From contig CM000150.2 in assembly GCA_000004695.1 (NCBI GenBank), positions 2,944,001 to 3,008,000 of the forward strand: a stretch of 64,000 nucleotides of DNA. Reading direction: 5' to 3'. Positions 1 to 64,000 of the stretch are shown here, piece by piece. The position numbers and the translations under genes are program-made. Each line of letters opens with the position of its first letter. Positions within the stretch are counted from its first letter, which is position 1. The notes beneath the pieces were generated by a model. It was not told the origin of the DNA. It saw only the letters and a list, made by a program, of their open reading frames with translations, and ran no database searches. Origin of the DNA: Dictyostelium discoideum. Lineage: Eukaryota.

Positions 1-48
1 GAATAATATAATTAAAATTATAATAAAAAGGGTTTTAATTAATGTATA

Positions 49-83
<35 letters not shown>

Positions 84-146
84 ATTTATTTCTTTCTATT
101 TATTTATTTCTTTTTTTAATAAATGTTTTATTAAAACTAAAATTGA

Positions 147-177
<31 letters not shown>

Positions 178-303
178 ATTTGGATCAAATTGAATATTTC
201 CAGGTTTTAACCCAATTTTGTGAAAGTCTTGGAAGAAAAAAAAAAAAATATAAAAAAAAAAAAAAAATAATAATTTAAAAAAAAAAAAAACTAATTTTAG
301 AAT

Positions 304-1241
304 TTATTTTTTAGTCAAATTTACAGAGGGTCCCTTATTATCGATTGGTTGATTATCAATTGGAATTACAGAAGTGTTTGGATAATTGTAATAAGGTTGA
401 TTAGACATTTGTTGTTGTTGTTGTTGTTGTGGTTGTTGTTGTGGTGGTGGTAATGGTTGACCATTACCTAATTGTTGGCCTTGACCAGGATATAAATATT
501 GTTGTTGTTGTTGTTGTTGTTGTTGTGGATTAGTACCATTATTATTAGGTTGTGTAGAATAATAATAATTCATTGGAATATAATGAGAAGGTTGTTGAGT
601 TTGATTTGGACCATATGGGTCAGGATGTGGAACTGGTTGTTGAATATTTGCGCTATTTGGAATTGTCAATTCACACCAAATCTTTTGTCTAGTTCTATTC
701 TTTCTATTTCTAAAATCAACATATTTTAATGTCCAACCAATTCCATGTTCATTTGTATATTCAGTATGACATTTTTGGACTGCGTATGATAAATTTTTTA
801 AATACTAAATAAAAATTATTAATTAATAAATTATTTATTTATTTATTTATTTAATTATATATTTAAACCTCTTACCTTTGATTTAATAGTTGCCAAAGCA
901 ATTAAAATATAAATAAAAGAAATACCTAAAATAATTATACCAATATACCAATAAATTGGAGTGAAATCTGAATTTTTATGTCTTTTACTTTCACCAACAC
1001 CAAACATGATTGCTCCTACAACTACTGAAGGAATAAATGATACAATTTGACCAATATAGGTATATTTTGAAACGTTTTCTAAATATTTTATAGTTTTATG
1101 ATATTTTTCATTTGTTACATATGGTACTAGCTCAATTGGCATATCTCTTTGAAATCTTCTTTTCAAATATCCAATCCTTTTTGATTTTATTATAACTTGA
1201 TATGGTGATGATGTTGGATAAATAAATTTTTGTGGTTGCAT
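304..1241 (-). CDS. Hypothetical two-pass membrane protein with a Q/P/N-rich C-terminal tail. Two exons, join(1241..876, 804..304), about 288 aa.
   Basis: Exon 1 runs from the ATG at 1241 (MQPQKF...ATIKSK) and ends in phase 0 at a GTAAGA donor (plus-strand cttacc, 871-876). A 71-nt AT-rich intron ends at TTTAG (plus ctaaat, 805-810). Exon 2 (YLKNLSYAVQKCHTEYTNEHGIGWTLKYVDFRNRKNRTRQKIWCELTIPNS...) continues the frame into the 304..669 ORF. The M of that ORF is actually an internal TTG Leu. Two hydrophobic helices are present (VVGAIMFGVG and IYWYIGIIILGISFIYILIALATI), and the tail is Q/P-rich. Confidence 0.6.
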
Positions 1242-2560
1242 TTTATTATTATTTTATTTATTTATTTATTTTTATTTTTCTTATTTCTTTCTTTTTTTTT
1301 TTTTTTTTCTTTTATACAAGTTTTTTTTTTTTTTTTTTTTTTTTTTTTCTTTTATATATAAAGAGTTATTTATTAAAAAAAAAAAAAAAAAAGATAATAA
1401 TAAAAATAATAAATAAACTTTATATGGAGTATGTGAGTGTTAAAGAGTGATTATATAATTTTTTTACTTTATTTTTTTTTTTTTTTTCTATCTTTTTTTT
1501 CTATCTCTTTTTTTCTATTTTTTTTTTTTTTTTTTTTTTTTTATTATTTATATATATAGTTTTGAATAGTTAAAAAAAAAGATAATATGATGTATTTGGA
1601 TAATCATAAAATATTTATATATAATTAAATTTTGAAAAATTTTTTATAAAGTTTAATAAAAATAAAATAAATTAAATTAAATTAAAATTATGTGTGAGTG
1701 AGTGTGGGTGGGGTTAACTTAAGGGTGGTGTAATTTATTGGTTTATTATAATATGTGCACATATGTATTATTAATGAGTATTTGAAAAATTGTGCCTTTT
1801 AAATTTCTTATATTCATATAGGATGATGTGTAATATATTAAAATATATTATTTTTATTATTACTATTTTTTTTTTTTTTTTAAACTATTAGTGCATTTGT
1901 TTTTTTTTTTTTTTTTTTTTTTTTATTTAATTTTATTTTTTTTAATTTTTTTTTTGTATTTTTTTTTTTGCCAGATAGGTTTGCAAAAAAAAACAAAATT
2001 TCAAGAAAAACTTTTTTTTTATTTTTTGACATTTTAATTTTTTTTTTTTTTTATTTATTTTTATTTTTTTTTTTATCTTTATCAATATTTTTGGATGTTT
2101 TTTTTCCATATTTTCGAAATAAAGACTCTCGAATTTAGCATCAAAAAAAAAAAAAAAAAAAAAAAAAAATCAATGCAAAATCAAAATCTTAAATCTTCAA
2201 CCATATCATCATTACCTTCATCCAACTTTGAATTTTGGTTTCTTTGGTAATTTTGTAGTTGTTTTTGATTTTTTAGTTGGTTTTTTTTCTTGTTCTTCAT
2301 TGTATAATTCATTTGTTTTTTTGATTAAAAAAATTTATAATAAAATAAAAAAAAAAAAAAAAAAAAGTAATAAATATTTAATTTAAAATTTTAATTCTAA
2401 AATAAATAAAAAAAAAAACAATAAAATAAATTAATAAAATAAGAAATTAATAAAATTTAAATAAAAAAACAGTTATAAAAAATGAATGATAAATAATTGA
2501 ATTATAAAAATAATATTTTTGACTAAAAAAAAAAACTCAAATATAATTTTTAAATTTAAT

Positions 2561-3922
2561 TTATTTTTTATTTGAATTAACTTTAATTAAATAATTTTTT
2601 AAAACTAATAATAATTGATCAATTTCTTGTTTCGTAATTGTTAAAGGTGGACAAAAACGAATTACATCATCACCAGCATTAATGATTAAAATTTTTTGAG
2701 ATTTAGCATATGAAACCAAATCACTTACATTGTGATCCAATTGAATACCAACAAATAGACCACCAACTGTTCTAATTTCTAAAATTGAATTTGGGAATTG
2801 ATCTTTTAATTTCTTTAAACCATCAGTTAAATATTTACCTTTTTCTTGAACCTCTTTTAAGAAGGATGGTTGTGAAATACGTTCAAAAACATATTTACCA
2901 ACTTCACAAACCAATGGACCACCACCAAAGGTTGTACCATGATCACCTGGTTTAATTTCAGAGGCTACTTTATCGCTGACTAAAACTGCACCAATTGGTA
3001 AACCACCAGCCAAAGGTTTTGCCAATGTCATTATGTCAGGTTTACACTTTTCAGTATCGAATCTGGTATGAGCCCACAATTGACCTGTTCTACCAATACC
3101 ACATTGAACCTCATCGACAATTAACAAACAGTCATTCTCTTTACAAAGTTTATAAAGTTGTTGCATGAATTCCACGGTGGCAGCTTCGAGACCACCTTCA
3201 CCTTGAACCGGTTCAATGATAACGGCACAGGTTTTACTCTTTGACATTAACTTTTTTACACTTTCAATATCGTTATACTCTGCAAAGTGCACACCTGGAA
3301 CCAAGGGACCATAGATTTCTCTATACTTGGATTTGTGTGTGCAACTAAGTGAGCCCATGGAACGACCAGAGAAACCATGTGAAAATGCTATGATTTCGTG
3401 TTTGTCAACTCCACCCTTGGCAATACCAATCTTTTTTGCAAATTTCAATGCTGCTTCATTTGCTTCAGTACCAGAATTTGCAAAGAAAACCTTATCGAAT
3501 ATTGGTGTACTTGCAATCATTGATTGTGCTAATTCAATCGCTGGTTGATTATAGTAGAGATTTGAAAGATGAGTTAACTTTTTCGATTGATTTGCTACAA
3601 CTTCACTCCAACCATCATTACTATGACCTAATGCATTCACTGCTATACCTGCACCAAAATCTAAATATTTATCACCTTTCATATCATATAACCAACTATC
3701 CTTACCATGAGTGAATACAATATCACTAACACGTCCATAGGTATTCATTATAACATTATCATGTAATTTAATATAATCTGATGTACCATCTTTATTATCT
3801 CTATCTAATTTAACATTTGTAATACCTTCTTTAAAAATTGGTTTACTTGAATAATTTATTTGATAAATTGATTTATTAAAACAATTTTTAATTTTATTAA
3901 TTTTATTTAATTTATTAAACAT
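2561..3922 (-). CDS. argD: Acetylornithine aminotransferase (class III PLP-dependent aminotransferase), probably mitochondrial. Single exon, 453 aa.
   Basis: Uninterrupted ORF with class III aminotransferase hallmarks: FANSGTEANEAALKFAKK, the DEVQCGIGRTGQLWA PLP-lysine region, and TLAKPLAGGLPIGAV. The N-terminus is basic and presequence-like. Overall similarity matches ArgD/acetylornithine transaminases. Confidence 0.85.
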   Translation of the reverse strand: MFNKLNKINKIKNCFNKSIYQINYSSKPIFKEGITNVKLDRDNKDGTSDYIKLHDNVIMNTYGRVSDIVFTHGKDSWLYDMKGDKYLDFGAGIAVNALGHSNDGWSEVVANQSKKLTHLSNLYYNQPAIELAQSMIASTPIFDKVFFANSGTEANEAALKFAKKIGIAKGGVDKHEIIAFSHGFSGRSMGSLSCTHKSKYREIYGPLVPGVHFAEYNDIESVKKLMSKSKTCAVIIEPVQGEGGLEAATVEFMQQLYKLCKENDCLLIVDEVQCGIGRTGQLWAHTRFDTEKCKPDIMTLAKPLAGGLPIGAVLVSDKVASEIKPGDHGTTFGGGPLVCEVGKYVFERISQPSFLKEVQEKGKYLTDGLKKLKDQFPNSILEIRTVGGLFVGIQLDHNVSDLVSYAKSQKILIINAGDDVIRFCPPLTITKQEIDQLLLVLKNYLIKVNSNKK

Positions 3923-4284
3923 TATTTAATTAATTAATAATTATTCTTTATTATTATATATATATTTGTTTAAAAAAAAAAAAAAAAAAAAATGAAAATA
4001 ATTTTTTTAAAAAAAAAAAAAAAAATTTCTTTCTAAAAAGTATGTATTAGGAGTGTTCACAAAAAAAATAAAAAAATAAAAAAATAAAAAAAAATAAAAA
4101 AAATAAAAATAAATAAAATTTAAAATAAAAAAAGATTTTCCAAAATAAAAAAAAAAAAAAAAAAAAAAAAAATCTTTGAAAACATCAATATTTTTATTTG
4201 TTTATTTTATTTTATTTTATTTTATTTTATTTTATTGCCAACAAATACATTGTTTTTTTTTTATTTATTTTTTATTTGTAAAAT

Positions 4285-6264
4285 TTAAATATCAATTGAA
4301 TCTAATTCAATTTCCATTTTATTATTATTATCATTATTATTGTTATTGGTAATTATTGTATTATCAGGTTGTGATAAATTTTTACTATTAAAATCATCAC
4401 CATAATTTTTTCTTGTACTATTATTATTATTACAAACACCACTATTACTACTACTACTACTACTTTTTATACCAGATGTATCACCACCACCACCACGAGT
4501 TGATGATGAAACAGTTGTGATTGATATTTTACTTTTAATTTTAGTAACAAAGAATGATTCAGTCCAAGCGTTTCTAGCAATTTCAGAAGTACCAAAAATT
4601 CCAAAAAATAAAATTCCAAAGAATCTAATTAAAAAGTAAAACATAAAGTAAGAATTAAAATTTGGACCAACTGTATAACATTCATCTAATGGATTTTCAC
4701 TAGTTAATAAACATAAAATATAATCTTCAACACCTTTTTTATAAAAATCATATTTTGATTCAGAATCAAAATAAAATACAAATAAGTAAATTAAAGATGC
4801 TGAAACTGTAACTACTAATACAAATGGTTTAAGTTCTCTAATTACAACTTTACTATCTTTTAATGATACATTTTTAGATATCTAAAATAAATGAAAAAAA
4901 TTAGTTTGTTAGTTATATATTTTATTATTTTTTTTTTTTATTTTTTTTTTACTTACTTTATAAATTTCAAAAATTACACCACAAATACTTAAAACACCTA
5001 ATAAAAGTGCAATACCACATGGTATCCAAAAGATTGCAACAACATACCATCTATCTCTCATCCAACATTCTAAGAAACCATTTCCACCTTGAAATTTTTT
5101 AGCTGATGCTAAAATTATTAAAGTTACTACAGTGAATGATAAATTACCAATCAAAAAATAACGAAAATTTGGTAATTTAAATTGCTTAATTTTTGAATAT
5201 AAAACAATTCCCATCGTCATTGACCAAAGAACACATAATGTTATACCAATATGAAAGATTGATCCTGTGAATCCACATAGTGAATCAACACGTTGTGTGG
5301 CAACTCTACCTGGTTCTGGACATAACTGTTTTTCAATTCCGACACCATAATTAATAATATCACTTAAATAGATAAACGAGCTTCCAATTGCCATTAATGC
5401 AATGCATACATTGTATTTTGATTTTTTTTTAATTAAGAGCCCAAATGTAATAACATTGAAAAGTGATAACACAAAACTTATTGATGACATTGCTTTTGAC
5501 ATATTAATAACACTATCCATTTGACGTTTTGTGTAATTTGGTATTGGACATGGCAATACACAATTGGTGGGCGTCAAATATGTGTAGCCCCTTTTCTCTG
5601 CATATTGGGGATCTGTGGAATTTTTCAATAGTAATGGGTACGGACATGATTCTAAAAATCCAACATTCTCTTGCACCTTATTCTTTTCATAATTTATTTC
5701 TGTGTCTATACATGGCACCATATACATACCGCCATTGGCAGTGTACCCATATTTAGTTAAATTATAGAAAGTTCCAATTTTTGGGAACAAAAAACTAATA
5801 GAACAGTCAATTTGTATAGCAAGTTGAGGACACCCAATTAACATTCTTTCACAAACTGATTTACACACTCTTTGTGGTAACGATATATTATAACCTGGTG
5901 TTATTTTTGGTGTTGTTTCAATACATGGTGATAATGCTGAATCACACATTCCAAATTCTATAAAATTTAAATCTTTACAAATTCCTTGTGAAAATGTTAA
6001 AGATTGAAACCCTTTTTGTAAAATTGGTAATGTTGAAATTTGTGATAATTTATCAATACCACCACCACCACCACCACCTGGTGTCGTATAAATACTTTCA
6101 CTATTAGATAATCTATTCTTACATAATTCATCACCTATATATGATGTACAAATTGAACTTTCGTCAACAATTCCAAATCCATAATCATTTAAACTATTTT
6201 GACAATTTACTAATATTAATATTAATTTTAAAAATATTAAATAAAATTTAAATTTATTAATCAT
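4285..6264 (-). CDS. Frizzled/smoothened-like (Fsl family) seven-pass receptor with an N-terminal cysteine-rich domain. join(6264..4957, 4881..4285), about 634 aa.
   Basis: Signal peptide (MINKFKFYLIFLKLILILVNC), then a Cys-rich frizzled-type CRD, then 7 predicted TM helices with the ECWMRDRWY motif. Exon 1 ends at ...EIYK|GTAAGT (plus acttac, 4951-4956). A 75-nt intron ends at TTTTAG (plus 4882-4887). Exon 2 (ISKNVSLKDSKVV...) runs in frame into the 4285..4644 ORF. Confidence 0.7.
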
Positions 6265-6364
6265 TTTTTATTTTTTATTTTTAAAAAATTTTAATAATAA
6301 AAATAAATAAATAATAGATTTATTAATTTTTTTTTCTTGTACTAGCAGGAAAATATTTGTATTC

Positions 6365-6366
<2 letters not shown>

Positions 6367-6411
<45 letters not shown>
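6367..6411. repeat. Poly(A) homopolymer of about 45 nt in the divergent fsl/ANKZF1 promoter region.
   Basis: Uninterrupted A run. Confidence 0.9.
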
Positions 6412-6414
<3 letters not shown>

Positions 6415-6992
6415 AAAAAAAAAAAATAATTAAAAAAAAAAAACCATTAAACCTTTAATTCGTACGATTAATCAAATACCAAGTTTTTTTTTTTTTTTTT
6501 TTTTTTCACAAGATTATGAATAAATCATCCATTATTATAAAGAGTAGCCATTGCAAGCCATAAAAAAGTGGAAAAAAAAAAAAATTTTTAAAATTAATAA
6601 AATCTTCTGAAAATTCCCAATTACTGGAAAATACTCTGCCCAATAATTTGTTTTTTTTTTTTTTTTTTTAAATTGAAATTAGTCTATTATCTGAGATTAA
6701 TATAAAGAATAATAATTGGAGGAGGGAAAAAAAAAAAAAAAACAAATAATTGGCACTTAAAATGAAGATATGATTGGTGACAAATCTAAAAGATAAAAGA
6801 AGAAAAAAAATTAAAATTAAAATTATTTGCTAATCCTTAACCAAAATAAAAAAAAAAAAAAAAAAAAAAAAATGGATTAGATTCGTAATTTTATATTCAT
6901 TTTAGCAAAAAAAAATCATTCTCAAAAACTTTACTGATTTTTTCTTAATTTTTTATTTTTTTTTTTTTTTCTTTATTTTTTTTTTTTTTTTT

Positions 6993-7027
<35 letters not shown>

Positions 7028-7186
7028 CATTTTCATCATTAATTAAACCAAATATTAATTTTCATTATTTTAATTTTAATTTTAATTTTTTTTTTTTTTT
7101 TTTTTTTACAATAACTGCAATTAATTTAACATTAGAAAAATAATAAAAATAATAAAAATTAAAAAATAAAAAATAAAAAATAAAAA

Positions 7187-9550
7187 ATGAAAAGAGTACC
7201 AATATTTAAATTATCAACATCAACTTTATTTCAACAAGATCATAAATTAGAGGTATTAACACATGGTTTAACATCAACACCAACTATTGTTAGTAGTAAT
7301 AATAATTTAACCTCACCAAATGGTAGTGATAATATAACAACTACCACCACCACTACAACAACAGATACATTACAATTACCACCAATATCATCATTATCAA
7401 TATCACCACCAACTACACCAAATAAAGTTAATAATAATAATAATAGTTTAACAGAAATACCATTATCATCATCACCAGGTGGTAGTTTAACATTTGATCA
7501 CTTTTGTAATACATGTTTATTAAGATTCACAGATAAAGAATTAAGAAATGTTCATTATAGATCAGGATTACATAGATATAATTTAAATTTACGTTTATCA
7601 CATTTACAACCAGTGACAGAGGAAGATTATAATGTATTAATTGAAAATGTTAAAAGATCATCAGAAGATAGTAGTAGTAGTGATGATAATTCAAGTGGTA
7701 GTGAAAAAGAGAATAATAATAATAACGATAGTGATAGTGATAGTAATTATGTATCAACTGATGAATCATCATCATCGTCAGATGAAGAATACTTATTAAG
7801 AAAAAGTAAATTATCAGAGAACCAAGATGTTTATGATGAAGAATATTATTATAAAACTCAAGGTTATCAATTTTTAGATTCATCAGTTGAAATGAATGAT
7901 CCAAAATTAAAGATAATTCAAAAGGATTTAAAATTACAATTATCAGTTTGGAAATGTTTATTAGGACCAACTACAATGTTTAAACAATTGTCATTACTTC
8001 CAGAGGGTTCAGATCAACAAAAACAATTATTGTCCACTATAATTGGCAATTTCAAACAGTATGTCTTGTCAAAGGATTTGAAATGGGTTGTACTACTTTG
8101 CTCGGGTGGTAGATTCGCAGGTGCCGTTTATTCAGGTGGTAAATGTATTGATCATAAGACTTTTCATCGTTACACTATGAGAAAGAAGCAAGGTGGTTCT
8201 CAATCTAAAAAAGACAGTGAAGGCGGTAATAAGAAATCCGCTGGTGCCGGTATACGTAGATACAATGAAAAACGTTTAAAAGAAGAGGTTGCTCAACTTT
8301 TGTCAACTTGGAAAGACGAAAATCACTTCAAACAATGTTCACACATTTTCGTATTCGCACCAAAAGGAAACACTCGTGATATCCTCTTCCCACCTGGCAG
8401 TTTCCTCTCACCAGATGATGAAAGAATAAGAGTTATCCCATTCCCAATCATTAGACCAACTTTCTCTGAAGCTCAAAGAGTTTCAACTTGGATTAGTTCA
8501 GTTGATATAGAATTATTTGATGAGGAGAAATTGGAATTGGAAAGAAAAGAACAAGAAAGAAAACTTAAAGAAAGACAAGATAAATTCGATCATGAACAAC
8601 GTTTAAAAGAAAAAGAAAAAAGAAGAAAAGAATTTGAATTACAACAACAACAATCTGTCGAAGATGATAAAGAAGATGAAGATGATCAAGATGAAAAACC
8701 AAATCAATTATTTTTAGCAATTAAAGAAAAAGATTTTGAAAAAGTTAAATATTTATTAGAAAAGGATGATAATTTTGAAATTCCATTACCATTTGAAGAG
8801 GAATCCACCACCACCACCTCGAGTAATAAGAGAAAACAAAATTTAAATTCACCAATATTTATAGCGGTTGAAAATGGTGATGTTAAAATGACATCTTATT
8901 TATTGAAACAATTATCAAATGATGATATTAATCAATTGAATCCACGTTGGGATTTCATTACACCATTACACAAAGCTGCAATCGATGGTAATTGTGATAT
9001 GATAGAATTGTTATTAAACAATGGTGCCGATCCAACATTATCAGGTGGTTTACGTTCTGATGTACCTTATGACTGTTCATCAAATCAAAAAACAAGAGAC
9101 ACATTTAGGGAATGGGCTGGTGACCATTTGACAACTTCGAAATGGGATTTCTCAAAAGCTCATATCGTGCCTCTAACTAAACAAATGAAACAAGAGAAAG
9201 AGGAAAAGATAAAACAAAAAAGAAAACAACAAAGAGAGAAAGACAAAATTAAAAAACAAAATGAAAAGGAATTACAACAACAACAGAAATTAGATGAATC
9301 TCAAAAACAACAAAAATTAGATGACCTAAATTTAGTCAATCAATTGGAACGTTCAAAACTTTCAAAAGAATCACAATTATCTCAAAGAGAGAAGCAAGCT
9401 CTAGCTGCTGAACGAAGGTATGGTGGAGTTACTTCCATTATTTGTGACAATTGTAAAAATTCTATACCTGGTACACCTTTTGAAAGATTGGTTTTTAAAT
9501 ATTGTTCAACTCAGTGTGTTTTATTACATAAAAAAACTTTAACAAAATAA
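7187..9550 (+). CDS. ANKZF1/Vms1 homolog: N-terminal C2H2 zinc finger, VLRF1 (release-factor-like) domain with a GSQ motif, ankyrin repeats, and a C-terminal coiled coil. 787 aa.
   Basis: Single ORF. Zinc finger: FCNTCLLRFTDKELRNVHYRSGLHRYN. VLRF1 core: WVVLLCSGGRFAGAVYSGGKCIDHKTFHRYTMRKKQGGSQSKKD. Ankyrin repeats: LFLAIKEKDFEKVKYLLEKDD..., PIFIAVENGDVKMTSYLLKQ, TPLHKAAIDGNCDMIELLLNNGADPTL. A K/E-rich coiled coil follows. Confidence 0.8.
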   Translation: MKRVPIFKLSTSTLFQQDHKLEVLTHGLTSTPTIVSSNNNLTSPNGSDNITTTTTTTTTDTLQLPPISSLSISPPTTPNKVNNNNNSLTEIPLSSSPGGSLTFDHFCNTCLLRFTDKELRNVHYRSGLHRYNLNLRLSHLQPVTEEDYNVLIENVKRSSEDSSSSDDNSSGSEKENNNNNDSDSDSNYVSTDESSSSSDEEYLLRKSKLSENQDVYDEEYYYKTQGYQFLDSSVEMNDPKLKIIQKDLKLQLSVWKCLLGPTTMFKQLSLLPEGSDQQKQLLSTIIGNFKQYVLSKDLKWVVLLCSGGRFAGAVYSGGKCIDHKTFHRYTMRKKQGGSQSKKDSEGGNKKSAGAGIRRYNEKRLKEEVAQLLSTWKDENHFKQCSHIFVFAPKGNTRDILFPPGSFLSPDDERIRVIPFPIIRPTFSEAQRVSTWISSVDIELFDEEKLELERKEQERKLKERQDKFDHEQRLKEKEKRRKEFELQQQQSVEDDKEDEDDQDEKPNQLFLAIKEKDFEKVKYLLEKDDNFEIPLPFEEESTTTTSSNKRKQNLNSPIFIAVENGDVKMTSYLLKQLSNDDINQLNPRWDFITPLHKAAIDGNCDMIELLLNNGADPTLSGGLRSDVPYDCSSNQKTRDTFREWAGDHLTTSKWDFSKAHIVPLTKQMKQEKEEKIKQKRKQQREKDKIKKQNEKELQQQQKLDESQKQQKLDDLNLVNQLERSKLSKESQLSQREKQALAAERRYGGVTSIICDNCKNSIPGTPFERLVFKYCSTQCVLLHKKTLTK

Positions 9551-10279
9551 ATTTTTAATTATCTTTTTTTTTTTTTTTTTTTTTTTTTCCTCTAATCTAA
9601 TAATCAACATCATTTTCCCATCCATTTTTATTTTTATTTTAATTTTAATTTTAATTTTAATTTTTATTTTTATTATTATTATTTATTATTCTCTTGGGAC
9701 TTTCCAATATTTTCATTAAATACAATTTTAGTAAAAAATGGATAACGCTTCCAAATATTAACAATTCCTCTTGAATTTTACCTATAAACTTTACATTTAT
9801 TTAATTATTTATTTAATAACAAAAAAAAAAAAAAGGTTAATAATTATTTTATTATTATTTTTTATTTTTTTATTTTTTTGTTTTTTAAAAAATTATATTA
9901 CCAATAACACCATTATTTTTATTTTTTTTATTATTTTTGGTTTTTTTTAAGAGGGTAGTAAGATATAAAAAATTAAGCACTAATGTGGTGAAAAGTAATT
10001 TCATGTGGAGCTGGTTGGTTGGTAATCTATTTTTTAATTTTCTAACCCAAAAAGGAAGAAAGAAAGGTATAAAAGAATGTTTTAAATTTAGAAACCAAAA
10101 AAGTTTCAATATAAATACAAAAAAAAAAAAAAAAAAAAAAGTTTTTTCATTCACTCATTCATTCATTTAAAAAATAAATAAATAAAAAAAAAAACAAATA
10201 AATAAAATTATTTTTCAACTCAAACAATTAATATTAATAATATTAATAATAAAAATAATAATAAAACTAAATAAATAAA

Positions 10280-10993
10280 ATGTCATTATGTAATAGATCA
10301 AATTTAGAAGCAATTGTTAAAGGTATTCAAACCAATAAAATATTAGAAGTATTTGATAAATATTATCATGATGAAATTGTAATGTATGAAAATGGTGATT
10401 CAACAAATCGTGTTGGTAAAGCTGCAAATCGTATAGCTGAAGAATCTTTTGTAAATAATTCAATTATTCATGAAGCAAGATTAATAAAGTTAATCGCTGA
10501 TGGTGACAATACAGCATATGAAATGTTCATGGATTTCACAAATAGTGGACACCGTATCAAAGAAAATCAATGGGCATTCCAACATTGGTCAAATGGTTTA
10601 GTCATTAAAGAAGAGTTTGTCAAAATTAAAACACCACCAACACCAGAACCAACAAATAATATAAAATCAAATTTAGAAGCAATTATTGAAGGTACTCGAG
10701 ATAATAGAATATTAGAAGTATTCGATAAATATTATCATCCAGATGTAATTATGTATGAAAAAGGTGATCCAACTAATCGTGTTGGTAAAGCTGCTAATCG
10801 TAAAGCTAAAGAATCTTTTGTAAAAAAAGGAAGAATCAATGAAGCAAAAGTATTACAATTAATAATTGATGGTAATGATACAGCATATCAAATGTATATT
10901 GATTTTACATATTGCGGAAATCGTATTCAAAAGACTCAATGGGCTGTTCAACAATGGTCAAATGGTTTAGTTATCAAGGAAGAGTTTTATTAA
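10280..10993 (+). CDS. Protein with two NTF2-like/SnoaL-like domains in tandem. Copy 1 of a five-gene tandem array and the most divergent copy. 237 aa.
   Basis: Two internal repeats of about 115 aa with the pattern NLEA.I.G....ILEVFDKYYH.DV.MYE.GD.TNRVGK.ANR.AE..F...........IDG..TAY.MY.DFT..G.RI...QWA.Q.WSNGL.IKEEF. This matches SnoaL/NTF2-like folds (DDVV.H...G, and a C-terminal W..NGLI.E.F). The two domains are joined by a KTPPTPEPTNN linker. Confidence 0.7.
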   Translation: MSLCNRSNLEAIVKGIQTNKILEVFDKYYHDEIVMYENGDSTNRVGKAANRIAEESFVNNSIIHEARLIKLIADGDNTAYEMFMDFTNSGHRIKENQWAFQHWSNGLVIKEEFVKIKTPPTPEPTNNIKSNLEAIIEGTRDNRILEVFDKYYHPDVIMYEKGDPTNRVGKAANRKAKESFVKKGRINEAKVLQLIIDGNDTAYQMYIDFTYCGNRIQKTQWAVQQWSNGLVIKEEFY

Positions 10994-11283
10994 ACATTTT
11001 TTTAAAAAATGTTCACAACCCTAAAAATAAAGAATATACATATTTTTTATCAACTTATTTAAATATATTTTTAATTATTAATTTCATTGATTTTATATTT
11101 ATGATTTAATTATTTATCATTCATTTTTTGTAATTCTTTTTTATTCTGAGTAAGAACAAGAGGAATATATTTTATATAAAAGAGATTTAAAAAAAAAAAA
11201 AAAAAAATAAAACAAAAAAAAATTTTTTTATAAAAAAATCTAATAAAAATTAAAAAAAAGAATTTTATTTTTATATTTAAAGA

Positions 11284-12203
11284 ATGCCCAAAACTTCAAA
11301 TTGGTCTCCAGCTGAAGATAATTATATTAAAAGCGAATTATTAAAAAAACCTTCTTTGGTTGCCGACGATATTCTCAATAATTTAAATATTAATTTCCAA
11401 CAAAAAAGAACCAAAACTGCGTTAACCCAAAGGATAAAGAAAATTTCATCAGATTTAAAAAGTCACACAATCACCGTTCAAGTCCCTTCTGCATCTACTG
11501 CACAGACAATACCAACAATAACACCACCACAACCACAATTACCAAACCCAAATGACAATGAGGAAGAATATTCAGATCCATCAGAATCGGAGTCAGATGA
11601 AGATTCAAAATCCAACTCTAGCCTCAAAAGAAAGTCACCACTAAAGAAACAAAAACTACATGATTTGAGTAAAGCTTACCAAGGTAAACTATTATTATTA
11701 TTATTATTATTTTTAATTAATTAATTAAATTCTCTCTTTTTTTATTTATAAACAAAACTATAGAACCAACTGAACATCTTCATACTCCATTGGAATTCTT
11801 CGGCACTCAGAGATTAAAATTAAATGATCCCATCATTTTACCATTAGAAGATGGATCGTTTAAACTTGTTTTTGGTTATCCACCTTTTGATATTGAAATA
11901 ATTGAGGTTAAATATTTGGGTGATGGTAGAATTGGAATAAGATACCATGTCTTATTACCATCAAGAGAAGATCTAGAAACAATAGTTGGTTATGATTATT
12001 CATCCAGATGGTATATTAAATATGATTGTCTACCACTCAAAACCACAAGCTTTCACTTTCTTCATCACTCTGCCTCTACAAAAGAACAAGAAAAATATCA
12101 AAGTTGTAAAATCGATATTGAAAAAGATATAAAATATTTTTCAATAACAGTTACTCCAAAAGCAGTTGAGAAAATAGATTTAGATGAATGGATTGACTCC
12201 TAA
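11284..12203 (+). CDS. Hypothetical protein. Two exons, join(11284..11683, 11764..12203), about 280 aa.
   Basis: Exon 1 (MPKTSNWSPAEDNYIKSE...SKAYQ) ends in phase 1 at G|GTAAAC (11684). An 80-nt intron ends at CTATAG (11763). Exon 2 restores the frame: (E)PTEHLHTPLEFFGTQRLKLNDPIILPLEDGSFKLVFGYPPFDIEI...DEWIDS*. The N-terminus has a Myb/SANT-like W..ED pattern, and the middle is an acidic, Ser-rich stretch. Confidence 0.55.
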
Positions 12204-12742
12204 AATAAATATAAATTAATTTAAAAAAAAAATAAAAAAAATAAAAAAAATAAAAAAAAACAATTTTTTTTTTTTTTTTGCCAAATTTTTTTTTTTTTTT
12301 TTTTTTTATTTTTTTTTCATTTCCAGCATCTCTATTTTTAAATTTTTCTTTAATGTCAAATTTGAATGTTTGAAAAATAATACTAAATAAAAAACAAAAA
12401 AAAATATTCAAGATTTAGTTCATTTATTTTATTTGATTAAAAAAAAAAAATAGAAATTAAATCTTTCAGTTTATTCTTAGTTTTTTTTTTTTTTTTTTTT
12501 TTAAATCTCTTGTGGTCCCATAAAATTTTTTTTAAAAACTTTTTTTAAGGCCTTCAGGTGTTTTTCATTTTTTTTCATTTTTTTTTTTCAAATCAAAATT
12601 TATTTATAAACACAAGAATGGTTGAGAACGACAACCAGATAACAATAAAAACTATAAAATGTAAAAAAAAATTTATTCATTCATTAAATTATCAAATTAA
12701 AAATACATATAAAGCAAACAAATAAATAAACAAATAAATAAA

Positions 12743-13453
12743 ATGTCATCAAATAATAGATCAAATTTAGAAGCAGTTATTAAAGGTATTCAAACCAATA
12801 AAATATTAGAAGTATTTGATAAATATTATCATGATGAAGTTGTAATGTACGAAAATGGTGATTCAACTAATCGTGTTGGTAAATCTGCAAATCGTAAAGC
12901 TGAAGAATCTTTTGTAAATAATGCAACTATCCATGAAGCAAAATTATTAAAAACAATCGTAGATGGTGATAATACAGCATATGAAATGTATATGGATTTC
13001 ACATATGGTGAACATCGTATTAAAAAGAATCAATGGGCATTCCAACAATGGTCAAATGGTTTAATTATTAAAGAGGAGTTTGTTGAAATTAAAACACCAA
13101 CACCAGAACCATCAACTAATATCAAATCAAATTTAGAATCAATTATTAAAGGTATTCAAGATAATAAAATATTAGAAGTATTTGATAAATTCTATCATCA
13201 AGATGTAATTATGTATGAAAAAGGTGATTCGACTAATCGTGTTGGTAAAGCTGCAAATCGTAAAGCTGAAGAATCCTTTGTTAATAATGCAACAATTCAT
13301 GAAGCAAAATTATTAAAATTACTCGTTGATGGTAATAATACAGCATATGAAATGTATATGGATTTCACATATGGCGAACATCGTATCAAAAAGAATCAAT
13401 GGGCCGTTCAACAATGGTCAAATGATTTAGTTATCAAAGAAGAATTTTATTAA
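12743..13453 (+). CDS. Two-domain NTF2-like/SnoaL-like protein, array copy 2. 236 aa.
   Basis: More than 95% identical to copies 3-5, with the same internal two-domain structure. The conserved 5' spacer carries a TCCCATAAAAT motif and a CTATAAAATG box. Confidence 0.75.
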   Translation: MSSNNRSNLEAVIKGIQTNKILEVFDKYYHDEVVMYENGDSTNRVGKSANRKAEESFVNNATIHEAKLLKTIVDGDNTAYEMYMDFTYGEHRIKKNQWAFQQWSNGLIIKEEFVEIKTPTPEPSTNIKSNLESIIKGIQDNKILEVFDKFYHQDVIMYEKGDSTNRVGKAANRKAEESFVNNATIHEAKLLKLLVDGNNTAYEMYMDFTYGEHRIKKNQWAVQQWSNDLVIKEEFY

Positions 13454-14177
13454 ATAAACTTTTTATTTTTTAAAAATGTACAATAAATTTTAAATAAAAC
13501 AAAGAATTTACATATTTTTTAATCTATTAATTTTTTTTTTATTTATTTAATAATTCATTTTTTGTTGATAATATATAGAGTGTATTTTTTTTTTTTTTTT
13601 CCAGATTTTTAATCATTTTCCAATATTAAATTTCACAAAATCTTTAAAAATAATTTTAAAAAATTTCATCTTCTTCAAATTTTGCATTAAAAATTTCTTA
13701 TTTTCATTTATTTATTTATTGTTTTTTAAAGATACACTTTTCTTAAAAATAAAAAAACCCACAAAAATGAATGGTAAGAAATTAAATTCTAAAACAGAAT
13801 AACATTCATTTTTTATATTTTATTTCATTTTATGTATTTTTGAGTGCTCTATTTTTATTTCTACCAAATTCATATCAAAAAAAAAAAAAATTTGATACTT
13901 CTTTTAAAATAAAAAAAAAAAAAGATAGTATTTTGTTTGTCCCATAAAATTTTGAAAATTTTTTTTTTTGTTCTGGTGTTTTAAAATTTTTCTTTTTTTT
14001 TTTTCAGATTAAAATTTATTAACAAGAATACCAAACTCAAGAATACTTGAGAATGATAGCGAGTTGTTTTACATAATGATAAAAACTATAAAATGTAAAA
14101 TAATAAAAAAAAATAATCATTCATTAAAAAATAATCAACAAAAATAAATATAAAATTTAAATATAAAAACAAATATA

Positions 14178-14222
<45 letters not shown>

Positions 14223-14223
14223 A

Positions 14224-14937
14224 ATGTCATCAAATAATAAATTAATTTTAGAAGCAGTTATTAAAGGTATTCAAACCAATAAAATATTAGAAGTATTTGA
14301 TAAATATTATCATGATGAAATTGTAATGTATGAAAATGGTGATTCAACTAATCGTGTGGGTAAATCTGCAAATCGTAAAGCTGAAGAATCTTTTGTAAAT
14401 AATGCAACAATCCATGAAGCAAAATTATTAAAAACAATCATTGATGGTGATAATACAGCATACGAAATGTATATGGATTTCACATATGGCGAACATCGTA
14501 TCAAAAAGAATCAATGGGCATTCCAACAATGGTCAAATGGTTTAATTATTAAAGAAGAATTCGTTGAAATTAAAACACCACCAACACCAGAACCATCAAC
14601 TAACATCAAATCAAATTTAGAATCAATTATTAAAGGTATTCAAGATAATAAAATATTAGAAGTATTCGATAAATTTTACCATCAAGATGTAATTATGTAT
14701 GAAAAAGGTGATTCGACTAATCGTGTTGGTAAATCTGCAAATCGTAAAGCTGAAGAATCCTTTGTTAATAATGCAATAATTCATGAAGCAAAATTATTAA
14801 AATTACTCGTTGATGGTAATAATACAGCATATGAAATGTATATGGATTTCACATATGGCGAACATCGTATCAAAAAGAATCAATGGGCCGTTCAACAATG
14901 GTCAAATGATTTAGTTATCAAAGAAGAATTTTATTAA
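14224..14937 (+). CDS. Two-domain NTF2-like/SnoaL-like protein, array copy 3. 237 aa.
   Basis: Near-identical paralog. About 1.5 kb periodicity with its neighbours. Confidence 0.75.
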   Translation: MSSNNKLILEAVIKGIQTNKILEVFDKYYHDEIVMYENGDSTNRVGKSANRKAEESFVNNATIHEAKLLKTIIDGDNTAYEMYMDFTYGEHRIKKNQWAFQQWSNGLIIKEEFVEIKTPPTPEPSTNIKSNLESIIKGIQDNKILEVFDKFYHQDVIMYEKGDSTNRVGKSANRKAEESFVNNAIIHEAKLLKLLVDGNNTAYEMYMDFTYGEHRIKKNQWAVQQWSNDLVIKEEFY

Positions 14938-15477
14938 ATAAAATTTCTCTTTTTTAAAAATGTACAATAAATTTTAAATAAAACAAAGAATATACATATT
15001 TTTTAATCTATTAATTGGTTTTTTATTTTATTTCTGATATTTTTTTAATTTTAATTTTTATTTTTTTTAGATTTTTAATCATTTTCTAAAATAATATTTC
15101 ATCTTTATAAAAATTAATCTGAACTTCTCCAAATTTTATTACTGCACAATAAATTTCTTATTTTCATTTATTTATTTTTTTGTTTTTATAAAAAAAAGAT
15201 AAATGAGTAAAATAATTTAAATAATTAAATTAAATAAATGAATTAAATAAATTTTTTTTTTTTTTTTTTCATAATTTTAATTTTCAAATCAAAAAATAAA
15301 AAGGTAAATTTATTAAGTCTTGAATAATTTTATATGTTTTTTTTTTAAAATTATATTTATTCAAACACTCAAATTTTACATTAAAAAAAACAAATAAAAA
15401 ATATCCAATTTAATAAATTTTTATTACATTTAAAAATAAAAAATAAATTGTAATATAATTAAATTTTAAAACTAAAA

Positions 15478-15512
<35 letters not shown>

Positions 15513-15763
15513 TGAAAATGTTTTTTTTAATTTCCATCCCATAAATTTTTTTTAAAAAAACTTGTTTTGTTCTGGTGTTTTCATTTTTTTTTTTTTTCTG
15601 AATAAAATTTATTAATAGGCCCAGAATACTTGAGAATGGTAGTAAGTTATTTAAGATAACAATAAAAACTATAAAATGTAAAAAAAAAAAAAAATAATAA
15701 TCATTCATTAAAATAAAATCAACGATAATCAAAAATAAATAAATAAATAAATTAATAAATAAA

Positions 15764-16474
15764 ATGTCATCAAATAACAAATTAAATTTAGAAGCAGTTA
15801 TTAAAGGTATTCAAACCAATAAAATATTAGAAGTATTTGATAAATATTATCATGATGAAGTTGTAATGTACGAAAATGGTGATTCAACTAATCGTGTTGG
15901 TAAATCTGCAAATCGTAAAGCTGAAGAATCCTTTGTAAATAATGCAACAATTCATGAAGCAAAATTATTAAAAACAATCGTAGATGGTGATAATACAGCA
16001 TATGAAATGTATATGGATTTCACATATGGCGAACATCGTATTAAAAAGAGTCAATGGGCATTCCAACAATGGTCAAATGGTTTAATTATTAAAGAGGAGT
16101 TTGTTGAAATTAAAACACCAACACCAGAACCATCAACTAACATCAAATCAAATTTAGAATCAATTATTAAAGGTATTCAAGATAATAAAATATTAGAAGT
16201 ATTTGATAAATATTACCATCAAGATATAATTATGTATGAAAAAGGTGATTCGACTAATCGTGTTGGTAAATCTGCAAATCGTAAAGCTGAAGAATCTTTT
16301 GTTAATAATGCAACAATTCATGAAGCAAAACTATTAAAAGTACTTGTAGATGGTAATAATACAGCATATGAAATGTATATGGATTTCACATATGGCGAAC
16401 ATCGTATCAAAAAGAATCAATGGGCCGTTCAACAATGGTCAAATGATTTAGTTATCAAAGAAGAATTTTATTAA
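15764..16474 (+). CDS. Two-domain NTF2-like/SnoaL-like protein, array copy 4. 236 aa.
   Basis: Near-identical paralog. Confidence 0.75.
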   Translation: MSSNNKLNLEAVIKGIQTNKILEVFDKYYHDEVVMYENGDSTNRVGKSANRKAEESFVNNATIHEAKLLKTIVDGDNTAYEMYMDFTYGEHRIKKSQWAFQQWSNGLIIKEEFVEIKTPTPEPSTNIKSNLESIIKGIQDNKILEVFDKYYHQDIIMYEKGDSTNRVGKSANRKAEESFVNNATIHEAKLLKVLVDGNNTAYEMYMDFTYGEHRIKKNQWAVQQWSNDLVIKEEFY

Positions 16475-17357
16475 ATAAAATTTTTATTTTTTAAAAATGT
16501 ACAATAAAATTTAAATAAAAGAATTTTACATACTTGTTTATCTATTAATTTTTTTTTAAAACTATGTTGTATTTTTTTATTTATTTAAATATTCATTTTT
16601 TGTTGATAACATATAGAGTGTATTTTTTTTTTAAAGATTTTTAATCATTTTCCAATATTAAATTTCATATTGATAAAATTGTTCTGAACTTCTTCAAAAT
16701 TTCAATTATATATTTCTTATTTTATTTTATTGTTTTTTAAAAAAAAGATAAATGAGAGGGCAGAATAAAATAATTAAAAAGTTATTACCTTTTTAATTTT
16801 AGAACCAAAAAAAAAAAATCTTTATTTTTTTATTTTTTTTTTTTTTTTTACATAAAAAAAAAAAATATCAATTTAATCAAATAAAATTTTTTTTTCCTTG
16901 CTCGTTGTTTTTAAAAATAAAAAAAAAATTACAAAAATGATTAAATACTAAAACAGAAAAATATTCATTTATTGTTATAATTTATTTCATTTTGTGTATT
17001 TTTTGAGTGCTCTATTTTTATCAAAAACACCTCCAAAAAAAAAAAAATATTTTTCGTGTCCCATAAAATTTTTTTAAAATTTTTTTTTGTTCTGGTGTTT
17101 TAATATTTTTCTTTTTTTTTTTTCGGATTAAAATTTATTAACAAGAATACCAAACCCAAGAATACTTGAGAATGATAGCGAGTTGTTTTACATAATGATA
17201 AAAACTATAAAATGTAAAATAAAAAATAAAAATAATCATTCATTAAAAAAATATCAACAATAACCAAAAATAAATATAAAATTCTTTCTTTTTTTTTAAA
17301 AACAAATAAATTAAAAATAAAAAAATAAAAAAACAAATAAATAAATTAATAAATAAA

Positions 17358-18071
17358 ATGTCATCAAATAATAAATTAAATTTAGAAGCAGTTATTAAAG
17401 GTATTCAAACCAATAAAATATTAGAAGTATTTGATAAATATTATCATGATGAAGTTGTAATGTACGAAAATGGTGATTCAACTAATCGTGTTGGTAAATC
17501 TGCAAATCGTAAAGCTGAAGAATCTTTTGTAAATAATGCAACAATCCATGAAGCAAAATTATTAAAAACAATCGTAGATGGTGATAATACAGCATACGAA
17601 ATGTATATGGATTTCACATATGGCGAACATCGTATCAAAAAGAATCAATGGGCATTCCAACAATGGTCAAATGGTTTAATTATTAAAGAAGAATTCGTTG
17701 AAATTAAAACACCACCAACACCAGAACCATCAACTAACATCAAATCAAATTTAGAATCAATTATTAAAGGTATTCAAGATAATAAAATATTAGAAGTATT
17801 TGATAAATTCTATCATCAAGATGTAATTATGTATGAAAAAGGTGATTCGACTAATCGTGTTGGTAAATCTGCAAATCGTAAAGCTGAAGAATCTTTTGTT
17901 AATAATGCAACTATTCATGAAGCAAAACTATTAAAAGTACTTGTAGATGGTAATAATACAGCATATGAAATGTATATGGATTTCACATATGGCGAACATC
18001 GTATCAAAAAGAATCAATGGGCCGTTCAACAATGGTCAAATGATTTAGTTATCAAAGAAGAATTTTATTAA
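17358..18071 (+). CDS. Two-domain NTF2-like/SnoaL-like protein, array copy 5. 237 aa.
   Basis: Near-identical paralog. Last unit of the array before the retrotransposon insertion. Confidence 0.75.
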   Translation: MSSNNKLNLEAVIKGIQTNKILEVFDKYYHDEVVMYENGDSTNRVGKSANRKAEESFVNNATIHEAKLLKTIVDGDNTAYEMYMDFTYGEHRIKKNQWAFQQWSNGLIIKEEFVEIKTPPTPEPSTNIKSNLESIIKGIQDNKILEVFDKFYHQDVIMYEKGDSTNRVGKSANRKAEESFVNNATIHEAKLLKVLVDGNNTAYEMYMDFTYGEHRIKKNQWAVQQWSNDLVIKEEFY

Positions 18072-18329
18072 ATACAATAAAATTTTTATTTTTTAAAAAT
18101 GTACAATAAAATTTAAATTTAACTTTTTTTTTTTTAAATATTGATTAATCATAGTTTATCCATTTGAGGAAATAAGCAATATTTAATAGTTTTATTTATG
18201 AATTTTAATTTTAAAAAGAAATTTAACACACATATTTTTTTTTTTTTTTGTTTTTATTTTTAAAAATTGGTCAGTGTTAGGCAATATTTAATATGGTTTA
18301 TATTAATCAAAGATCAGATGCAGACCGGA

Positions 18330-18332
18330 ACT

Positions 18333-18344
<12 letters not shown>
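18330..18344. repeat. Target-site duplication (3' flank copy) of the TRE3 insertion. Its partner lies at 23038-23052.
   Basis: An identical 15-mer, cagaccggaactgtt, lies directly outside the poly(A) end and directly outside the 5' end of the element. On the tRNA strand it reads aacagttccggtctg, which resembles a downstream external B-box. Confidence 0.7.
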
Positions 18345-18374
<30 letters not shown>

Positions 18375-18492
18375 TAAAAGCGGTGTATTGTTATATTTTA
18401 TTACATTTTTAAATTTTTAGATTTTTAAATTTTTAAATTTTTATATTGTTATATGTTGATATTTTTGGTTATATTATGATTACTACTACTTG

Positions 18493-18519
<27 letters not shown>

Positions 18520-18523
<4 letters not shown>

Positions 18524-21500
18524 TCTAATGGAATTGGGTTTGGAGTGTTCGGGTTATGCCATGATGTGTTGAAGTTGATTATTAATTGGTCTCTGTTATT
18601 TAATTTGTATATTGTTTCATTCCTTTCGATCTTCTTTATTAAAATGAATTTCTCTATTTTAATTAAGTTGGTTAGTTCTTTTTCAATTAATGTTGGATCA
18701 AATGAGGGTGGAGATTTAGATTCGTCTTGATTGAATAGTTTGTGACAAATTATTCTCCATAGTTGATGTATAATTATGCCGATTAAATTTGGGTAGATTC
18801 TTTCTTTTTTATTTGTTTTGCTAATATCTAGTGAATTGAGATCCCAATTTCTGATCTTGAAGAATGAGAGATTGTTGAATGTTGAAATTATTATGTTTTC
18901 TATTTCTTTTACTTGCATACAGTCTATAAAAAGGTGAGTGTATGGGTCACGGATTATATTGTTACAGATTTTGCATGGTACGTTACGTTCATAGTTGATT
19001 CCAGGAAGTGACCTTGAGAAAAATCTGAATAGTGTATTTCTACCTTTTTGATGTGATATGTGGTTGATATGTTGGAAGATGGATGGTATGTTGATGTTAT
19101 TTATTGAAATTAGATTTTTTTGTCCATCTGTTTTTCTTATTGATTTGTATTTGTGAGTGATTAACATGTTATAGATTTCTTTAAGTTGAAGTGGCTTTTT
19201 GTTTTGACCTTTGATACAATCAGGTAGTGATTTTAGTTTATTGTGTTGTGGTGAAAAGTTGTTTCTAAAATCTTTCCATCTGTCTACCATCTCTCTTAAT
19301 CCAATTGATATATATTTGCTGTTGCTGATTTGTTCCATATACCATTCTTGTAGTATGTTGCATGCTTTTATCTTGATAATGTGTAATAATCTATTCATGT
19401 TCCAAACTTTGAATGCTATTTGTCTGATACCTAAGTCCCACATCTTAATTCCACCTTCTTTCCAATCACCATATGCTCTATCCATTGTCATTAATGTTCT
19501 ATATTTATGTTCTTCTGTGTATGTATTTTTAATTGCGGAGAAGAGGAACCATTTAATGATATTGTTTAGTTCAGTAATGTGTGATTCATTTAGTGAGTCT
19601 AGATATTGATGGTAGGATAATCTCGATAGCGCATATGTTTTGACAATTGTCATCTTTGCTCTTATTGTAGTTGCTTGACTTTTCCAATTGTTTAAGCTAT
19701 CTTTGATTGAGTTGATGATTGATGTGATTTTTGAATTGAGGCCCACTTTCGTGAAATTGAGACCCAAGTATCTTTCTGGAGCTTCACTAATCTTAAATGG
19801 GAGGTTTGGTGGTATATTACCAATGCATATCATAACAGTTTTCTCTTGATTAAGTTTTGAAGATGTACCTAGACAGTAGTTGTTGATTTTATCCAATACT
19901 AATTTTAATTCTTCTGCTGAGTTGTTGAAAGTTGACATATCATCTGCGAATGCTGTTAGCTTGATTCTTTTCTGGTCTGATCATTTAAATCCTTTAATTT
20001 CGTTTTCTTTAAGTATATCAATTAGTAGTGCTTCCATTACAAGTGCAAATATTGTTGGTGATAATGGATCTCCTTGTTTTGTGCCTCTGTTAACTGTAAT
20101 GTGTCCCACCAGGAAGTCATTTATCTTGATCTTATTCGTTGTTTCTTTTAATAGATTCATTATTAATTCTACTATCGTTTTTGGTATGCCAATGTGGCTC
20201 AATGTTCTTCTGATACTTTTGTGGCTAATTGAGTCGAAAGCTTTGTTGAAATCGAAGAATGTGATTAACGTAGTACTGTTTCTTGATTTGTTTGCTCTTT
20301 CGATTACCTCCTTCATTATTTGAATATTATCTTGGATGTAACGATTTGGAACAAACCCATTTTGAAATTTGTTTATTATTTTCTTTGTAACTGCAAGTAA
20401 ACGGTTGTTGATGATCTTACTTAATAGTTTGTAGTCCGTATTGAGTAGAGTAATTGGTCTTCTATTAGCTATTTGTAGTTCATCTCCTTTCTTGAATAGT
20501 GTTGTGATAAATCCTTCTTTGAATTTTGGATTGATTTCTTTTTGATTAGTTAATGTATCATTAAATACTTTTGCTAAGATTGTTGAAAGTGATGCAGAGT
20601 GGTTTCTATATAATGCAGCATTGATTCCATCTAGTCCTGGAGATTTGTGTGGATTAGAATTTTTAATTGCATTATTGACTTCTTTTGGTGTGATTGCACT
20701 ATCTAATGATAGTCTGGAAATGTATTGTTTGTCCACTATCCATTTATCCAATAGTTCCTTGTGTTTACTTTCATTATCTGGTTTTTCATCGTATTGTTCT
20801 TGATAGAATTCTAAGAAGCATTTGGCTATTTCAACTTTTTCTGATACAATTGTTCCATCTTTGTTTTTAATTTGGAATATGGATCTGTCCTTTTTCCTTT
20901 TCTTTAGTTTACTTGTTAGATATCTACTTGGAGTTTCTTGGTTTAAGTGAAGTTTCAATTTGGTTTCCCATTGTTTATTTGCTTCTTCTTCTTTCAATAA
21001 CTCTTCCATTTCGTCTTCTAGTTGCTTTCTTTGACCAGGGTATAAATCTTCTCTTTCAATTAATCTATGTAATCTACTCTTCTTTTTGTTTTTTTCCTTT
21101 TTTATCAAGTTCTGTTGCTTTTTGAGATGGTGCCTGATTGTATAATTCTTAAAGTGGATCCAGTCATCTAGTGTGTTGATGTATTGTTTGTTGTTTTCTA
21201 TGATTTGCGAGATTTCTTCATGAATTGTTGGATCAGCCAATGTTTCTTTGCATAATGTCCACGGGAGTTTTTCAATTTTGATGTTGTTGATGTTGATATC
21301 GTTTGCGCTATTGTTATTCATTTTTAAATCTATTGAAATAGGTGTGTGGTCAGATTTGTTGTAAATATCTTCATGCACCCTTAGCGGGTTTGAACCCACC
21401 ATTGTTGGTTTACAATAAATTCTGTCCAATCTGCTATTAGATCTTGAAAAAGTTGCGATATTGTTGTTTGCACCTATATCTTTCAGGTTGCTTTCTTCAA

Positions 21501-21972
21501 TTATACTTCTGATACCAATACCATAGTGTGAATTGTTGTTGTGGTCTGCATTAAAGTCACCTGCAATGATGTCATGTTTGATTTTTTGATCTTTAATGAG
21601 ATTCTTTGCTGCTATAATGAATGCATTTCTTCTAGGTATTGATGCTGGGGCATAAATTAAAAGGATGTTGATGTTGATATACGAATTGAACTTAACTGAT
21701 AATATTCTACCTTCTGTATCTTTGAAATTTACTGTTAGATAGCCAGTGCTTAAATTTCTATTCTCTATTGATACACCAGTGCCTTTACCGTTTCCATGAT
21801 CTATCCTTTCATAGTTGAACATTGATTTATAATGATTGAATGTTGAACCGTTTGTTTCTGTAAGTAATGTGATTTGGGGACCTATTCTCTTGATCGTTTC
21901 TTCAGCTTTTTTATTTGAGAGAGGGCTTGAACTACCTCTGCAATTCCATAATAAAATTTTTAATTTTTCCAT
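18520..21972 (-). CDS. Retrotransposon ORF2 (apurinic-type endonuclease plus reverse transcriptase plus zinc-finger-like motif), interrupted by a single in-frame TGA at 19978-19980.
   Basis: APE domain: MEKLKILLWNCRGSS...LLTETNG. RT motifs: PITLLNTDYKLLSKII, FDFNKAFDSISH, QGDPLSPTIFALVMEAL, and the FADD box, which lies just after the stop (...GFK*SDQKRIKLTAFADDMSTF). The two track ORFs, 19981..21972 and 18520..19938, are in the same frame and are separated only by this one TGA. Confidence 0.75.
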
Positions 21973-22179
21973 CCTCTTGATAGGGTTGGGTTACCATTTG
22001 GTGGTTGACCACCACTTGGTTTTGTTTGTGTAGTAATATTGTTTGTTGTATTTGAGTTGTTTAATTTATTTGTGATGATTGTTTTGTTGTTGTTGTTGAG
22101 ATTTTTGTCGTTGTTATTATTGCTGTTGTTATTATTATTGTTGTTGTTGTTGGAGTTATTGGAGTTATTGGAGTTATTG

Positions 22180-22259
<80 letters not shown>

Positions 22260-22907
22260 TTGTATTATATTTGTATTATTGATAGCTTGATTGGTTGTTG
22301 TTTGTTTTTTGTTTTTCTTTTTAGCTTCCTCCCTATCTTCTCTACTAATAGATTCACAGAAGTATACTTTAATTTGATTGTTGTTGTTTTTATATGACTG
22401 AATTTGATTATTGATTATATTTGTATTTGTTGATTTGTTGAATAGTATTATTGCTGAATATCTGTGCACATCATTCATAATTTTAACGTTGCATTCATCA
22501 ACTTCCACTGCTTCTACTCCCATGTTTGTTTGTACATCTTCTTTTGTTATTGCTTTTGTTATATTTTTTGTGAAGGTATAGAAGTGGAGGTAGTGGTGAT
22601 TAGGAAAGTATGGGATGAATCTTTGAATTCTATATATTCCATCCTCATCCTTTATTTGAAATGTGCAAAATGAATCGTGTAGATGTTTCAAATTTTCTTT
22701 TAGAATTCTACCCAACACTGTTATACCTTTTGATTTTCTAATTATTGTTTTATCTTTGAGGAGTGTATTGTCAATGAATTTGAGAGTATTACTATTTAAT
22801 TCTGCTGTATTTGGGTAGTATAGTCTGATTTTATATGTTGAGTTATTTAGTAATTCTTCATTGAATACAAATTTGTTACTGATGAGATTGAAAAAGTTAT
22901 TGTTCAT
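21960..22907 (-). CDS. Retrotransposon ORF1 protein with a long poly-Asn tract. 315 aa.
   Basis: Sits at the 5' end of the element and overlaps the ORF2 start by 13 nt. The (AAT)n run at about 22100-22260 encodes poly-N. Confidence 0.6.
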
Positions 22908-22938
22908 TTTTTTTTTTTTTTTTTTTTTTTATTTTTTT

Positions 22939-22982
<44 letters not shown>

Positions 22983-23070
22983 TATTTTATTACGTGATTG
23001 TTAATTATTTGTTGATAGTTTGTTGATTGATTGTGCTCAGACCGGAACTGTTGACATATGGTTCCTAAGT

Positions 23071-23076
23071 AAAAAA
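23071..23076 (-). terminator. Pol III oligo-T terminator of the tRNA-Ser gene.
   Basis: TTTTTT on the tRNA strand, 3 nt after the discriminator base. Confidence 0.6.
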
Positions 23077-23079
23077 GAT

Positions 23080-23161
23080 CGACATCGGCAGGGTTCGAAC
23101 CTGCGCCTCCTAGGAGATTTGATTTCAAGTCAAACGCGTTAGACCACTTCGCTACGATGTC
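23080..23161 (-). tRNA. tRNA-Ser (anticodon UGA).
   Basis: The minus-strand sequence GACATCGTAGCGAAGTGGTCTAACGCGTTTGACTTGAAATCAAATCTCCTAGGAGGCGCAGGTTCGAACCCTGCCGATGTCG folds as follows. A 7-bp acceptor stem (GACATCG/CGATGTC) plus discriminator G. A 3-bp D-stem with an AGTGGTCTAA loop. Anticodon stem TTTGA/TCAAA with loop CTTGAAA, giving anticodon TGA. A long variable arm, typical of type II Ser tRNAs. T-arm GCAGG-TTCGAAC-CCTGC. A T6 run follows. Confidence 0.85.
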
Positions 23162-23349
23162 TTTTGATGATATTTTGAGTTGATAGCAAAAAAAATTAGT
23201 AAAATTTCAAAAATGTATTTGAACACTAAAAAAGGTTCAGAATTGAAAATTAAGATAAAAAAGAAAGAAAATATTAAATTCTGAAATGATTATAATTTTA
23301 AAATATTTCCTTTTATTGTTAAATCCATTATTATAATAATAAATGTTTA

Positions 23350-24528
23350 TTATGAATTCATAAAATAGTTCTGTTTACTGTTTACAATTTGTGGTCCATA
23401 TTCATCATAATCTTCAAGTGATATCCAATGATGTCTGAAAGTTGATAATGAAGAAAATATTGAACCACCAATCCATGATAGATTTCTTCTATCTGGAATT
23501 TCAAAGATATTGAATTTTAAAGAAGAAGGGGATAAATTTGATAATTCATTTGATAATCTCTCTGAAAAACCTTTAAATAATGTTGAACCACCAGTTATAA
23601 CTATACTATTTTGTAATTGAATACGTTCTTGAACATCACATTTTAAGAATGAATTATAAATATGTTCATGAATACCACCAACTGATGATGATTCACAACC
23701 AACTAATGATGGTTGAAATAATGGTTCAGTTGATTGAAATAGTTCATTAGTTAATGATATAACCCTACCATCTACTAATTCATATTCCTTAATACTACTA
23801 ATATTAGTTGCTGCTTTTTGCATATCCAAATTATAATTTAATGATACGTAACCTAACTTTTCTTTAATATCATTAACAATTAAATTTTCATTATACGTAT
23901 TGAATTTATAATCGCGGTTTTTTAAAAACTCCATTAAAAAATTAGATAAATCGTTACCACCCAATGGTAAATGTGACATTGCTTTGGTGATTATTTTACC
24001 TTGATAAATGGGTACTGTATAGCTTTCACCAAAACCACAATGAGCAATGATAGCACTTTCTTTACCAGAGCCAATTAATGATAGTGACGCTCTATTTGTG
24101 ACACTTGCTAATTTTGAATTATAAGTTTCAAATAAAAGTTGAGTCAAACGTTCTCTATTCATCTTTGAATTAAATGGTGAATCCGTAATTAATATTGGAT
24201 ATTCGTCACATGATATATTCAATACTTGATGAAATGAATAATTTAAAAGTTTCTCCATATCATCCCAATTTATGATTGAACCACGTTCAATTGGATGTTT
24301 GATTGATATATTGGTTTTTTGAGTTTCAACTTCGTGTCCTGCAAATATAACTTTTTTATTTGGTGCACCATATAATACTTCATAATATTTGGTTCTACCA
24401 ATAATAGTTGGAAATTCATTTCTTGGTGTTAATTCTTCATTTGAAAATCCAACCTTTGTAAAACCTGATCCACAATCAATTATAACTGAGTTTCTAATTT
24501 CTTCATTATTATTATTAATATCATTCAT
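23350..24528 (-). CDS. Divergent actin-related protein, Arp10/Arp11-like. 392 aa.
   Basis: Actin-fold signatures: IIDCGSGFTKVGFSNEE...FPTIIGR (compare actin VVDNGSGMCKAGFAGDD...FPSIVGR), LPLGGNDLSNFL, IVITGGSTLFKGFSERL, WIGGSIFSSLSTF. The FTK.GF and LPLGG motifs resemble dynactin Arp11/ACTR10. Confidence 0.65.
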   Translation of the reverse strand: MNDINNNNEEIRNSVIIDCGSGFTKVGFSNEELTPRNEFPTIIGRTKYYEVLYGAPNKKVIFAGHEVETQKTNISIKHPIERGSIINWDDMEKLLNYSFHQVLNISCDEYPILITDSPFNSKMNRERLTQLLFETYNSKLASVTNRASLSLIGSGKESAIIAHCGFGESYTVPIYQGKIITKAMSHLPLGGNDLSNFLMEFLKNRDYKFNTYNENLIVNDIKEKLGYVSLNYNLDMQKAATNISSIKEYELVDGRVISLTNELFQSTEPLFQPSLVGCESSSVGGIHEHIYNSFLKCDVQERIQLQNSIVITGGSTLFKGFSERLSNELSNLSPSSLKFNIFEIPDRRNLSWIGGSIFSSLSTFRHHWISLEDYDEYGPQIVNSKQNYFMNS

Positions 24529-24825
24529 TTTATTTTATATATTTATTTTAAAAAAAAAAAAATAAAAAATAAAAAAAAAAAAACTAATAGTTTTTGATAA
24601 CTTTTTTTTTTTTTTTTTTTTTTTTTTTCCTTGAAAAAATTTATTAATAAAACCAAAATCTAATTTCAATCAAAATTTTTTTATTGATAATAATTATTTG
24701 TTCAAATTCAAATTCAAATTCAGTTTTAAATTCAAATCCGAATTTAGAAATAAAAGAAAAAAAAAAAAAAAAAAAAAAAAAAATATTTTGTGTAAATATG
24801 GCAAAATTTTCGTTTTGGAGTGAAA

Positions 24826-24861
<36 letters not shown>

Positions 24862-25016
24862 AAAAAAAAAAAAAAAAAAAAGATTTTTTTTTTTATTTTT
24901 TTTTTTTTATTTTTTTTTTTTTATTTTTTTTTTTGTTTTATTATTTTTATTAAAATATATGAATAATATATTATTCTTTTTCTACAATTTATACATATAA
25001 ATAAAAACAAATTAAA

Positions 25017-25924
25017 ATGCCTTCTATATTAAAAGTTCGAATTATAGAAGGTAGAGATCTACCAATTATGGATAGAAGCTCAGCTTTAGCAGATGCTTTT
25101 GTTGAAGTAGGTATTTTCTTTTTTTTTTTTTATAATTATGATCATAATGAATCATAATTATAAAAAATAGATTGTTTTATTTTATTTTATTTTATTTTAT
25201 ATTAATATATTTCTTTTTATTTTAATTATAATAAAAAAAAAAAAAAAAAATAGATAAGGTGTGGTCAGAATGATCCACAAAAAACCGATATTCAAAAGAA
25301 AACATTAAATCCAGTATGGAATCAAGATTTTAGATTTGATTTTCCAAATGATGTTGATATTCAGGATAATCCATTAGATATCAGAGTTTGGGATTATGAT
25401 TTAGTTTCAAAGAATGATGTCATTGGTTCAGTTTTAATCGATTTAAATGTATTATTAGATGGTGAAACACCAACTTCTCAAATTAATGGTTGGTTCCCAA
25501 TCTATGATACTTTACGTGGTATCAGAGGTGAATTATTAATAACAGTTAAATTAGAGAAATTCCAAAATGCTAATCCTTTTAAAGAATCTTCTGATGGTGT
25601 TCAATTCTTTTCAAGTATATATATTTACTTTCTAAAAAAAAAAAAAAAAAATTTATTTATTTATTTATATATTTTAATTATTAATTTTTTTTTTTTTTTA
25701 AATTAATTCTAGTATCAACACCATTTTCAAATTATAGAATTAATACAATTCATTCATTTGTTGAAGAATTAATTGTAGAGAACGATCCTGAATATCATTG
25801 GACTGATACTTTTAGAGCATCAAGATTATCAAATTTTGAAAGACAATATTTATTATATACATTATCAGGGTATGTAATATATATATATATAATATATAAT
25901 ATTTTATTATCAAATATTAATTTT

Positions 25925-25991
<67 letters not shown>

Positions 25992-27632
25992 TTAAATAAA
26001 ATTATAGTAAATTAAGAAGACAAATGGGTAAAAAAGTATTAGATATGGGTGGTAATGCAGTATTAGGATATAAACAACATTTTGATTTAGAAGGTGATTC
26101 TGGTATTGTTGCAAGAGGTTATGGTACAGCAGTTACATTAAGAAAAGTTGTTGAATCAGATTTAATTTATTCACCAAAGAATAATTCAAACTCTTCTTCA
26201 TCTTCCTCTTCATCATCTTCTTCATCTTCCTCTTCTTCAGATTCAGATTCAGATGATTCAGATGACCCAACTGATGATTTAACAGAAACAAGTAGTAGTA
26301 GCAGTGATTCATCATCAAATAGTATATTAAAAGAAAATAGAAGAAAAAGAAGAAATAAATTATTAAATCTTCATTCAGATGTACAACTTTTAACATTAAA
26401 TTCATTTCAATCAAATATTGTAGTTCATTTAGGTGGTGTAGTTGCAACTAAATCTGTTAAAATTTTAAAGAAATCAAATACTCAAGAGATGAGAGATCAA
26501 TATTGGACAGAGATTCGTAATGAAATTAAAAATCATGCAAAATCATTAGGTTGTAATTATATCATTGGTTATTCGGAAACTACTACCATTCAACAAGATG
26601 AGGATCTTTGTATATTTAGTGCAACTGGTACAGCAGCAATTTTAGATCTTTTAGATGGTGGTGGAGGTGGTGTTAATTTAACTGTAAATAACCCAAGTAA
26701 ACGTGCATTATTATATAATAATAAACAACAACAACAACAAGTTGTTGGTAGTAGTGGTGGTGATATTGAATCAAGTGAAGATATTAACCCAGGTAGTTTT
26801 AAAAAAAATAGTTTAGGTGGTCCAGGTAGTACTGGTATGATACCAATGCAACAAAATAGAAAGAAATCAAATGTTGGCTCACTATCAGGTTCTATAGAAG
26901 ATCAATCACATTATTTAAATAGTGATAATAATCAACAATTAATGAGTACTAGTAATGGTGGAATTTATGATTCAAGAAAGAATTTAAATTTTGGTGTTGG
27001 TAGTAAAAAGAATCAAAAAGCGAAATTAGGTTGTCATATTTGTCATATACCATATCACCCATCATCATCAACATCAAATTCACCACCTGCAAAATGTTCA
27101 GTATGTAAAAAGAAATATGTACCAGAGGTACTTTTAGCAACTATAGAGCCACCACCAGGTACACCAATTACAGGTGGAGGTTGTTTGATTCAAGCAAGAG
27201 CATGTAAATTGAAAAAGAAATCACAAGGTGAAGAATCAAATGCAATTCAATTATCAGAGAGTATCCCATTCGTAGAGTATGATTTACATAATCAAATTAT
27301 GTACAAGTTGAAATTGTTGGGTATGAATGCTGCATTTAGTTTTAAAACTCAAATTACATTTAGTGATACATTGGTTATTGGTGTTGCCACAGCAACTGCA
27401 GTTTTCCTAACACCATTACCTTCACCACCAATCTTACAAATTTCTCGTTCTTTAGAGATTACCGATGAAAAAACTAGACGTCTTCATGAATTACAAACTA
27501 AAATCGAGAAAAAGAGTCATCAAAATCATAATCAATTATCAAAAGCTTCAAATCATTTTCAACCTGATCCAATGTTTTTATATTTACAATATAATCAATA
27601 TCAACAACAACATCAACAACATTATCATAATC

Positions 27633-27666
<34 letters not shown>

Positions 27667-30040
27667 TGGTCACCATGGTCACCACGGTCATCATAGTCAT
27701 AGTCATAGTCATCATGGTTATCAAAATAAAAGAGGTAAATCACCAATATCACCAAGTGGTTCAGTTTTACCAAATGCTCTAATTTCAAATAGTGAAAGTG
27801 AAGATAATAGAAATAAAAATAGAAATAATAATAATAATAATACCGATAAAGATCATGATGATTATTTATTAGATAGTTCTTATGATTTATCAAGGTCCGA
27901 TAATAATAGTATAAATACACCACATAAAAAGAAATCAAGTGGTAGGGATAAAAAGAAATCTTCATCATCATCTAAAAAATCAAAGAAACCTTCTTCTTCT
28001 TCAAAAAGTAAATCACATAAACATGAAACCTCAAGTGATGATGATGAACATTATAGAAGGAGATCATCAAAATCAAAAAGTTCAAGTAAAAAGAGTAGTG
28101 GTAGTAGGGATAAAAAGAAATCAAGTAGTACTACTAGAAAAAGAAGTCATACAAGTGATAATATTTCACCATTATCAGATGGTGCATATAATGAGGAGAA
28201 TAGTGACTATGATGAATCTGGTCCAGATTTAGAAGGTAATGAAACAAATAACGATACTACTGATTATGATACTGATGTTGATACTTCTGATGATGATTTA
28301 GCAAATAATACTGAACATAAACGAAGACAACAATTAAAGAAATCATCATTAAATGTTAGAAGAAAAAGATCATCAGTTTCAAATTTATCAAGTTTAACAA
28401 CCACCACCACCACAACAACAACTTCAACATCTTTAAATGATCATCAAGATCAACTTAGTAATAAAAATAGTAGCAGTAGTGGTACAATACCAATTCCATT
28501 AAATAATAATGTTTTAAAGAAAACAATTGCAGCATCAAATGTTGGTGTATCATTATCAAGTTCTGGTGAATCTGATAATCCATTATTATTAAACTATCAA
28601 CCAGAGAATATAAATGAATCAAACAATGCCTATATCGTTGAGATTGATGATAAATTGGATGAAGATAAAATGAGAACTTTATTGGATTTCGATTTATTAC
28701 CAGGTTTTTCAATTTGTAATACTGAAGTATTACCAGGTCAAACCAAACCAGTTACAAACGTTCAATTAATTACTGCAATTAGAAGAGTAGAATGGGATGC
28801 TGTCGATCCAAACTATTTAAATACTCAATTATCTTCAATTTTTAATAGTCTTTATGAAAGTATTATGTTTAAACTTCGTGAACTATCACCATGTTGTATT
28901 TGTGGTATTAAATTGGATATTAAAATACCGGAAGATGATCAAGTTCAAATCGTTTTAACAGCAATGGTTACAATTCAAATGGAAGATTTTGATACAAGTT
29001 TAATTTCAACTCCATTATTATTAGATCAACAACAACAACAACAACAACAACAATTACAACATCAACAATTATTACAACAAATTCAACAAGGTTCATCCTC
29101 CATTGTTAACAGTAGTGGTAGTATAAATATTGTTAACAATGGTAGCGTCATCAATAATAGTAGTGGTAATATTGGTGATTTAATTAATAATAGTGGTAAT
29201 TCTTCCATTGCTAATCCATTAATACCACCACCAATGAATCTATCATCAAATAAACTTTCAATTCCTTCAACTATAACTGTACCACAATTACCAATTGCAA
29301 ATTCACCATTTAGTAATATTAATAATATTAATATTAATAATAATAATAATATTATACAACAAAAGAATGAAATTTCAACAACAACAACAACAACAAATAT
29401 ATTAAAACCTCAAACATCTTCATCACAATTATCACCAAATGTAATGGCATCAGCTTTACCAAATGATTTACAATTTGATATGTCTCCACCAAAATCACCA
29501 ATGAAAAAAACTTCAGATTCAATATCCAATAATAATAATAATAGTAATAATAATAATAATGTACCATATTATCATAGTAATGAAAGAATTAAAGAATTAT
29601 TAGGATCAAGAAATGTTGAACAAAGACATGTTGAATTAACTCCACTATCTTATTTACCTGGTAGTAAATTGGAGAAATATTTAGGTCGTATTAATATTCA
29701 TTTGATTAAAGAAAGTTTTAGTGTTAGAGATCAAGGTGGTCTTGGTGTATTTGGTCATGTTTTCTTAAGAGAAGCAAATGCTATCGCAAGAGCTCATGTT
29801 ATGGGTATGGGTGGTAATGCTTTAATTGGTTATCATATTGACGAGTTCACTTTAATTTTAGATTCTGGTCCAAAAGGTCAAGCCTATTCTTTAATTAGTA
29901 TTAGTGGTGATGCTTATAGTTCTACAAATGATCTTTATGGTTTAAACCCTCAAAAACAATTACAACAAAATTTATCGCAACAACAAACTTTACCACAACA
30001 ACAATATAATTATAGTTCTTCAAATTTACAATATAATTAG
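25017..30040 (+). CDS. C2CD5 (CDP138/KIAA0528) homolog: N-terminal C2 domain, conserved central module, and a C-terminal YbjQ/DUF74-like half-domain, with long low-complexity inserts. join(25017..25106, 25254..25623, 25713..25869, 26008..30040), about 1550 aa.
   Basis: Exon 1 MPSILKVRIIEGRDLPIMDRSSALADAFVE (human C2CD5: MPGKLKVKIVAGRHLPVMDRASDLTDAFVEV) ends at GTAGGT. Exon 2: ...KTDIQKKTLNPVWNQDFRF...INGWFPIYDTLRGIRGELLITVKLEKF, ending at A|GTATAT. Exon 3: ...HSFVEELIVENDPEYHWTDTFRASRLSNFERQYLLYTLSG|GTATGT. Exon 4: (G)KLRRQMGKKVLDMGGNAVLGYKQHFDLEGDSGIVARGYGTAVTL ... to the C-terminal HVMGMGGNALIGYHIDEFTLILDSG...ISGDAY. Splice phases check (0/1/2). Confidence 0.8.
25931..25992. repeat. (ATT)n microsatellite inside intron 3 of the C2CD5 homolog.
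   Basis: Perfect trinucleotide run. Confidence 0.9.
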
Positions 30041-30163
30041 AACTTTTTATTAGTTTTAAAAAAATAATAATAATATTAAAAAATAATAATAAAATATTTT
30101 TATTATTCATTAACAATTTTATTTATTTTTTCATTTATTATCGATTGTTTTATCTATTTTTCA

Positions 30164-30214
<51 letters not shown>

Positions 30215-30418
30215 TGTTTAAATAAATATCCATTATTTTGACCATTATATCAATGAAAATGCTGTTAAACAAAAATAAAGATTTTAATAATAACCATTAT
30301 AGTTTAAAATAAAAAAATTACTAAAAAAACACAATCACCTTAAAAAAAACAAATAAAAATCTTTTTAAAGTTTTTAAAATACAAGAGAATACATTTTTTT
30401 TTTTTTTTTTTTATTTTT

Positions 30419-31425
30419 TTACCATCTACCATTTGGTCTTGCACCTTTTCCATTTGAATAAGCAAATGTACGAGTTTGTGGTTGAGTAAAAGTTGCTGCA
30501 CATTTTCCACACACTGGGCCATCCTTTTCGATATATCCTTTCTCTAAACTTCCTTTACATTGAGAACAAACAAAACACTATTTTTTTTTTTTTTTATTTG
30601 AAAAATAATTAATTATTTATTTATTTTAATAAAAATAATAATAATAATAATTACTTACATTTGGATGATATTTATTACCACTAACAACAGTAAAAGTTGA
30701 ATCAATTGGTTTTTTACAAGCAAAACAATTTACTTGTTTAGATTTATCTGAACATGATTTACAAATTGCAGAACCGTCAGAACCTGTAACAAATTGATTT
30801 TTACCAATTGATGATGAACATTTTGAGCATGTAAAACAATTACTATGATAAATATTACCACCAAATGAAACTGCTTCATTATCTGGGTCTGCTTGAATCT
30901 GATTTCTACACCATGTACAAATATCTTTACCTTTTTGTAAATTATTATATAAGTTGGTTTTCATTTCAAATTTTTCTTTGGTTTTTTCATCATTTTGAGT
31001 TATTGCACTTGCTGATCCAAATTTGGAAATTGCAAAATTTGGATTAAATTTAATTTCAGTAAAACACTTTAATAATTAATAAAATTTTTTTAATAAATTA
31101 AATAATAATAAAAACAAAAAGTAAATATAAATAGAATCACACATACACTTTTACAACAAGGAATACCTGAAATTTCTGAAAAATCGTTATCTGATAAAAC
31201 TTTTGAACAAGATGCACATGTAAAACATTTTGAATGATAAATTTTACCCAATACTTGTTTATGTTCTGCTGATGCAATGATTGGTCCTGAACATTTTGAA
31301 CAGTTTAAATCTTGACTAAAACATTGTTCATGATATTTTTTAAAATTTGATGTCTTTATATTATCTGTTGATTTGAATGGTTTATTACATCCAATACATA
31401 AATTATTATTTGTTTCAGTGGACAT
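30419..31425 (-). CDS. Multi-LIM-domain protein. join(31425..31147, 31066..30659, 30577..30419), about 281 aa.
   Basis: Five LIM-type Cys/His zinc-finger units, e.g. CIGCNKPF...YHEQCF, CSKCSGPI...YHSKCFTCASC, CTWCRNQI...YHSNCFTCSKC, CKSCSDK...CFACKKPI...YHPN, CSQCKGSL...CGKC. Exon 1 ends CCKS|GTATGT. Exon 2 (CFTEIKFNPNF...KYHPN) ends at GTAAGT. Exon 3 is FVCSQCKGSLEKGYIEKDGPVCGKCAATFTQPQTRTFAYSNGKGARPNGRW*. Confidence 0.7.
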
Positions 31426-31700
31426 TTTCTATATGGATTTGTATTATATATTAAAATATTAATTTTTTTTTTTTTTGATTTTTTAATTTTTTTTTTTTTT
31501 TTTTTTTTTTTTTCAAATAATCAAAATGGGTTTTTTTTTTTTTTTCATCGAATAAACAAAAAAATAAAAACACAAATAAAATTTTTATTTTTAGTTTGAC
31601 TAGATATTTTATTTTTTTTTTTTACCAAAAAGTTTTTTTTTATTTTATTTTTTTTCGTTTCGCCTTTTTTTAATTTTTAATTTTTAATTTTTTAATTTTT

Positions 31701-31741
<41 letters not shown>

Positions 31742-31743
31742 AA

Positions 31744-33120
31744 ATGAAAGAAAAAACAATGGATGATGATGATATAAAAATTAAATTTGTAAATATAAAA
31801 TCAGAAAATGTGTTTTTAATAGAAACATATTTTAAAGGATTTGAAAAATTACCAAGAAGAGATTGGGAAAGAGGATTAGAATATATAGTTGGTCAAATGG
31901 AAAATGATCATGTAGTAACAAAAGGTGACTTTGAAATAGATCCACAAACAAATGAAATCACTGTAATATCAAAAGAACGTGGTATATCATTTGGTGTATC
32001 AGCAAACACTGATAAAACATCATCAACCAGATTTCAATTAGCCAATCCATTTGGTAAAGGTGGTTTAGTTGGTTTTGAATTTAGTGCAGGTCTATATAAA
32101 AATAACAATGGTTCAGTATCATACACTGATAGATTTGGTAATACATTATCTCTTTTAAAATCTTCTCAAGATCCAGTTATAAAAGATAGAAATTTTAAAA
32201 TTGATGAGACTACATTATCCTATTCATTTCAAAAAAATTCAAATAAATTTTCAATTTTTGCAGGTGATAGTACTGTCTCTGTTTTAAATAAAAATAAAAA
32301 CAAAGAGTAAGCAATTTAATAATTTTTTTTTTAAAAAAAAAAAAAAAAAAAAAGTAGAGTTATTAATTTTTTTTTTTTAGACATTTGGCTAATACAGGAT
32401 TAGCATTTAAAACAGGTATTTCACATATTTATTCAAGTAATTTAAGAAGTAAATCTATAAATAGACTCTTTAAAATTCAAAATGAACTTGCATTTCCAAT
32501 TCTATCATCCTGTTCATTTTTTAAATCAAATATAACATATTCTTTAGATTTTCCACTTTACGAACAGTTGGTATGTATAAAAAATAATACTATAATAATA
32601 ATAAAAAGTTAACTAACAATAATAATTTATTATTTATATTTATATATATATTATTTAATTAATTTAGAAATTTAGAGGTGATTTTATAACTGGTGGTATT
32701 TTTAATTTTAGTAAAGATTCAATGATACCAATATCAGAAAGATTTTTTAATGGAAGACATTATAATTTTGAAGGATTTGTTGATTCAAGTTTAACCGAAA
32801 AAGGAAGATCTCCATATTTAGGTAGTAGTTTCTTTTTCACATTTAGAACTGCGTTATTACATAAAATTAAAGATAATGCAAGTGTTATGGCATATCATTG
32901 TATTGGTAACACTGTACTTCCTTTGGATAGTAATGAAACTACTTTTAAATCAACCGCTCTCAAATTATTCTCAACAAATTCAATTCGTTCTTCAATTGGT
33001 CTTGGTATTTCTGTTGATATGGGTTCTGCTGATATTGAATGTAGTTTGGTTAAACCATTATTTTTTAATTCACAAGATGAACTTAATAATTTTGCATTTG
33101 GAATTAATATTAAAATTTAA
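31744..33120 (+). CDS. Omp85/Sam50 (Tob55)-like outer-membrane beta-barrel protein (bacterial surface antigen D15 family). join(31744..32306, 32381..32570, 32668..33120), about 400 aa.
   Basis: Alternating beta-strand-like pattern and a C-terminal module ...ERFFNGRHYNFEGF... resembling the Omp85 ErFflGG..lRGF motif. The protein ends with hydrophobic strands (FAFGINIKI). Exon 1 ends GA|GTAAGC. Exon 2 runs from (A)HLANTGLAFK to ...YEQL, ending at GTATGT. Exon 3 starts KFRGDFITGG.... The family assignment is tentative. Confidence 0.5.
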
Positions 33121-34335
33121 AAAAAAAAATAAAATAAAATAATTTAAGAAAATTTAAAATAAATAAATCTCATTAATTACATTATTCATTTTCACCAAAA
33201 AATAATTATAATAATTAAAATAATTAAAAAAAAATAAAAAATAAAAAAAAATAAAAAAAGAAATAAAATAAATAATTCTCACTATCCTGTAAATATATAA
33301 ATCTTATTAAAAAAATAATAATAATAATAAAAATGATAAAAAAAACCCTTTTTATCTTTTTTGGAAATTTCAAATAATTCCTGATTTAGTAATTGTTTTA
33401 TTTTGGTTAAATTGAAAAAAAAAGTAAAAATTAAAAAGTAATAATTCCTTTTTAAAACTTTCAGATCAAGGTCGAATTAAATCATTTAAAATGGGAAAGT
33501 ATAAATTGAATAAAATTTTTTTTTTTTTTCATTATCAATTCAAACCAACAAAGAATGTAAAAAACAAATAATGGAAATCAAAAAAAACAAATAAAAAAAA
33601 TAAAGGTAAAATATTTTTTAAATAAATAATTATATTTATAATAAAAATAATAAATTACCATAATTCTAACAAAAAAAAAAAAATATAAAATAAAATAAAA
33701 AAAATTATAATTTTTTAAAAAATAGGATTTCTAAATGCTAAAATAGAAAGTAGAACTTGTATCTATAACAATCTAATGTTAGAGAAAGGAAAGATTTATC
33801 TATGCACTATAACATTAAGAAAGTAATGATCAAATAACTCTACATAAATAACCTTTAAAACAACAATAAAAAGTTTACCAACTCTATTAAAATTATAAAA
33901 TGAAACCAATCAATACCAAAGTAGTGTTAAAGAAAGGAAAGATTTATCTATGCACTTTGACATTAAAAATGGTTAAATGATTATATGTTTCAACAATTCA
34001 AGAAACTTCTTAAAAAAAAAAAATAATAAAAATAAAGAATAAAAAGTTTTTTACATAATTAATTTATTAAATAAATATTATCAAACACTTTTATTATATT
34101 ATTATTATGGTAAAAAAAAAAAAAAGATTATAAAAGGAAGTTGTTGTTGTTTATTTTAATGATATTTTAAAAAAAAAAAAAAGAATTAAATAAAAGAAAA
34201 TCTTTTTTTAATTTTTATTCTTGAAATCTAAATAATTTTTAAATAATTATTTTAATATTACTATTATGATTTATTATTATCTTTTTTTTTTATTTTTTTT
34301 TTATTTTTATTTTTATTTTTTTTTTTAATATAATT

Positions 34336-36393
34336 TTATCTTTTTTTACTAAAATCATCAAAACCAAATGGATCATCAGATTTCTTTTTCTCTTTTTCAA
34401 ATGCAACAGGACCTGTTCTGTCTTTTGATCTGTCAGTTCCACTAAATTCTTTATTTGGTCTTGGTACACCGCCGCTACCACTACCACCCTCTTTACCGAA
34501 TCTACTATTACTTAAAACATCTTGAATTGATGTATTATCCTCTTGATTTGATTTTGGTCTATAGATTGAATTTGATACAGCGCCACCAAACAAAGGTTTA
34601 GAATAAACATTGTATGAATCATCATTACCAAATCCACTAGTAAGACTTTCTGATTGATTGAATAATCTTTGATCATATATTGAATCTTCAGTTCTCTTTA
34701 TTGAAGCTTGACCCAATGCAATCTTTTCACTAATATCACGATCTTGATCTCTATTGAATTTAGATTTCTTTCCACTTGCTTCTAATCTATATTCACGTTC
34801 TAATTCTCTCTTCTTTTCCATTCTAATTTTATCTCTTTCTAATTTCTCTTTTCTTTCTCTTCTAACTCTTTCATCTTCACTATCTGATGAATCTGAATCA
34901 CTATCTGAATCACTATCTGACCTTCTCTTACTATATCTATCTCTATCATTACTATCATCACGACGTCTATTGTCTCTATTGTCTCTATTATCTCTACTAT
35001 CCCTACTATCCCTATTATCCCTACTATCCCTACTATCCCTACTATCCCTACTATCCCTACTATCCCTACTATCCCTACTATCCCTATTATCTCTACTATC
35101 TATATTGTCTCTACCACGATTATCCCTATTATCTTTTATTCTATATCTATCATCGTCATCATCATTATCATTTCTACTTGGTATTCTTTCAGTAGATCTT
35201 GATCTTGATCTTCTATTCATTGGTGGTGTTCTTTTATTTTTATCTTCATCACTACTACTATCATTATCATTATCATTATCAGAATCTGAATTATCTTTTC
35301 TTGTATATCTTTGTTGTATTATACCAGATCTTTCATTTCTAACATCTTCAGCTAATTTACGAAGCATATCTTGTTTTCTTTCTTTTTCTTTTTGAGCTAA
35401 TTTTCTTTCTAACTCAGCACGTGCTGAAACCTCTTCACGTGCATTCGATTCAGCTATATAGAGTGCTTGAGTGAAATGAGCAAACTTATCATTGATCTCT
35501 ACATCTTGTAAGCCACCACCATTTGAAACCAAACGTTTATCAATTGAGATTGCAAAACCTTTTGGATTTTTCCAATTTGAAACACATGGTGGTATGGTCC
35601 AATCTTGTTGATCCTGTACTGATAATTTACGAGTTGGTGAATGCATAACTGGTGCAGGTGGTGAACCATGCTCCATAATCTTCTTTTTAATCTTATATTT
35701 TGGTGGTTCCAATGGATCTTGTGCGACATCTACCATACGAACAATCTTTGAATTTAATGCACTACCATTGTTTGAACCCAATTGATTCGATGGTGTATAC
35801 TTTATATAGGTGGCACTTTTTTTCTCAACCTCTACATAGTTGGTTGATTTCGATGATTTTATTTTACCATTTACAATCTTTTCTAATGCATTCTTTGTTC
35901 TATCCAATGTTTCTTGTAGTTCATCATCATCTGGTCTTTGTAATTCATGCTCTGTATGTTGTTTTGGTATTAAATCTTTATATTGTGAATGTAAACTACC
36001 CTTTTCACCTAAAATAGCTTCATGTTTAACTCTACCTGTCGAATCAACACTAACTGGTACAATTGATGTTGTTGTACCACCACCATTCATATTACTTGTA
36101 TTGCTATTACTTGATTTAGATTTACCCTTTCTACCCATATCCAATGGATATTGTACTATATGAATCTCTGGGAATGCACCACCATCCCCAAAATCTTCTA
36201 TATTCTTTGGTAAATATCCTTTTCTATTACCATATGTTGGTATTACTTTTTTTGGTTTATCATTTAATTCTTGTTGTTGTTGTTGTTGTTGTTTCTGTTG
36301 TTGTGGTTTTGGTTTCGGTTGAAAAAGTGGATCCTCTTCTTCATTACTATATACATTTTTTGGTTTTGGTAATAATGATGATAATGATGTCAT
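34336..36393 (-). CDS. snwA: SNW domain splicing factor (SKIP/SNW1/Prp45 homolog) with a C-terminal RS-like (DSRDNR)n tract. 685 aa.
   Basis: Canonical SNW domain: PPCVSNWKNPKGFAISIDKRLVSNGGGLQDVEINDKFAHFTQALYIAESNAREEV. Upstream is the conserved GNRKGYLPKNIEDFGDGGAFPEIHIVQYPLDMGRK region. Downstream are RDSRDSRDSRDSRDS repeats. Single exon. Confidence 0.85.
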   Translation of the reverse strand: MTSLSSLLPKPKNVYSNEEEDPLFQPKPKPQQQKQQQQQQQELNDKPKKVIPTYGNRKGYLPKNIEDFGDGGAFPEIHIVQYPLDMGRKGKSKSSNSNTSNMNGGGTTTSIVPVSVDSTGRVKHEAILGEKGSLHSQYKDLIPKQHTEHELQRPDDDELQETLDRTKNALEKIVNGKIKSSKSTNYVEVEKKSATYIKYTPSNQLGSNNGSALNSKIVRMVDVAQDPLEPPKYKIKKKIMEHGSPPAPVMHSPTRKLSVQDQQDWTIPPCVSNWKNPKGFAISIDKRLVSNGGGLQDVEINDKFAHFTQALYIAESNAREEVSARAELERKLAQKEKERKQDMLRKLAEDVRNERSGIIQQRYTRKDNSDSDNDNDNDSSSDEDKNKRTPPMNRRSRSRSTERIPSRNDNDDDDDRYRIKDNRDNRGRDNIDSRDNRDSRDSRDSRDSRDSRDSRDSRDNRDSRDSRDNRDNRDNRRRDDSNDRDRYSKRRSDSDSDSDSDSSDSEDERVRRERKEKLERDKIRMEKKRELEREYRLEASGKKSKFNRDQDRDISEKIALGQASIKRTEDSIYDQRLFNQSESLTSGFGNDDSYNVYSKPLFGGAVSNSIYRPKSNQEDNTSIQDVLSNSRFGKEGGSGSGGVPRPNKEFSGTDRSKDRTGPVAFEKEKKKSDDPFGFDDFSKKR

Positions 36394-37115
36394 TGTTTTT
36401 ATTATATAAATATGTATATTATTATTAAGTTTATTGGTATATTTCTCTTTCTCTTAAATAAATAATTCAGGTTATAAAACAAAAAAACTAAAAACAATTA
36501 AAAATAAAATAAAATTAAAAAAAAAAAAAAAAAACAATTGAAAAAAATTTTTGAAATAAAAAAAAAAATTTTAAAAATTAATTATTTTTTTTTTTTTTTT
36601 TTTAATTTTATTTTATTTTATTTTTAAATAAATTATTACCATTTTTAAAACAGATTAAATTTTGTCATTGATATTGTTTTTTTAATCGTGATTATTATTT
36701 AATATTAAATTGTAATATTTATTATAATTTAAATTTTTTTTTTTTTTTTTTTTTATTGGAAAAATAATTATAAAATTAGTTGGATTTTTAATTTATTTTA
36801 TAATTATAACCCTAAAAAAAAAAAACCATTCAGTTAAATGGATAAAAAATAAATAAAAAAAAAAAAAAATATATATATAAATTAATTTTAATCCAAAGTG
36901 TTTCGACCAGTTAATCAAGATCCCAAATCGAGTTTTTTTATTTAATAAAAATTAAAAAAAAAAAAAAAAAAAAAAAGATTTTTTTTTATTTTTTTTTTTT
37001 TTTAAATTTTTCAAAATTTTGTCTGGGTGAAAAAAAAAAAAAAAATAAAAAAAATAAAAAAAAAAAAGGTGTAATATATTTAATCAACATACATTCAGCA
37101 TATATAATAAAAGCA

Positions 37116-37944
<829 letters not shown>

Positions 37945-38128
37945 ATAGGAAATGTAATATTAAAAAATAATAATAATAATTATAAAAAAAATAAAAAAAA
38001 GATATAAATATCCATATACACTTATTTATAAGAAAAAAAAAAAAAAAAAAAAAAGGTTTTTATTTATTATTTACAAATTCGGCGCTCTGTGTTTCTTTTT
38101 TTTTTTATTTTTTATTTTTTTTTTAGTA

Positions 38129-38380
38129 TTAATCTTGTTGTTCTTCTTTTTTTTCTTCTTGTTGTTTTTGTTTAATTTTTTTTTCTAAAACTAAACAAGA
38201 GATTACATGTCTCATTGGAACGAAAACTACACCCAATTCTTTTCTTATGGTTTGTCCATCAGGTAACACTACATCTTCATAAGCATAATTTAATAATATA
38301 TTTTGTTGTTTGTCAAAACATGTGAAAACTCCTTTGATCATTCTATTTCCTGTTGCTATAATTTGAATTTCATGATCCAT
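38129..38380 (-). CDS. Sm-like (LSm) domain protein. 83 aa from the annotated ATG, with a possible N-terminal extension.
   Basis: Sm fold pattern: IQIIATGNRMIKGVFTCFDKQQNILLNYAYEDVVLPDGQTIRKELGVVFVPMRHVISC (G..FD..N..L...E......G.....LG..FV....V). The reading frame stays open and codon-like upstream to about 38470 (KKKQKKKEEVVSQVENIENHEPNESITSEAIKKVQEW) with no ATG. The true 5' exon may therefore be missed. Confidence 0.55.
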   Translation of the reverse strand: MDHEIQIIATGNRMIKGVFTCFDKQQNILLNYAYEDVVLPDGQTIRKELGVVFVPMRHVISCLVLEKKIKQKQQEEKKEEQQD

Positions 38381-38768
38381 CCATTCTTGAACTTTTTTAA
38401 TTGCCTCTGATGTAATCGATTCATTTGGTTCGTGATTTTCTATATTTTCAACTTGTGAAACTACTTCTTCCTTTTTTTTTTGTTTTTTTTTCCAAAAATT
38501 AATTTTTTTTTTTTTTTTAATTTTTTTATTTTTTTATTTATTTTTTATATGGTTAATATTATGATATTAAAATTTTTAAAGTTAAAGTGAATTAAGGGTG
38601 TTGTGTATGTGTGTGAGGGTGAGGGTGAAATAAGTATAATGTATGTGTGTTGTGTGTATATTTTATTGAAGATATACCATTTTTATATTAAGTTTTTTGT
38701 GTAGTTCTATAGTTAATTAATTTTCAAATTATTATTTTTTTTTTTTTTTTTTTTTTTTAATTCTTTTT

Positions 38769-38807
<39 letters not shown>

Positions 38808-38928
38808 CAGCGCTTTTTTTTTTAAAATTCAAAAAAAAAAACAAAAAAACAAAAATTATTTTCTTTTTTCCCTTATTTATAAAAAAAAAAAAAGTAAAAC
38901 AAAAATTTATTTATTTACATATATACTA

Positions 38929-38973
38929 ATTAATTAATTAATTAATTAATTAATTAATTAATTAATTAAACTT

Positions 38974-39010
<37 letters not shown>
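38929..39010. repeat. (TTAA)n followed by (TA)n simple repeats in the suvA 5' intergenic region.
   Basis: ttaattaattaatt... then atatatatatatat. Confidence 0.85.
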
Positions 39011-39015
<5 letters not shown>

Positions 39016-39179
39016 CTTTTTATTTATATATATATTACATAATTTCCCCTTTTTTTTAATTTTTTTTTTTTCAATTACCAAAAATAATAGGGTAACAATA
39101 AATCTCATATAAAAACACCACACTACTAGTTTTATACATACACATTCAAAATTAAATAAAAACATGATCCTACTTTGAA

Positions 39180-43875
<4,696 letters not shown>

Positions 43876-44149
43876 TATTAATAACCAAAAAAAAAAAAAA
43901 AAAAAAAACAAAAAAATTTAATAAATTTTAATTATTTTCAACACTTACACATTCCAAGATTTGATATAATTTAAAAGAATTGGGTGAAACTCTTGGATTT
44001 AAATTAAAAAAAAAAATCACGGAATTTTCTCCAAATTACTGTAATTTTTTTTTTTTTCAGAAAACTTTAAAAATTTTAAAAATTTTTTTTTTATATTTTT
44101 TTTTTTTTTATATTTTATTTTTTAATTTCCACATAAAACAACTAAACAA

Positions 44150-44932
44150 ATGGTAATTTCTTCAGATCAAGAACAACTTTTATCTTCAACAGAAGATCAG
44201 CTATTACAATACCAACAACAACATCAACAATCACAATTATCAGAACAACCACAACATATAATACCAATTGGACCACCACAAAATGTATTACCGATGGGAA
44301 AATATAAAATTCCAGAAACTTTTTCATGTAATATATTTACAGGTTATGAAAACCCAACAACTTGTCCAACTGAAATATCAAACTATTTATCATTTGATGA
44401 ATATAATTCATTGGTTATTTCATTAAATAATAAAATGGATACCTTCCATAGAAACTATTGGATCTCCTTTATTATTTATATTATTGTTGTTTTATTGTTT
44501 TACTGTTCATTTTTTATTATATATTCAGATAAAATATTTTTAATACTTGGTTTATTACTTACTGCTATAATATCAATAGCTTTCTTTTTAAATTATTTAC
44601 AAAAAAGGGTAAGTTAAGAAATCATTTTTAAAATAATATAAAAATTAAAAAAAAAAAAAAAGTGAGGAAAAATTTATTTATAAATATTCTAAAAATAAAA
44701 ATAGAATTTTGAAAATATTAAAAAGATTTGTAAAGAATATACTGTTCAATTTTCCAATAGAAATATTAAAGTTGAAACTACTAAAAAACAATTTAAGGTC
44801 AGTGTACATATCAATTATCCACAAAATACTTTTGTTTTATCACAACAATATCTCCAACCACAATTTCAACAATTTCAACCAATTTATCGCCAAAACATTT
44901 GTCAACCACAACAACAACAGCAACAACAATAA
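44150..44932 (+). CDS. Small single-pass membrane protein with a Q/P-rich C-terminal tail. Paralog A. join(44150..44608, 44705..44932), about 229 aa.
   Basis: Exon 1: MVISSDQEQLLSS...IPIGPPQNVLPMGKYKIPETFSCNIFTGYENPTTCPTEISNYLSFDEYNSLVISLNNKMDTFHRNYW, then a hydrophobic segment, then ...YLQKR|GTAAGT. Exon 2 follows a 96-nt intron ending ATAG: NFENIKKICKEYTVQFSNRNIKVETTKKQFKVSVHINYPQNTFVLSQQYLQPQFQQFQPIYRQNICQPQQQQQQQ*. The track ORF 44709..44936 is the wrong frame. Confidence 0.55.
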
Positions 44933-45309
44933 ATAAAGTTCCTTTTATTCAAAATTAATAACTTAGTTTCCAAATTTAATACATTGAAAATTTCTGTTTA
45001 AAAAAATAAATAAAAAAAACAAGAAAAAAAAAAAATATTTAAGGAAAAAGAAAAAAAAAATAATTGGAATGATCTTTGGAAATTATTTTTTTTTATTTTT
45101 TTTTTAATTTTTTTATTTTTTTTTCTTCTTTTTTTAAGCACCAATTTTTGATCAAATTTTTTTTTTGTTTTTTTTTTATTTTAATTTTATTTTTTGTTTT
45201 TTTTTTTTCTCAAAAAACCACCAATTTTTTAATTTATTTTTTTTGTTTTTTTTTTTTTTTCACACATTATTTTTTTTTTTTATTATTTCTCTCTCATAAA
45301 ATAACAATA

Positions 45310-46097
45310 ATGGGAATTTCTTTAGATCAAGAACAACTTTTATCTTCAGCAGAACAACAACAACAACAATCGCAATTATCAGAACAACCACAATATGTAA
45401 TACCAATTGGACCACAAAATGTATTACCAATGGGAAAATTTAAAATCCCAGAAACTTTTTCATGTAATAGATTTACAGGTTATGAAAAACCAACAACATG
45501 TCCAACTGAATTATCAAACTATTTATCATTTGATGATTATAAGTCATTGGTTAATTCATTAAATAATAAAATGGATTCCTTCCATAGACTCTATTGGTGT
45601 TCCATTATCGTCTATATGGTTCTTATTTTCTCTTGTTCATTTTCTGGTGTTTTTATAGGTGTGATATTTTTAGTGGTTAGTATAATACTTATTGTTGCCG
45701 TCTTTCTTTGCTTTTTATTTTATTTACAAAATAGAGTAAGTTAAGGAATCATATAAAAAATTTAAAAAAAAATAAAAAAGGTGAGAAAGTTTTTTTATTA
45801 ACATTCTAAAAATAAAAATAGATTTTTGAAAATATTAAAAAGATTTGTAATGAATATAATGTTCAATTTTCCAATAGAAATATAAAATTTGAGGTCGCTA
45901 AAAAACAATTTAAGATCAGTGTACATATCAATTATCCACAAAATATTTCCTTTGTTTTACCACAATATCTCCAACCACAATTCCAACCACAATTTCAACC
46001 ACAATTTCAACCACAATTTCAACCACAATTCCAACCACAATTTCAACAACAACCAATTTACCATCAAAACATTTATCAACCACAACAACAACAATAA
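45310..46097 (+). CDS. Small single-pass membrane protein with a (QPQF)n tail. Paralog B, a tandem duplicate of the gene at 44150-44932. join(45310..45735, 45822..46097), about 233 aa.
   Basis: Exon 1: MGISLDQEQLLSSAEQQQQQSQLSEQPQYVIPIGPQNVLPMGKFKIPETFSCNRFTGYEKPTTCPTELSNYLSFDDYKSLVNSLNNKMDSFHRLYW, then a TM segment, then ...YLQNR|GTAAGT. Exon 2: IFENIKKICNEYNVQFSNRNIKFEVAKKQFKISVHINYPQNISFVLPQYLQPQFQPQFQPQFQPQFQPQFQPQFQQQPIYHQNIYQPQQQQ*. Same gene structure and intron position as paralog A. Confidence 0.55.
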
Positions 46098-46410
46098 ATA
46101 GCACTTCTTTTTCTACATGACCAATGTCTCTGTTTACCCAAATTTAAATGGAAAATTTGGAAAATTTTTATTAATTTTTTCACCTATTTTGGATGTGAAA
46201 AGTCCAAAAAAAAAAAAAAAAAAAAAAAAAAATAAAAATAAAAAATAAATAAAAAGTGTAAAATGAAGTTTAATAAGAATAGATCCTTTTTTTTTTTTTT
46301 TTTGTTTTTTTTTTTTTTTATATTATTTTTTTTTTTTGTTTTTTTTTATTTTTTAATTTTTTTTTTTTTTTTTTTTAGATTAATAGAGATTTAAAAAAAT
46401 ACAAGAAGAT

Positions 46411-49015
46411 TTATACGTCTGGATGATCACGTTTGTATTCAGCATAAAGGGTATCAATAATGGTTTGATATCTTTCTTTGAGTTGTGGTCTCTTTGGTTT
46501 GAATGATGGAGTTAATAAATTGTTTTCCTCAGTGAATGGTTCATGTTCTACGTAGATATGTTTTAATTTTTCAAAACCATGTAATTTGGCTTCGGCAGCG
46601 CAAGCATCGAAACTTGATAAAATTTCTTTGTAGAGTTCTTTTGATTTTGCGAGGGTTGCATGGTTTGAAACATCAAGTTCTGGATATTTGGAAGCGAATA
46701 ATTTTTGGACAACTTCAAAATCTGGTACGACAACACCAACCAAGAAACTATTTAATGAATCACCATAGACAAATACTTGAGAGGCAAATGGTGAACGAAC
46801 GAAAACAGATTCCAAATATTCGGCGGCAACGTATTCACCTTGAGATAATTTGAAGATATTTTTCTTACGATCAATGATTGAGAGGGTACCATTTTCATTC
46901 CAACGACCAATATCACCAGTATGGAACCAACCATCTTCTTTGAGATCTTCTTTGGTCTTTTCTGGATCCTTAAAGTAACCTTTGAAAACGTTGAAACCAC
47001 GAATACAAACCTCACCTCTTGGACATGGTTTATCAGTAGAGAAATAGTTCATCTCTGGAACGTCGATTAATTTCATTTCACAGGCACTGAGTGGTGGACC
47101 AACATGACCTACATTGTTATCTTCTGGATAGGCAACAGAGGCACCACCTACATTTTCAGAGAGACCATAACCAGAGACGACTGGACAACAGAAACAAGCA
47201 CGTAAGAATTCGGCTAATTTTGGATCCAATGGAGCGGAACCGGAAAGGATGAATTTAACACGACCACCAAGTCTATCCTTTGTTTTTGAGAAAACCAATT
47301 TATCCCAAATTGGAGTGGTTGAACCAAGTCTTAATGCAGATTGTTTAGAGTTGAGACCCCAATTGAAGAGGAATTTCTTTAACCAACTATCATTGTTGAC
47401 AGTGAACCAAAGTTTGTCGTGAAGACGTTGCCATACTCTTGGGGCACCACATAAAAAGGTTGGACGTAAAACTTGGATATCGTTGAATAACTCTGGAATT
47501 AAACCAGAGAAGAAACCAATTTGACCACCAACATAACACATCAATGAAACGACGGCACGTTCAAATGAGTGAGCCAATGGGAGGTATGACATATGAACAT
47601 CCTCTGGAATTACACCTGCTGGTGAAAAGTTGGCACCTGCAACTTCACTGACCATATTTGTATGAGTTAACATTACACCCTTTGGATTACCAGTTGAACC
47701 AGAGGTGTAAAGTAATGTACATAAATCTTCTGGTGATGGGACTTCATGTTGGGCTGGATTTTGTTCACCCAATTTTTCAAAATCTGATAAGAGGTAAAGT
47801 TTAACGTTTTCATTATCCTTGAATTTATCTAATGTTGCTTGTGGTAATGGATCATAACTGACAATTGTTTTAATGGTTGTACCTGGCATTGAAAGAATCT
47901 TTTCAACATTTTTACCTTCACATAAAAGTACTGAAATCTCTGAATGATTAACAACATATTCAATTGCATTGGCACCTAATGTTGCATATAATGCAACTGG
48001 TACAAGTGAATGATTCATTGCTGCCATATCTGATAAAACCCATTCTGGTCTATTAATTGAAAAAATACCAATTCTATCACCCTTTTAATTTTTATTTATC
48101 ATTTATTATTTATAAATTATTAAAGTAATAAGTTAAATGTTAATAATAAATAAAATTAAAATAAATAAAATTAATTAATTGAAAAAAGATTTAGATATTT
48201 ATAATTTGATTAAAAAAAAAAAAAAAAAAACACAAAATGGTGTGGGGTTGGTGCACAAAATTTTTTTTTTTTTTTAAAATCAATTAACTTTTTATCAAAT
48301 TTTAAAAAAAATATCTTGGGGATTTTCATCGTTTCACAAAAAAAAAAAAAAATTTTAAAAAAAAAACCCTTTTTTCCCCGATATTTGATTTAGTTGCGGT
48401 TTTTTTTTTTGAGTGATTAACAAAGTGTTTTGAAAAAAAAAAAAAAAAGAGAAAAGTGTTTTGAAAAAAGAAAATAAAAAAAAAAAGAAAAGAAAAAAAT
48501 AAAAAAAAATAAAAAAATTATTTGTGAAAACCAAATATTAAAATATTTCTTCTTTACCTTATTTAAACCTAATTGAACTAAAGCTGAACCAATGTTATTT
48601 GCTCTAATGCATGCTTGTTTATAAGAAATCCATTTGTAATCACCTCTTTTGCCATCTGCTAATAATTCACGAATACCTAAAAAGTTTGAATCTGAATCTT
48701 TATTTATTCTTTAAATTTATTTATTATTGAAAAATATTAGAATTTAATAATCATAAAAACTTTATTTTATATTATTATTATTATTATTTATTTATTTTTT
48801 TTTTTATTTTTTTAAAAATACATACCTATAAACATCATACAAGGTAAAGGTTTTACCGTCTGGTGAATTTGTTAATTTTGGGAATTTAGTGTTTCTTCTT
48901 GGTCTAGTTTCGCCTGGTATAACTTCACTACCGTCTACTTCAACACTTTGAAGACGGATCTAAAAATAAATTCAAACAATTGTGTAATTATAGTAATAAA
49001 GTTAGTATAAATAAT

Positions 49016-49052
<37 letters not shown>

Positions 49053-49319
49053 CTTTTTGACTTTTTATTTATTTTAGTAAAAAATACATACAAAATCTGG
49101 GTCACCAAGTAAATCTATATAATTAATTTTATTACAATAAAATTATATATGTATATTATTTAAAGTTTTTATATTTTTTTTTTTTTATTTTTTTTTTTTA
49201 TTTTTTTATTTTTTTATTTTTTTTTTTTTCATTTATTTTAGTAAAGAAGAATATTAAATATTTAATTAATAATATTTAATTAATAATTAATTACCTGTTT
49301 TTGTTGAAAGGCTTGACAT
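46411..49319 (-). CDS. Long-chain fatty-acyl-CoA synthetase (AMP-binding superfamily). join(49319..49295, 48934..48836, 48708..48558, 48081..46411), about 650 aa.
   Basis: AMP-binding motif: LLYTSGSTGNPKGVMLTHTNMV. C-terminal LC-FACS features: GWFHTGDIGRWNENGTLSIIDRKKNIFKLSQGEYV. Exon 1a: ATGTCAAGCCTTTCAACAAAAACAG|GTAATT. Exon 1b: (D)GSEVIPGETRPRRNTKFPKLTNSPDGKTFTLYDVYR|GTATGT. Exon 2: INKDSDSNFLGIRELLADGKRGDYKWISYKQACIRANNIGSALVQLGLNK|GTAAAG. Exon 3: GDRIGIFSINRPEWVLSDMAAMNHS.... Resembles Dictyostelium FcsA/FcsB; which one was not determined. Confidence 0.75.
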
Positions 49320-50315
49320 TTATAAAATTATATTACAATGAAAAATAAAAATAAAAAAAGAGAATTTGATATTAAAAATAAAATAAAAAAAAAAAAAAAG
49401 AAAAAAAAAAAAAAAGATAGTGAAAATTTGAAAAAAAAAAAAAATAAAAAAAAAAAAAATAAAAAAAAATTAAATAAAAAAAAAAAATAAAAAAAAAAAA
49501 ATTAAAAATAAAATAGATTTTTATTTTTTGTGTAAAAAAATTTTTCAAAATTAATATCAAATTTGAAATTTAAAAAAACAACTGCAATGTGTGGTGTATT
49601 TTGGGAGTTGTTTATAGTTATTTATGTATTAAAATTTTATAACAATATTTTGTTTATGACAATATTTTGTTTATATGTTTTATGGTATTTCTTATATTTA
49701 TATCTTTTAATTTATTTTTCTTATTTTATATCTTTTAATAATATTTGAGTTAATAACTGAAGAAAAAAAAAAATTTTAATTTAATTATATTTTATAATAT
49801 TTAAAATGTGTTGATAGAATTAATTAAAAAAGGATATTAAAGGGATATAATAATTTTTGGAAATAATTATTTTATAATAATAATTGAATTTGCTATTTTA
49901 AGAATATATAATTTATAATAATAAATAGAAAATACTATTTTTAAATTGGTATATGATATATGATATATGATATATCGTCAAGAATAAGAATGGTTTCGTT
50001 ATAGCAATTCGTAAAAAAAATTTAAATCAATAATTAAATATTATATTATAAAAAATAAATAACATAATAATACTTATATGTACTCACTTTGACCTTAATA
50101 ATAAAAAAAAAAAATAATGAAAAAAAAAAAAGTTTAAAAATGTGGGAATATTTTTATTTATACTCCCACTTAAATTAATATCTTTTACCTTAAGTGTTTT
50201 TACCAAAAATTATATAAAAAAAAAAAAATAAAAAATGCTTTTTACAAAAAAAAATTAATTTTATTTTTAATTTAATATTACTTCATTTATTGTTTTCTAT
50301 TTTAATTTTAATTTT

Positions 50316-50363
<48 letters not shown>

Positions 50364-50572
50364 CAATATTTTGATAATAAATTAAATTCTTAATAAAATA
50401 AAAATAAAACCTTATTTGGTTTTGTTTTTTTTTTGTAATAATCTTTTAAAATAAAAATAAAATAATATTAACAAGGCTCAATTTAATTTTGCCTTCATTT
50501 ATCGTTTGTGTATTACCGTTTTATTTTCTAATTTTAGTTTTATATTTTTATTTTTCTATTTTCAATTTTAAT

Positions 50573-50625
<53 letters not shown>

Positions 50626-50626
<1 letters not shown>

Positions 50627-51127
50627 CAATATTCTGATAATAAATTAAATTCTTTAATTATTGCATCTCTGATTTCTTTTAAATAAACTTTTCTTACAAA
50701 ATACAAACCATGTAAATTTGGTATATCTTTTAATTCTACAGCATAACGAGTATTATCTCTTGCTTCTGGATTATTATCGAACATTGTTACTCTTTTTGTG
50801 TCAAACTCAAATGAATGACCACCTTTACTATTGAAAAATATTTTTGAAGCTTGAAAGAATGATTCATCAGGAATAAATGAAAATTTAAAACTGATTAATC
50901 TTTCCAATGATTTTAAATCACTAATTAGGTATTTTACAAATTCAACATTTAAAAATTTCCATTGAGATCCGTCGCCATAACTTTTATTTCTATCATAATA
51001 TTTACTCATTCCCAAGCCATCACCACAACCTTGTTCTTTCATATTTTTTGGTAATAATTCAATTAATCCACTTTTATCATTAAGTTGTACCCAATTTCTC
51101 TATATTTAAATTTATATTAGTAATTAT

Positions 51128-51159
<32 letters not shown>

Positions 51160-52280
51160 AAAATTAATATAATATTTACATCAAATCTAAAATAATCTTT
51201 AATACAACAATGATCTAAATAACTTTTTCTTTTATTATTACATAGAATTTTTGAAAAATTTGATAATGGAATTGTTGGCATATCATTACCACTTAAATTA
51301 ATAATATGTGACCATTGACTATCTTCAAATGACAGACCAGTTTTATTAATTCTTTCTTCAACCATATCAAATAATACCGTATATGAAGCAATCTCTAAGT
51401 AAACTAATGAAATTGATCCCCATTCACCTTCAAATCTATTTTTCATAATTTTGATATTACTTGGATAATCATTCCATTTCTTTTTTGAATAATTACTTAA
51501 ATTCTCTTTTTTTGTTTCAATAATTTTTTTAAAAAATATTTCCAATTCTTCATCATCTATTTTTGTATTTCCATCAACTTTGATTTTTTTTAATAATATT
51601 TATTAGTTTTTAAATTTTTTTTTTTTTTTTTTTTTAATAATTTACTTACTATGAATAAGATAATAGTTATTTGGTGAATATAAAAATTGAAATAATGTAT
51701 TGATAGCATCATAATCAATATCTTTTATAATTAATAAAAAAGCCAATGGATTTGGGTTATCTAAATCATTACAATTATCATTATTTAAAAAATTTTCAAG
51801 TTGTTGTTCTCTTTTTTTAAAATAATTTGAATATTTTAAATTAATTTCACCTTTTTCCAAATTACTAATTAATAAAAAATCTAATAATTTAACATCTTTT
51901 TTATCCCATGGTCCATATGTTTTTAATAATTCATTAATTATTTTATTTTCATATGATTTATTTAAATTTATACTATTGTTATTATTATTTTTATTATTAT
52001 TAATTGTTAATTTTAATTCTGATAAATTGATTTCATCTCTATATTTTGAAAAACAACATATTGGTCCAATTGAATTTGAAAAGTAAGTTGCATTTGTACA
52101 TTTTTCATTTTTATCTATTTTTTCACATTTATCACCTGAATATGATGGTGGACAAATACATTTGTCACTTAAAACCGAAATACCACCATTTTCACATAAT
52201 TTAAAATTATTTTCTTGAAAACTAAATTCTACAAAAAAAATTATAAATAAAATTAAAATTAATAGTTTCTTCATTTTCAT
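50626..52280 (-). CDS. GT14-family (core-2/I-branching, BRANCH domain) glycosyltransferase with an N-terminal signal peptide and an EGF-like Cys-rich module. join(52280..51650, 51577..51180, 51100..50626), about 500 aa.
   Basis: Signal peptide MKMKKLLILILFIIFF, then CENGGISVLSDKCICPPSYSGDKCE (EGF-like). GT14 motifs: NNYYLIH|IDGNTK (YxIHVD-like), WSHIINLSGNDMPT (WdyfINLS.sDyPl), IPDESFFQASKIFFNS (DE.FFQT). Donors are A|GTAAGT and GAT|GTAAAT. Acceptors are ...TCAAAG and ...ATATAG. Phases are consistent. Confidence 0.65.
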
Positions 52281-52711
52281 TTTATTATTCTGTTTTCTAA
52301 ATAATAATAATAAAAAAAAAAAATAAAAAAAAAAATAAAATGTATAAATGATTTTTTTTTTTTTTTTTTTATAAAATAAAATTAATTAAATAAATAAATA
52401 ATAAAAAAAAAAGTTAGAATATTGGTGTGGATATCTAATATAGTATACTTAAATCTAACTGTGGAAAAATTTCAAAAATAACCCATTTCATTAATTAATT
52501 AATTGAACCACTACAAAAATTCCTTAAAAAGTTTGTTGTTTTTTGAAAAATTCTTTAAAAAATGTGGTGGTGCCAATGAAAAAAATTATTTTAAAATAAA
52601 ATAAAAAAACAAAATAAAATAAAATAATTTTTTAATTATAATTAAAAAAATTTAATTATTTCTATTTTTTTTTTTTTTTTTTAATTTTACAAAAGTTTAT
52701 TTATATAACTA

Positions 52712-54286
52712 TTAGTTGATTTTAAAAGTTGCAGATATTGAAGTATGGTCAGAAGCATAAAATGGAGAATTAAAAGGTGATAATTTTGAGCATCTACCAC
52801 CAATTTTAAAATCTATTAAAGATAGAATTTGATCATTTGAACGTAATAAGAAATCTATTCTTTTTGAAGGTTTTGAATAAAGTGTTGGAAAAGTGAAACC
52901 ATTTACTAAATCAGTTTCTTTACATCTATCAGTATCTTCAATACCAACAATACTAACAACACCTTCATTATCTTTTAAAAATTGTAATTGTCTATTCTTT
53001 TCATTCTTTTGATTTGGATGATTTGAAAATTCAACCCAAGTATCAATTAAATTATTATTATTATTATTATTATCTTTATAATAATTATTAATATCATAAT
53101 TTCCTAATAAAAATTGAATTGCATTTTCATTTGGTTCTAAATTAAAATCACCCATAAATAAATGTGGTTTTTTAAATGAATTTATCCAATTTAAAGATTC
53201 ATATGCATTTCTTTTTGAACCATCAGTTTCTAATGAAAAATGTGATGTAAATATATTAATTTTTTTTGAAATTTCAAATTGTTGTTGTTGTTTTTTTTTA
53301 AAATTAATTTCAACTCTTAAACAAGATCTTTGATGAGCATCATCAGGTTTTTTAATATCTCTTGATAATTTAATTGAATCAATATTTGAAATTTCATGTT
53401 TTGAAAATATAGATAAACCTTCAAATTGTAAACCAGTACTTGTTGGATATACCATTGATGGTAAATAAACGAAATTATATTTTAAATTTCTTTCACCAAG
53501 TAATTTAAATAAATGTTGAACTTGATTACGTTCTTCACCCATTTTAATTGGATTACTTGATTTCACTTCACTATCCCATGCTGAAAATCTTAATTCTTGA
53601 AATGAAATTACATCTGGTAATTCTTTCTCTATTAAATCCGCCATTAATATTCTTCTATCTTTCCATGGTTCATTAAAATTCCATGTATTATATGACATAA
53701 TTTTAATTGTTTCATTAAAATTATTATTATTATCTTTATTTATATTATTAGTTGATGAAATTGTTGATAAAATATCTTTTTGTTGTTCATCATTATTATT
53801 ATTATTATTTTTATTATTATTATCATTATCATTACATATAAATTGTTGAATTGTAATTAATTTTAAATAATCTTTAAATAATTTAATTGAAAGGTATCTA
53901 CAGTTTGATTCTAAAATTCTTTTTGATTTATAATCTTCAATAATTGTTGTTGTAGATTGATTTCTAATGAATGTTTCATATTGTTTTGATTGTTGAATGG
54001 TTGTATCAACGAAAAGTGTTAACTCATAGAGTGTACCAATTTGAAAATCTTGATATTCAAGTTGGCCATAACTATTATAGGCTGGTTGTTTCAAATTATC
54101 ACCATTTCCATTTGTACTTAAAAATTGTTTTTGTAATTTACCTTCAACTACTTGAAGTTGAAATATTGGATAATTATATTTAATTCGATTCTTTAAATTA
54201 TCAACTTTTTGAAATTTATTTAAATAAAAATATCTATGTAAATTAATTGTTGGTTCAATTTGCTTGAGAAAAAAAAAAAAAAAAAG

Positions 54287-54328
<42 letters not shown>

Positions 54329-54525
54329 AATATATTATTATAATAAATAAATAAATAAATAAATAAATTACATACATCTAATAATTTATTTAATTCTTTT
54401 GAATCTAAAGATAAACTTTCGAATTCACCAACTATACCAGCATTTGAAGTTGGTTCTGAAAAAGTATTATTAATAAATAGTAATACTAAAGTAAATAATA
54501 TTATTGAAAAATGATACATTTCCAT
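52712..54525 (-). CDS. Secreted/ER endonuclease-exonuclease-phosphatase (EEP) superfamily protein. join(~54525..~54375, 54262..52712), about 567 aa. Exon 1 coordinates are accurate to within 1 nt.
   Basis: Exon 1 encodes a signal peptide (MEMYHFSIILFTLVLLFINNTFSEPTSNAG...KELNKLLD) and ends at GTATGT. A roughly 112-nt intron contains a long A-run. It ends at TCTCAAG. Exon 2 is QIEPTINLHRYFYLNKF...LKQPAYNSY.... The M shown in the track is an internal TTG. EEP motifs: IMSYNTWNFNEPW...DVISFQELR at the N-terminus, GDFNLEPNE, and the C-terminal ASDHTSISATFK. Confidence 0.6.
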
Positions 54526-55081
54526 TGAATGGATTTGAAGTACTATTATATAAATAAAGATTAAAATAACCAATCTTTATATTTGTTTTTTTTTTTTCAA
54601 ACTGTGTTTCATTTTTTTTTTTGTTTGTGTTTTCACAAAAAAAAAAAAAAAAATTAAAAAAAAAATTAAAAAAAAAATAAAAATATTATTTTTTATTTTT
54701 TATTTTTTTTTATTTATTTTTATTTTTTTGTTTTATTTCAACTGCTTTTCAGGGTTAAATGAATTGATTCAATGAAAATATATAAATAGTTTTTATTAGT
54801 GTGGGAATAATCTATATGGTAAGAATTTTATTTTATTTTAATTTTTTAATTTTTTTATTTTTTATTTTTTAATTTTCACATTTAAAAATATCTTTCGTGG
54901 ATATTTTTATTAAAAAAAAATTAATTTTGGTGTTTTTTTTTTTTTTTTTTTTTTTTTTTTGTGAATAGAATAATTTTTAATTTTTTAGATTACTTTTAAT
55001 TCCTCATCAAAACAAAATAATAAATAAAAAAAAAAAAAATGAGAGATTTATTAAAATTCAAGTAGGTGAATTTGGAAATCA

Positions 55082-55433
55082 GTTAGAACAATCAACTAAT
55101 ATTAAATCAAATTTAGAATCAATTATTAAAGGTATTCAAGATAATAAGATATTAAAAGTATTCGATAAATTCTACCATCAAGATGTTATAATGTATGAAA
55201 AAGGTGATTCAACTAATCGTGTTGGTAAAGTTGCTAATCGTAAAGCTGAAGAATCCTTTGTTAATAATGCAACAATCCATGAAGCAAAATTATTAAAAAC
55301 AATCATTGATGGTAATAATACAGCATATGAGATGTATATGGATTTCACATATGGCGAACATCGTATCAAAAAGAATCAATGGGCCATTCAACAATGGTCA
55401 AATGGTTTAATCATCAAAGAAGAATTTTATTAA
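55082..55433 (+). pseudogene. Truncated single-domain fragment (second-domain half) of the NTF2-like array family. No in-frame start codon.
   Basis: LEQSTNIKSNLESIIKGIQDNKILKVFDKFYHQDVIMYEKGDSTNRVGKVANRKAEESFVNNATIHEAKLLKTIIDGNNTAYEMYMDFTYGEHRIKKNQWAIQQWSNGLIIKEEFY* is about 90% identical to the second domain of copies 2-5. The upstream ATG at 55039 is out of frame and hits a stop after 8 codons. The only in-frame Met is internal (55191). Confidence 0.7.
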
Positions 55434-55456
55434 ATAAACTAAAGTAATTGTAAATT

Positions 55457-55487
<31 letters not shown>

Positions 55488-55590
55488 GTTATTTAATTAA
55501 TTATTTATTTATTATTTTTGTTTATTTTTTTTTAAACAATAAAGTAAAAGATAATAGGTTTTTAATTTTTTTTTTAATTCTCCCAACCAC

Positions 55591-55625
<35 letters not shown>

Positions 55626-55911
55626 GCGACATGGCACTGATTTTCAAATAAAAATTTTACAATTAATTCCCAAACACCAAGGAATCCAATTTTAAAAAAA
55701 AAAATCCATAATCTCTTTTTGCCAAATTTTTTTTTTTTTTTTTTTTATCTCTGATTAAAATAAAGAATTAATTTTAATGTTTTTTTTTTTTTTTTTTTTT
55801 TTTTATATTTAAAATAATTGTAGGAAAAAAAAAAAAAAAAAACAAAATTAAAATAATAATAAAAATAATATAAAAATACAATAAAATAATATTTTAATAA
55901 AATAAAAAAAA

Positions 55912-56916
55912 ATGGAAGATCGTTTACAAGAATTAAGAATAGCTGGTGGTCTTAAACCTCTAGTTGATAAAAAGAATGGTAAAAAAGGTTCAATGGTTGA
56001 AATATCTTTAGAAACACCATCAAGTTCAAAAATATATGATTATAATGAAAATAAAAATGGTGATATTGAATTAGAAATAAATGATCATCCAGATCCGGTT
56101 GAAGAATTTATGCCAGAATTTTATCAAGAAGTTGGTTTAATAAAATCATTAATGACATCAGTTAAAAAGAATATAAGAGCAATCGAAGATAAATATATAT
56201 TATCATTAAATTCAATTAGTATTGAATCACAAAATCAAAAATATGAGGATGATATACAATTAATACTAGAAGTTACAAATAGTTCATTATCTGAATTAAA
56301 GAATAAATTGGATACAATGAAAATAAGTAATGAAAAATATTCATATTCAAAATCATCAACACCCACAGAAGTTCGTATTAGAAATAGTATGTTAAATACA
56401 CTAACTCAAAAATTCATTGAAATGATGAGAGAGTATCAAGAGATTCAAAACAACTATAAAAATAAATATAAAGAAAAAATCGAAAGACAATATAAAATCG
56501 TTAAACCAGAAGCAACCTCTCAAGAAATTAACGATGCAATTCAATCAGGTGACTCTAAAAAGATTTTCGAAGAGACTATTCTCCATACACATTTACATAC
56601 TCATGCTTTGAATGCTTTAGATTATATTCAAGAAAGACATAACGATATTATTAAATTGGAACAAAGTATTAAAGAATTACATCAATTATTTTTAGATATG
56701 GCTGTTTTGGTTCATAATCAAGGTGAGTTGTTAAATGTTATTGAAGATAATATTAATTCTGCTGTATCCGATACAAGAGAGGGTACACAAAATTTACAAG
56801 AAGCTAATAAGCTTCATAAAAAATCAAGAAAGAAAATGTATATTCTTTTAATTATAGTTTCAATTGTTTTGGTAATAATTTTAGTTCCAATTTTAAGTAC
56901 TCAAATTAATAAATAA
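55912..56916 (+). CDS. Syntaxin (Qa-SNARE) with a C-terminal transmembrane anchor. 334 aa.
   Basis: Habc-like N-terminal region. SNARE motif ALNALDYIQERHNDIIKLEQSIKELHQLFLDMAVLVHNQGELLNVIEDNINSAVSDTREGTQNLQEANKL with the conserved Q. A basic stretch, then the TM helix MYILLIIVSIVLVIILVPIL. Confidence 0.85.
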   Translation: MEDRLQELRIAGGLKPLVDKKNGKKGSMVEISLETPSSSKIYDYNENKNGDIELEINDHPDPVEEFMPEFYQEVGLIKSLMTSVKKNIRAIEDKYILSLNSISIESQNQKYEDDIQLILEVTNSSLSELKNKLDTMKISNEKYSYSKSSTPTEVRIRNSMLNTLTQKFIEMMREYQEIQNNYKNKYKEKIERQYKIVKPEATSQEINDAIQSGDSKKIFEETILHTHLHTHALNALDYIQERHNDIIKLEQSIKELHQLFLDMAVLVHNQGELLNVIEDNINSAVSDTREGTQNLQEANKLHKKSRKKMYILLIIVSIVLVIILVPILSTQINK

Positions 56917-57126
56917 TTAAATATATATATATATTTAATTAAATAGTGTTTAAAATTATCTATATCTAATTTAACATTCAAAATATTTTATTGTTTATTT
57001 AATTTTTATTTAATGTTTATTATTTAAACCGATTGTTGAATTGCTTTTTTTTAGTTCAACTATTTTTTTTTTTTTTGAGAAATAATTTTTTGAAAAAAAA
57101 AAAAATAACTGAAATTAAAAAAAAAA

Positions 57127-57134
57127 TCCCATAA
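57127..57134 (+). promoter_or_regulatory. DUSE (Dictyostelium upstream sequence element, [AT]CCCA[CT]AA) about 60 bp upstream of the Class I RNA candidate.
   Basis: TCCCATAA at 57127-57134. Its spacing to the predicted RNA 5' end (about 57190) matches the typical 60-65 bp for Dictyostelium ncRNA genes. Confidence 0.55.
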
Positions 57135-57189
57135 AAAATTTATTATTAAAAATTGTTTTACTAATTAATAGATTTTTTACAATTATTAA

Positions 57190-57252
57190 ACAAGCTCGCC
57201 TTACAGCAATTACTCTGATTTTTCTCCAAAAAAAAAACCTTCGCGAGTTGTC
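57190..57252 (+). ncRNA. Candidate Dictyostelium Class I small ncRNA gene.
   Basis: A 5' stem CAAGCTCGC pairs with a 3' stem GCGAGTTG (3 + 5 bp with one bulge). The conserved Class I 11-nt motif CCTTACAGCAA (57199-57209) follows the 5' stem directly. A T-rich run follows the 3' stem. A DUSE-like element lies about 60 bp upstream. Ends are approximate. Confidence 0.6.
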
Positions 57253-57256
57253 CTTT

Positions 57257-57295
<39 letters not shown>

Positions 57296-58228
57296 TTGCC
57301 AATATTGGTAATTATATATAAAGGAACACACAATTAATATTATATGAATGCTGTAAAGCGAGAATCAAAACTAACTTTATTTTTTTTTTTTTTTTTATAA
57401 CCCAAAAAGAAAAAATTTACATTTTTTTTTTTTTATGACCCAACTAACCGTTAAAAAAAAAAAAAAAAAAATAATTAAAAAAAGAAAAAATAAAAATAAA
57501 AAAATAAATAAATAATTAAATAAAAAAAAAAAAAAAAAAAAATAAAATTCAGGAAAAAAAATTTCATTTCTGGTACTCATATTACAACAACAAGGAACAA
57601 CAATTTTTTTAAAAAGCAATTGAAAAAAAAAAAAAAACAAAAAAAAAAAAGAAAATATTATCGAAATGATCGCGAAAAATGACAATTAATTTTTTTTTTT
57701 TTAATTGAATTCATTTTGTGAATATATGGATATAAAAATAACCTGATGCCAACACATCGCCTTCACCAAACATTTTTCTTTTGGATGGCCACTTTATTCG
57801 AAATATGACTTTTATCTTTAGACATATTATTATTATTTTTATTTTCTTTTTAACTAAAAAAAAAAAAAAAAAAAACTATAAATTTAAAAAAAAAACAAAC
57901 TATTTTTTTTAATTTATAAAGGGTTAATAATAATAAAATAATAATTTATATAACTCCATAATTAAATATTCATTATATTATTATTTTTTTTTTTTATATA
58001 AAAAAAAAAAAAACAAAAAAAAAAAAAAAAATATTTTACCTTACTTAATAATAAATTATTCAATTTATTATTTTCATTCATATAACTTATTTATAGTTCA
58101 AATTATATTAAAAAAAAAAAAAAAATTTTATAAAAAATTTTTTTAACTAAATATTATTTTTTTTTAAAACAAATAATTTATTTTCAAATTATTAAAAAAA
58201 AAAAAAATTAATATATAATTTTTCCAAA

Positions 58229-61200
58229 ATGGAAGAAAATAGTAATAAATTTGAACAAGAATTAAAAGAAATTGGCCAAGATAGAAATCAATTTCCGCAT
58301 ATAAGTGTTGAAGAATCTCTTCAAGAATTTGATTCATTCTCAAATAAAATCGAAAATGAATCAAAACAATTTGGAGCTCAAAAAGATCCAGAATCTTATA
58401 TGGCAGGTGGTGAAACTGAAGAAGATTTCAAATTAAGAAAATATTTTGAAAACTCTGAAAGAATGCATCTTGAAAATGGTGGTAATGAAAAAAAAATGGG
58501 TGTTTCCATTAGAAATTTAACTGTTGTTGGTCTTGGTGCCGATGCATCTGTAATTGCTGATATGTCAACTCCATTTTTTAGTATTTTAAATTTTTTTAAA
58601 CCATCATTTTGGTAAGTAAAAAAATGGTATTATTATTATTATTTTAATTTTAAAGTTTACTAATTATTATTATTTTTTTTTTTATTATTTATAGGACTAA
58701 AAAAACATCAACATTTGATATTTTACATGATGTTACAACATTTTGTAAAGATGGTGAAATGGTTTTAGTTTTAGGTAGACCAGGTGCTGGTTGTTCAACT
58801 TTATTACGTGTTATTGCAAATCAAACTGCATCATATGTTTCAGTTAAAGGTGATGTTAGATATGGCGGTATTCCATCAAAAGAGTTTGAAAGATATAGAG
58901 CTGAATCTATTTATACACCAGAAGAAGATTCACATCATCCAACTTTAACAGTTCGTGAAACTTTAGATTTTGCATTAAAATGTAAAACTCCAGGTAATCG
59001 TTTACCAGATGAAACTAAAAGATCTTTCCGTGAAAAAGTTTTTAATTTATTATTATCAATGTTTGGTATTGTTCATCAAGCTGATACTGTAAGTTTTCTT
59101 TTTTTTTATTTATTTATAAAATAATTTTTTTTTTTTTTATCTTTTGCTAATTACTTTTTTTTTTTTTCCTAAATAAAATAGATTGTCGGTAATGAATATG
59201 TTAGAGGTTTATCAGGTGGTGAAAGAAAACGTTTAACAATTACAGAAGCAATGGTATCATCAGCATCAATTACATGTTGGGATTGTTCAACTCGTGGTCT
59301 TGATGCAGCATCAGCATTTGATTATGCAAAATCAATTCGTATTATGTCTGATACATTACACAAAACAACAATTGCATCATTTTATCAAGCATCCGATTCA
59401 ATTTATAATGTATTTGATAAAGTTTGTGTTTTAGAAAAAGGTCGTTGTATTTATTTTGGTCCAGTTGGTATGGCAAAACAATATTTTATGAGCTTGGGTT
59501 TCGATTGTGAACCAAGAAAATCAACACCAGATTTTTTAACTGGTGTAACAAATCCACAAGAACGTATTATTAAAAAAGGTTTTGAAGGTCGTACTCCAGA
59601 AACTTCAGCCGATTTTGAAGCAGCATGGAAAAACTCTGATATATATAGAGATCAACTTCAAGAACAAAAAGAATATGAAGAATTAATTGAAAGAACTCAA
59701 CCAAAAGTTGCATTTGTTCAAGAGGTAAAAGATGAAAATAGTAAAACCAATTTCAAAAAATCACAATATACTACAAGTTTTATTACGCAAGTTGTTGCAT
59801 TAACTAAAAGAAATTTTCAATTGATTTTAAATGATAAATTTGGTCTTTTCACAAAATATCTTTCAGTATTAATTCAAGCATTTGTATATTCATCTGTTTT
59901 CTATAATATGGCAAGTGATATTAATGGTTTATTTACTAGAGGTGGTGCAATTCTTTCAGCTGTAATTTTCAATGCTTTTCTCTCTGTTGGTGAAATGTCA
60001 ATGACTTTCATTGGTCGCCGTGTCTTACAAAAACATAAGAGTTATGCTTTATATCGTCCATCTGCTTTACATATTGCACAAGTTGTTAACGATATTCCGT
60101 TTACATTACTTCAAGTATTCTTATTTTCAATTATTGCATACTTTATGTTTGGTTTGGAATATGATGGTGGTAAATTCTTTATTTTCAGTTTTACATTGGT
60201 TGGTGCAAGCTTAGCATGTACAGCACTTTTCAGATGTTTTGGTTACCTTTGTCCATCGATGTATATCGCTCAAAATATTTCAAATGTTTTCATCATTTTC
60301 ATGCTTACCTATTCTGGTTATACAGTACCAATTCCAAAAATGCATCCATGGTTCAGTTGGTTTAGACATATCAATATCTTTACCTATGCATTTAAAGCAA
60401 TTATGGCAAATGAATTTGAAGGTAAAGAATTTAATTGTTTAGAATCTGCAATTCCATATGGTCCAGCATATCAAGGTTCAGAGTTTGATGCATATAGAAT
60501 TTGTCCATTAGGTGGTATTGAACAAGGTAGTCTCTACTTTAAAGGTGAGTTTTATATGGATAAAACTTTAAGATTCAAAGAAGGTGAAATGTCACAAAAT
60601 GTCATCATTGTTTATTGTTGGTGGATTTTCTTTGTAATTTGTAATATGCTTGCAATGGAATATATTGATCATACAAGTGGCGGTTATACTCATAAAGTTT
60701 ACAAAAAAGGTAAAGCTCCAAAAATGAATGATGTTGAAGAAGAAAAACAACAAAATGCCATTGTAGCAAATGCAACAAACAACATGAAAGATACTCTTCA
60801 TATGGATGGTGGTATTTTCACATGGCAAAACATTAGATACACTGTCAAAGTTCCAGGTGGTGAAAGATTATTATTAAACAATATTGAAGGTTGGATTAAA
60901 CCAGGTCAAATGACAGCTTTAATGGGTTCATCGGGTGCTGGTAAAACAACTTTACTCGATGTTTTAGCAAAGAGAAAAACTTTGGGTGTTGTTGAAGGTG
61001 ATTCACATTTAAATGGTAGAGAATTAGAAATTGATTTTGAACGTATTACTGGTTATGTAGAACAAATGGATGTCCACAATCCAGGTTTAACAGTTAGAGA
61101 AGCATTACGTTTCTCTGCAAAATTACGTCAAGAACCAGAGGTATCATTAGAAGAGAAATTTAAATATGTTGAACATGTTTTAGAAATGATGGAAATGAAA

Positions 61201-62724
61201 CATTTAGGTGATGCATTAATTGGTACATTAGAAACTGGTGTTGGTATTTCAGTTGAAGAAAGAAAAAGATTAACAATTGGTGTTGAATTGGTTGCAAAAC
61301 CACAAATTCTTTTCCTTGATGAACCAACATCTGGTTTAGATGCTCAATCATCATATAATATCATTAAATTTATTCGTAAATTAGCAGATGCAGGTATGCC
61401 ATTAGTTTGTACAATTCATCAACCATCATCAGTATTATTTGAACATTTTGATCGTATTCTTTTATTAGCTAAAGGTGGTAAAACAGTATATTTCGGTGAT
61501 ATTGGTGAAAAATCAAAAACTTTAACATCATACTTTGAACGTCATGGTGTTCGTCCATGTACTGAGAGTGAAAATCCAGCAGAATATATTTTAGAAGCAA
61601 CTGGTGCAGGTGTTCATGGTAAGTCTGATGTTAATTGGCCAGAAACTTGGAAACAATCACCAGAATTAGCAGATATTTCAAGGGAATTAGCAGCATTAAA
61701 AGAACAAGGTGCACAACAATATAAAATAAGAAGTGATGGACCAGCAAGAGAATTCTCACAATCAACATGGTATCAAACTAAAGAAGTTTATAAACGTTTA
61801 AATTTAATTTGGTGGAGAGATCCATACTATACATATGGTTCATTCGTTCAATCAGCACTTTGTGGTTTAATTATTGGTTTTACATTTTGGAATCTTCAAG
61901 GTTCAAGTAGTGATATGAATCAAAGAATTTTCTTTATTTTCGAAGCACTCATGTTAGGTATCTTATTGATTTTCGTTGTAATGCCACAATTAATTAGTCA
62001 GCGTGAATACTTTAAGAGAGATTTTGCCAGTAAATTCTATTCATGGTTCCCATTTGCAATTTCAATTGTTGTTGTAGAATTACCATTCATCGTTATTTCA
62101 GGTACAATTTTCTTCTTTTGTTCATTCTGGACCGCAGGATTGGATAAAACTAGTGATAGTGAACAAACCTTTTACTTCTGGTTCATTTTCGTTATCTTTT
62201 TGTTTTTCTGTGTTTCTTTCGGTCAAGCAGTAGCAGCAGTTTGTATCAATATGTTCTTTGCAATGACATTGATTCCATTGTTAATTGTTTTCCTATTTCT
62301 TTTCTCAGGAGTTATGACCCCCCCATCATCAATTCCAACCTTTTGGAGAGGATGGGTGTATCATTTAAACCCATGTCGTTACTTTATGGAAGGTATTGTT
62401 ACAAATATTTTAAAAACTGTCGATGTTAAATGTTCATATGAAGATATGATCACTTTTACATTCCCAAAGAGTTATAATACTTGTCAAAACTACACTAGTG
62501 CTTTTCAATCATATGGACCATCCGGTTATGTTGAGAGTTCCATATTAAATGGTGAACCAGCCTGTAGTTATTGTATCTATAAAAATGGTGAACAATATTA
62601 CAAAACACTTGGTTGGTCAGATGATAATCGTTGGAGAAATGTTGGTATTATCATTTGTTTCTTTGTTTTCAATATTTTAATGGTTATCTTATTTGTTTAT
62701 TTAACTAGAAAAGGAAGTAGATAA
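58229..62724 (+). CDS. Full-size ABC transporter of the G (PDR-like) family, NBD-TMD-NBD-TMD. join(58229..58611, 58695..59088, 59182..62724), about 1440 aa.
   Basis: NBD1: Walker [12 protein letters not shown], signature [14 protein letters not shown], and a Walker B region. TMD1 has 6 helices. NBD2: Walker [16 protein letters not shown], signature [16 protein letters not shown], and [15 protein letters not shown]2 follows. The donors are canonical (TG|GTAAGT and ACT|GTAAGT) with ATAG acceptors. Which abcG paralog was not determined. Confidence 0.85.
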
Positions 62725-63464
62725 ATAATTTAATAAATAAAAAAAAAAAATAATAAAAAAAAAAAAAATATATATATATTTAATAAAAAAAAAAGTAAAT
62801 TGAAATAAAACTAAAAAGTTTTAATTTATTAATTATAATAAAAAGCTTTTTCAATTATAAATAAAAATAAATTAAAAATTGTTTTGAAAAAGTTTAAATA
62901 TTCATAAATCAAAGATAAAAAAAGGATTTTTTTTTTTTATTTTTAGTAGGTATTGTCAACAAAAATTAATCTCATTAATTTTATTATTATTAATTATCTT
63001 TATTGATTTTATTTTTTTTGGGATGGTTATTAAGGACTTTGATTTTTTTTTTTTTTTACAATTTTTTGATATTAATTTCAGCCTAAAAAGAGGTGATTTG
63101 TATAGTCTTAAATCAATATTGTTGATAAAATTAAAAAGATAAAATAAGAATGGGACAAATATTCTTTTTTTTTTTTAATTTAATTTATCTATAATAAAGA
63201 ATATTAAATTTTATTTTTTTAAATATAGACTAATAAGTGAATTTTATTTTTAGTTTTTTTTTTTTTCAAACAAATTTTTTTTAAGATATTTTTTCAATGA
63301 AAATTTTTGGATTAAAAAAAAAAAAAAAAAAAAATTAATTTTTGTGGTGTATAAATAATTTTTTTTTTTTTTTATTTTCATTAAGAAATCAAATAAAATA
63401 AAATAAATAAATAAATAAATATAAATATTAATTTAAAAAAATTGAATTTAAATAAAATAAAAAA

Positions 63465-64000
63465 ATGTTGGTACCAATAAAAATAAAATTTATTTTAAAA
63501 AAAAATTAATATTAATTTTTTTTTTTTTTTTTTTACCAATTTTAGGCAAAATATTAAATGTGTTGTTGTTGGTGATGGTGCAGTTGGTAAAACCTGTATG
63601 TTAATTTCATATACTACAAATGGTTTTCCATCAGAATATATTCCAACAGTTTTTGATAATTATTGTGCAAATTTGATGTTGGAAGGTAAGCCCTATAGTC
63701 TTGGACTTTGGGATACTGCAGGTCAAGAAGATTATGATCGTTTAAGACCATTATCATATCCACATACTGATGTATTTTTAATTTGTTTTTCAATTATTTC
63801 ACAAGCATCATTTGAAAATGTTACAACAAAATGGTTTAAAGAAGTTAATCATCATGCTCCTGGTGTACCAATAATTTTAGTTGGTACAAAACAAGATATT
63901 AGAAATGATAATGATTCAATTAAAAAATTAAAAGAAAAGAATATTGAATTAGTACCATATGAAAAAGGTTTAGAAAAAGCAAAAGAAATTAATGCAATCT
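63465..64000 (+). CDS. Rac-family Rho GTPase. The 5' part runs off the window end. The start codon appears split as AT|intron|G.
   Basis: From 63546: (M)[151 protein letters not shown].... The upstream AT at 63465-63466 is followed by GTTGGT, and the intron ends at TTTTAG (63545). Only this arrangement gives M-Q-N-I-K. The donor is weak and the structure is unconfirmed. Confidence 0.7.

Follow-up and report, generated by a model that had tools for sequence, protein, structure and literature searches.

The insertion next to the tRNA-Ser(UGA) gene at this Dictyostelium discoideum locus raises the questions of which family of mobile elements it belongs to, where it begins and ends, and whether it landed in an external B box of the tRNA gene. 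We analysed the whole stretch of 64 kb (hereafter the window) and used sister-species loci and one Logan contig (L005) for comparison. With a probability of roughly 0.88, the insertion is a full-length (or within ~30 bp of full length) tRNA-gene-targeted non-LTR retrotransposon of the D. discoideum TRE3 group, most probably TRE3-C. It is an ordinary TRE3-type copy, which is already known in the form of gene models in the reference genome. The coordinates of all features are summarized in Table 1.

Table 1. Features of the element and of the adjacent tRNA gene (positions in the window)
Feature	Position	Strand	Basis
Target-site duplication, distal copy	18321..18335		exact 15-mer match
Poly(A) tail, 36 nt	18336..18371	-	
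3′ UTR, 148 nt; internal A29 run directly after the stop codon; ends ...ACACCGCTTTTAGGTA	18372..18519	-	
ORF2, 1,150 codons	18520..21972	-	translation; Pfam
CX2CX9HX4C knuckle, ORF2 aa 1000-1018	18919-18975	-	translation
FADD box in ORF2	19939-19950	-	translation
In-frame TGA (ORF2 codon 664), eleven codons upstream of the FADD box	19981..19983	-	translation
Reverse transcriptase	~19756-20484	-	Pfam RVT_1 1.3e-27, aa 497-656, continuing past the stop codon
AP-endonuclease domain, ORF2 aa 8-194	~21391-21951	-	Pfam Exo_endo_phos 4.5e-9
ORF1, 315 aa, intact	21960..22907	-	open reading frame
5′ UTR, 130 nt: 57 nt CA-rich, A37 run (22944-22980), A23 run abutting the ORF1 ATG	22908..23037	-	
Target-site duplication, tRNA-proximal copy, +28 to +42 from the tRNA end	23038..23052		exact 15-mer match
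T6 run at +4 to +9 from the tRNA end, between the tRNA gene and the insertion point	23071..23076	-	direct sequence reading
tRNA-Ser(UGA), 82 nt	23080..23161	-	ARAGORN; Rfam RF00005 64.8 bits
Internal B box GGGTTCGAACC of tRNA-Ser(UGA)	23091-23101	-	B-box coordinate scan

ARAGORN and Rfam agree on the adjoining tRNA-Ser(UGA) gene, which had been named in the earlier note on this DNA. We take the T6 run behind this gene to be its expected RNA polymerase III terminator. The insertion occupies the intergenic spacer and leaves both the tRNA gene and the terminator uninterrupted; 42 nt separate the 3′ end of the tRNA gene from the first base of the element. Both sides of the insertion carry the same 15-mer, which reads CAGACCGGAACTGTT on the plus strand and AACAGTTCCGGTCTG on the tRNA strand. 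This sequence occurs exactly twice in the 64-kb window, it cannot be extended on either side, and the chance of this G+C-rich 15-mer at a given position is about 4e-11. The clean 15-bp duplication reported in the earlier note is thus real and its right copy was correctly placed, but the left copy, which had been put at 18330-18344, lies nine bases further to the left. Similarly, the poly(A) tail had been counted as 28 nt and proved to be longer, since the T run on the plus strand comprises 38 nt (18334-18371), of which two T's belong to the duplication. Single-base resolution had been claimed for both termini. This holds for the 5′ junction (23037/23038), which is exact, but at the 3′ junction 2 nt could belong to either side, since the AA of the target (sense strand) merges with the poly(A) tail. 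Between the duplications, the element extends over 4,702 bp on the minus strand (18336-23037). Beyond its tail, a SnoaL/NTF2-like gene ends at 18071, at a distance of 264 bp. The window contains a Dicty Class I RNA as well.

The architecture of the element is that of the TRE type. ORF1 lies at the tRNA-proximal 5′ end, where the earlier note had located it, and is followed by an ORF2 encoding AP endonuclease, reverse transcriptase and zinc knuckle in this order; the untranslated regions are short, a poly(A) tail is present and there are no LTRs. As in other TRE3 elements, ORF2 is read in the -1 frame relative to ORF1 (start offset 2 mod 3), and the two frames overlap by 13 nt; a frameshift has been reported for TRE3-A and TRE5-A. 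ORF1 did not yield any Pfam match, and no integrase domain was matched in the ORFs of the element. An (AAT)25 microsatellite in ORF1 (22182-22256) encodes poly-Asn, and the ORF1 protein shares 44% identity with ORF1 of a second D. discoideum lineage. Elsewhere in the 64-kb window there were no further copies of the element, and the element itself has neither LTRs nor internal repeats. Because of the APE-RT non-LTR architecture with its poly(A) tail, DNA transposons and LTR elements are excluded. In all, a chance repeat, an LTR element, a DNA transposon and TRE5 were considered and each of them was rejected.

The position of the element points in the same direction. TRE3 elements share the orientation of the tRNA gene and lie 40-150 bp downstream of it (PMC5911963), and for Dd_TRE3-C a distance range of 14-305 bp is given (PMC5006619 Table 1). 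TRE5 elements, in contrast, sit ~50 bp upstream and are oriented opposite to the tRNA gene (PMC5911963, PMC5006619). Our element lies downstream of tRNA-Ser(UGA) in the orientation of this gene, and its distance of 42 bp falls inside both published windows, yet it is short when compared with the typical value of about 100 bp. Upstream of the tRNA gene (23162-23349), where a TRE5 element would be expected, no TRE-like sequence was detected. Taken together, the order of ORF1 and ORF2, the downstream site, the duplication and the poly(A) tail match the published definition of TRE3, and the TRE3-type assignment of the earlier note is supported.

Which TRE3 subfamily is present was judged from length, copy profile and elimination; the likeness to Dd_TRE3-C is one of length and features rather than of DNA identity. 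The published consensus lengths are 4,734 bp for TRE3-C, 5,229 bp for TRE3-A, 5,279 bp for TRE3-B, 5,647 bp for TRE5-A and 5,971 bp for TRE5-B, and TRE3-D is listed without any full-length copies (PMC5006619 Table 1). With its 4,702 bp, our element agrees with TRE3-C, with which it also shares the two ORFs, the APE, RT and zinc knuckle regions of ORF2, the poly(A) tail, the placement downstream of a tRNA gene (within 14-305 bp) and in its orientation, and the membership in a family of low copy number, of which very few copies are intact. The copy studied here differs by a nonsense codon in ORF2. Dd_TRE3-C was reportedly described by Szafranski et al. in 1999, Glöckner et al. in 2001 and Spaller et al. 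in 2016. At the protein level, ORF2 is 99% identical to DDB_G0269266, and its two halves correspond to the annotated AX4 chromosome 1 proteins DDB_G0270886 (663 aa) and DDB_G0269542; our literature search did not reveal any mention of the gene IDs of the element. For other AX4 copies, exact look-ups of P0059, P0001 and the window ORF1 returned no record.

Among the other D. discoideum ORF2 sequences compared, a set that did not include TRE5 ORF2, the nearest cluster is a 1,275-aa 'pol' group (including AAD43057.1), which we take to be TRE3-A or -B. These proteins share only 33% identity with our ORF2, and they are 1,275 aa long versus 1,149 aa here. TRE3-A and TRE3-B resemble our element in element class, domain order, -1 frame of ORF2 and integration downstream of tRNA genes, but their consensus sequences are longer (5,229 and 5,279 bp). 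Outside D. discoideum, relatives with 58-65% ORF2 identity were found in D. citrinum, D. cf. discoideum and D. dimigraforme, where they are located 88, 109 and 66 bp downstream of tRNA-Ile, tRNA-Trp and tRNA-Ser, respectively. In all three cases, the orientation is that of the tRNA gene, duplications of 17, 14 and 16 bp are present and the element ends with the same ...AGGTA(A)n. The complete terminus shared by the relatives in the three species, CACCGC...AGGTA(A)n, was read directly from the sequences; the MAFFT alignment of the 3′ UTRs misplaced the terminal motif. A coincidental neighbour of the tRNA gene from a different family, be it TRE3-A, -B or -D, TRE5 or a DNA transposon like DDT, is very unlikely. 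This idea might draw on the report that TRE3-C groups near TRE5 in trees derived from the RT domain alone (PMC5006619), and on the named families having been compared by length and features. However, the APE-RT architecture with poly(A) tail does not allow for DNA transposons or LTR elements, the length suits TRE3-C only (PMC5006619 Table 1), the downstream placement in the same orientation is opposite to that of TRE5 (PMC5911963), and the three cross-species relatives are placed likewise.

The 5′ UTR of the copy starts with AGCACAATCAATC, and its first 57 nt resembled the 5′ UTRs of the relatives no better than shuffled sequence did. With this homology absent, it is the duplication and the total length that support position 23037 as canonical 5′ terminus. 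The missing alignment and the A37 run, which is unusual within a 5′ UTR, could be explained if the unit were a composite, in which a 5′-truncated element (57 nt plus A37, 22944-23037) had inserted first and a full-length element had then integrated into its poly(A), with the duplication of the second element hidden within the A runs. Repeated hits of TREs on one tRNA gene, which lead to tandems, are on record (PMC5006619, supplement Table S2 note). However, the 57-nt piece does not carry the conserved ...AGGTA terminus, long A-rich stretches also directly precede the ORF1 ATG of the relatives at the sister-species loci L002 and L003 and represent a family trait, and the total of 4,702 bp suits the 4,734-bp consensus as a single element. 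We consider such a composite, including the hidden second duplication, highly improbable and treat the unit as one element.

When we inspected the translation of ORF2, we observed an in-frame stop codon that is absent from the earlier note. According to the sequence, a single T-to-G change, which converts TTA (Leu) to TGA, cuts ORF2 before the catalytic FADD box. All seven other family proteins that span codon 664 carry leucine at this position, and the Logan contig is identical to our copy over 3,652 nt except for a T instead of the G at 19982 (TTA). The shortened product of 663 aa has been annotated in two D. discoideum assemblies. Since the TGA precedes the FADD box, translation of this copy cannot yield a complete reverse transcriptase, and thus it is not autonomous; ORF1 is intact but ORF2 is not. 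Probably, the copy is a non-autonomous remnant of activity in the very recent past. At position 19982, the nonsense allele could be polymorphic, as one sequencing run has leucine in an otherwise identical sequence.

It had also been proposed that the duplicated target resembles an external B box and that the insertion is consistent with TFIIIC guidance. External B boxes are located ~41 bp downstream of 66% of the D. discoideum tRNA genes (PMC3159450), and the candidate core GTTCCGGTC is found close to this distance (+32 to +40), comparable to the genuine external B box at L003 (+30 to +40). Moreover, the target 15-mer forms a G+C-rich island in a spacer of 14.5% G+C, and on direct reading the equivalents of G53, T54, T55, C56 and C61 are kept. 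However, the core has two mismatches to GTTCRANYC, which hit the conserved R and A, and at ≤2 mismatches the window has 0.94 matches per 100 nt per strand. Similarly, AGTTCCGGTCT matches GGTTCGAATCC at 6 of 11 positions, a level that is reached 2.1 times per 100 nt on each strand. Scans for B boxes at ≤2 mismatches (11-mer) and ≤1 mismatch (core) did not return the target site, and the reconstructed empty site (200 nt) did not contain any B-box match. The true external B boxes at L002, L003 and L004, in contrast, match at 9 of 11 positions, and the elements at these loci begin 26-62 nt beyond the box and not within it. This is in line with the literature, in which TRE3 is described as integrating downstream of, rather than into, a B box (PMC5911963); the experimental work on targeting covers in some detail TRE5-A only (PMC5006619). 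Hence, the position fits, but the sequence match is at chance level, and our data do not support an insertion into a B-box-like motif. It appears unlikely that TFIIIC bound to the 15-bp target as to a degenerate external B box and guided the element into this motif. Equally doubtful is that this G+C-rich sequence is a decayed external B box at canonical offset into which TRE3-C landed, rather than 26-62 nt beyond it. If the latter were true, TRE3 site choice would be measured from the internal B box, and insertions could land on remnants of external B boxes and duplicate them. As for TFIIIC itself, its guidance of the insertion is an inference.

For a TRE3-C insertion outside a B box, the following scenario may be suggested. 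Integration would proceed by target-primed reverse transcription, which is standard for endonuclease-bearing non-LTR elements. The ORF2 endonuclease would nick the antisense strand at 5′-...CTGTT^GACAT-3′, the freed TT-3′OH would prime on the poly(A) tail, and a second nick on the opposite strand, 15 bp away, would give rise to the duplication. The site may be chosen by recognizing the Pol III transcription complex that occupies the tRNA gene. Since tRNA-Ser(UGA) is without an external B box, the putative reference point would be the internal B box, whose end lies 53 nt ahead of the element. The empty allele is expected to read ...TATGTCAACAGTTCCGGTCTGCATCTGATC... on the tRNA strand.

Two other tRNA-associated elements of D. 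discoideum may be compared. TRE5-A (DRE) is also an L1-like non-LTR element with an APE-RT-ZF ORF2, and its targeting depends on the tRNA gene or the Pol III complex, but TRE5 elements insert ~50 bp upstream in opposite orientation and carry modular A/B/C untranslated regions, which are absent here (PMC5911963, PMC3159450). Skipper-2 (DGLT-P) also favours the downstream side of tRNA genes, where it lies at 8-23 bp in D. discoideum (PMC5006619), but it is an LTR element (Ty3/gypsy) with integrase and chromodomain, whereas our element has neither LTRs nor a matched integrase.

A TRE is carried by 61% of the D. discoideum tRNA genes (PMC5006619), and TRE3 downstream of tRNA genes is a well-described feature of this organism; the significance of our data is mostly one of annotation. 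The outcomes are corrected coordinates, a probable assignment to TRE3-C and the removal of an unsupported external B-box claim. If position 19982 is polymorphic, this locus would harbour an active TRE3-C copy in some strains. A single base change separates the copy from an intact ORF2, which points to a very young family.

The element located between the two target-site duplications (see table) is a non-LTR retrotransposon of the TRE3 group. Its structure and orientation, the duplication, the tail and the stop codon were directly observed, and its anatomy corresponds to the TRE architecture as published (PMC5006619, PMC5911963). ORF1 did not yield a Pfam match. Its poly-Asn tract is encoded by an (AAT)25 microsatellite (window 22182-22256), and this repeat is a likely cause of length differences among copies. 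Neither a second copy of the element nor a terminal repeat was detected within the 64-kb window. The neighbouring region 10280-18071 carries five tandem paralogous genes (236-237 aa, all on the plus strand), which constitute the "NTF2-like array" of the earlier note. At least three of them contain an internal 369-bp duplication and the last one has hits to SnoaL-like (NTF2-fold) families in Pfam.

Features of the window and of the related loci (window coordinates unless a locus is named)
Feature	Position	Strand	Details
Element between duplications	18336-23037	sense (-)	4,702 bp
Target-site duplication, 15-mer CAGACCGGAACTGTT	18321-18335; 23038-23052		exactly 2 occurrences in 64 kb
5' UTR			130 nt; contains A37 and A23 runs
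ORF1	21960-22907	(-)	315 aa
ORF2	18520-21972	(-)	-1 frame; starts 13 nt ahead of ORF1 stop
ORF2, AP endonuclease			Pfam Exo_endo_phos, 4.5e-9
ORF2, reverse transcriptase			Pfam RVT_1, 1.3e-27
ORF2, further motifs			FADD box; CX2CX9HX4C knuckle
In-frame TGA in ORF2	19981-19983	(-)	codon 664, eleven codons ahead of FADD
3' UTR			148 nt; A29 run at start; ends ...ACACCGCTTTTAGGTA, then poly(A) tail
Poly(A) tail	18336-18371	(-)	36 nt
tRNA-Ser(UGA)	23080-23161	(-)	sole tRNA gene in window; ARAGORN and Rfam agree
Tandem paralogues	10280, 12743, 14224, 15764, 17358	(+)	
Dictyostelium Class I RNA (RF01414)	57194-57250	(+)	Rfam 45.2 bits; gathering score 41.5
L001, D. citrinum			ORF2 identity 65%; tRNA-Ile, 88 bp downstream; 17-bp duplication
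L002, D. cf. discoideum			ORF2 identity 58%; tRNA-Trp, 109 bp downstream; 14-bp duplication
L003, D. dimigraforme			ORF2 identity 60%; tRNA-Ser(AGA), 66 bp downstream; 16-bp duplication
3'-terminus regions compared	window 18372-18400; L001 9440-9510; L002 9395-9445; L003 9430-9485		
Homologous flank repeat	L001 4870-4946 and 9534-9680; L003 9540-9740		

The G+C content of the window is 23.6%, and for the G+C-rich 15-mer we calculated a probability of about 4e-11 at a given place. Thus, the 15-bp duplication flanking the element is real; neither copy can be extended. The right-hand duplicate had been placed correctly at 23038-23052 in the earlier note. Its left-hand duplicate (18330-18344) was 9 nt off, and because of this shift the tail comprises 36 nt (within a 38-nt T run) and not the 28 nt previously counted. 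On the tRNA strand, the reconstructed empty site is predicted to read ...CATATGTCAACAGTTCCGGTCTGCATCTGATCTTTG..., and 3' of the tRNA gene we found ATCTTTTTT, the expected Pol III terminator.

ORF2 shares 99% identity with DDB_G0269266 of D. discoideum AX4. The reference annotation already covers the locus, since DDB_G0270886 and DDB_G0269542 on the 4.92-Mb chromosome correspond to the two halves of ORF2; element and locus are already known. Only one further D. discoideum cluster turned up, the abundant 1,275-aa "pol" group including AAD43057.1 (33% identity). When the length of the element was compared with the published consensus lengths (TRE3-A, 5,229 bp; TRE3-B, 5,279 bp; TRE3-C, 4,734 bp; TRE5-A, 5,647 bp; TRE5-B, 5,971 bp; TRE3-D, partial only, without full-length copy; PMC5006619 Table 1), TRE3-C was the only fit. 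For this family 29 copies (2 intact) are listed at 14-305 bp from tRNA genes (PMC5006619 Table 1). By length and elimination, the element is most probably a TRE3-C copy.

The in-frame TGA of ORF2 had previously been overlooked. All seven other family proteins spanning codon 664 carry leucine there. Two D. discoideum assemblies contain an annotated 663-aa product with the same truncation (EAL72793.1 of AX4, KAM9941256.1), and therefore the stop is not a read error. No complete reverse transcriptase can be made from the window copy, which is defective. Positions 1-3652 of a Logan contig (SRR24091727_1144) are identical to window 18551-22202 except at position 19982, where T instead of G gives TTA (Leu) versus TGA in the window. 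This difference reflects either a strain-specific nonsense allele or the existence of a twin copy. The end of this contig carries Illumina adapter sequence. Apart from the stop, ORF2 differs from DDB_G0269266 in only six residues and, judged by this low divergence, the family of the element is very young.

The element starts 42 nt past the 3' end of tRNA-Ser(UGA), on the same strand and with its 5' end toward the tRNA. According to published descriptions, TRE3 elements occupy sites 40-150 bp downstream of tRNA genes and share their orientation, and TRE5 elements lie about 50 bp upstream and point the opposite way (PMC5911963). The earlier identification as a TRE3-type insertion was right: the element lies downstream of the tRNA gene on the same strand and has TRE architecture. 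In the three sister-species loci all elements are oriented like their own tRNA genes, the 3' terminus CACCGC...AGGTA(A)n is common to them and the window copy (four species), and an A run follows the ORF2 stop in each. At the level of sequence comparison, these common properties confirmed the 3' terminus of the element and the TRE3-type behaviour of its lineage. Between the CACCGC and AGGTA motifs of all three sister-species elements lies a stretch of about 40 nt with a palindrome (AAGGAAAxTCCTT), which is absent from the 3' end of the D. discoideum copy (CACCGCTTTTAGGTA). The 5' terminus (AGCACAATC...) was assigned from the duplication and the total length; over its first 57 nt the element aligned with the relatives no better than shuffled sequence. 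In the window copy, L002 and L003, long A runs or A-rich stretches lie just ahead of the ATG.

The 5' UTR of the L002 element harbours a nested element of about 570 bp (4318-4884) that resembles a small, MITE-like DNA transposon; its terminal inverted repeats read GGACCTTTCTGTGAATAA... and ...TTATTCAGAGAAAGGTCC. The tRNA-gene flanks in D. citrinum and D. dimigraforme have a homologous repeat in common (ATTTAATGTTGATAGAAATAT... and ...TTTTCACTTTTT..AAAA.TGAAAAATG...), which points to a further repeat associated with tRNA genes; the TRE3-like elements would have inserted into this repeat or next to it. A degenerate second lineage is located downstream of tRNA-Phe in D. discoideum GCA_054883475.1 (L004, 8001-10426). 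The N-terminus of its ORF2 shares 53% identity with the window element and 84% with the intact D. cf. discoideum element. This element may be TRE3-D. Its ORF1 is 44% identical to that of the window, and the predicted ORF1 proteins of the two lineages are clearly related.

About 66% of D. discoideum tRNA genes have an external B box about 41 bp downstream, and GTTCRANYC is its conserved core (PMC3159450). The duplicated target (AACAGTTCCGGTCTG) had been proposed to resemble such a box, and this proposal was not supported. The best target match (AGTTCCGGTCT) agrees with GGTTCGAATCC at only 6 of 11 positions, and its core GTTCCGGTC misses both the conserved R and the conserved A. The target has the right offset (+28 to +42 from tRNA-Ser(UGA)). 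Across the window, motif matches of such quality occur 2.1 times (11-mer) and 0.94 times (core) per 100 nt of each strand. We consider a decayed external B box improbable. The target is not among the B-box matches in the window with up to two mismatches (11-mer) or up to one mismatch (core), and the latter were not in excess (109 observed versus 127 expected from shuffles). No B-box match was found within 200 nt of the reconstructed empty site. Since the target resembles the motif only at chance frequency and the empty site lacks a match, tRNA-Ser(UGA) appears to have no external B box. The B box closest to the element is that inside the tRNA gene (internal B box, 23091-23101), whose end is 53 nt away from the element. 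External B boxes (9/11 match) are located between +30 and +48 at L002 (GGTTCAATTCC), L003 and L004, where tRNA-Phe carries a clean copy at +38 to +48 (TGTTCGACTCC). The L002 and L003 elements start 62 and 26 nt past these boxes, respectively.

By analogy with the mechanism of APE-type non-LTR elements, integration would have proceeded via target-primed reverse transcription. The first nick would fall on the antisense strand at 5'-CTGTT^GACAT-3', and the terminal TT of the nicked strand could pair with the poly(A) tail, which leaves the 3' junction ambiguous by 2 nt. A second nick with a 15-bp stagger would follow. Among the TREs, targeting has been examined by experiment in some detail for TRE5-A only (PMC5006619), and it is plausible that the Pol III complex or TFIIIC was recognized when the present site was chosen.

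Follow-up and report, generated by a model that had tools for sequence, protein, structure and literature searches.

Accessory subunits form a poorly understood layer of control over the DHHC palmitoyltransferases. Human GOLGA7 (GCP16; 8HF3 chain B, 9OA6 chain B) is the accessory subunit of ZDHHC9, ZDHHC14, ZDHHC18, ZDHHC5 and ZDHHC8, and yeast Erf4 (8HFC chain B) is accessory to the Ras palmitoyltransferase Erf2. Both stabilise S-acyltransferases of the DHHC9/Erf2 type, with their membrane helices touching TM2 and TM3 of the enzyme and the loop that follows the first strand touching its zinc fingers. GOLGA7 has no transmembrane (TM) helix and is held by two short inserted helices together with the palmitoylated residues Cys69 and Cys72; its own palmitoylation is needed for both membrane anchoring and stability. 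Erf4 has additional segments at its N-terminus as well as one more pair of strands, and lacks a TM hairpin. A cryo-EM study describes GCP16 and Erf4 as built from a sheet of three strands, two helices in the cytosol and two that insert into the membrane, without a transmembrane helix (10.1101/2022.12.12.520165). In GOLGA7, the RDYS motif after the first strand is required for binding of ZDHHC5 and ZDHHC9, with Arg16 forming a salt bridge and Tyr18 a stacking contact (PMC12528901). CHIC1 and CHIC2, which also belong to the Pfam Erf4 family, are anchored by a palmitoylated cysteine cluster, and CHIC2 is reported to tether the ubiquitin ligase CHIP at membranes (10.1101/2023.07.17.549407).

We analysed a window of 64,000 nucleotides from Dictyostelium discoideum (contig CM000150.2, positions 2,944,001 to 3,008,000 of the forward strand), in which two adjacent genes encode divergent relatives of these proteins. 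In the reading that we consider probable, the two are Erf4/GOLGA7 members with a membrane-spanning hairpin that would act, by inference, as accessory subunits of DHHC S-acyltransferases. Public records label gene 1 'hypothetical' or 'transmembrane protein', and a literature search by gene identifiers returned nothing. The features of the pair, in positions of the window, are as follows:

44150-44608, forward strand: exon 1 of gene 1, codons 1-153; encodes a Q-rich N-terminus, the first half of the GOLGA7/Erf4-like domain and the predicted TM hairpin; the spliced product matches DDB_G0270554
44165-44182, forward strand: N-terminal D-Q-E-Q-L-L of gene 1, residues 6-11, matching the acidic dileucine pattern [DE]xxxL[LI]
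44291-44458, forward strand: N-block of gene 1, residues 48-103; three short strands, a CP-TE-I motif and the soluble start of helix 1
44459-44599, forward strand: predicted TM hairpin of gene 1, W104-L150; helix, S-D-K turn, helix, from hydropathy and AlphaFold2
44609-44704, forward strand: intron of gene 1, 96 nt, GTAAGT...AATAG, phase 0
44705-44932, forward strand: exon 2 of gene 1 including the stop codon; C-terminal half of the domain (helix and two strands, ending in INYP) and Q/P-rich tail
45310-45735, forward strand: exon 1 of gene 2, codons 1-142
45595-45726, forward strand: predicted TM hairpin of gene 2, 44 hydrophobic residues; turn around S-G-V-F-I-G without a charged residue
45736-45821, forward strand: intron of gene 2, 86 nt, GTAAGT...AATAG, phase 0, inserted at the codon that corresponds to the gene 1 site
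45822-46097, forward strand: exon 2 of gene 2 including the stop codon; C-block and (QPQF)n tail
45972-46052, forward strand: 12-bp tandem repeat CAACCACAATTT, 6.8 copies, encoding (QPQF)n in the tail of gene 2

An initial annotation, made from the sequence alone, had described these genes as tandem paralogues with a shared architecture and an identical intron position. Spliced models bore out the coordinates and the paralogy. The gene 1 product (228 aa) is 100% identical to DDB_G0270554 of D. discoideum AX4, and gene 2 is its downstream paralogue (233 aa); the two proteins are 73% identical, and a DNA alignment of 861 bp that takes in the intron and ~100 bp upstream shows 80.6% identity. Each gene has its phase-0 intron at an identical codon, following ...YLQ[KN]R, and the conserved block quoted in the annotation is found in both genes. 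The tail of gene 2 contains the 6.8 copies of the 12-bp repeat; that of gene 1 has only QPQFQQFQP.

The membrane segment called for a different description from the one first given, a single TM helix in a type-Ib-like topology, which would put the termini on opposite sides. The hydrophobic run extends over 47 residues in gene 1 (W104-L150, with the polar S-D-K turn) and 44 in gene 2, and was modelled by AlphaFold2 as two antiparallel helices (residues 82-124 and 129-168) with about 21-22 hydrophobic residues each. Basic residues flank this hairpin on both sides (K/H/R before it, K/R/K/K after it), and the turn is short. Since the segment is a hairpin rather than a single TM helix, the N-terminal block and the exon-2 block would lie on the same side of the membrane. 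By the positive-inside rule, according to which basic flanks mark the cytosolic side, that side is probably the cytosol. The intron, which had been placed after the TM helix, does occupy the same site in both genes, but this site follows the second helix of the hairpin. Similarly, the Cys-containing block had been taken for a small folded domain, and a folded domain is present, but the family does not conserve its cysteines as a disulfide pair: C72 occupies the aromatic position of a family [FY]P motif, and C60 is missing in several paralogues. In the membrane-associated segment, where GOLGA7 is S-acylated at Cys69 and Cys72, a further cysteine (C119 in gene 1) lies inside the first helix; every gene-1 and gene-2 orthologue has it, but it is not kept throughout the family.

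The annotation had also found no family for the pair. Profile and fold comparisons place it in the Erf4/GOLGA7 superfamily. In a Pfam scan, the Erf4 family (PF10256, 'Golgin subfamily A member 7/ERF4'; 116 model positions, gathering threshold 29.3 bits) was the top or only consistent family in 8/10 family members, with a best E-value of 1.6e-6 and top scores (27.6-28.5 bits) just below the cut-off. The paralogues scored 20-28.5 bits, and the intact gene 1 and gene 2 sequences scored 12.7 and 18.2 bits, respectively, both below 29.3. These matches were always collinear and lay on the N-terminal half of the model; a precomputed PF10256 match is on record for the Polysphondylium violaceum homologue. 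Against solved structures, the family profile found GOLGA7 best (chains 8hf3_B and 9oa6_B; E = 0.0065); a narrower profile, built from the close orthologues only, had no relative in the PDB.

Because long insertions break profile alignments, the turn/loop and the second helix were excised before rescoring. The GOLGA7 E-value improved to 6.1e-5, with an alignment that crosses the hydrophobic segment into the next helix, and the PF10256 match now covered positions 8-111 of the 116 in the profile. After excision, three paralogues scored above 29.3 bits (34.8, 32.8 and 30.2); gene 2, at 26.0 bits, and gene 1, at 17.6 bits, stayed below it. When the C-block was deleted or reversed as a control, all scores fell by 1.3-9.4 bits and the alignment ended at about position 62-70. 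The C-block alone, which is too short to score, gave no Erf4 match against Pfam. In hhalign comparisons, the vertebrate GOLGA7 alignment was matched over 107 columns (E = 6.8e-5, probability 63%), and the whole series of comparisons between the family and GOLGA7 gave E-values of 4e-5 to 1e-4 at probabilities of only 57-70%. The conserved core ([FY]P.EL ... E[FY] ... N) is matched collinearly. We conclude that the pair belongs to the Erf4/GOLGA7 superfamily. Near the counterparts of GOLGA7 Tyr76 and Tyr86, the HMMER and hhalign registers are ~4 residues off our hand alignment. A word-index search started from GOLGA7 gave vertebrate GOLGA7 proteins throughout its best 120 matches. Scattered hydrophobic or short sub-threshold Pfam matches (DUF1828, DUF4191, Wzy_C, DUF2207_C and others) were not family-wide and were discarded.

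The predicted fold agrees with this placement. An AlphaFold2 model built from 12 dictyostelid sequences without templates had block-mean pLDDT values of 81-95 over its core (residues 51-190), but ~66 at the hairpin turn; with only 4 sequences the pLDDT was 51 and the model was unusable. The modelled elements comprise strands at 49-53, 56-59 and 62-66, helices at 82-124 and 129-168, and strands at 175-181 and 184-192, and the N-block and the exon-2 block pack into one domain in the model. Their order matches that described for GCP16, namely strand, helix, two membrane helices, helix and two strands (10.1101/2022.12.12.520165), so that the GOLGA7/Erf4-like arrangement is present in the AlphaFold2 model. 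A Foldseek search of this model against the PDB gave no significant match. The N-block of gene 1 (residues 48-103) aligns to residues ~9-60 of GOLGA7, and the two share, in addition to the order of elements, a core of GK.[x]I..., an aromatic residue at the Tyr18 position, [FY]P.EL (represented in gene 1 by its CP-TE-I motif) and (E)[FY]...N, as well as a conserved Asn in the helix that follows the membrane segment. Sequence identity is only ~13%. The pair differs from GOLGA7 in its two helices of ~21-22 hydrophobic residues, which amount to ~30 extra hydrophobic residues in total, in the long Q/P-rich tails added at both ends, and in the replacement of RDYS by ETFS (E56-T57-F58-S59 in genes 1 and 2), which keeps the aromatic residue and the Ser and loses the Arg and the Asp.

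An exhaustive HMMER search with an orthologue profile against 1.84 billion representatives (E <= 1e-3) returned 8 further proteins, 7 of which are dictyostelid; the eighth, from Taraxacum, is an LRR resistance protein and was judged spurious. The dictyostelid relatives came from D. discoideum strains, D. firmibasis, D. citrinum, Cavenderia fasciculata (DFA_00838) and P. violaceum (CYY_010537), and included a second paralogue type of AX4, DDB_G0267894. As far as found among these 1.84 billion representatives, the family is confined to dictyostelids, and at least four paralogue types occur in the D. discoideum group. All seven relatives have the same architecture, in which a Q/P-rich N-terminus precedes an N-block ('[FY]P.EL..Ls.eEY..iv..lN'), a hydrophobic hairpin of about 45-50 residues, a C-block ('N.q[fy].nRNI..E....f.v..hI.YP') and a Q/P-rich tail. 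A phase-0 intron interrupts the C. fasciculata homologue at the corresponding site, and the P. violaceum homologue is intronless. Querying a word index with the alignment of the family brought back few of its members. The first homology search gave no gene-2-type protein, since such proteins are missing from the collection: the exact gene 2 protein was not found among its 15 billion proteins, and neither were the spliced second-gene models from two other genomes. As these models equal the called products in length (245 and 238 aa), the absence of gene 2 from the collection says little.

Those two genomes, D. discoideum GCA_054859355.1 and D. cf. discoideum GCA_054859235.1, carry the pair intact, syntenic and with its intron kept (second gene at L001 7124-7971 and L002 7152-7944). 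The divergence between the paralogues is mosaic. Over codons 1-103 (44150-44458 compared with 45310-45594) the nucleotide distance was ~0.07 and the synonymous divergence 0.04-0.10, as against 0.30-0.35 and 0.30-0.42, respectively, in the hairpin (44459-44599 compared with 45595-45726), where dS was about 0.37 and dN 0.45. This pattern suggests gene conversion or strong constraint of the 5' part, with the hairpins kept distinct, perhaps by selection. Overall dN/dS was rather high (0.23-0.93; 0.6-0.8 between the copies) and about 1.1 for the gene 2 hairpin among orthologues. The C-block gave dN/dS values of 0.27-0.41 in both lineages, which points to constraint on both copies, and the gene 2 tail gave 0.08.

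Given that GOLGA7 and Erf4 stabilise enzymes of the DHHC9/Erf2 type, we propose that the pair are membrane-integrated accessory subunits of this kind. The N-block (three short strands and a helix) and the exon-2 block (a helix and two strands) would form one cytosolic domain, and the short, leaflet-dipping helices of GOLGA7 and Erf4 would here have been lengthened to ~21-22 hydrophobic residues each, giving a hairpin that could span the membrane. Such a protein would not need its own palmitoylation for anchoring. Each paralogue may then serve a DHHC protein S-acyltransferase, its hairpin packing on the transmembrane helices of the enzyme, by analogy with GOLGA7 and Erf4, and its cytosolic domain bracing the DHHC zinc-finger region and the C-terminal segment, in a role that would be stabilising and not catalytic. 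The mode of packing could differ from that of GOLGA7 and Erf4, which are described as having no transmembrane helix. As the cytosolic domains are near-identical and the hairpins very different, the two paralogues may serve different partner enzymes or different membranes. If this proposal is right, a set of orphan dictyostelid 'transmembrane proteins' gains a family and a testable function, and a naturally occurring form held in the membrane by a TM hairpin would uncouple the anchoring role from the regulatory one, in a genetically tractable organism suited to asking how accessory subunits choose and stabilise enzymes. The practical importance is moderate, since neither the fold nor its general role is new.

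The main competing explanation keeps the GOLGA7/Erf4 fold and gives up the DHHC role, making the pair CHIC-like, membrane-anchored cytosolic adaptors that would take part in endomembrane sorting through their dileucine signal. The loss of the Arg and Asp of the RDYS contact motif (PMC12528901) speaks for it, as do the lineage-specific expansion of the family and the [DE]xxxL[LI] motifs kept at the termini across paralogues. The family profile also aligns to the core motif of human CHIC2 (hhalign E = 1.6e-4), CHIC proteins and the dictyostelid family both having 'FP..L.g.v.peEf...i..vN' followed by a hydrophobic membrane-anchoring segment, and CHIC2 is reported as a membrane-anchored partner of CHIP (10.1101/2023.07.17.549407). 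However, only 32 columns align to CHIC2, which has no solved structure to compare, as against 52-107 columns at better scores for GOLGA7; the dictyostelid anchor is an aliphatic and aromatic hairpin with no cysteine cluster resembling the CHIC motif; and the aromatic residue at the position of GOLGA7 Tyr18 is kept. We therefore regard an adaptor independent of DHHC enzymes as possible, with the evidence leaning against it. It is also conceivable, though unlikely, that the hairpin does not cross the bilayer and forms a monotopic wedge in the cytosolic leaflet, possibly targeting the proteins to the ER or to lipid droplets. Monotopic insertion is the ancestral state of GOLGA7 and Erf4, and the S-G-V-F-I-G turn of gene 2 lacks any charged or strongly polar residue. 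Against this, the hydrophobic stretch of each helix suffices to span a bilayer, and the turns of gene 1 and of most paralogues are polar or charged (SDK, DNSM, TQSEK, DNVNK) and would be costly to bury.

Two further explanations were weighed. That one copy is a decaying, functionless duplicate would account for the dN/dS of 0.6-0.8 between the copies, for the value of about 1.1 in the gene 2 hairpin and for the missing gene 2 product in the protein collection; it is made very improbable by reading frames, splice sites and intron phases that are intact for both genes in three genomes and by the low dN/dS of the C-block in both lineages and of the gene 2 tail, and the collection lacks the second-gene models of the other two genomes as well. 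Least credible of all is the earlier reading of single-pass, type-Ib-like proteins whose Cys-containing domain, be it an ectodomain or cytosolic, is novel and belongs to no known family. Although no Pfam family reaches its cut-off with gene 1 or gene 2, and the public labels of gene 1 are consistent with such a protein, the 44-47-residue run is modelled as two helices, the exon-2 block and the N-block make up one domain, the cysteines vary across the family, and profile and fold both match Erf4/GOLGA7.

Building on the preferred reading, of membrane-integrated DHHC accessory subunits, a broader scenario can be drawn that we offer as speculation and think rather improbable as a whole. Dictyostelids would have replaced the peripheral, palmitoylation-dependent GOLGA7/Erf4 proteins with integral-membrane versions, of at least four types, in which interchangeable hairpins choose the DHHC enzyme or the organelle; gene conversion would keep the cytosolic domain of the pair nearly uniform and selection would keep the hairpins apart. 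If true, this would amount to modular control of protein S-acylation, with the same regulator fitted to different membrane plugs.

The terminal motifs are of the dileucine type. D-Q-E-Q-L-L at residues 6-11 is invariant in 6/6 gene-1 and gene-2 orthologues (44165-44182 and 45325-45342). Of the seven other homologues, five have [DE]xxxL[LI] at the C-terminus, the P. violaceum protein has D-H-P-L-L close to it, and the C. fasciculata protein lacks a motif of this kind. The motif thus stands at the N-terminus in the pair and at the extreme C-terminus (D/E-x-x-P-L-L/I) in most of the others, having apparently switched ends. Judged from the motifs themselves, they would fit cytosolic termini and adaptor-dependent sorting. 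Both genes also contain an internal duplication of 24-27 bp (44248-44299 and 45387-45435), in which PQ[HY][IV]IPIG is followed by P(P)QNVLPMG. The duplicated eight-residue motif lies directly before the folded domain in the pair and is present as a single copy in the other paralogues.

The surroundings of the pair offered several further observations. Upstream of gene 2, a T-rich intergenic stretch (45086-45291) contains an 80-bp unit repeated 2.6 times, with a repeated 'CACCAATTTTT' element, which could be a duplicated promoter element. The upstream neighbour (39180-43875, forward strand) is Pre-SET/SET histone-methyltransferase-like and contains a very long poly-Asn tract; the open reading frames at 39180-42050 and 42082-43875 probably form one gene, as products of 1521 and 1614 aa are called there in the other genomes. 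Directly downstream, on the reverse strand (46411-48027), lies a gene for an AMP-binding enzyme of the acyl-CoA-synthetase type (Pfam PF00501, E = 6e-70). Acyl-CoA is the co-substrate of DHHC enzymes, and the adjacency is probably a coincidence; the PF00501 gene adjoins the pair in both other genomes too.

Follow-up and report, generated by a model that had tools for sequence, protein, structure and literature searches.

Class I RNAs of the Dictyostelia are small noncoding RNAs with a length of ~42-65 nt and a GC content of 32-41% (Avesson 2011, Kjellin 2021), the 11-nt motif CCUUACAGCAA being that of Group 4. Their terminal stem is conserved across the Dictyostelia as a structure but not as a sequence, and the 5' G of the RNA is preceded in the genome by a conserved AA dinucleotide (Kjellin et al., PMC7919456). 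The CUGU sequence at the 3' end, in which the C pairs with the 5' G, is almost perfectly conserved, although not absolutely, and the 11-nt motif is predicted to be largely unpaired, as was found by probing for DdR-21 (PMC7919456). The RNAs are mainly cytoplasmic, and their genes are reported to tend towards small clusters. DdR-21 is the only member with a reported protein partner and knockout phenotype: the RRM protein Rnp1A (Cibp) binds it directly, and knockout cells form fruiting bodies that are smaller and more numerous.

Type-3 genes of RNA polymerase III (Pol III), such as that of U6 snRNA, have a PSE-like element ~55-60 nt upstream, an optional TATA-like box near -30 and a T-run as terminator. 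In D. discoideum, the Dictyostelium upstream sequence element (DUSE) has been reported upstream of Pol II as well as Pol III snRNA genes (PMC7919456). All expressed Class I genes have a DUSE at the correct distance, a feature that separates expressed from silent candidates, and the Class I layout with a DUSE at -60 and no TGTG box, which occurs in every dictyostelid group, is argued to be ancestral (PMC7919456). T-runs lie downstream of many Class I genes, on the basis of which Pol III was suggested to transcribe them (Kjellin et al., PMC7919456).

The window analysed here, a stretch of 64,000 nt from chromosome 1 of D. discoideum AX4 (bases 2,944,001-3,008,000) with an A+T content of ~78%, was scanned in full against all 4227 Rfam families at their gathering scores. 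Two matches were obtained, one to a tRNA and the other to RF01414 (Dicty_Class_I_RNA). The latter was located at 57194-57250 on the plus strand and covered the model end to end (positions 1-56), with 45.2 bits against a gathering score of 41.5 and an E-value for the window of 1.9e-05. This was the covariance-model search that the first-pass annotation had proposed as a check on its Class I assignment, and the score lies on the side of that assignment. Besides this match, a permissive scan (E <= 10) of positions 50000-64000 revealed no further Rfam matches.

The sequence and coordinates of the match were compared with the supplementary files of Kjellin et al. 2021 (PMC7919456). All 57 nt of window 57194-57250 (+), which correspond to positions 3001194-3001250 of chromosome 1, were identical to DdR-35 in the curated FASTA (57/57). 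In the GFF of the same study, r35 extends from 3001192 to 3001250 (+) on DDB0232428 (chromosome 1) and carries the identifiers DDB_G0295495 and GenBank AJ699396, while the BED and the six CM output files give 3001192 or 3001194 to 3001250 (+). With the offset of 2,944,000, these coordinates convert to window 57192 or 57194 to 57250, on the same strand. The gene is the already known r35, or DdR-35, and is not new. The in-house CM scores of that study for r35 range from 37.8 to 55.1, with a cut-off of 25.

DdR-35 is intergenic. The upstream neighbour is an ORF of 334 aa at 55912-56916 with Syntaxin and SNARE domains, an exact match to the AX4 t-SNARE protein XP_646069.1/Q55DR2, and ORFs of ABC-G transporters begin downstream at 58229. 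The layout of 57194-57250 is GCTCGC-CTTACAGCAA-TTACTCTGATTTTTCTCCAAAAAAAAAACCTTC-GCGAGT-TG, followed by TCC, TTTT, a single A and 31 T. The RNA has a GC content of 40% and measures 57 nt, or 58 nt with the terminal U, so that the 60-65 nt assigned to the unit in the first-pass annotation were an overestimate. The features of the locus are as follows:

57127-57134, plus strand: DUSE TCCCATAA, putative promoter element, an exact match to WCCCAYAA
57146-57177, plus strand: conserved A/T-rich block of the spacer, -48 to -17, invariant in the five aligned loci except at one position
57192-57193, plus strand: AA dinucleotide before the 5' G and start of the dictyBase feature (GFF start 3001192), with AA in 5/5 loci
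57194-57250, plus strand: DdR-35 (r35) RNA, 57-nt curated core, defined by the RF01414 match and the published sequence and coordinates
57194-57251, plus strand: DdR-35 extended by U57251, provided that transcription includes the YUGU end, as has been reported for the family (57-58 nt)
57194-57199, plus strand: 5' half of the terminal stem, GCUCGC, pairing with 57243-57248
57199-57209, plus strand: 11-nt Class I motif CCUUACAGCAA, exact, following the 5' stem
57210-57242, plus strand: variable region with a run of A10 and then CCUUC at its end, differing between strains
57243-57248, plus strand: 3' half of the terminal stem, GCGAGU, partner of 57194-57199
57254-57289, plus strand: T-run, candidate Pol III terminator, with TTTT at 57254-57257, one A, and 31 T at 57259-57289
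57348-57363, minus strand: decayed inverted partial copy of the DdR-35 5' end, TCTCGCTTTACAGCAT, with a 13/16 match to GCTCGCCTTACAGCAA

Each of the elements that characterize Class I was then inspected individually. In DNA form the motif reads CCTTACAGCAA, and its only exact occurrence in the window is at 57199-57209 (+), in agreement with the description of an invariant motif right after the 5' stem. When up to two mismatches were allowed, the 11-mer occurred across the window at chance frequency, and therefore only the exact match is informative. The terminal stem, GCUCGC/GCGAGU, forms 6/6 pairs with a closing G.U pair. A stem at this place had been recognised correctly on the first pass, but the halves proposed for it, CAAGCTCGC with GCGAGTTG, overshoot by 2-3 nt: C57191-A57193 precede the 5' end of the published RNA, and CAAGCTCGC has GCGAGCTTG, not GCGAGTTG, as its reverse complement. 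The minimum free energy structure of 57191-57253, a folding check likewise proposed on the first pass, includes the terminal stem, while its energy was no better than that of shuffled sequences (z = -1.06). A non-significant energy is expected, since the conserved structure of Class I RNAs consists of the 6-bp stem alone. At the 5' end, the genomic A57192, A57193 and G57194 provide the AA-G start, which is kept in all five aligned loci. The 3' end of the AX4 RNA is UUGU, the first U of which pairs with G1 as a G.U wobble.

The DUSE was found where it had been described, about 60 bp upstream: the octamer TCCCATAA occupies 57127-57134, with 59 nt between it and G57194. Table S2 of PMC7919456 lists the same octamer for r35 at a distance of 58 and without a TGTG box. 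With 8 occurrences in the window against 9.9 expected, the octamer is no more frequent than by chance, so its weight comes from its position alone. Four other plus-strand TCCCATAA sites (12.5-17 kb) were considered as markers of further Class I genes and rejected, as they lie upstream of four tandem protein-coding genes. The spacer between DUSE and start is 59 nt long, A/T-rich, ends in CAA and contains no TGTG box (AAATGTG). Within its conserved block, ACTAATTAATAGA lies at about -34 to -22 and may have a TATA-like role. The T-rich 3' flank noted on the first pass is also present, as the TTTT and 31 T on either side of the single A. As the genome is ~80% A+T, little weight attaches to TATA-like strings and T-runs. 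Taken together, the covariance-model score above threshold and the fit of motif, stem, 5' G, AA, GC content, length and DUSE distance bear out the initial identification of a Class I small ncRNA gene with a canonical DUSE.

DdR-35 has one close paralogue, DdR-36 (r36, DDB_G0295547), located on the minus strand of chromosome 3 at 2300516-2300577. The two RNAs share 56 identical positions, the stem GCUCGC/GCGAGU, the motif and the UUG end, have similar read counts, and are both preceded at about -60 by the DUSE TCCCATAA, without a TGTG box. Apart from chromosome and strand, DdR-36 differs in being one nt longer, with an extra A after CUCUG and A9CCC in place of A10CC. The locus-specific variants are thus GAUUUUUC and A10CC in DdR-35 vs GAAUUUUUC and A9CCC in DdR-36, the distinguishing sites being CUCUGAUUUUUC with A10CC and CUCUGAAUUUUUC with A9CCC, respectively. 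The family comparison comprised 34 of the curated D. discoideum sequences. Among them, the stem GUUGAC/GUCAAC is combined with the exact motif CCTTACAGCAA and a CUG end in 19, and the stem GCUCGC/GCGAGU was restricted to DdR-35 and DdR-36. Relative to the majority, the DdR-35 stem is changed on both sides at positions 2 (U-A to C-G), 4 (G-C to C-G) and 5 (A-U to G-C). After DdR-36, the next-best match to DdR-35 in the family was identical at 47/57 positions.

DdR-35 was reportedly cloned in a 2004 cDNA study, that of Aspegren, in which Class II is said to have been the original label for DdR-35 and DdR-36. A trace of this label persists in the GFF of PMC7919456, where r35 and r36 alone are typed as "class_II_RNA", the dictyBase feature type. 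Neither "Class I" nor "Class II" is mentioned in Hinas 2007 (PMC2175303), and full-text literature searches for DdR-35, DdR-36 and "Class II RNAs" gave no matches. The label raises the alternative that the two RNAs form a separate functional family with other partners or roles, which would have only the 11-nt motif in common with Class I. Consistent with such a family are the feature type confined to the pair, the three exchanged stem pairs with the closing G.U and the UUG end, the direct placement of the DUSE at about -60 without the TGTG box of most D. discoideum Class I genes, and the drop to 47/57 beyond DdR-36. However, the stem is conserved across the Dictyostelia as a structure, and the promoter layout is regarded as the ancestral one of Class I (PMC7919456). 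The Rfam Class I model scores above threshold at DdR-35, and in the 2021 study r35 and r36 appear with the published Class I RNAs and are curated as such (Kjellin et al. 2021, PMC7919456). In addition, other strains carry the CUG end and a stem nearer to that of the majority (GUUCGC/GCGGGC). A separate Class II family is therefore considered improbable, and DdR-35 is treated below as a Class I RNA.

Syntenic 7-kb loci were obtained from four further assemblies, three of D. discoideum and one of "D. cf. discoideum", which were reached via the t-SNARE protein and three cluster variants. The gene order was the same in all loci (Exo_endo_phos, SnoaL_5, t-SNARE, ABC-G). RF01414 matched at the syntenic site in each, with 45.2 bits in L001, which is identical to AX4, 42.1 in L003, 39.6 in L002 and 38.5 in L004, the last two being below the gathering score of 41.5. 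The identities to AX4, given for L002, L003 and L004 in this order unless stated otherwise, were:

5' flank: 79%, 74% and 63%
DUSE: 8/8 in all four assemblies
DUSE-to-start spacer: 85%, 90% and 90%
11-nt motif: 11/11, 11/11 and 10/11
variable region: 73%, 74% and 71%
T-run flank: 64%, 62% and 53%
downstream: 69%, 66% and 62%

The motif was identical in 4/5 strains, the variant in L004 being CCTTACAACAA. In the stem, the outer three pairs vary between strains and the inner three are constant. Pair 1 is G.U or G-C, pair 2 is C-G or U.G with a C-A mismatch in L002, and pair 3 is U-A, U.G or C-G. The standard CUGU 3' end is carried by L002, L003 and L004, and UUGU is found in L001 and DdR-36 as in AX4. 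Across the orthologues and DdR-36, pairing was maintained in 29/30 cells (96.7%), compared with 27-47% when the 3' partners were slid by 1-3 columns. In a shuffle control for covariation, 388/500 shuffles did as well; with only 5 distinct sequences, this control is uninformative. The comparison supports constraint on the sequence of the DUSE, the proximal spacer and the motif, whereas the stem appears to be constrained as a structure. Beyond D. discoideum sensu lato, no DdR-35 orthologue or synteny was found in the supplement and synteny figure text of PMC7919456, and within that supplement GCTCGCCTTACAGCAA was present in D. discoideum files only and in none of D. firmibasis.

Expression was assessed from published data. 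In Table S2 of PMC7919456, the RNA-seq reads per library for r35 number 77,909 and 88,719 at 0 h, 122,516 and 148,163 at 4 h, and 156,702 and 155,649 at 8 h. The same table gives a classifier score of 56.7 (threshold 32) and a CM score of 37.8, and marks validation by read coverage with 1. The small RNA that the first-pass annotation had expected to be detectable at this locus is thus represented by 77,909-156,702 reads per library, some of which may be shared with DdR-36: the two RNAs differ at two positions and have near-equal counts, so that reads may be ambiguous between the loci. No regulation was inferred from the rise, as the counts are raw and other members rise by a similar factor. 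The presence of separate cDNA accessions in the GFF, AJ699396 and AJ699397, argues that both DdR-35 and DdR-36 were cloned. According to the published counts, which may include DdR-36 reads, DdR-35 is abundantly expressed in growing and developing cells.

About 100 nt downstream of DdR-35 and convergent with it, the minus-strand sequence TCTCGCTTTACAGCAT matches the first 16 nt of the RNA at 13 positions. A match of this quality is expected 0.07 times per window, and no shuffle gave two. By local alignment, the similarity is confined to 14 nt, and 2/300 shuffles of the 258-nt flank scored equally. In L003 and L004, the copy reads CACGCCTTACACAAT and CACACCTTACAGCAT in reverse complement, in part closer to the motif, and in L002 it is deleted. 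The copy was evaluated as a second Class I gene and rejected, given the 14-nt extent of the similarity and the lack of a 3' stem, a DUSE and a CM match; it also has no entry in the CM outputs of PMC7919456. The only DUSE-like sequence at the correct distance was GGTCATAA at 57433-57440, a 5/8 match. The copy is probably a decayed partial inverted duplicate, a relic rather than a gene, which is consistent with the tendency of Class I genes towards small clusters. Recognisable, although decayed in different ways, in three other assemblies and lost in one, it has roughly even chances of being the remnant of a second, convergent r35-type gene. A function for the copy, through pairing with the 11-nt motif in read-through transcripts, is speculative and very unlikely.

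The near-equality of the DdR-35 and DdR-36 counts bears on a further alternative, namely that the match at 57194-57250 is due to chance or the locus is a dead pseudogene, the reads assigned to it really coming from DdR-36 on chromosome 3. With only two differing positions, multi-mapping could indeed inflate the count of one locus. Against this, DdR-35 has a cDNA accession of its own, its DUSE is intact, invariant and correctly spaced, and four other assemblies retain the gene at the syntenic site together with the motif and the stem pairing, while their flanks and variable region diverge. The inverted copy at 57348-57363 illustrates what a true decayed copy looks like, as it lacks the CM match, the correctly spaced DUSE and the 3' stem. 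A non-functional DdR-35 is accordingly rated as highly improbable.

That this is a new, unannotated Class I RNA gene, as the wording "unannotated-looking" had implied, has next to no probability, for although the sequence features are themselves real, this reading rests on nothing further than a raw window without annotation, and DdR-35 is present in the published lists, CM outputs and expression table with a sequence identical at 57/57 positions and coordinates coinciding with those of dictyBase r35 (DDB_G0295495, AJ699396). No observation spoke against the identity with DdR-35. The account as a whole, that of a known Class I gene, r35, encoding an RNA of 57-58 nt that was reportedly once labelled Class II, is held with very little doubt, the components of the mechanism proposed below being graded separately.

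In the proposed mechanism, the DUSE would recruit the transcription machinery and direct the start at G57194 without a TGTG-box intermediate. Transcription would be by Pol III and end in the T-run, which starts 3 nt beyond the 3' end of the RNA; for the choice of polymerase, the balance is approximately equal. The RNA would then fold with its stem closed and the 11-nt motif exposed and unpaired, and Rnp1A or related proteins may bind this motif, giving rise to a cytoplasmic RNP. Such an RNP could modulate gene expression in early development, redundantly with DdR-36. The Rnp1A-RNP part is extrapolated from DdR-21 by analogy, and for DdR-35 itself it is put forward tentatively, with a little less confidence than the polymerase. 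The literature examined contained no reports of a polymerase, protein partners or a phenotype specific to DdR-35.

The value of the locus as a discovery is small, given that the gene already has entries in dictyBase and GenBank and was revisited, with expression data, in 2021, and it offers no new handle on the function of Class I RNAs. Its value is rather one of calibration: a genuine Class I gene and its promoter were recognised from raw sequence, which indicates that the signature of the family (DUSE at -60, AA-G start, 6-bp stem, 11-nt motif and T-run) is legible by eye. The comparison of four natural-isolate assemblies is new here and backs, for DdR-35, the published claims of a constrained DUSE and motif and a structurally conserved stem. 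If the relic is correctly interpreted, it would provide, together with the stem changes between strains (G.U to G-C, C-G to U.G, and U-A to U.G to C-G), a within-species snapshot of the birth, death and structure-preserving drift of Class I genes.

In comparison with known systems, DdR-35 has no sequence relation to the snRNAs, yet its gene resembles the snRNA-type Pol III genes in having a promoter that lies wholly upstream, with a short conserved element located ~60 nt ahead of the start, conserved A/T-rich sequence at -34 to -22 and a T-run right after the RNA. From the canonical Class I RNAs (DdR-21, DdR-22 and DdR-23A-C; RF01414) it differs at three pairs of the stem, in the closing G.U and in the UUG rather than CUG end. 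Its gene is also solitary and not part of a cluster, and has its DUSE at ~-60 with no TGTG box, whereas in most D. discoideum Class I genes the DUSE is at -70 to -90 with a TGTG box between it and the start. With the canonical members it shares the length, the GC content of 40%, the AA-G start, the 6-bp stem and an 11-nt motif of identical sequence. As in those members, the 3' part of the loop is rich in A and C, the promoter contains a DUSE, the gene is intergenic and expression is high.

The Class I small RNA gene DdR-35 (57194-57250, + strand) was compared with its orthologues at the syntenic loci of four other D. discoideum or cf. discoideum assemblies. Two of these orthologues differed at hallmark positions:

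L004 4246-4303, DdR-35 orthologue with a changed motif
L002 4422-4478, DdR-35 orthologue with a stem mismatch

The L004 orthologue carried a G-to-A change in the 11-nt motif (CCTTACAACAA), and in the L002 orthologue the second pair of the terminal stem was a C-A mismatch. The respective Rfam scores of 38.5 and 39.6 bits fell below the gathering score of 41.5, and the DUSE, the putative upstream promoter element of Class I genes, was intact in both. The two changes are natural variation at supposedly constrained positions.

Between the DUSE and the start of DdR-35, a spacer at 57146-57177 (+ strand, −48 to −17), which includes ACTAATTAATAGA, was near-invariant across the aligned strains. The conservation of this spacer exceeded that of the variable region within the RNA, a hint that the promoter may include a second element, perhaps TATA-like. 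No description of a second spacer element for Class I genes was found in the literature searched.

Downstream of DdR-35, a partial copy of the gene and a conserved block were observed:

57348-57363, − strand, inverted partial copy of DdR-35 (5′ stem and motif), TCTCGCTTTACAGCAT (13/16 match)
57426-57443, + strand, invariant intergenic block, TTTTTTTTTATRACCCAA

The inverted copy lies approximately 100 nt beyond the gene and is convergent with it; a match of 13 of 16 positions to the 5′ stem and motif is expected 0.07 times per window. For this copy, no covariance-model match, 3′ stem or DUSE at the correct distance was found. Differently decayed forms were present in two other assemblies, and in a third the copy was deleted. 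It is probably the relic of a partial duplication.

The block, approximately 790 nt upstream of an ABC-G transporter ORF, was invariant in all five aligned strains within an A/T-rich intergenic stretch that was otherwise poorly conserved. In three strains it corresponded to ACCCAAAA, a weak DUSE variant which is listed for r56 (Kjellin et al. 2021, PMC7919456). No recognisable feature was present at a distance of 60 nt downstream of the block.

An exact DUSE-type octamer, TCCCATAA, was also found 227-299 nt upstream of the ATG in each of four tandem genes within 12516-18071 (+ strand), whose products of 236-237 aa each consist of two SnoaL-like domains:

12743-13453, + strand, SnoaL-like tandem gene 1 (octamer at 12516)
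14224-14937, + strand, SnoaL-like tandem gene 2 (octamer at 13940)
15764-16474, + strand, SnoaL-like tandem gene 3 (octamer at 15537)
17358-18071, + strand, SnoaL-like tandem gene 4 (octamer at 17059)

Between the copies, the 20 nt preceding each octamer differed and the sequence from the octamer onward was conserved, so that the octamer marks the 5′ edge of a conserved upstream block. An Rfam scan of the tandem region (12516-18071) returned no match. A single-domain SnoaL_5 paralogue of this family (~55042-55437, + strand; 2131-2526 in the syntenic locus L001) lies between Exo_endo_phos and t-SNARE genes, approximately 1.8 kb upstream of DdR-35. It is called as 131 aa in other assemblies, of which the window ORF at 55191-55433 represents the C-terminal 80 aa; upstream of this paralogue, no octamer of the DUSE type was detected.

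Elsewhere in the window, a non-LTR retrotransposon starts approximately 170 nt downstream of a tRNA gene, in the same orientation (18520-23161, − strand):

23080-23161, − strand, tRNA-Ser(UGA)
21960-22907, − strand, retrotransposon ORF
19981-21972, − strand, retrotransposon ORF with apurinic-type endonuclease and reverse transcriptase domains
18520-19938, − strand, retrotransposon ORF
23350-24528, − strand, intact actin-family ORF of 392 aa (Pfam Actin, E = 5e-92)

The actin-family ORF directly adjoins the tRNA-Ser gene. The layout of tRNA and retrotransposon is presumably similar to that of TRE3-type elements, which target tRNA genes in D. discoideum.
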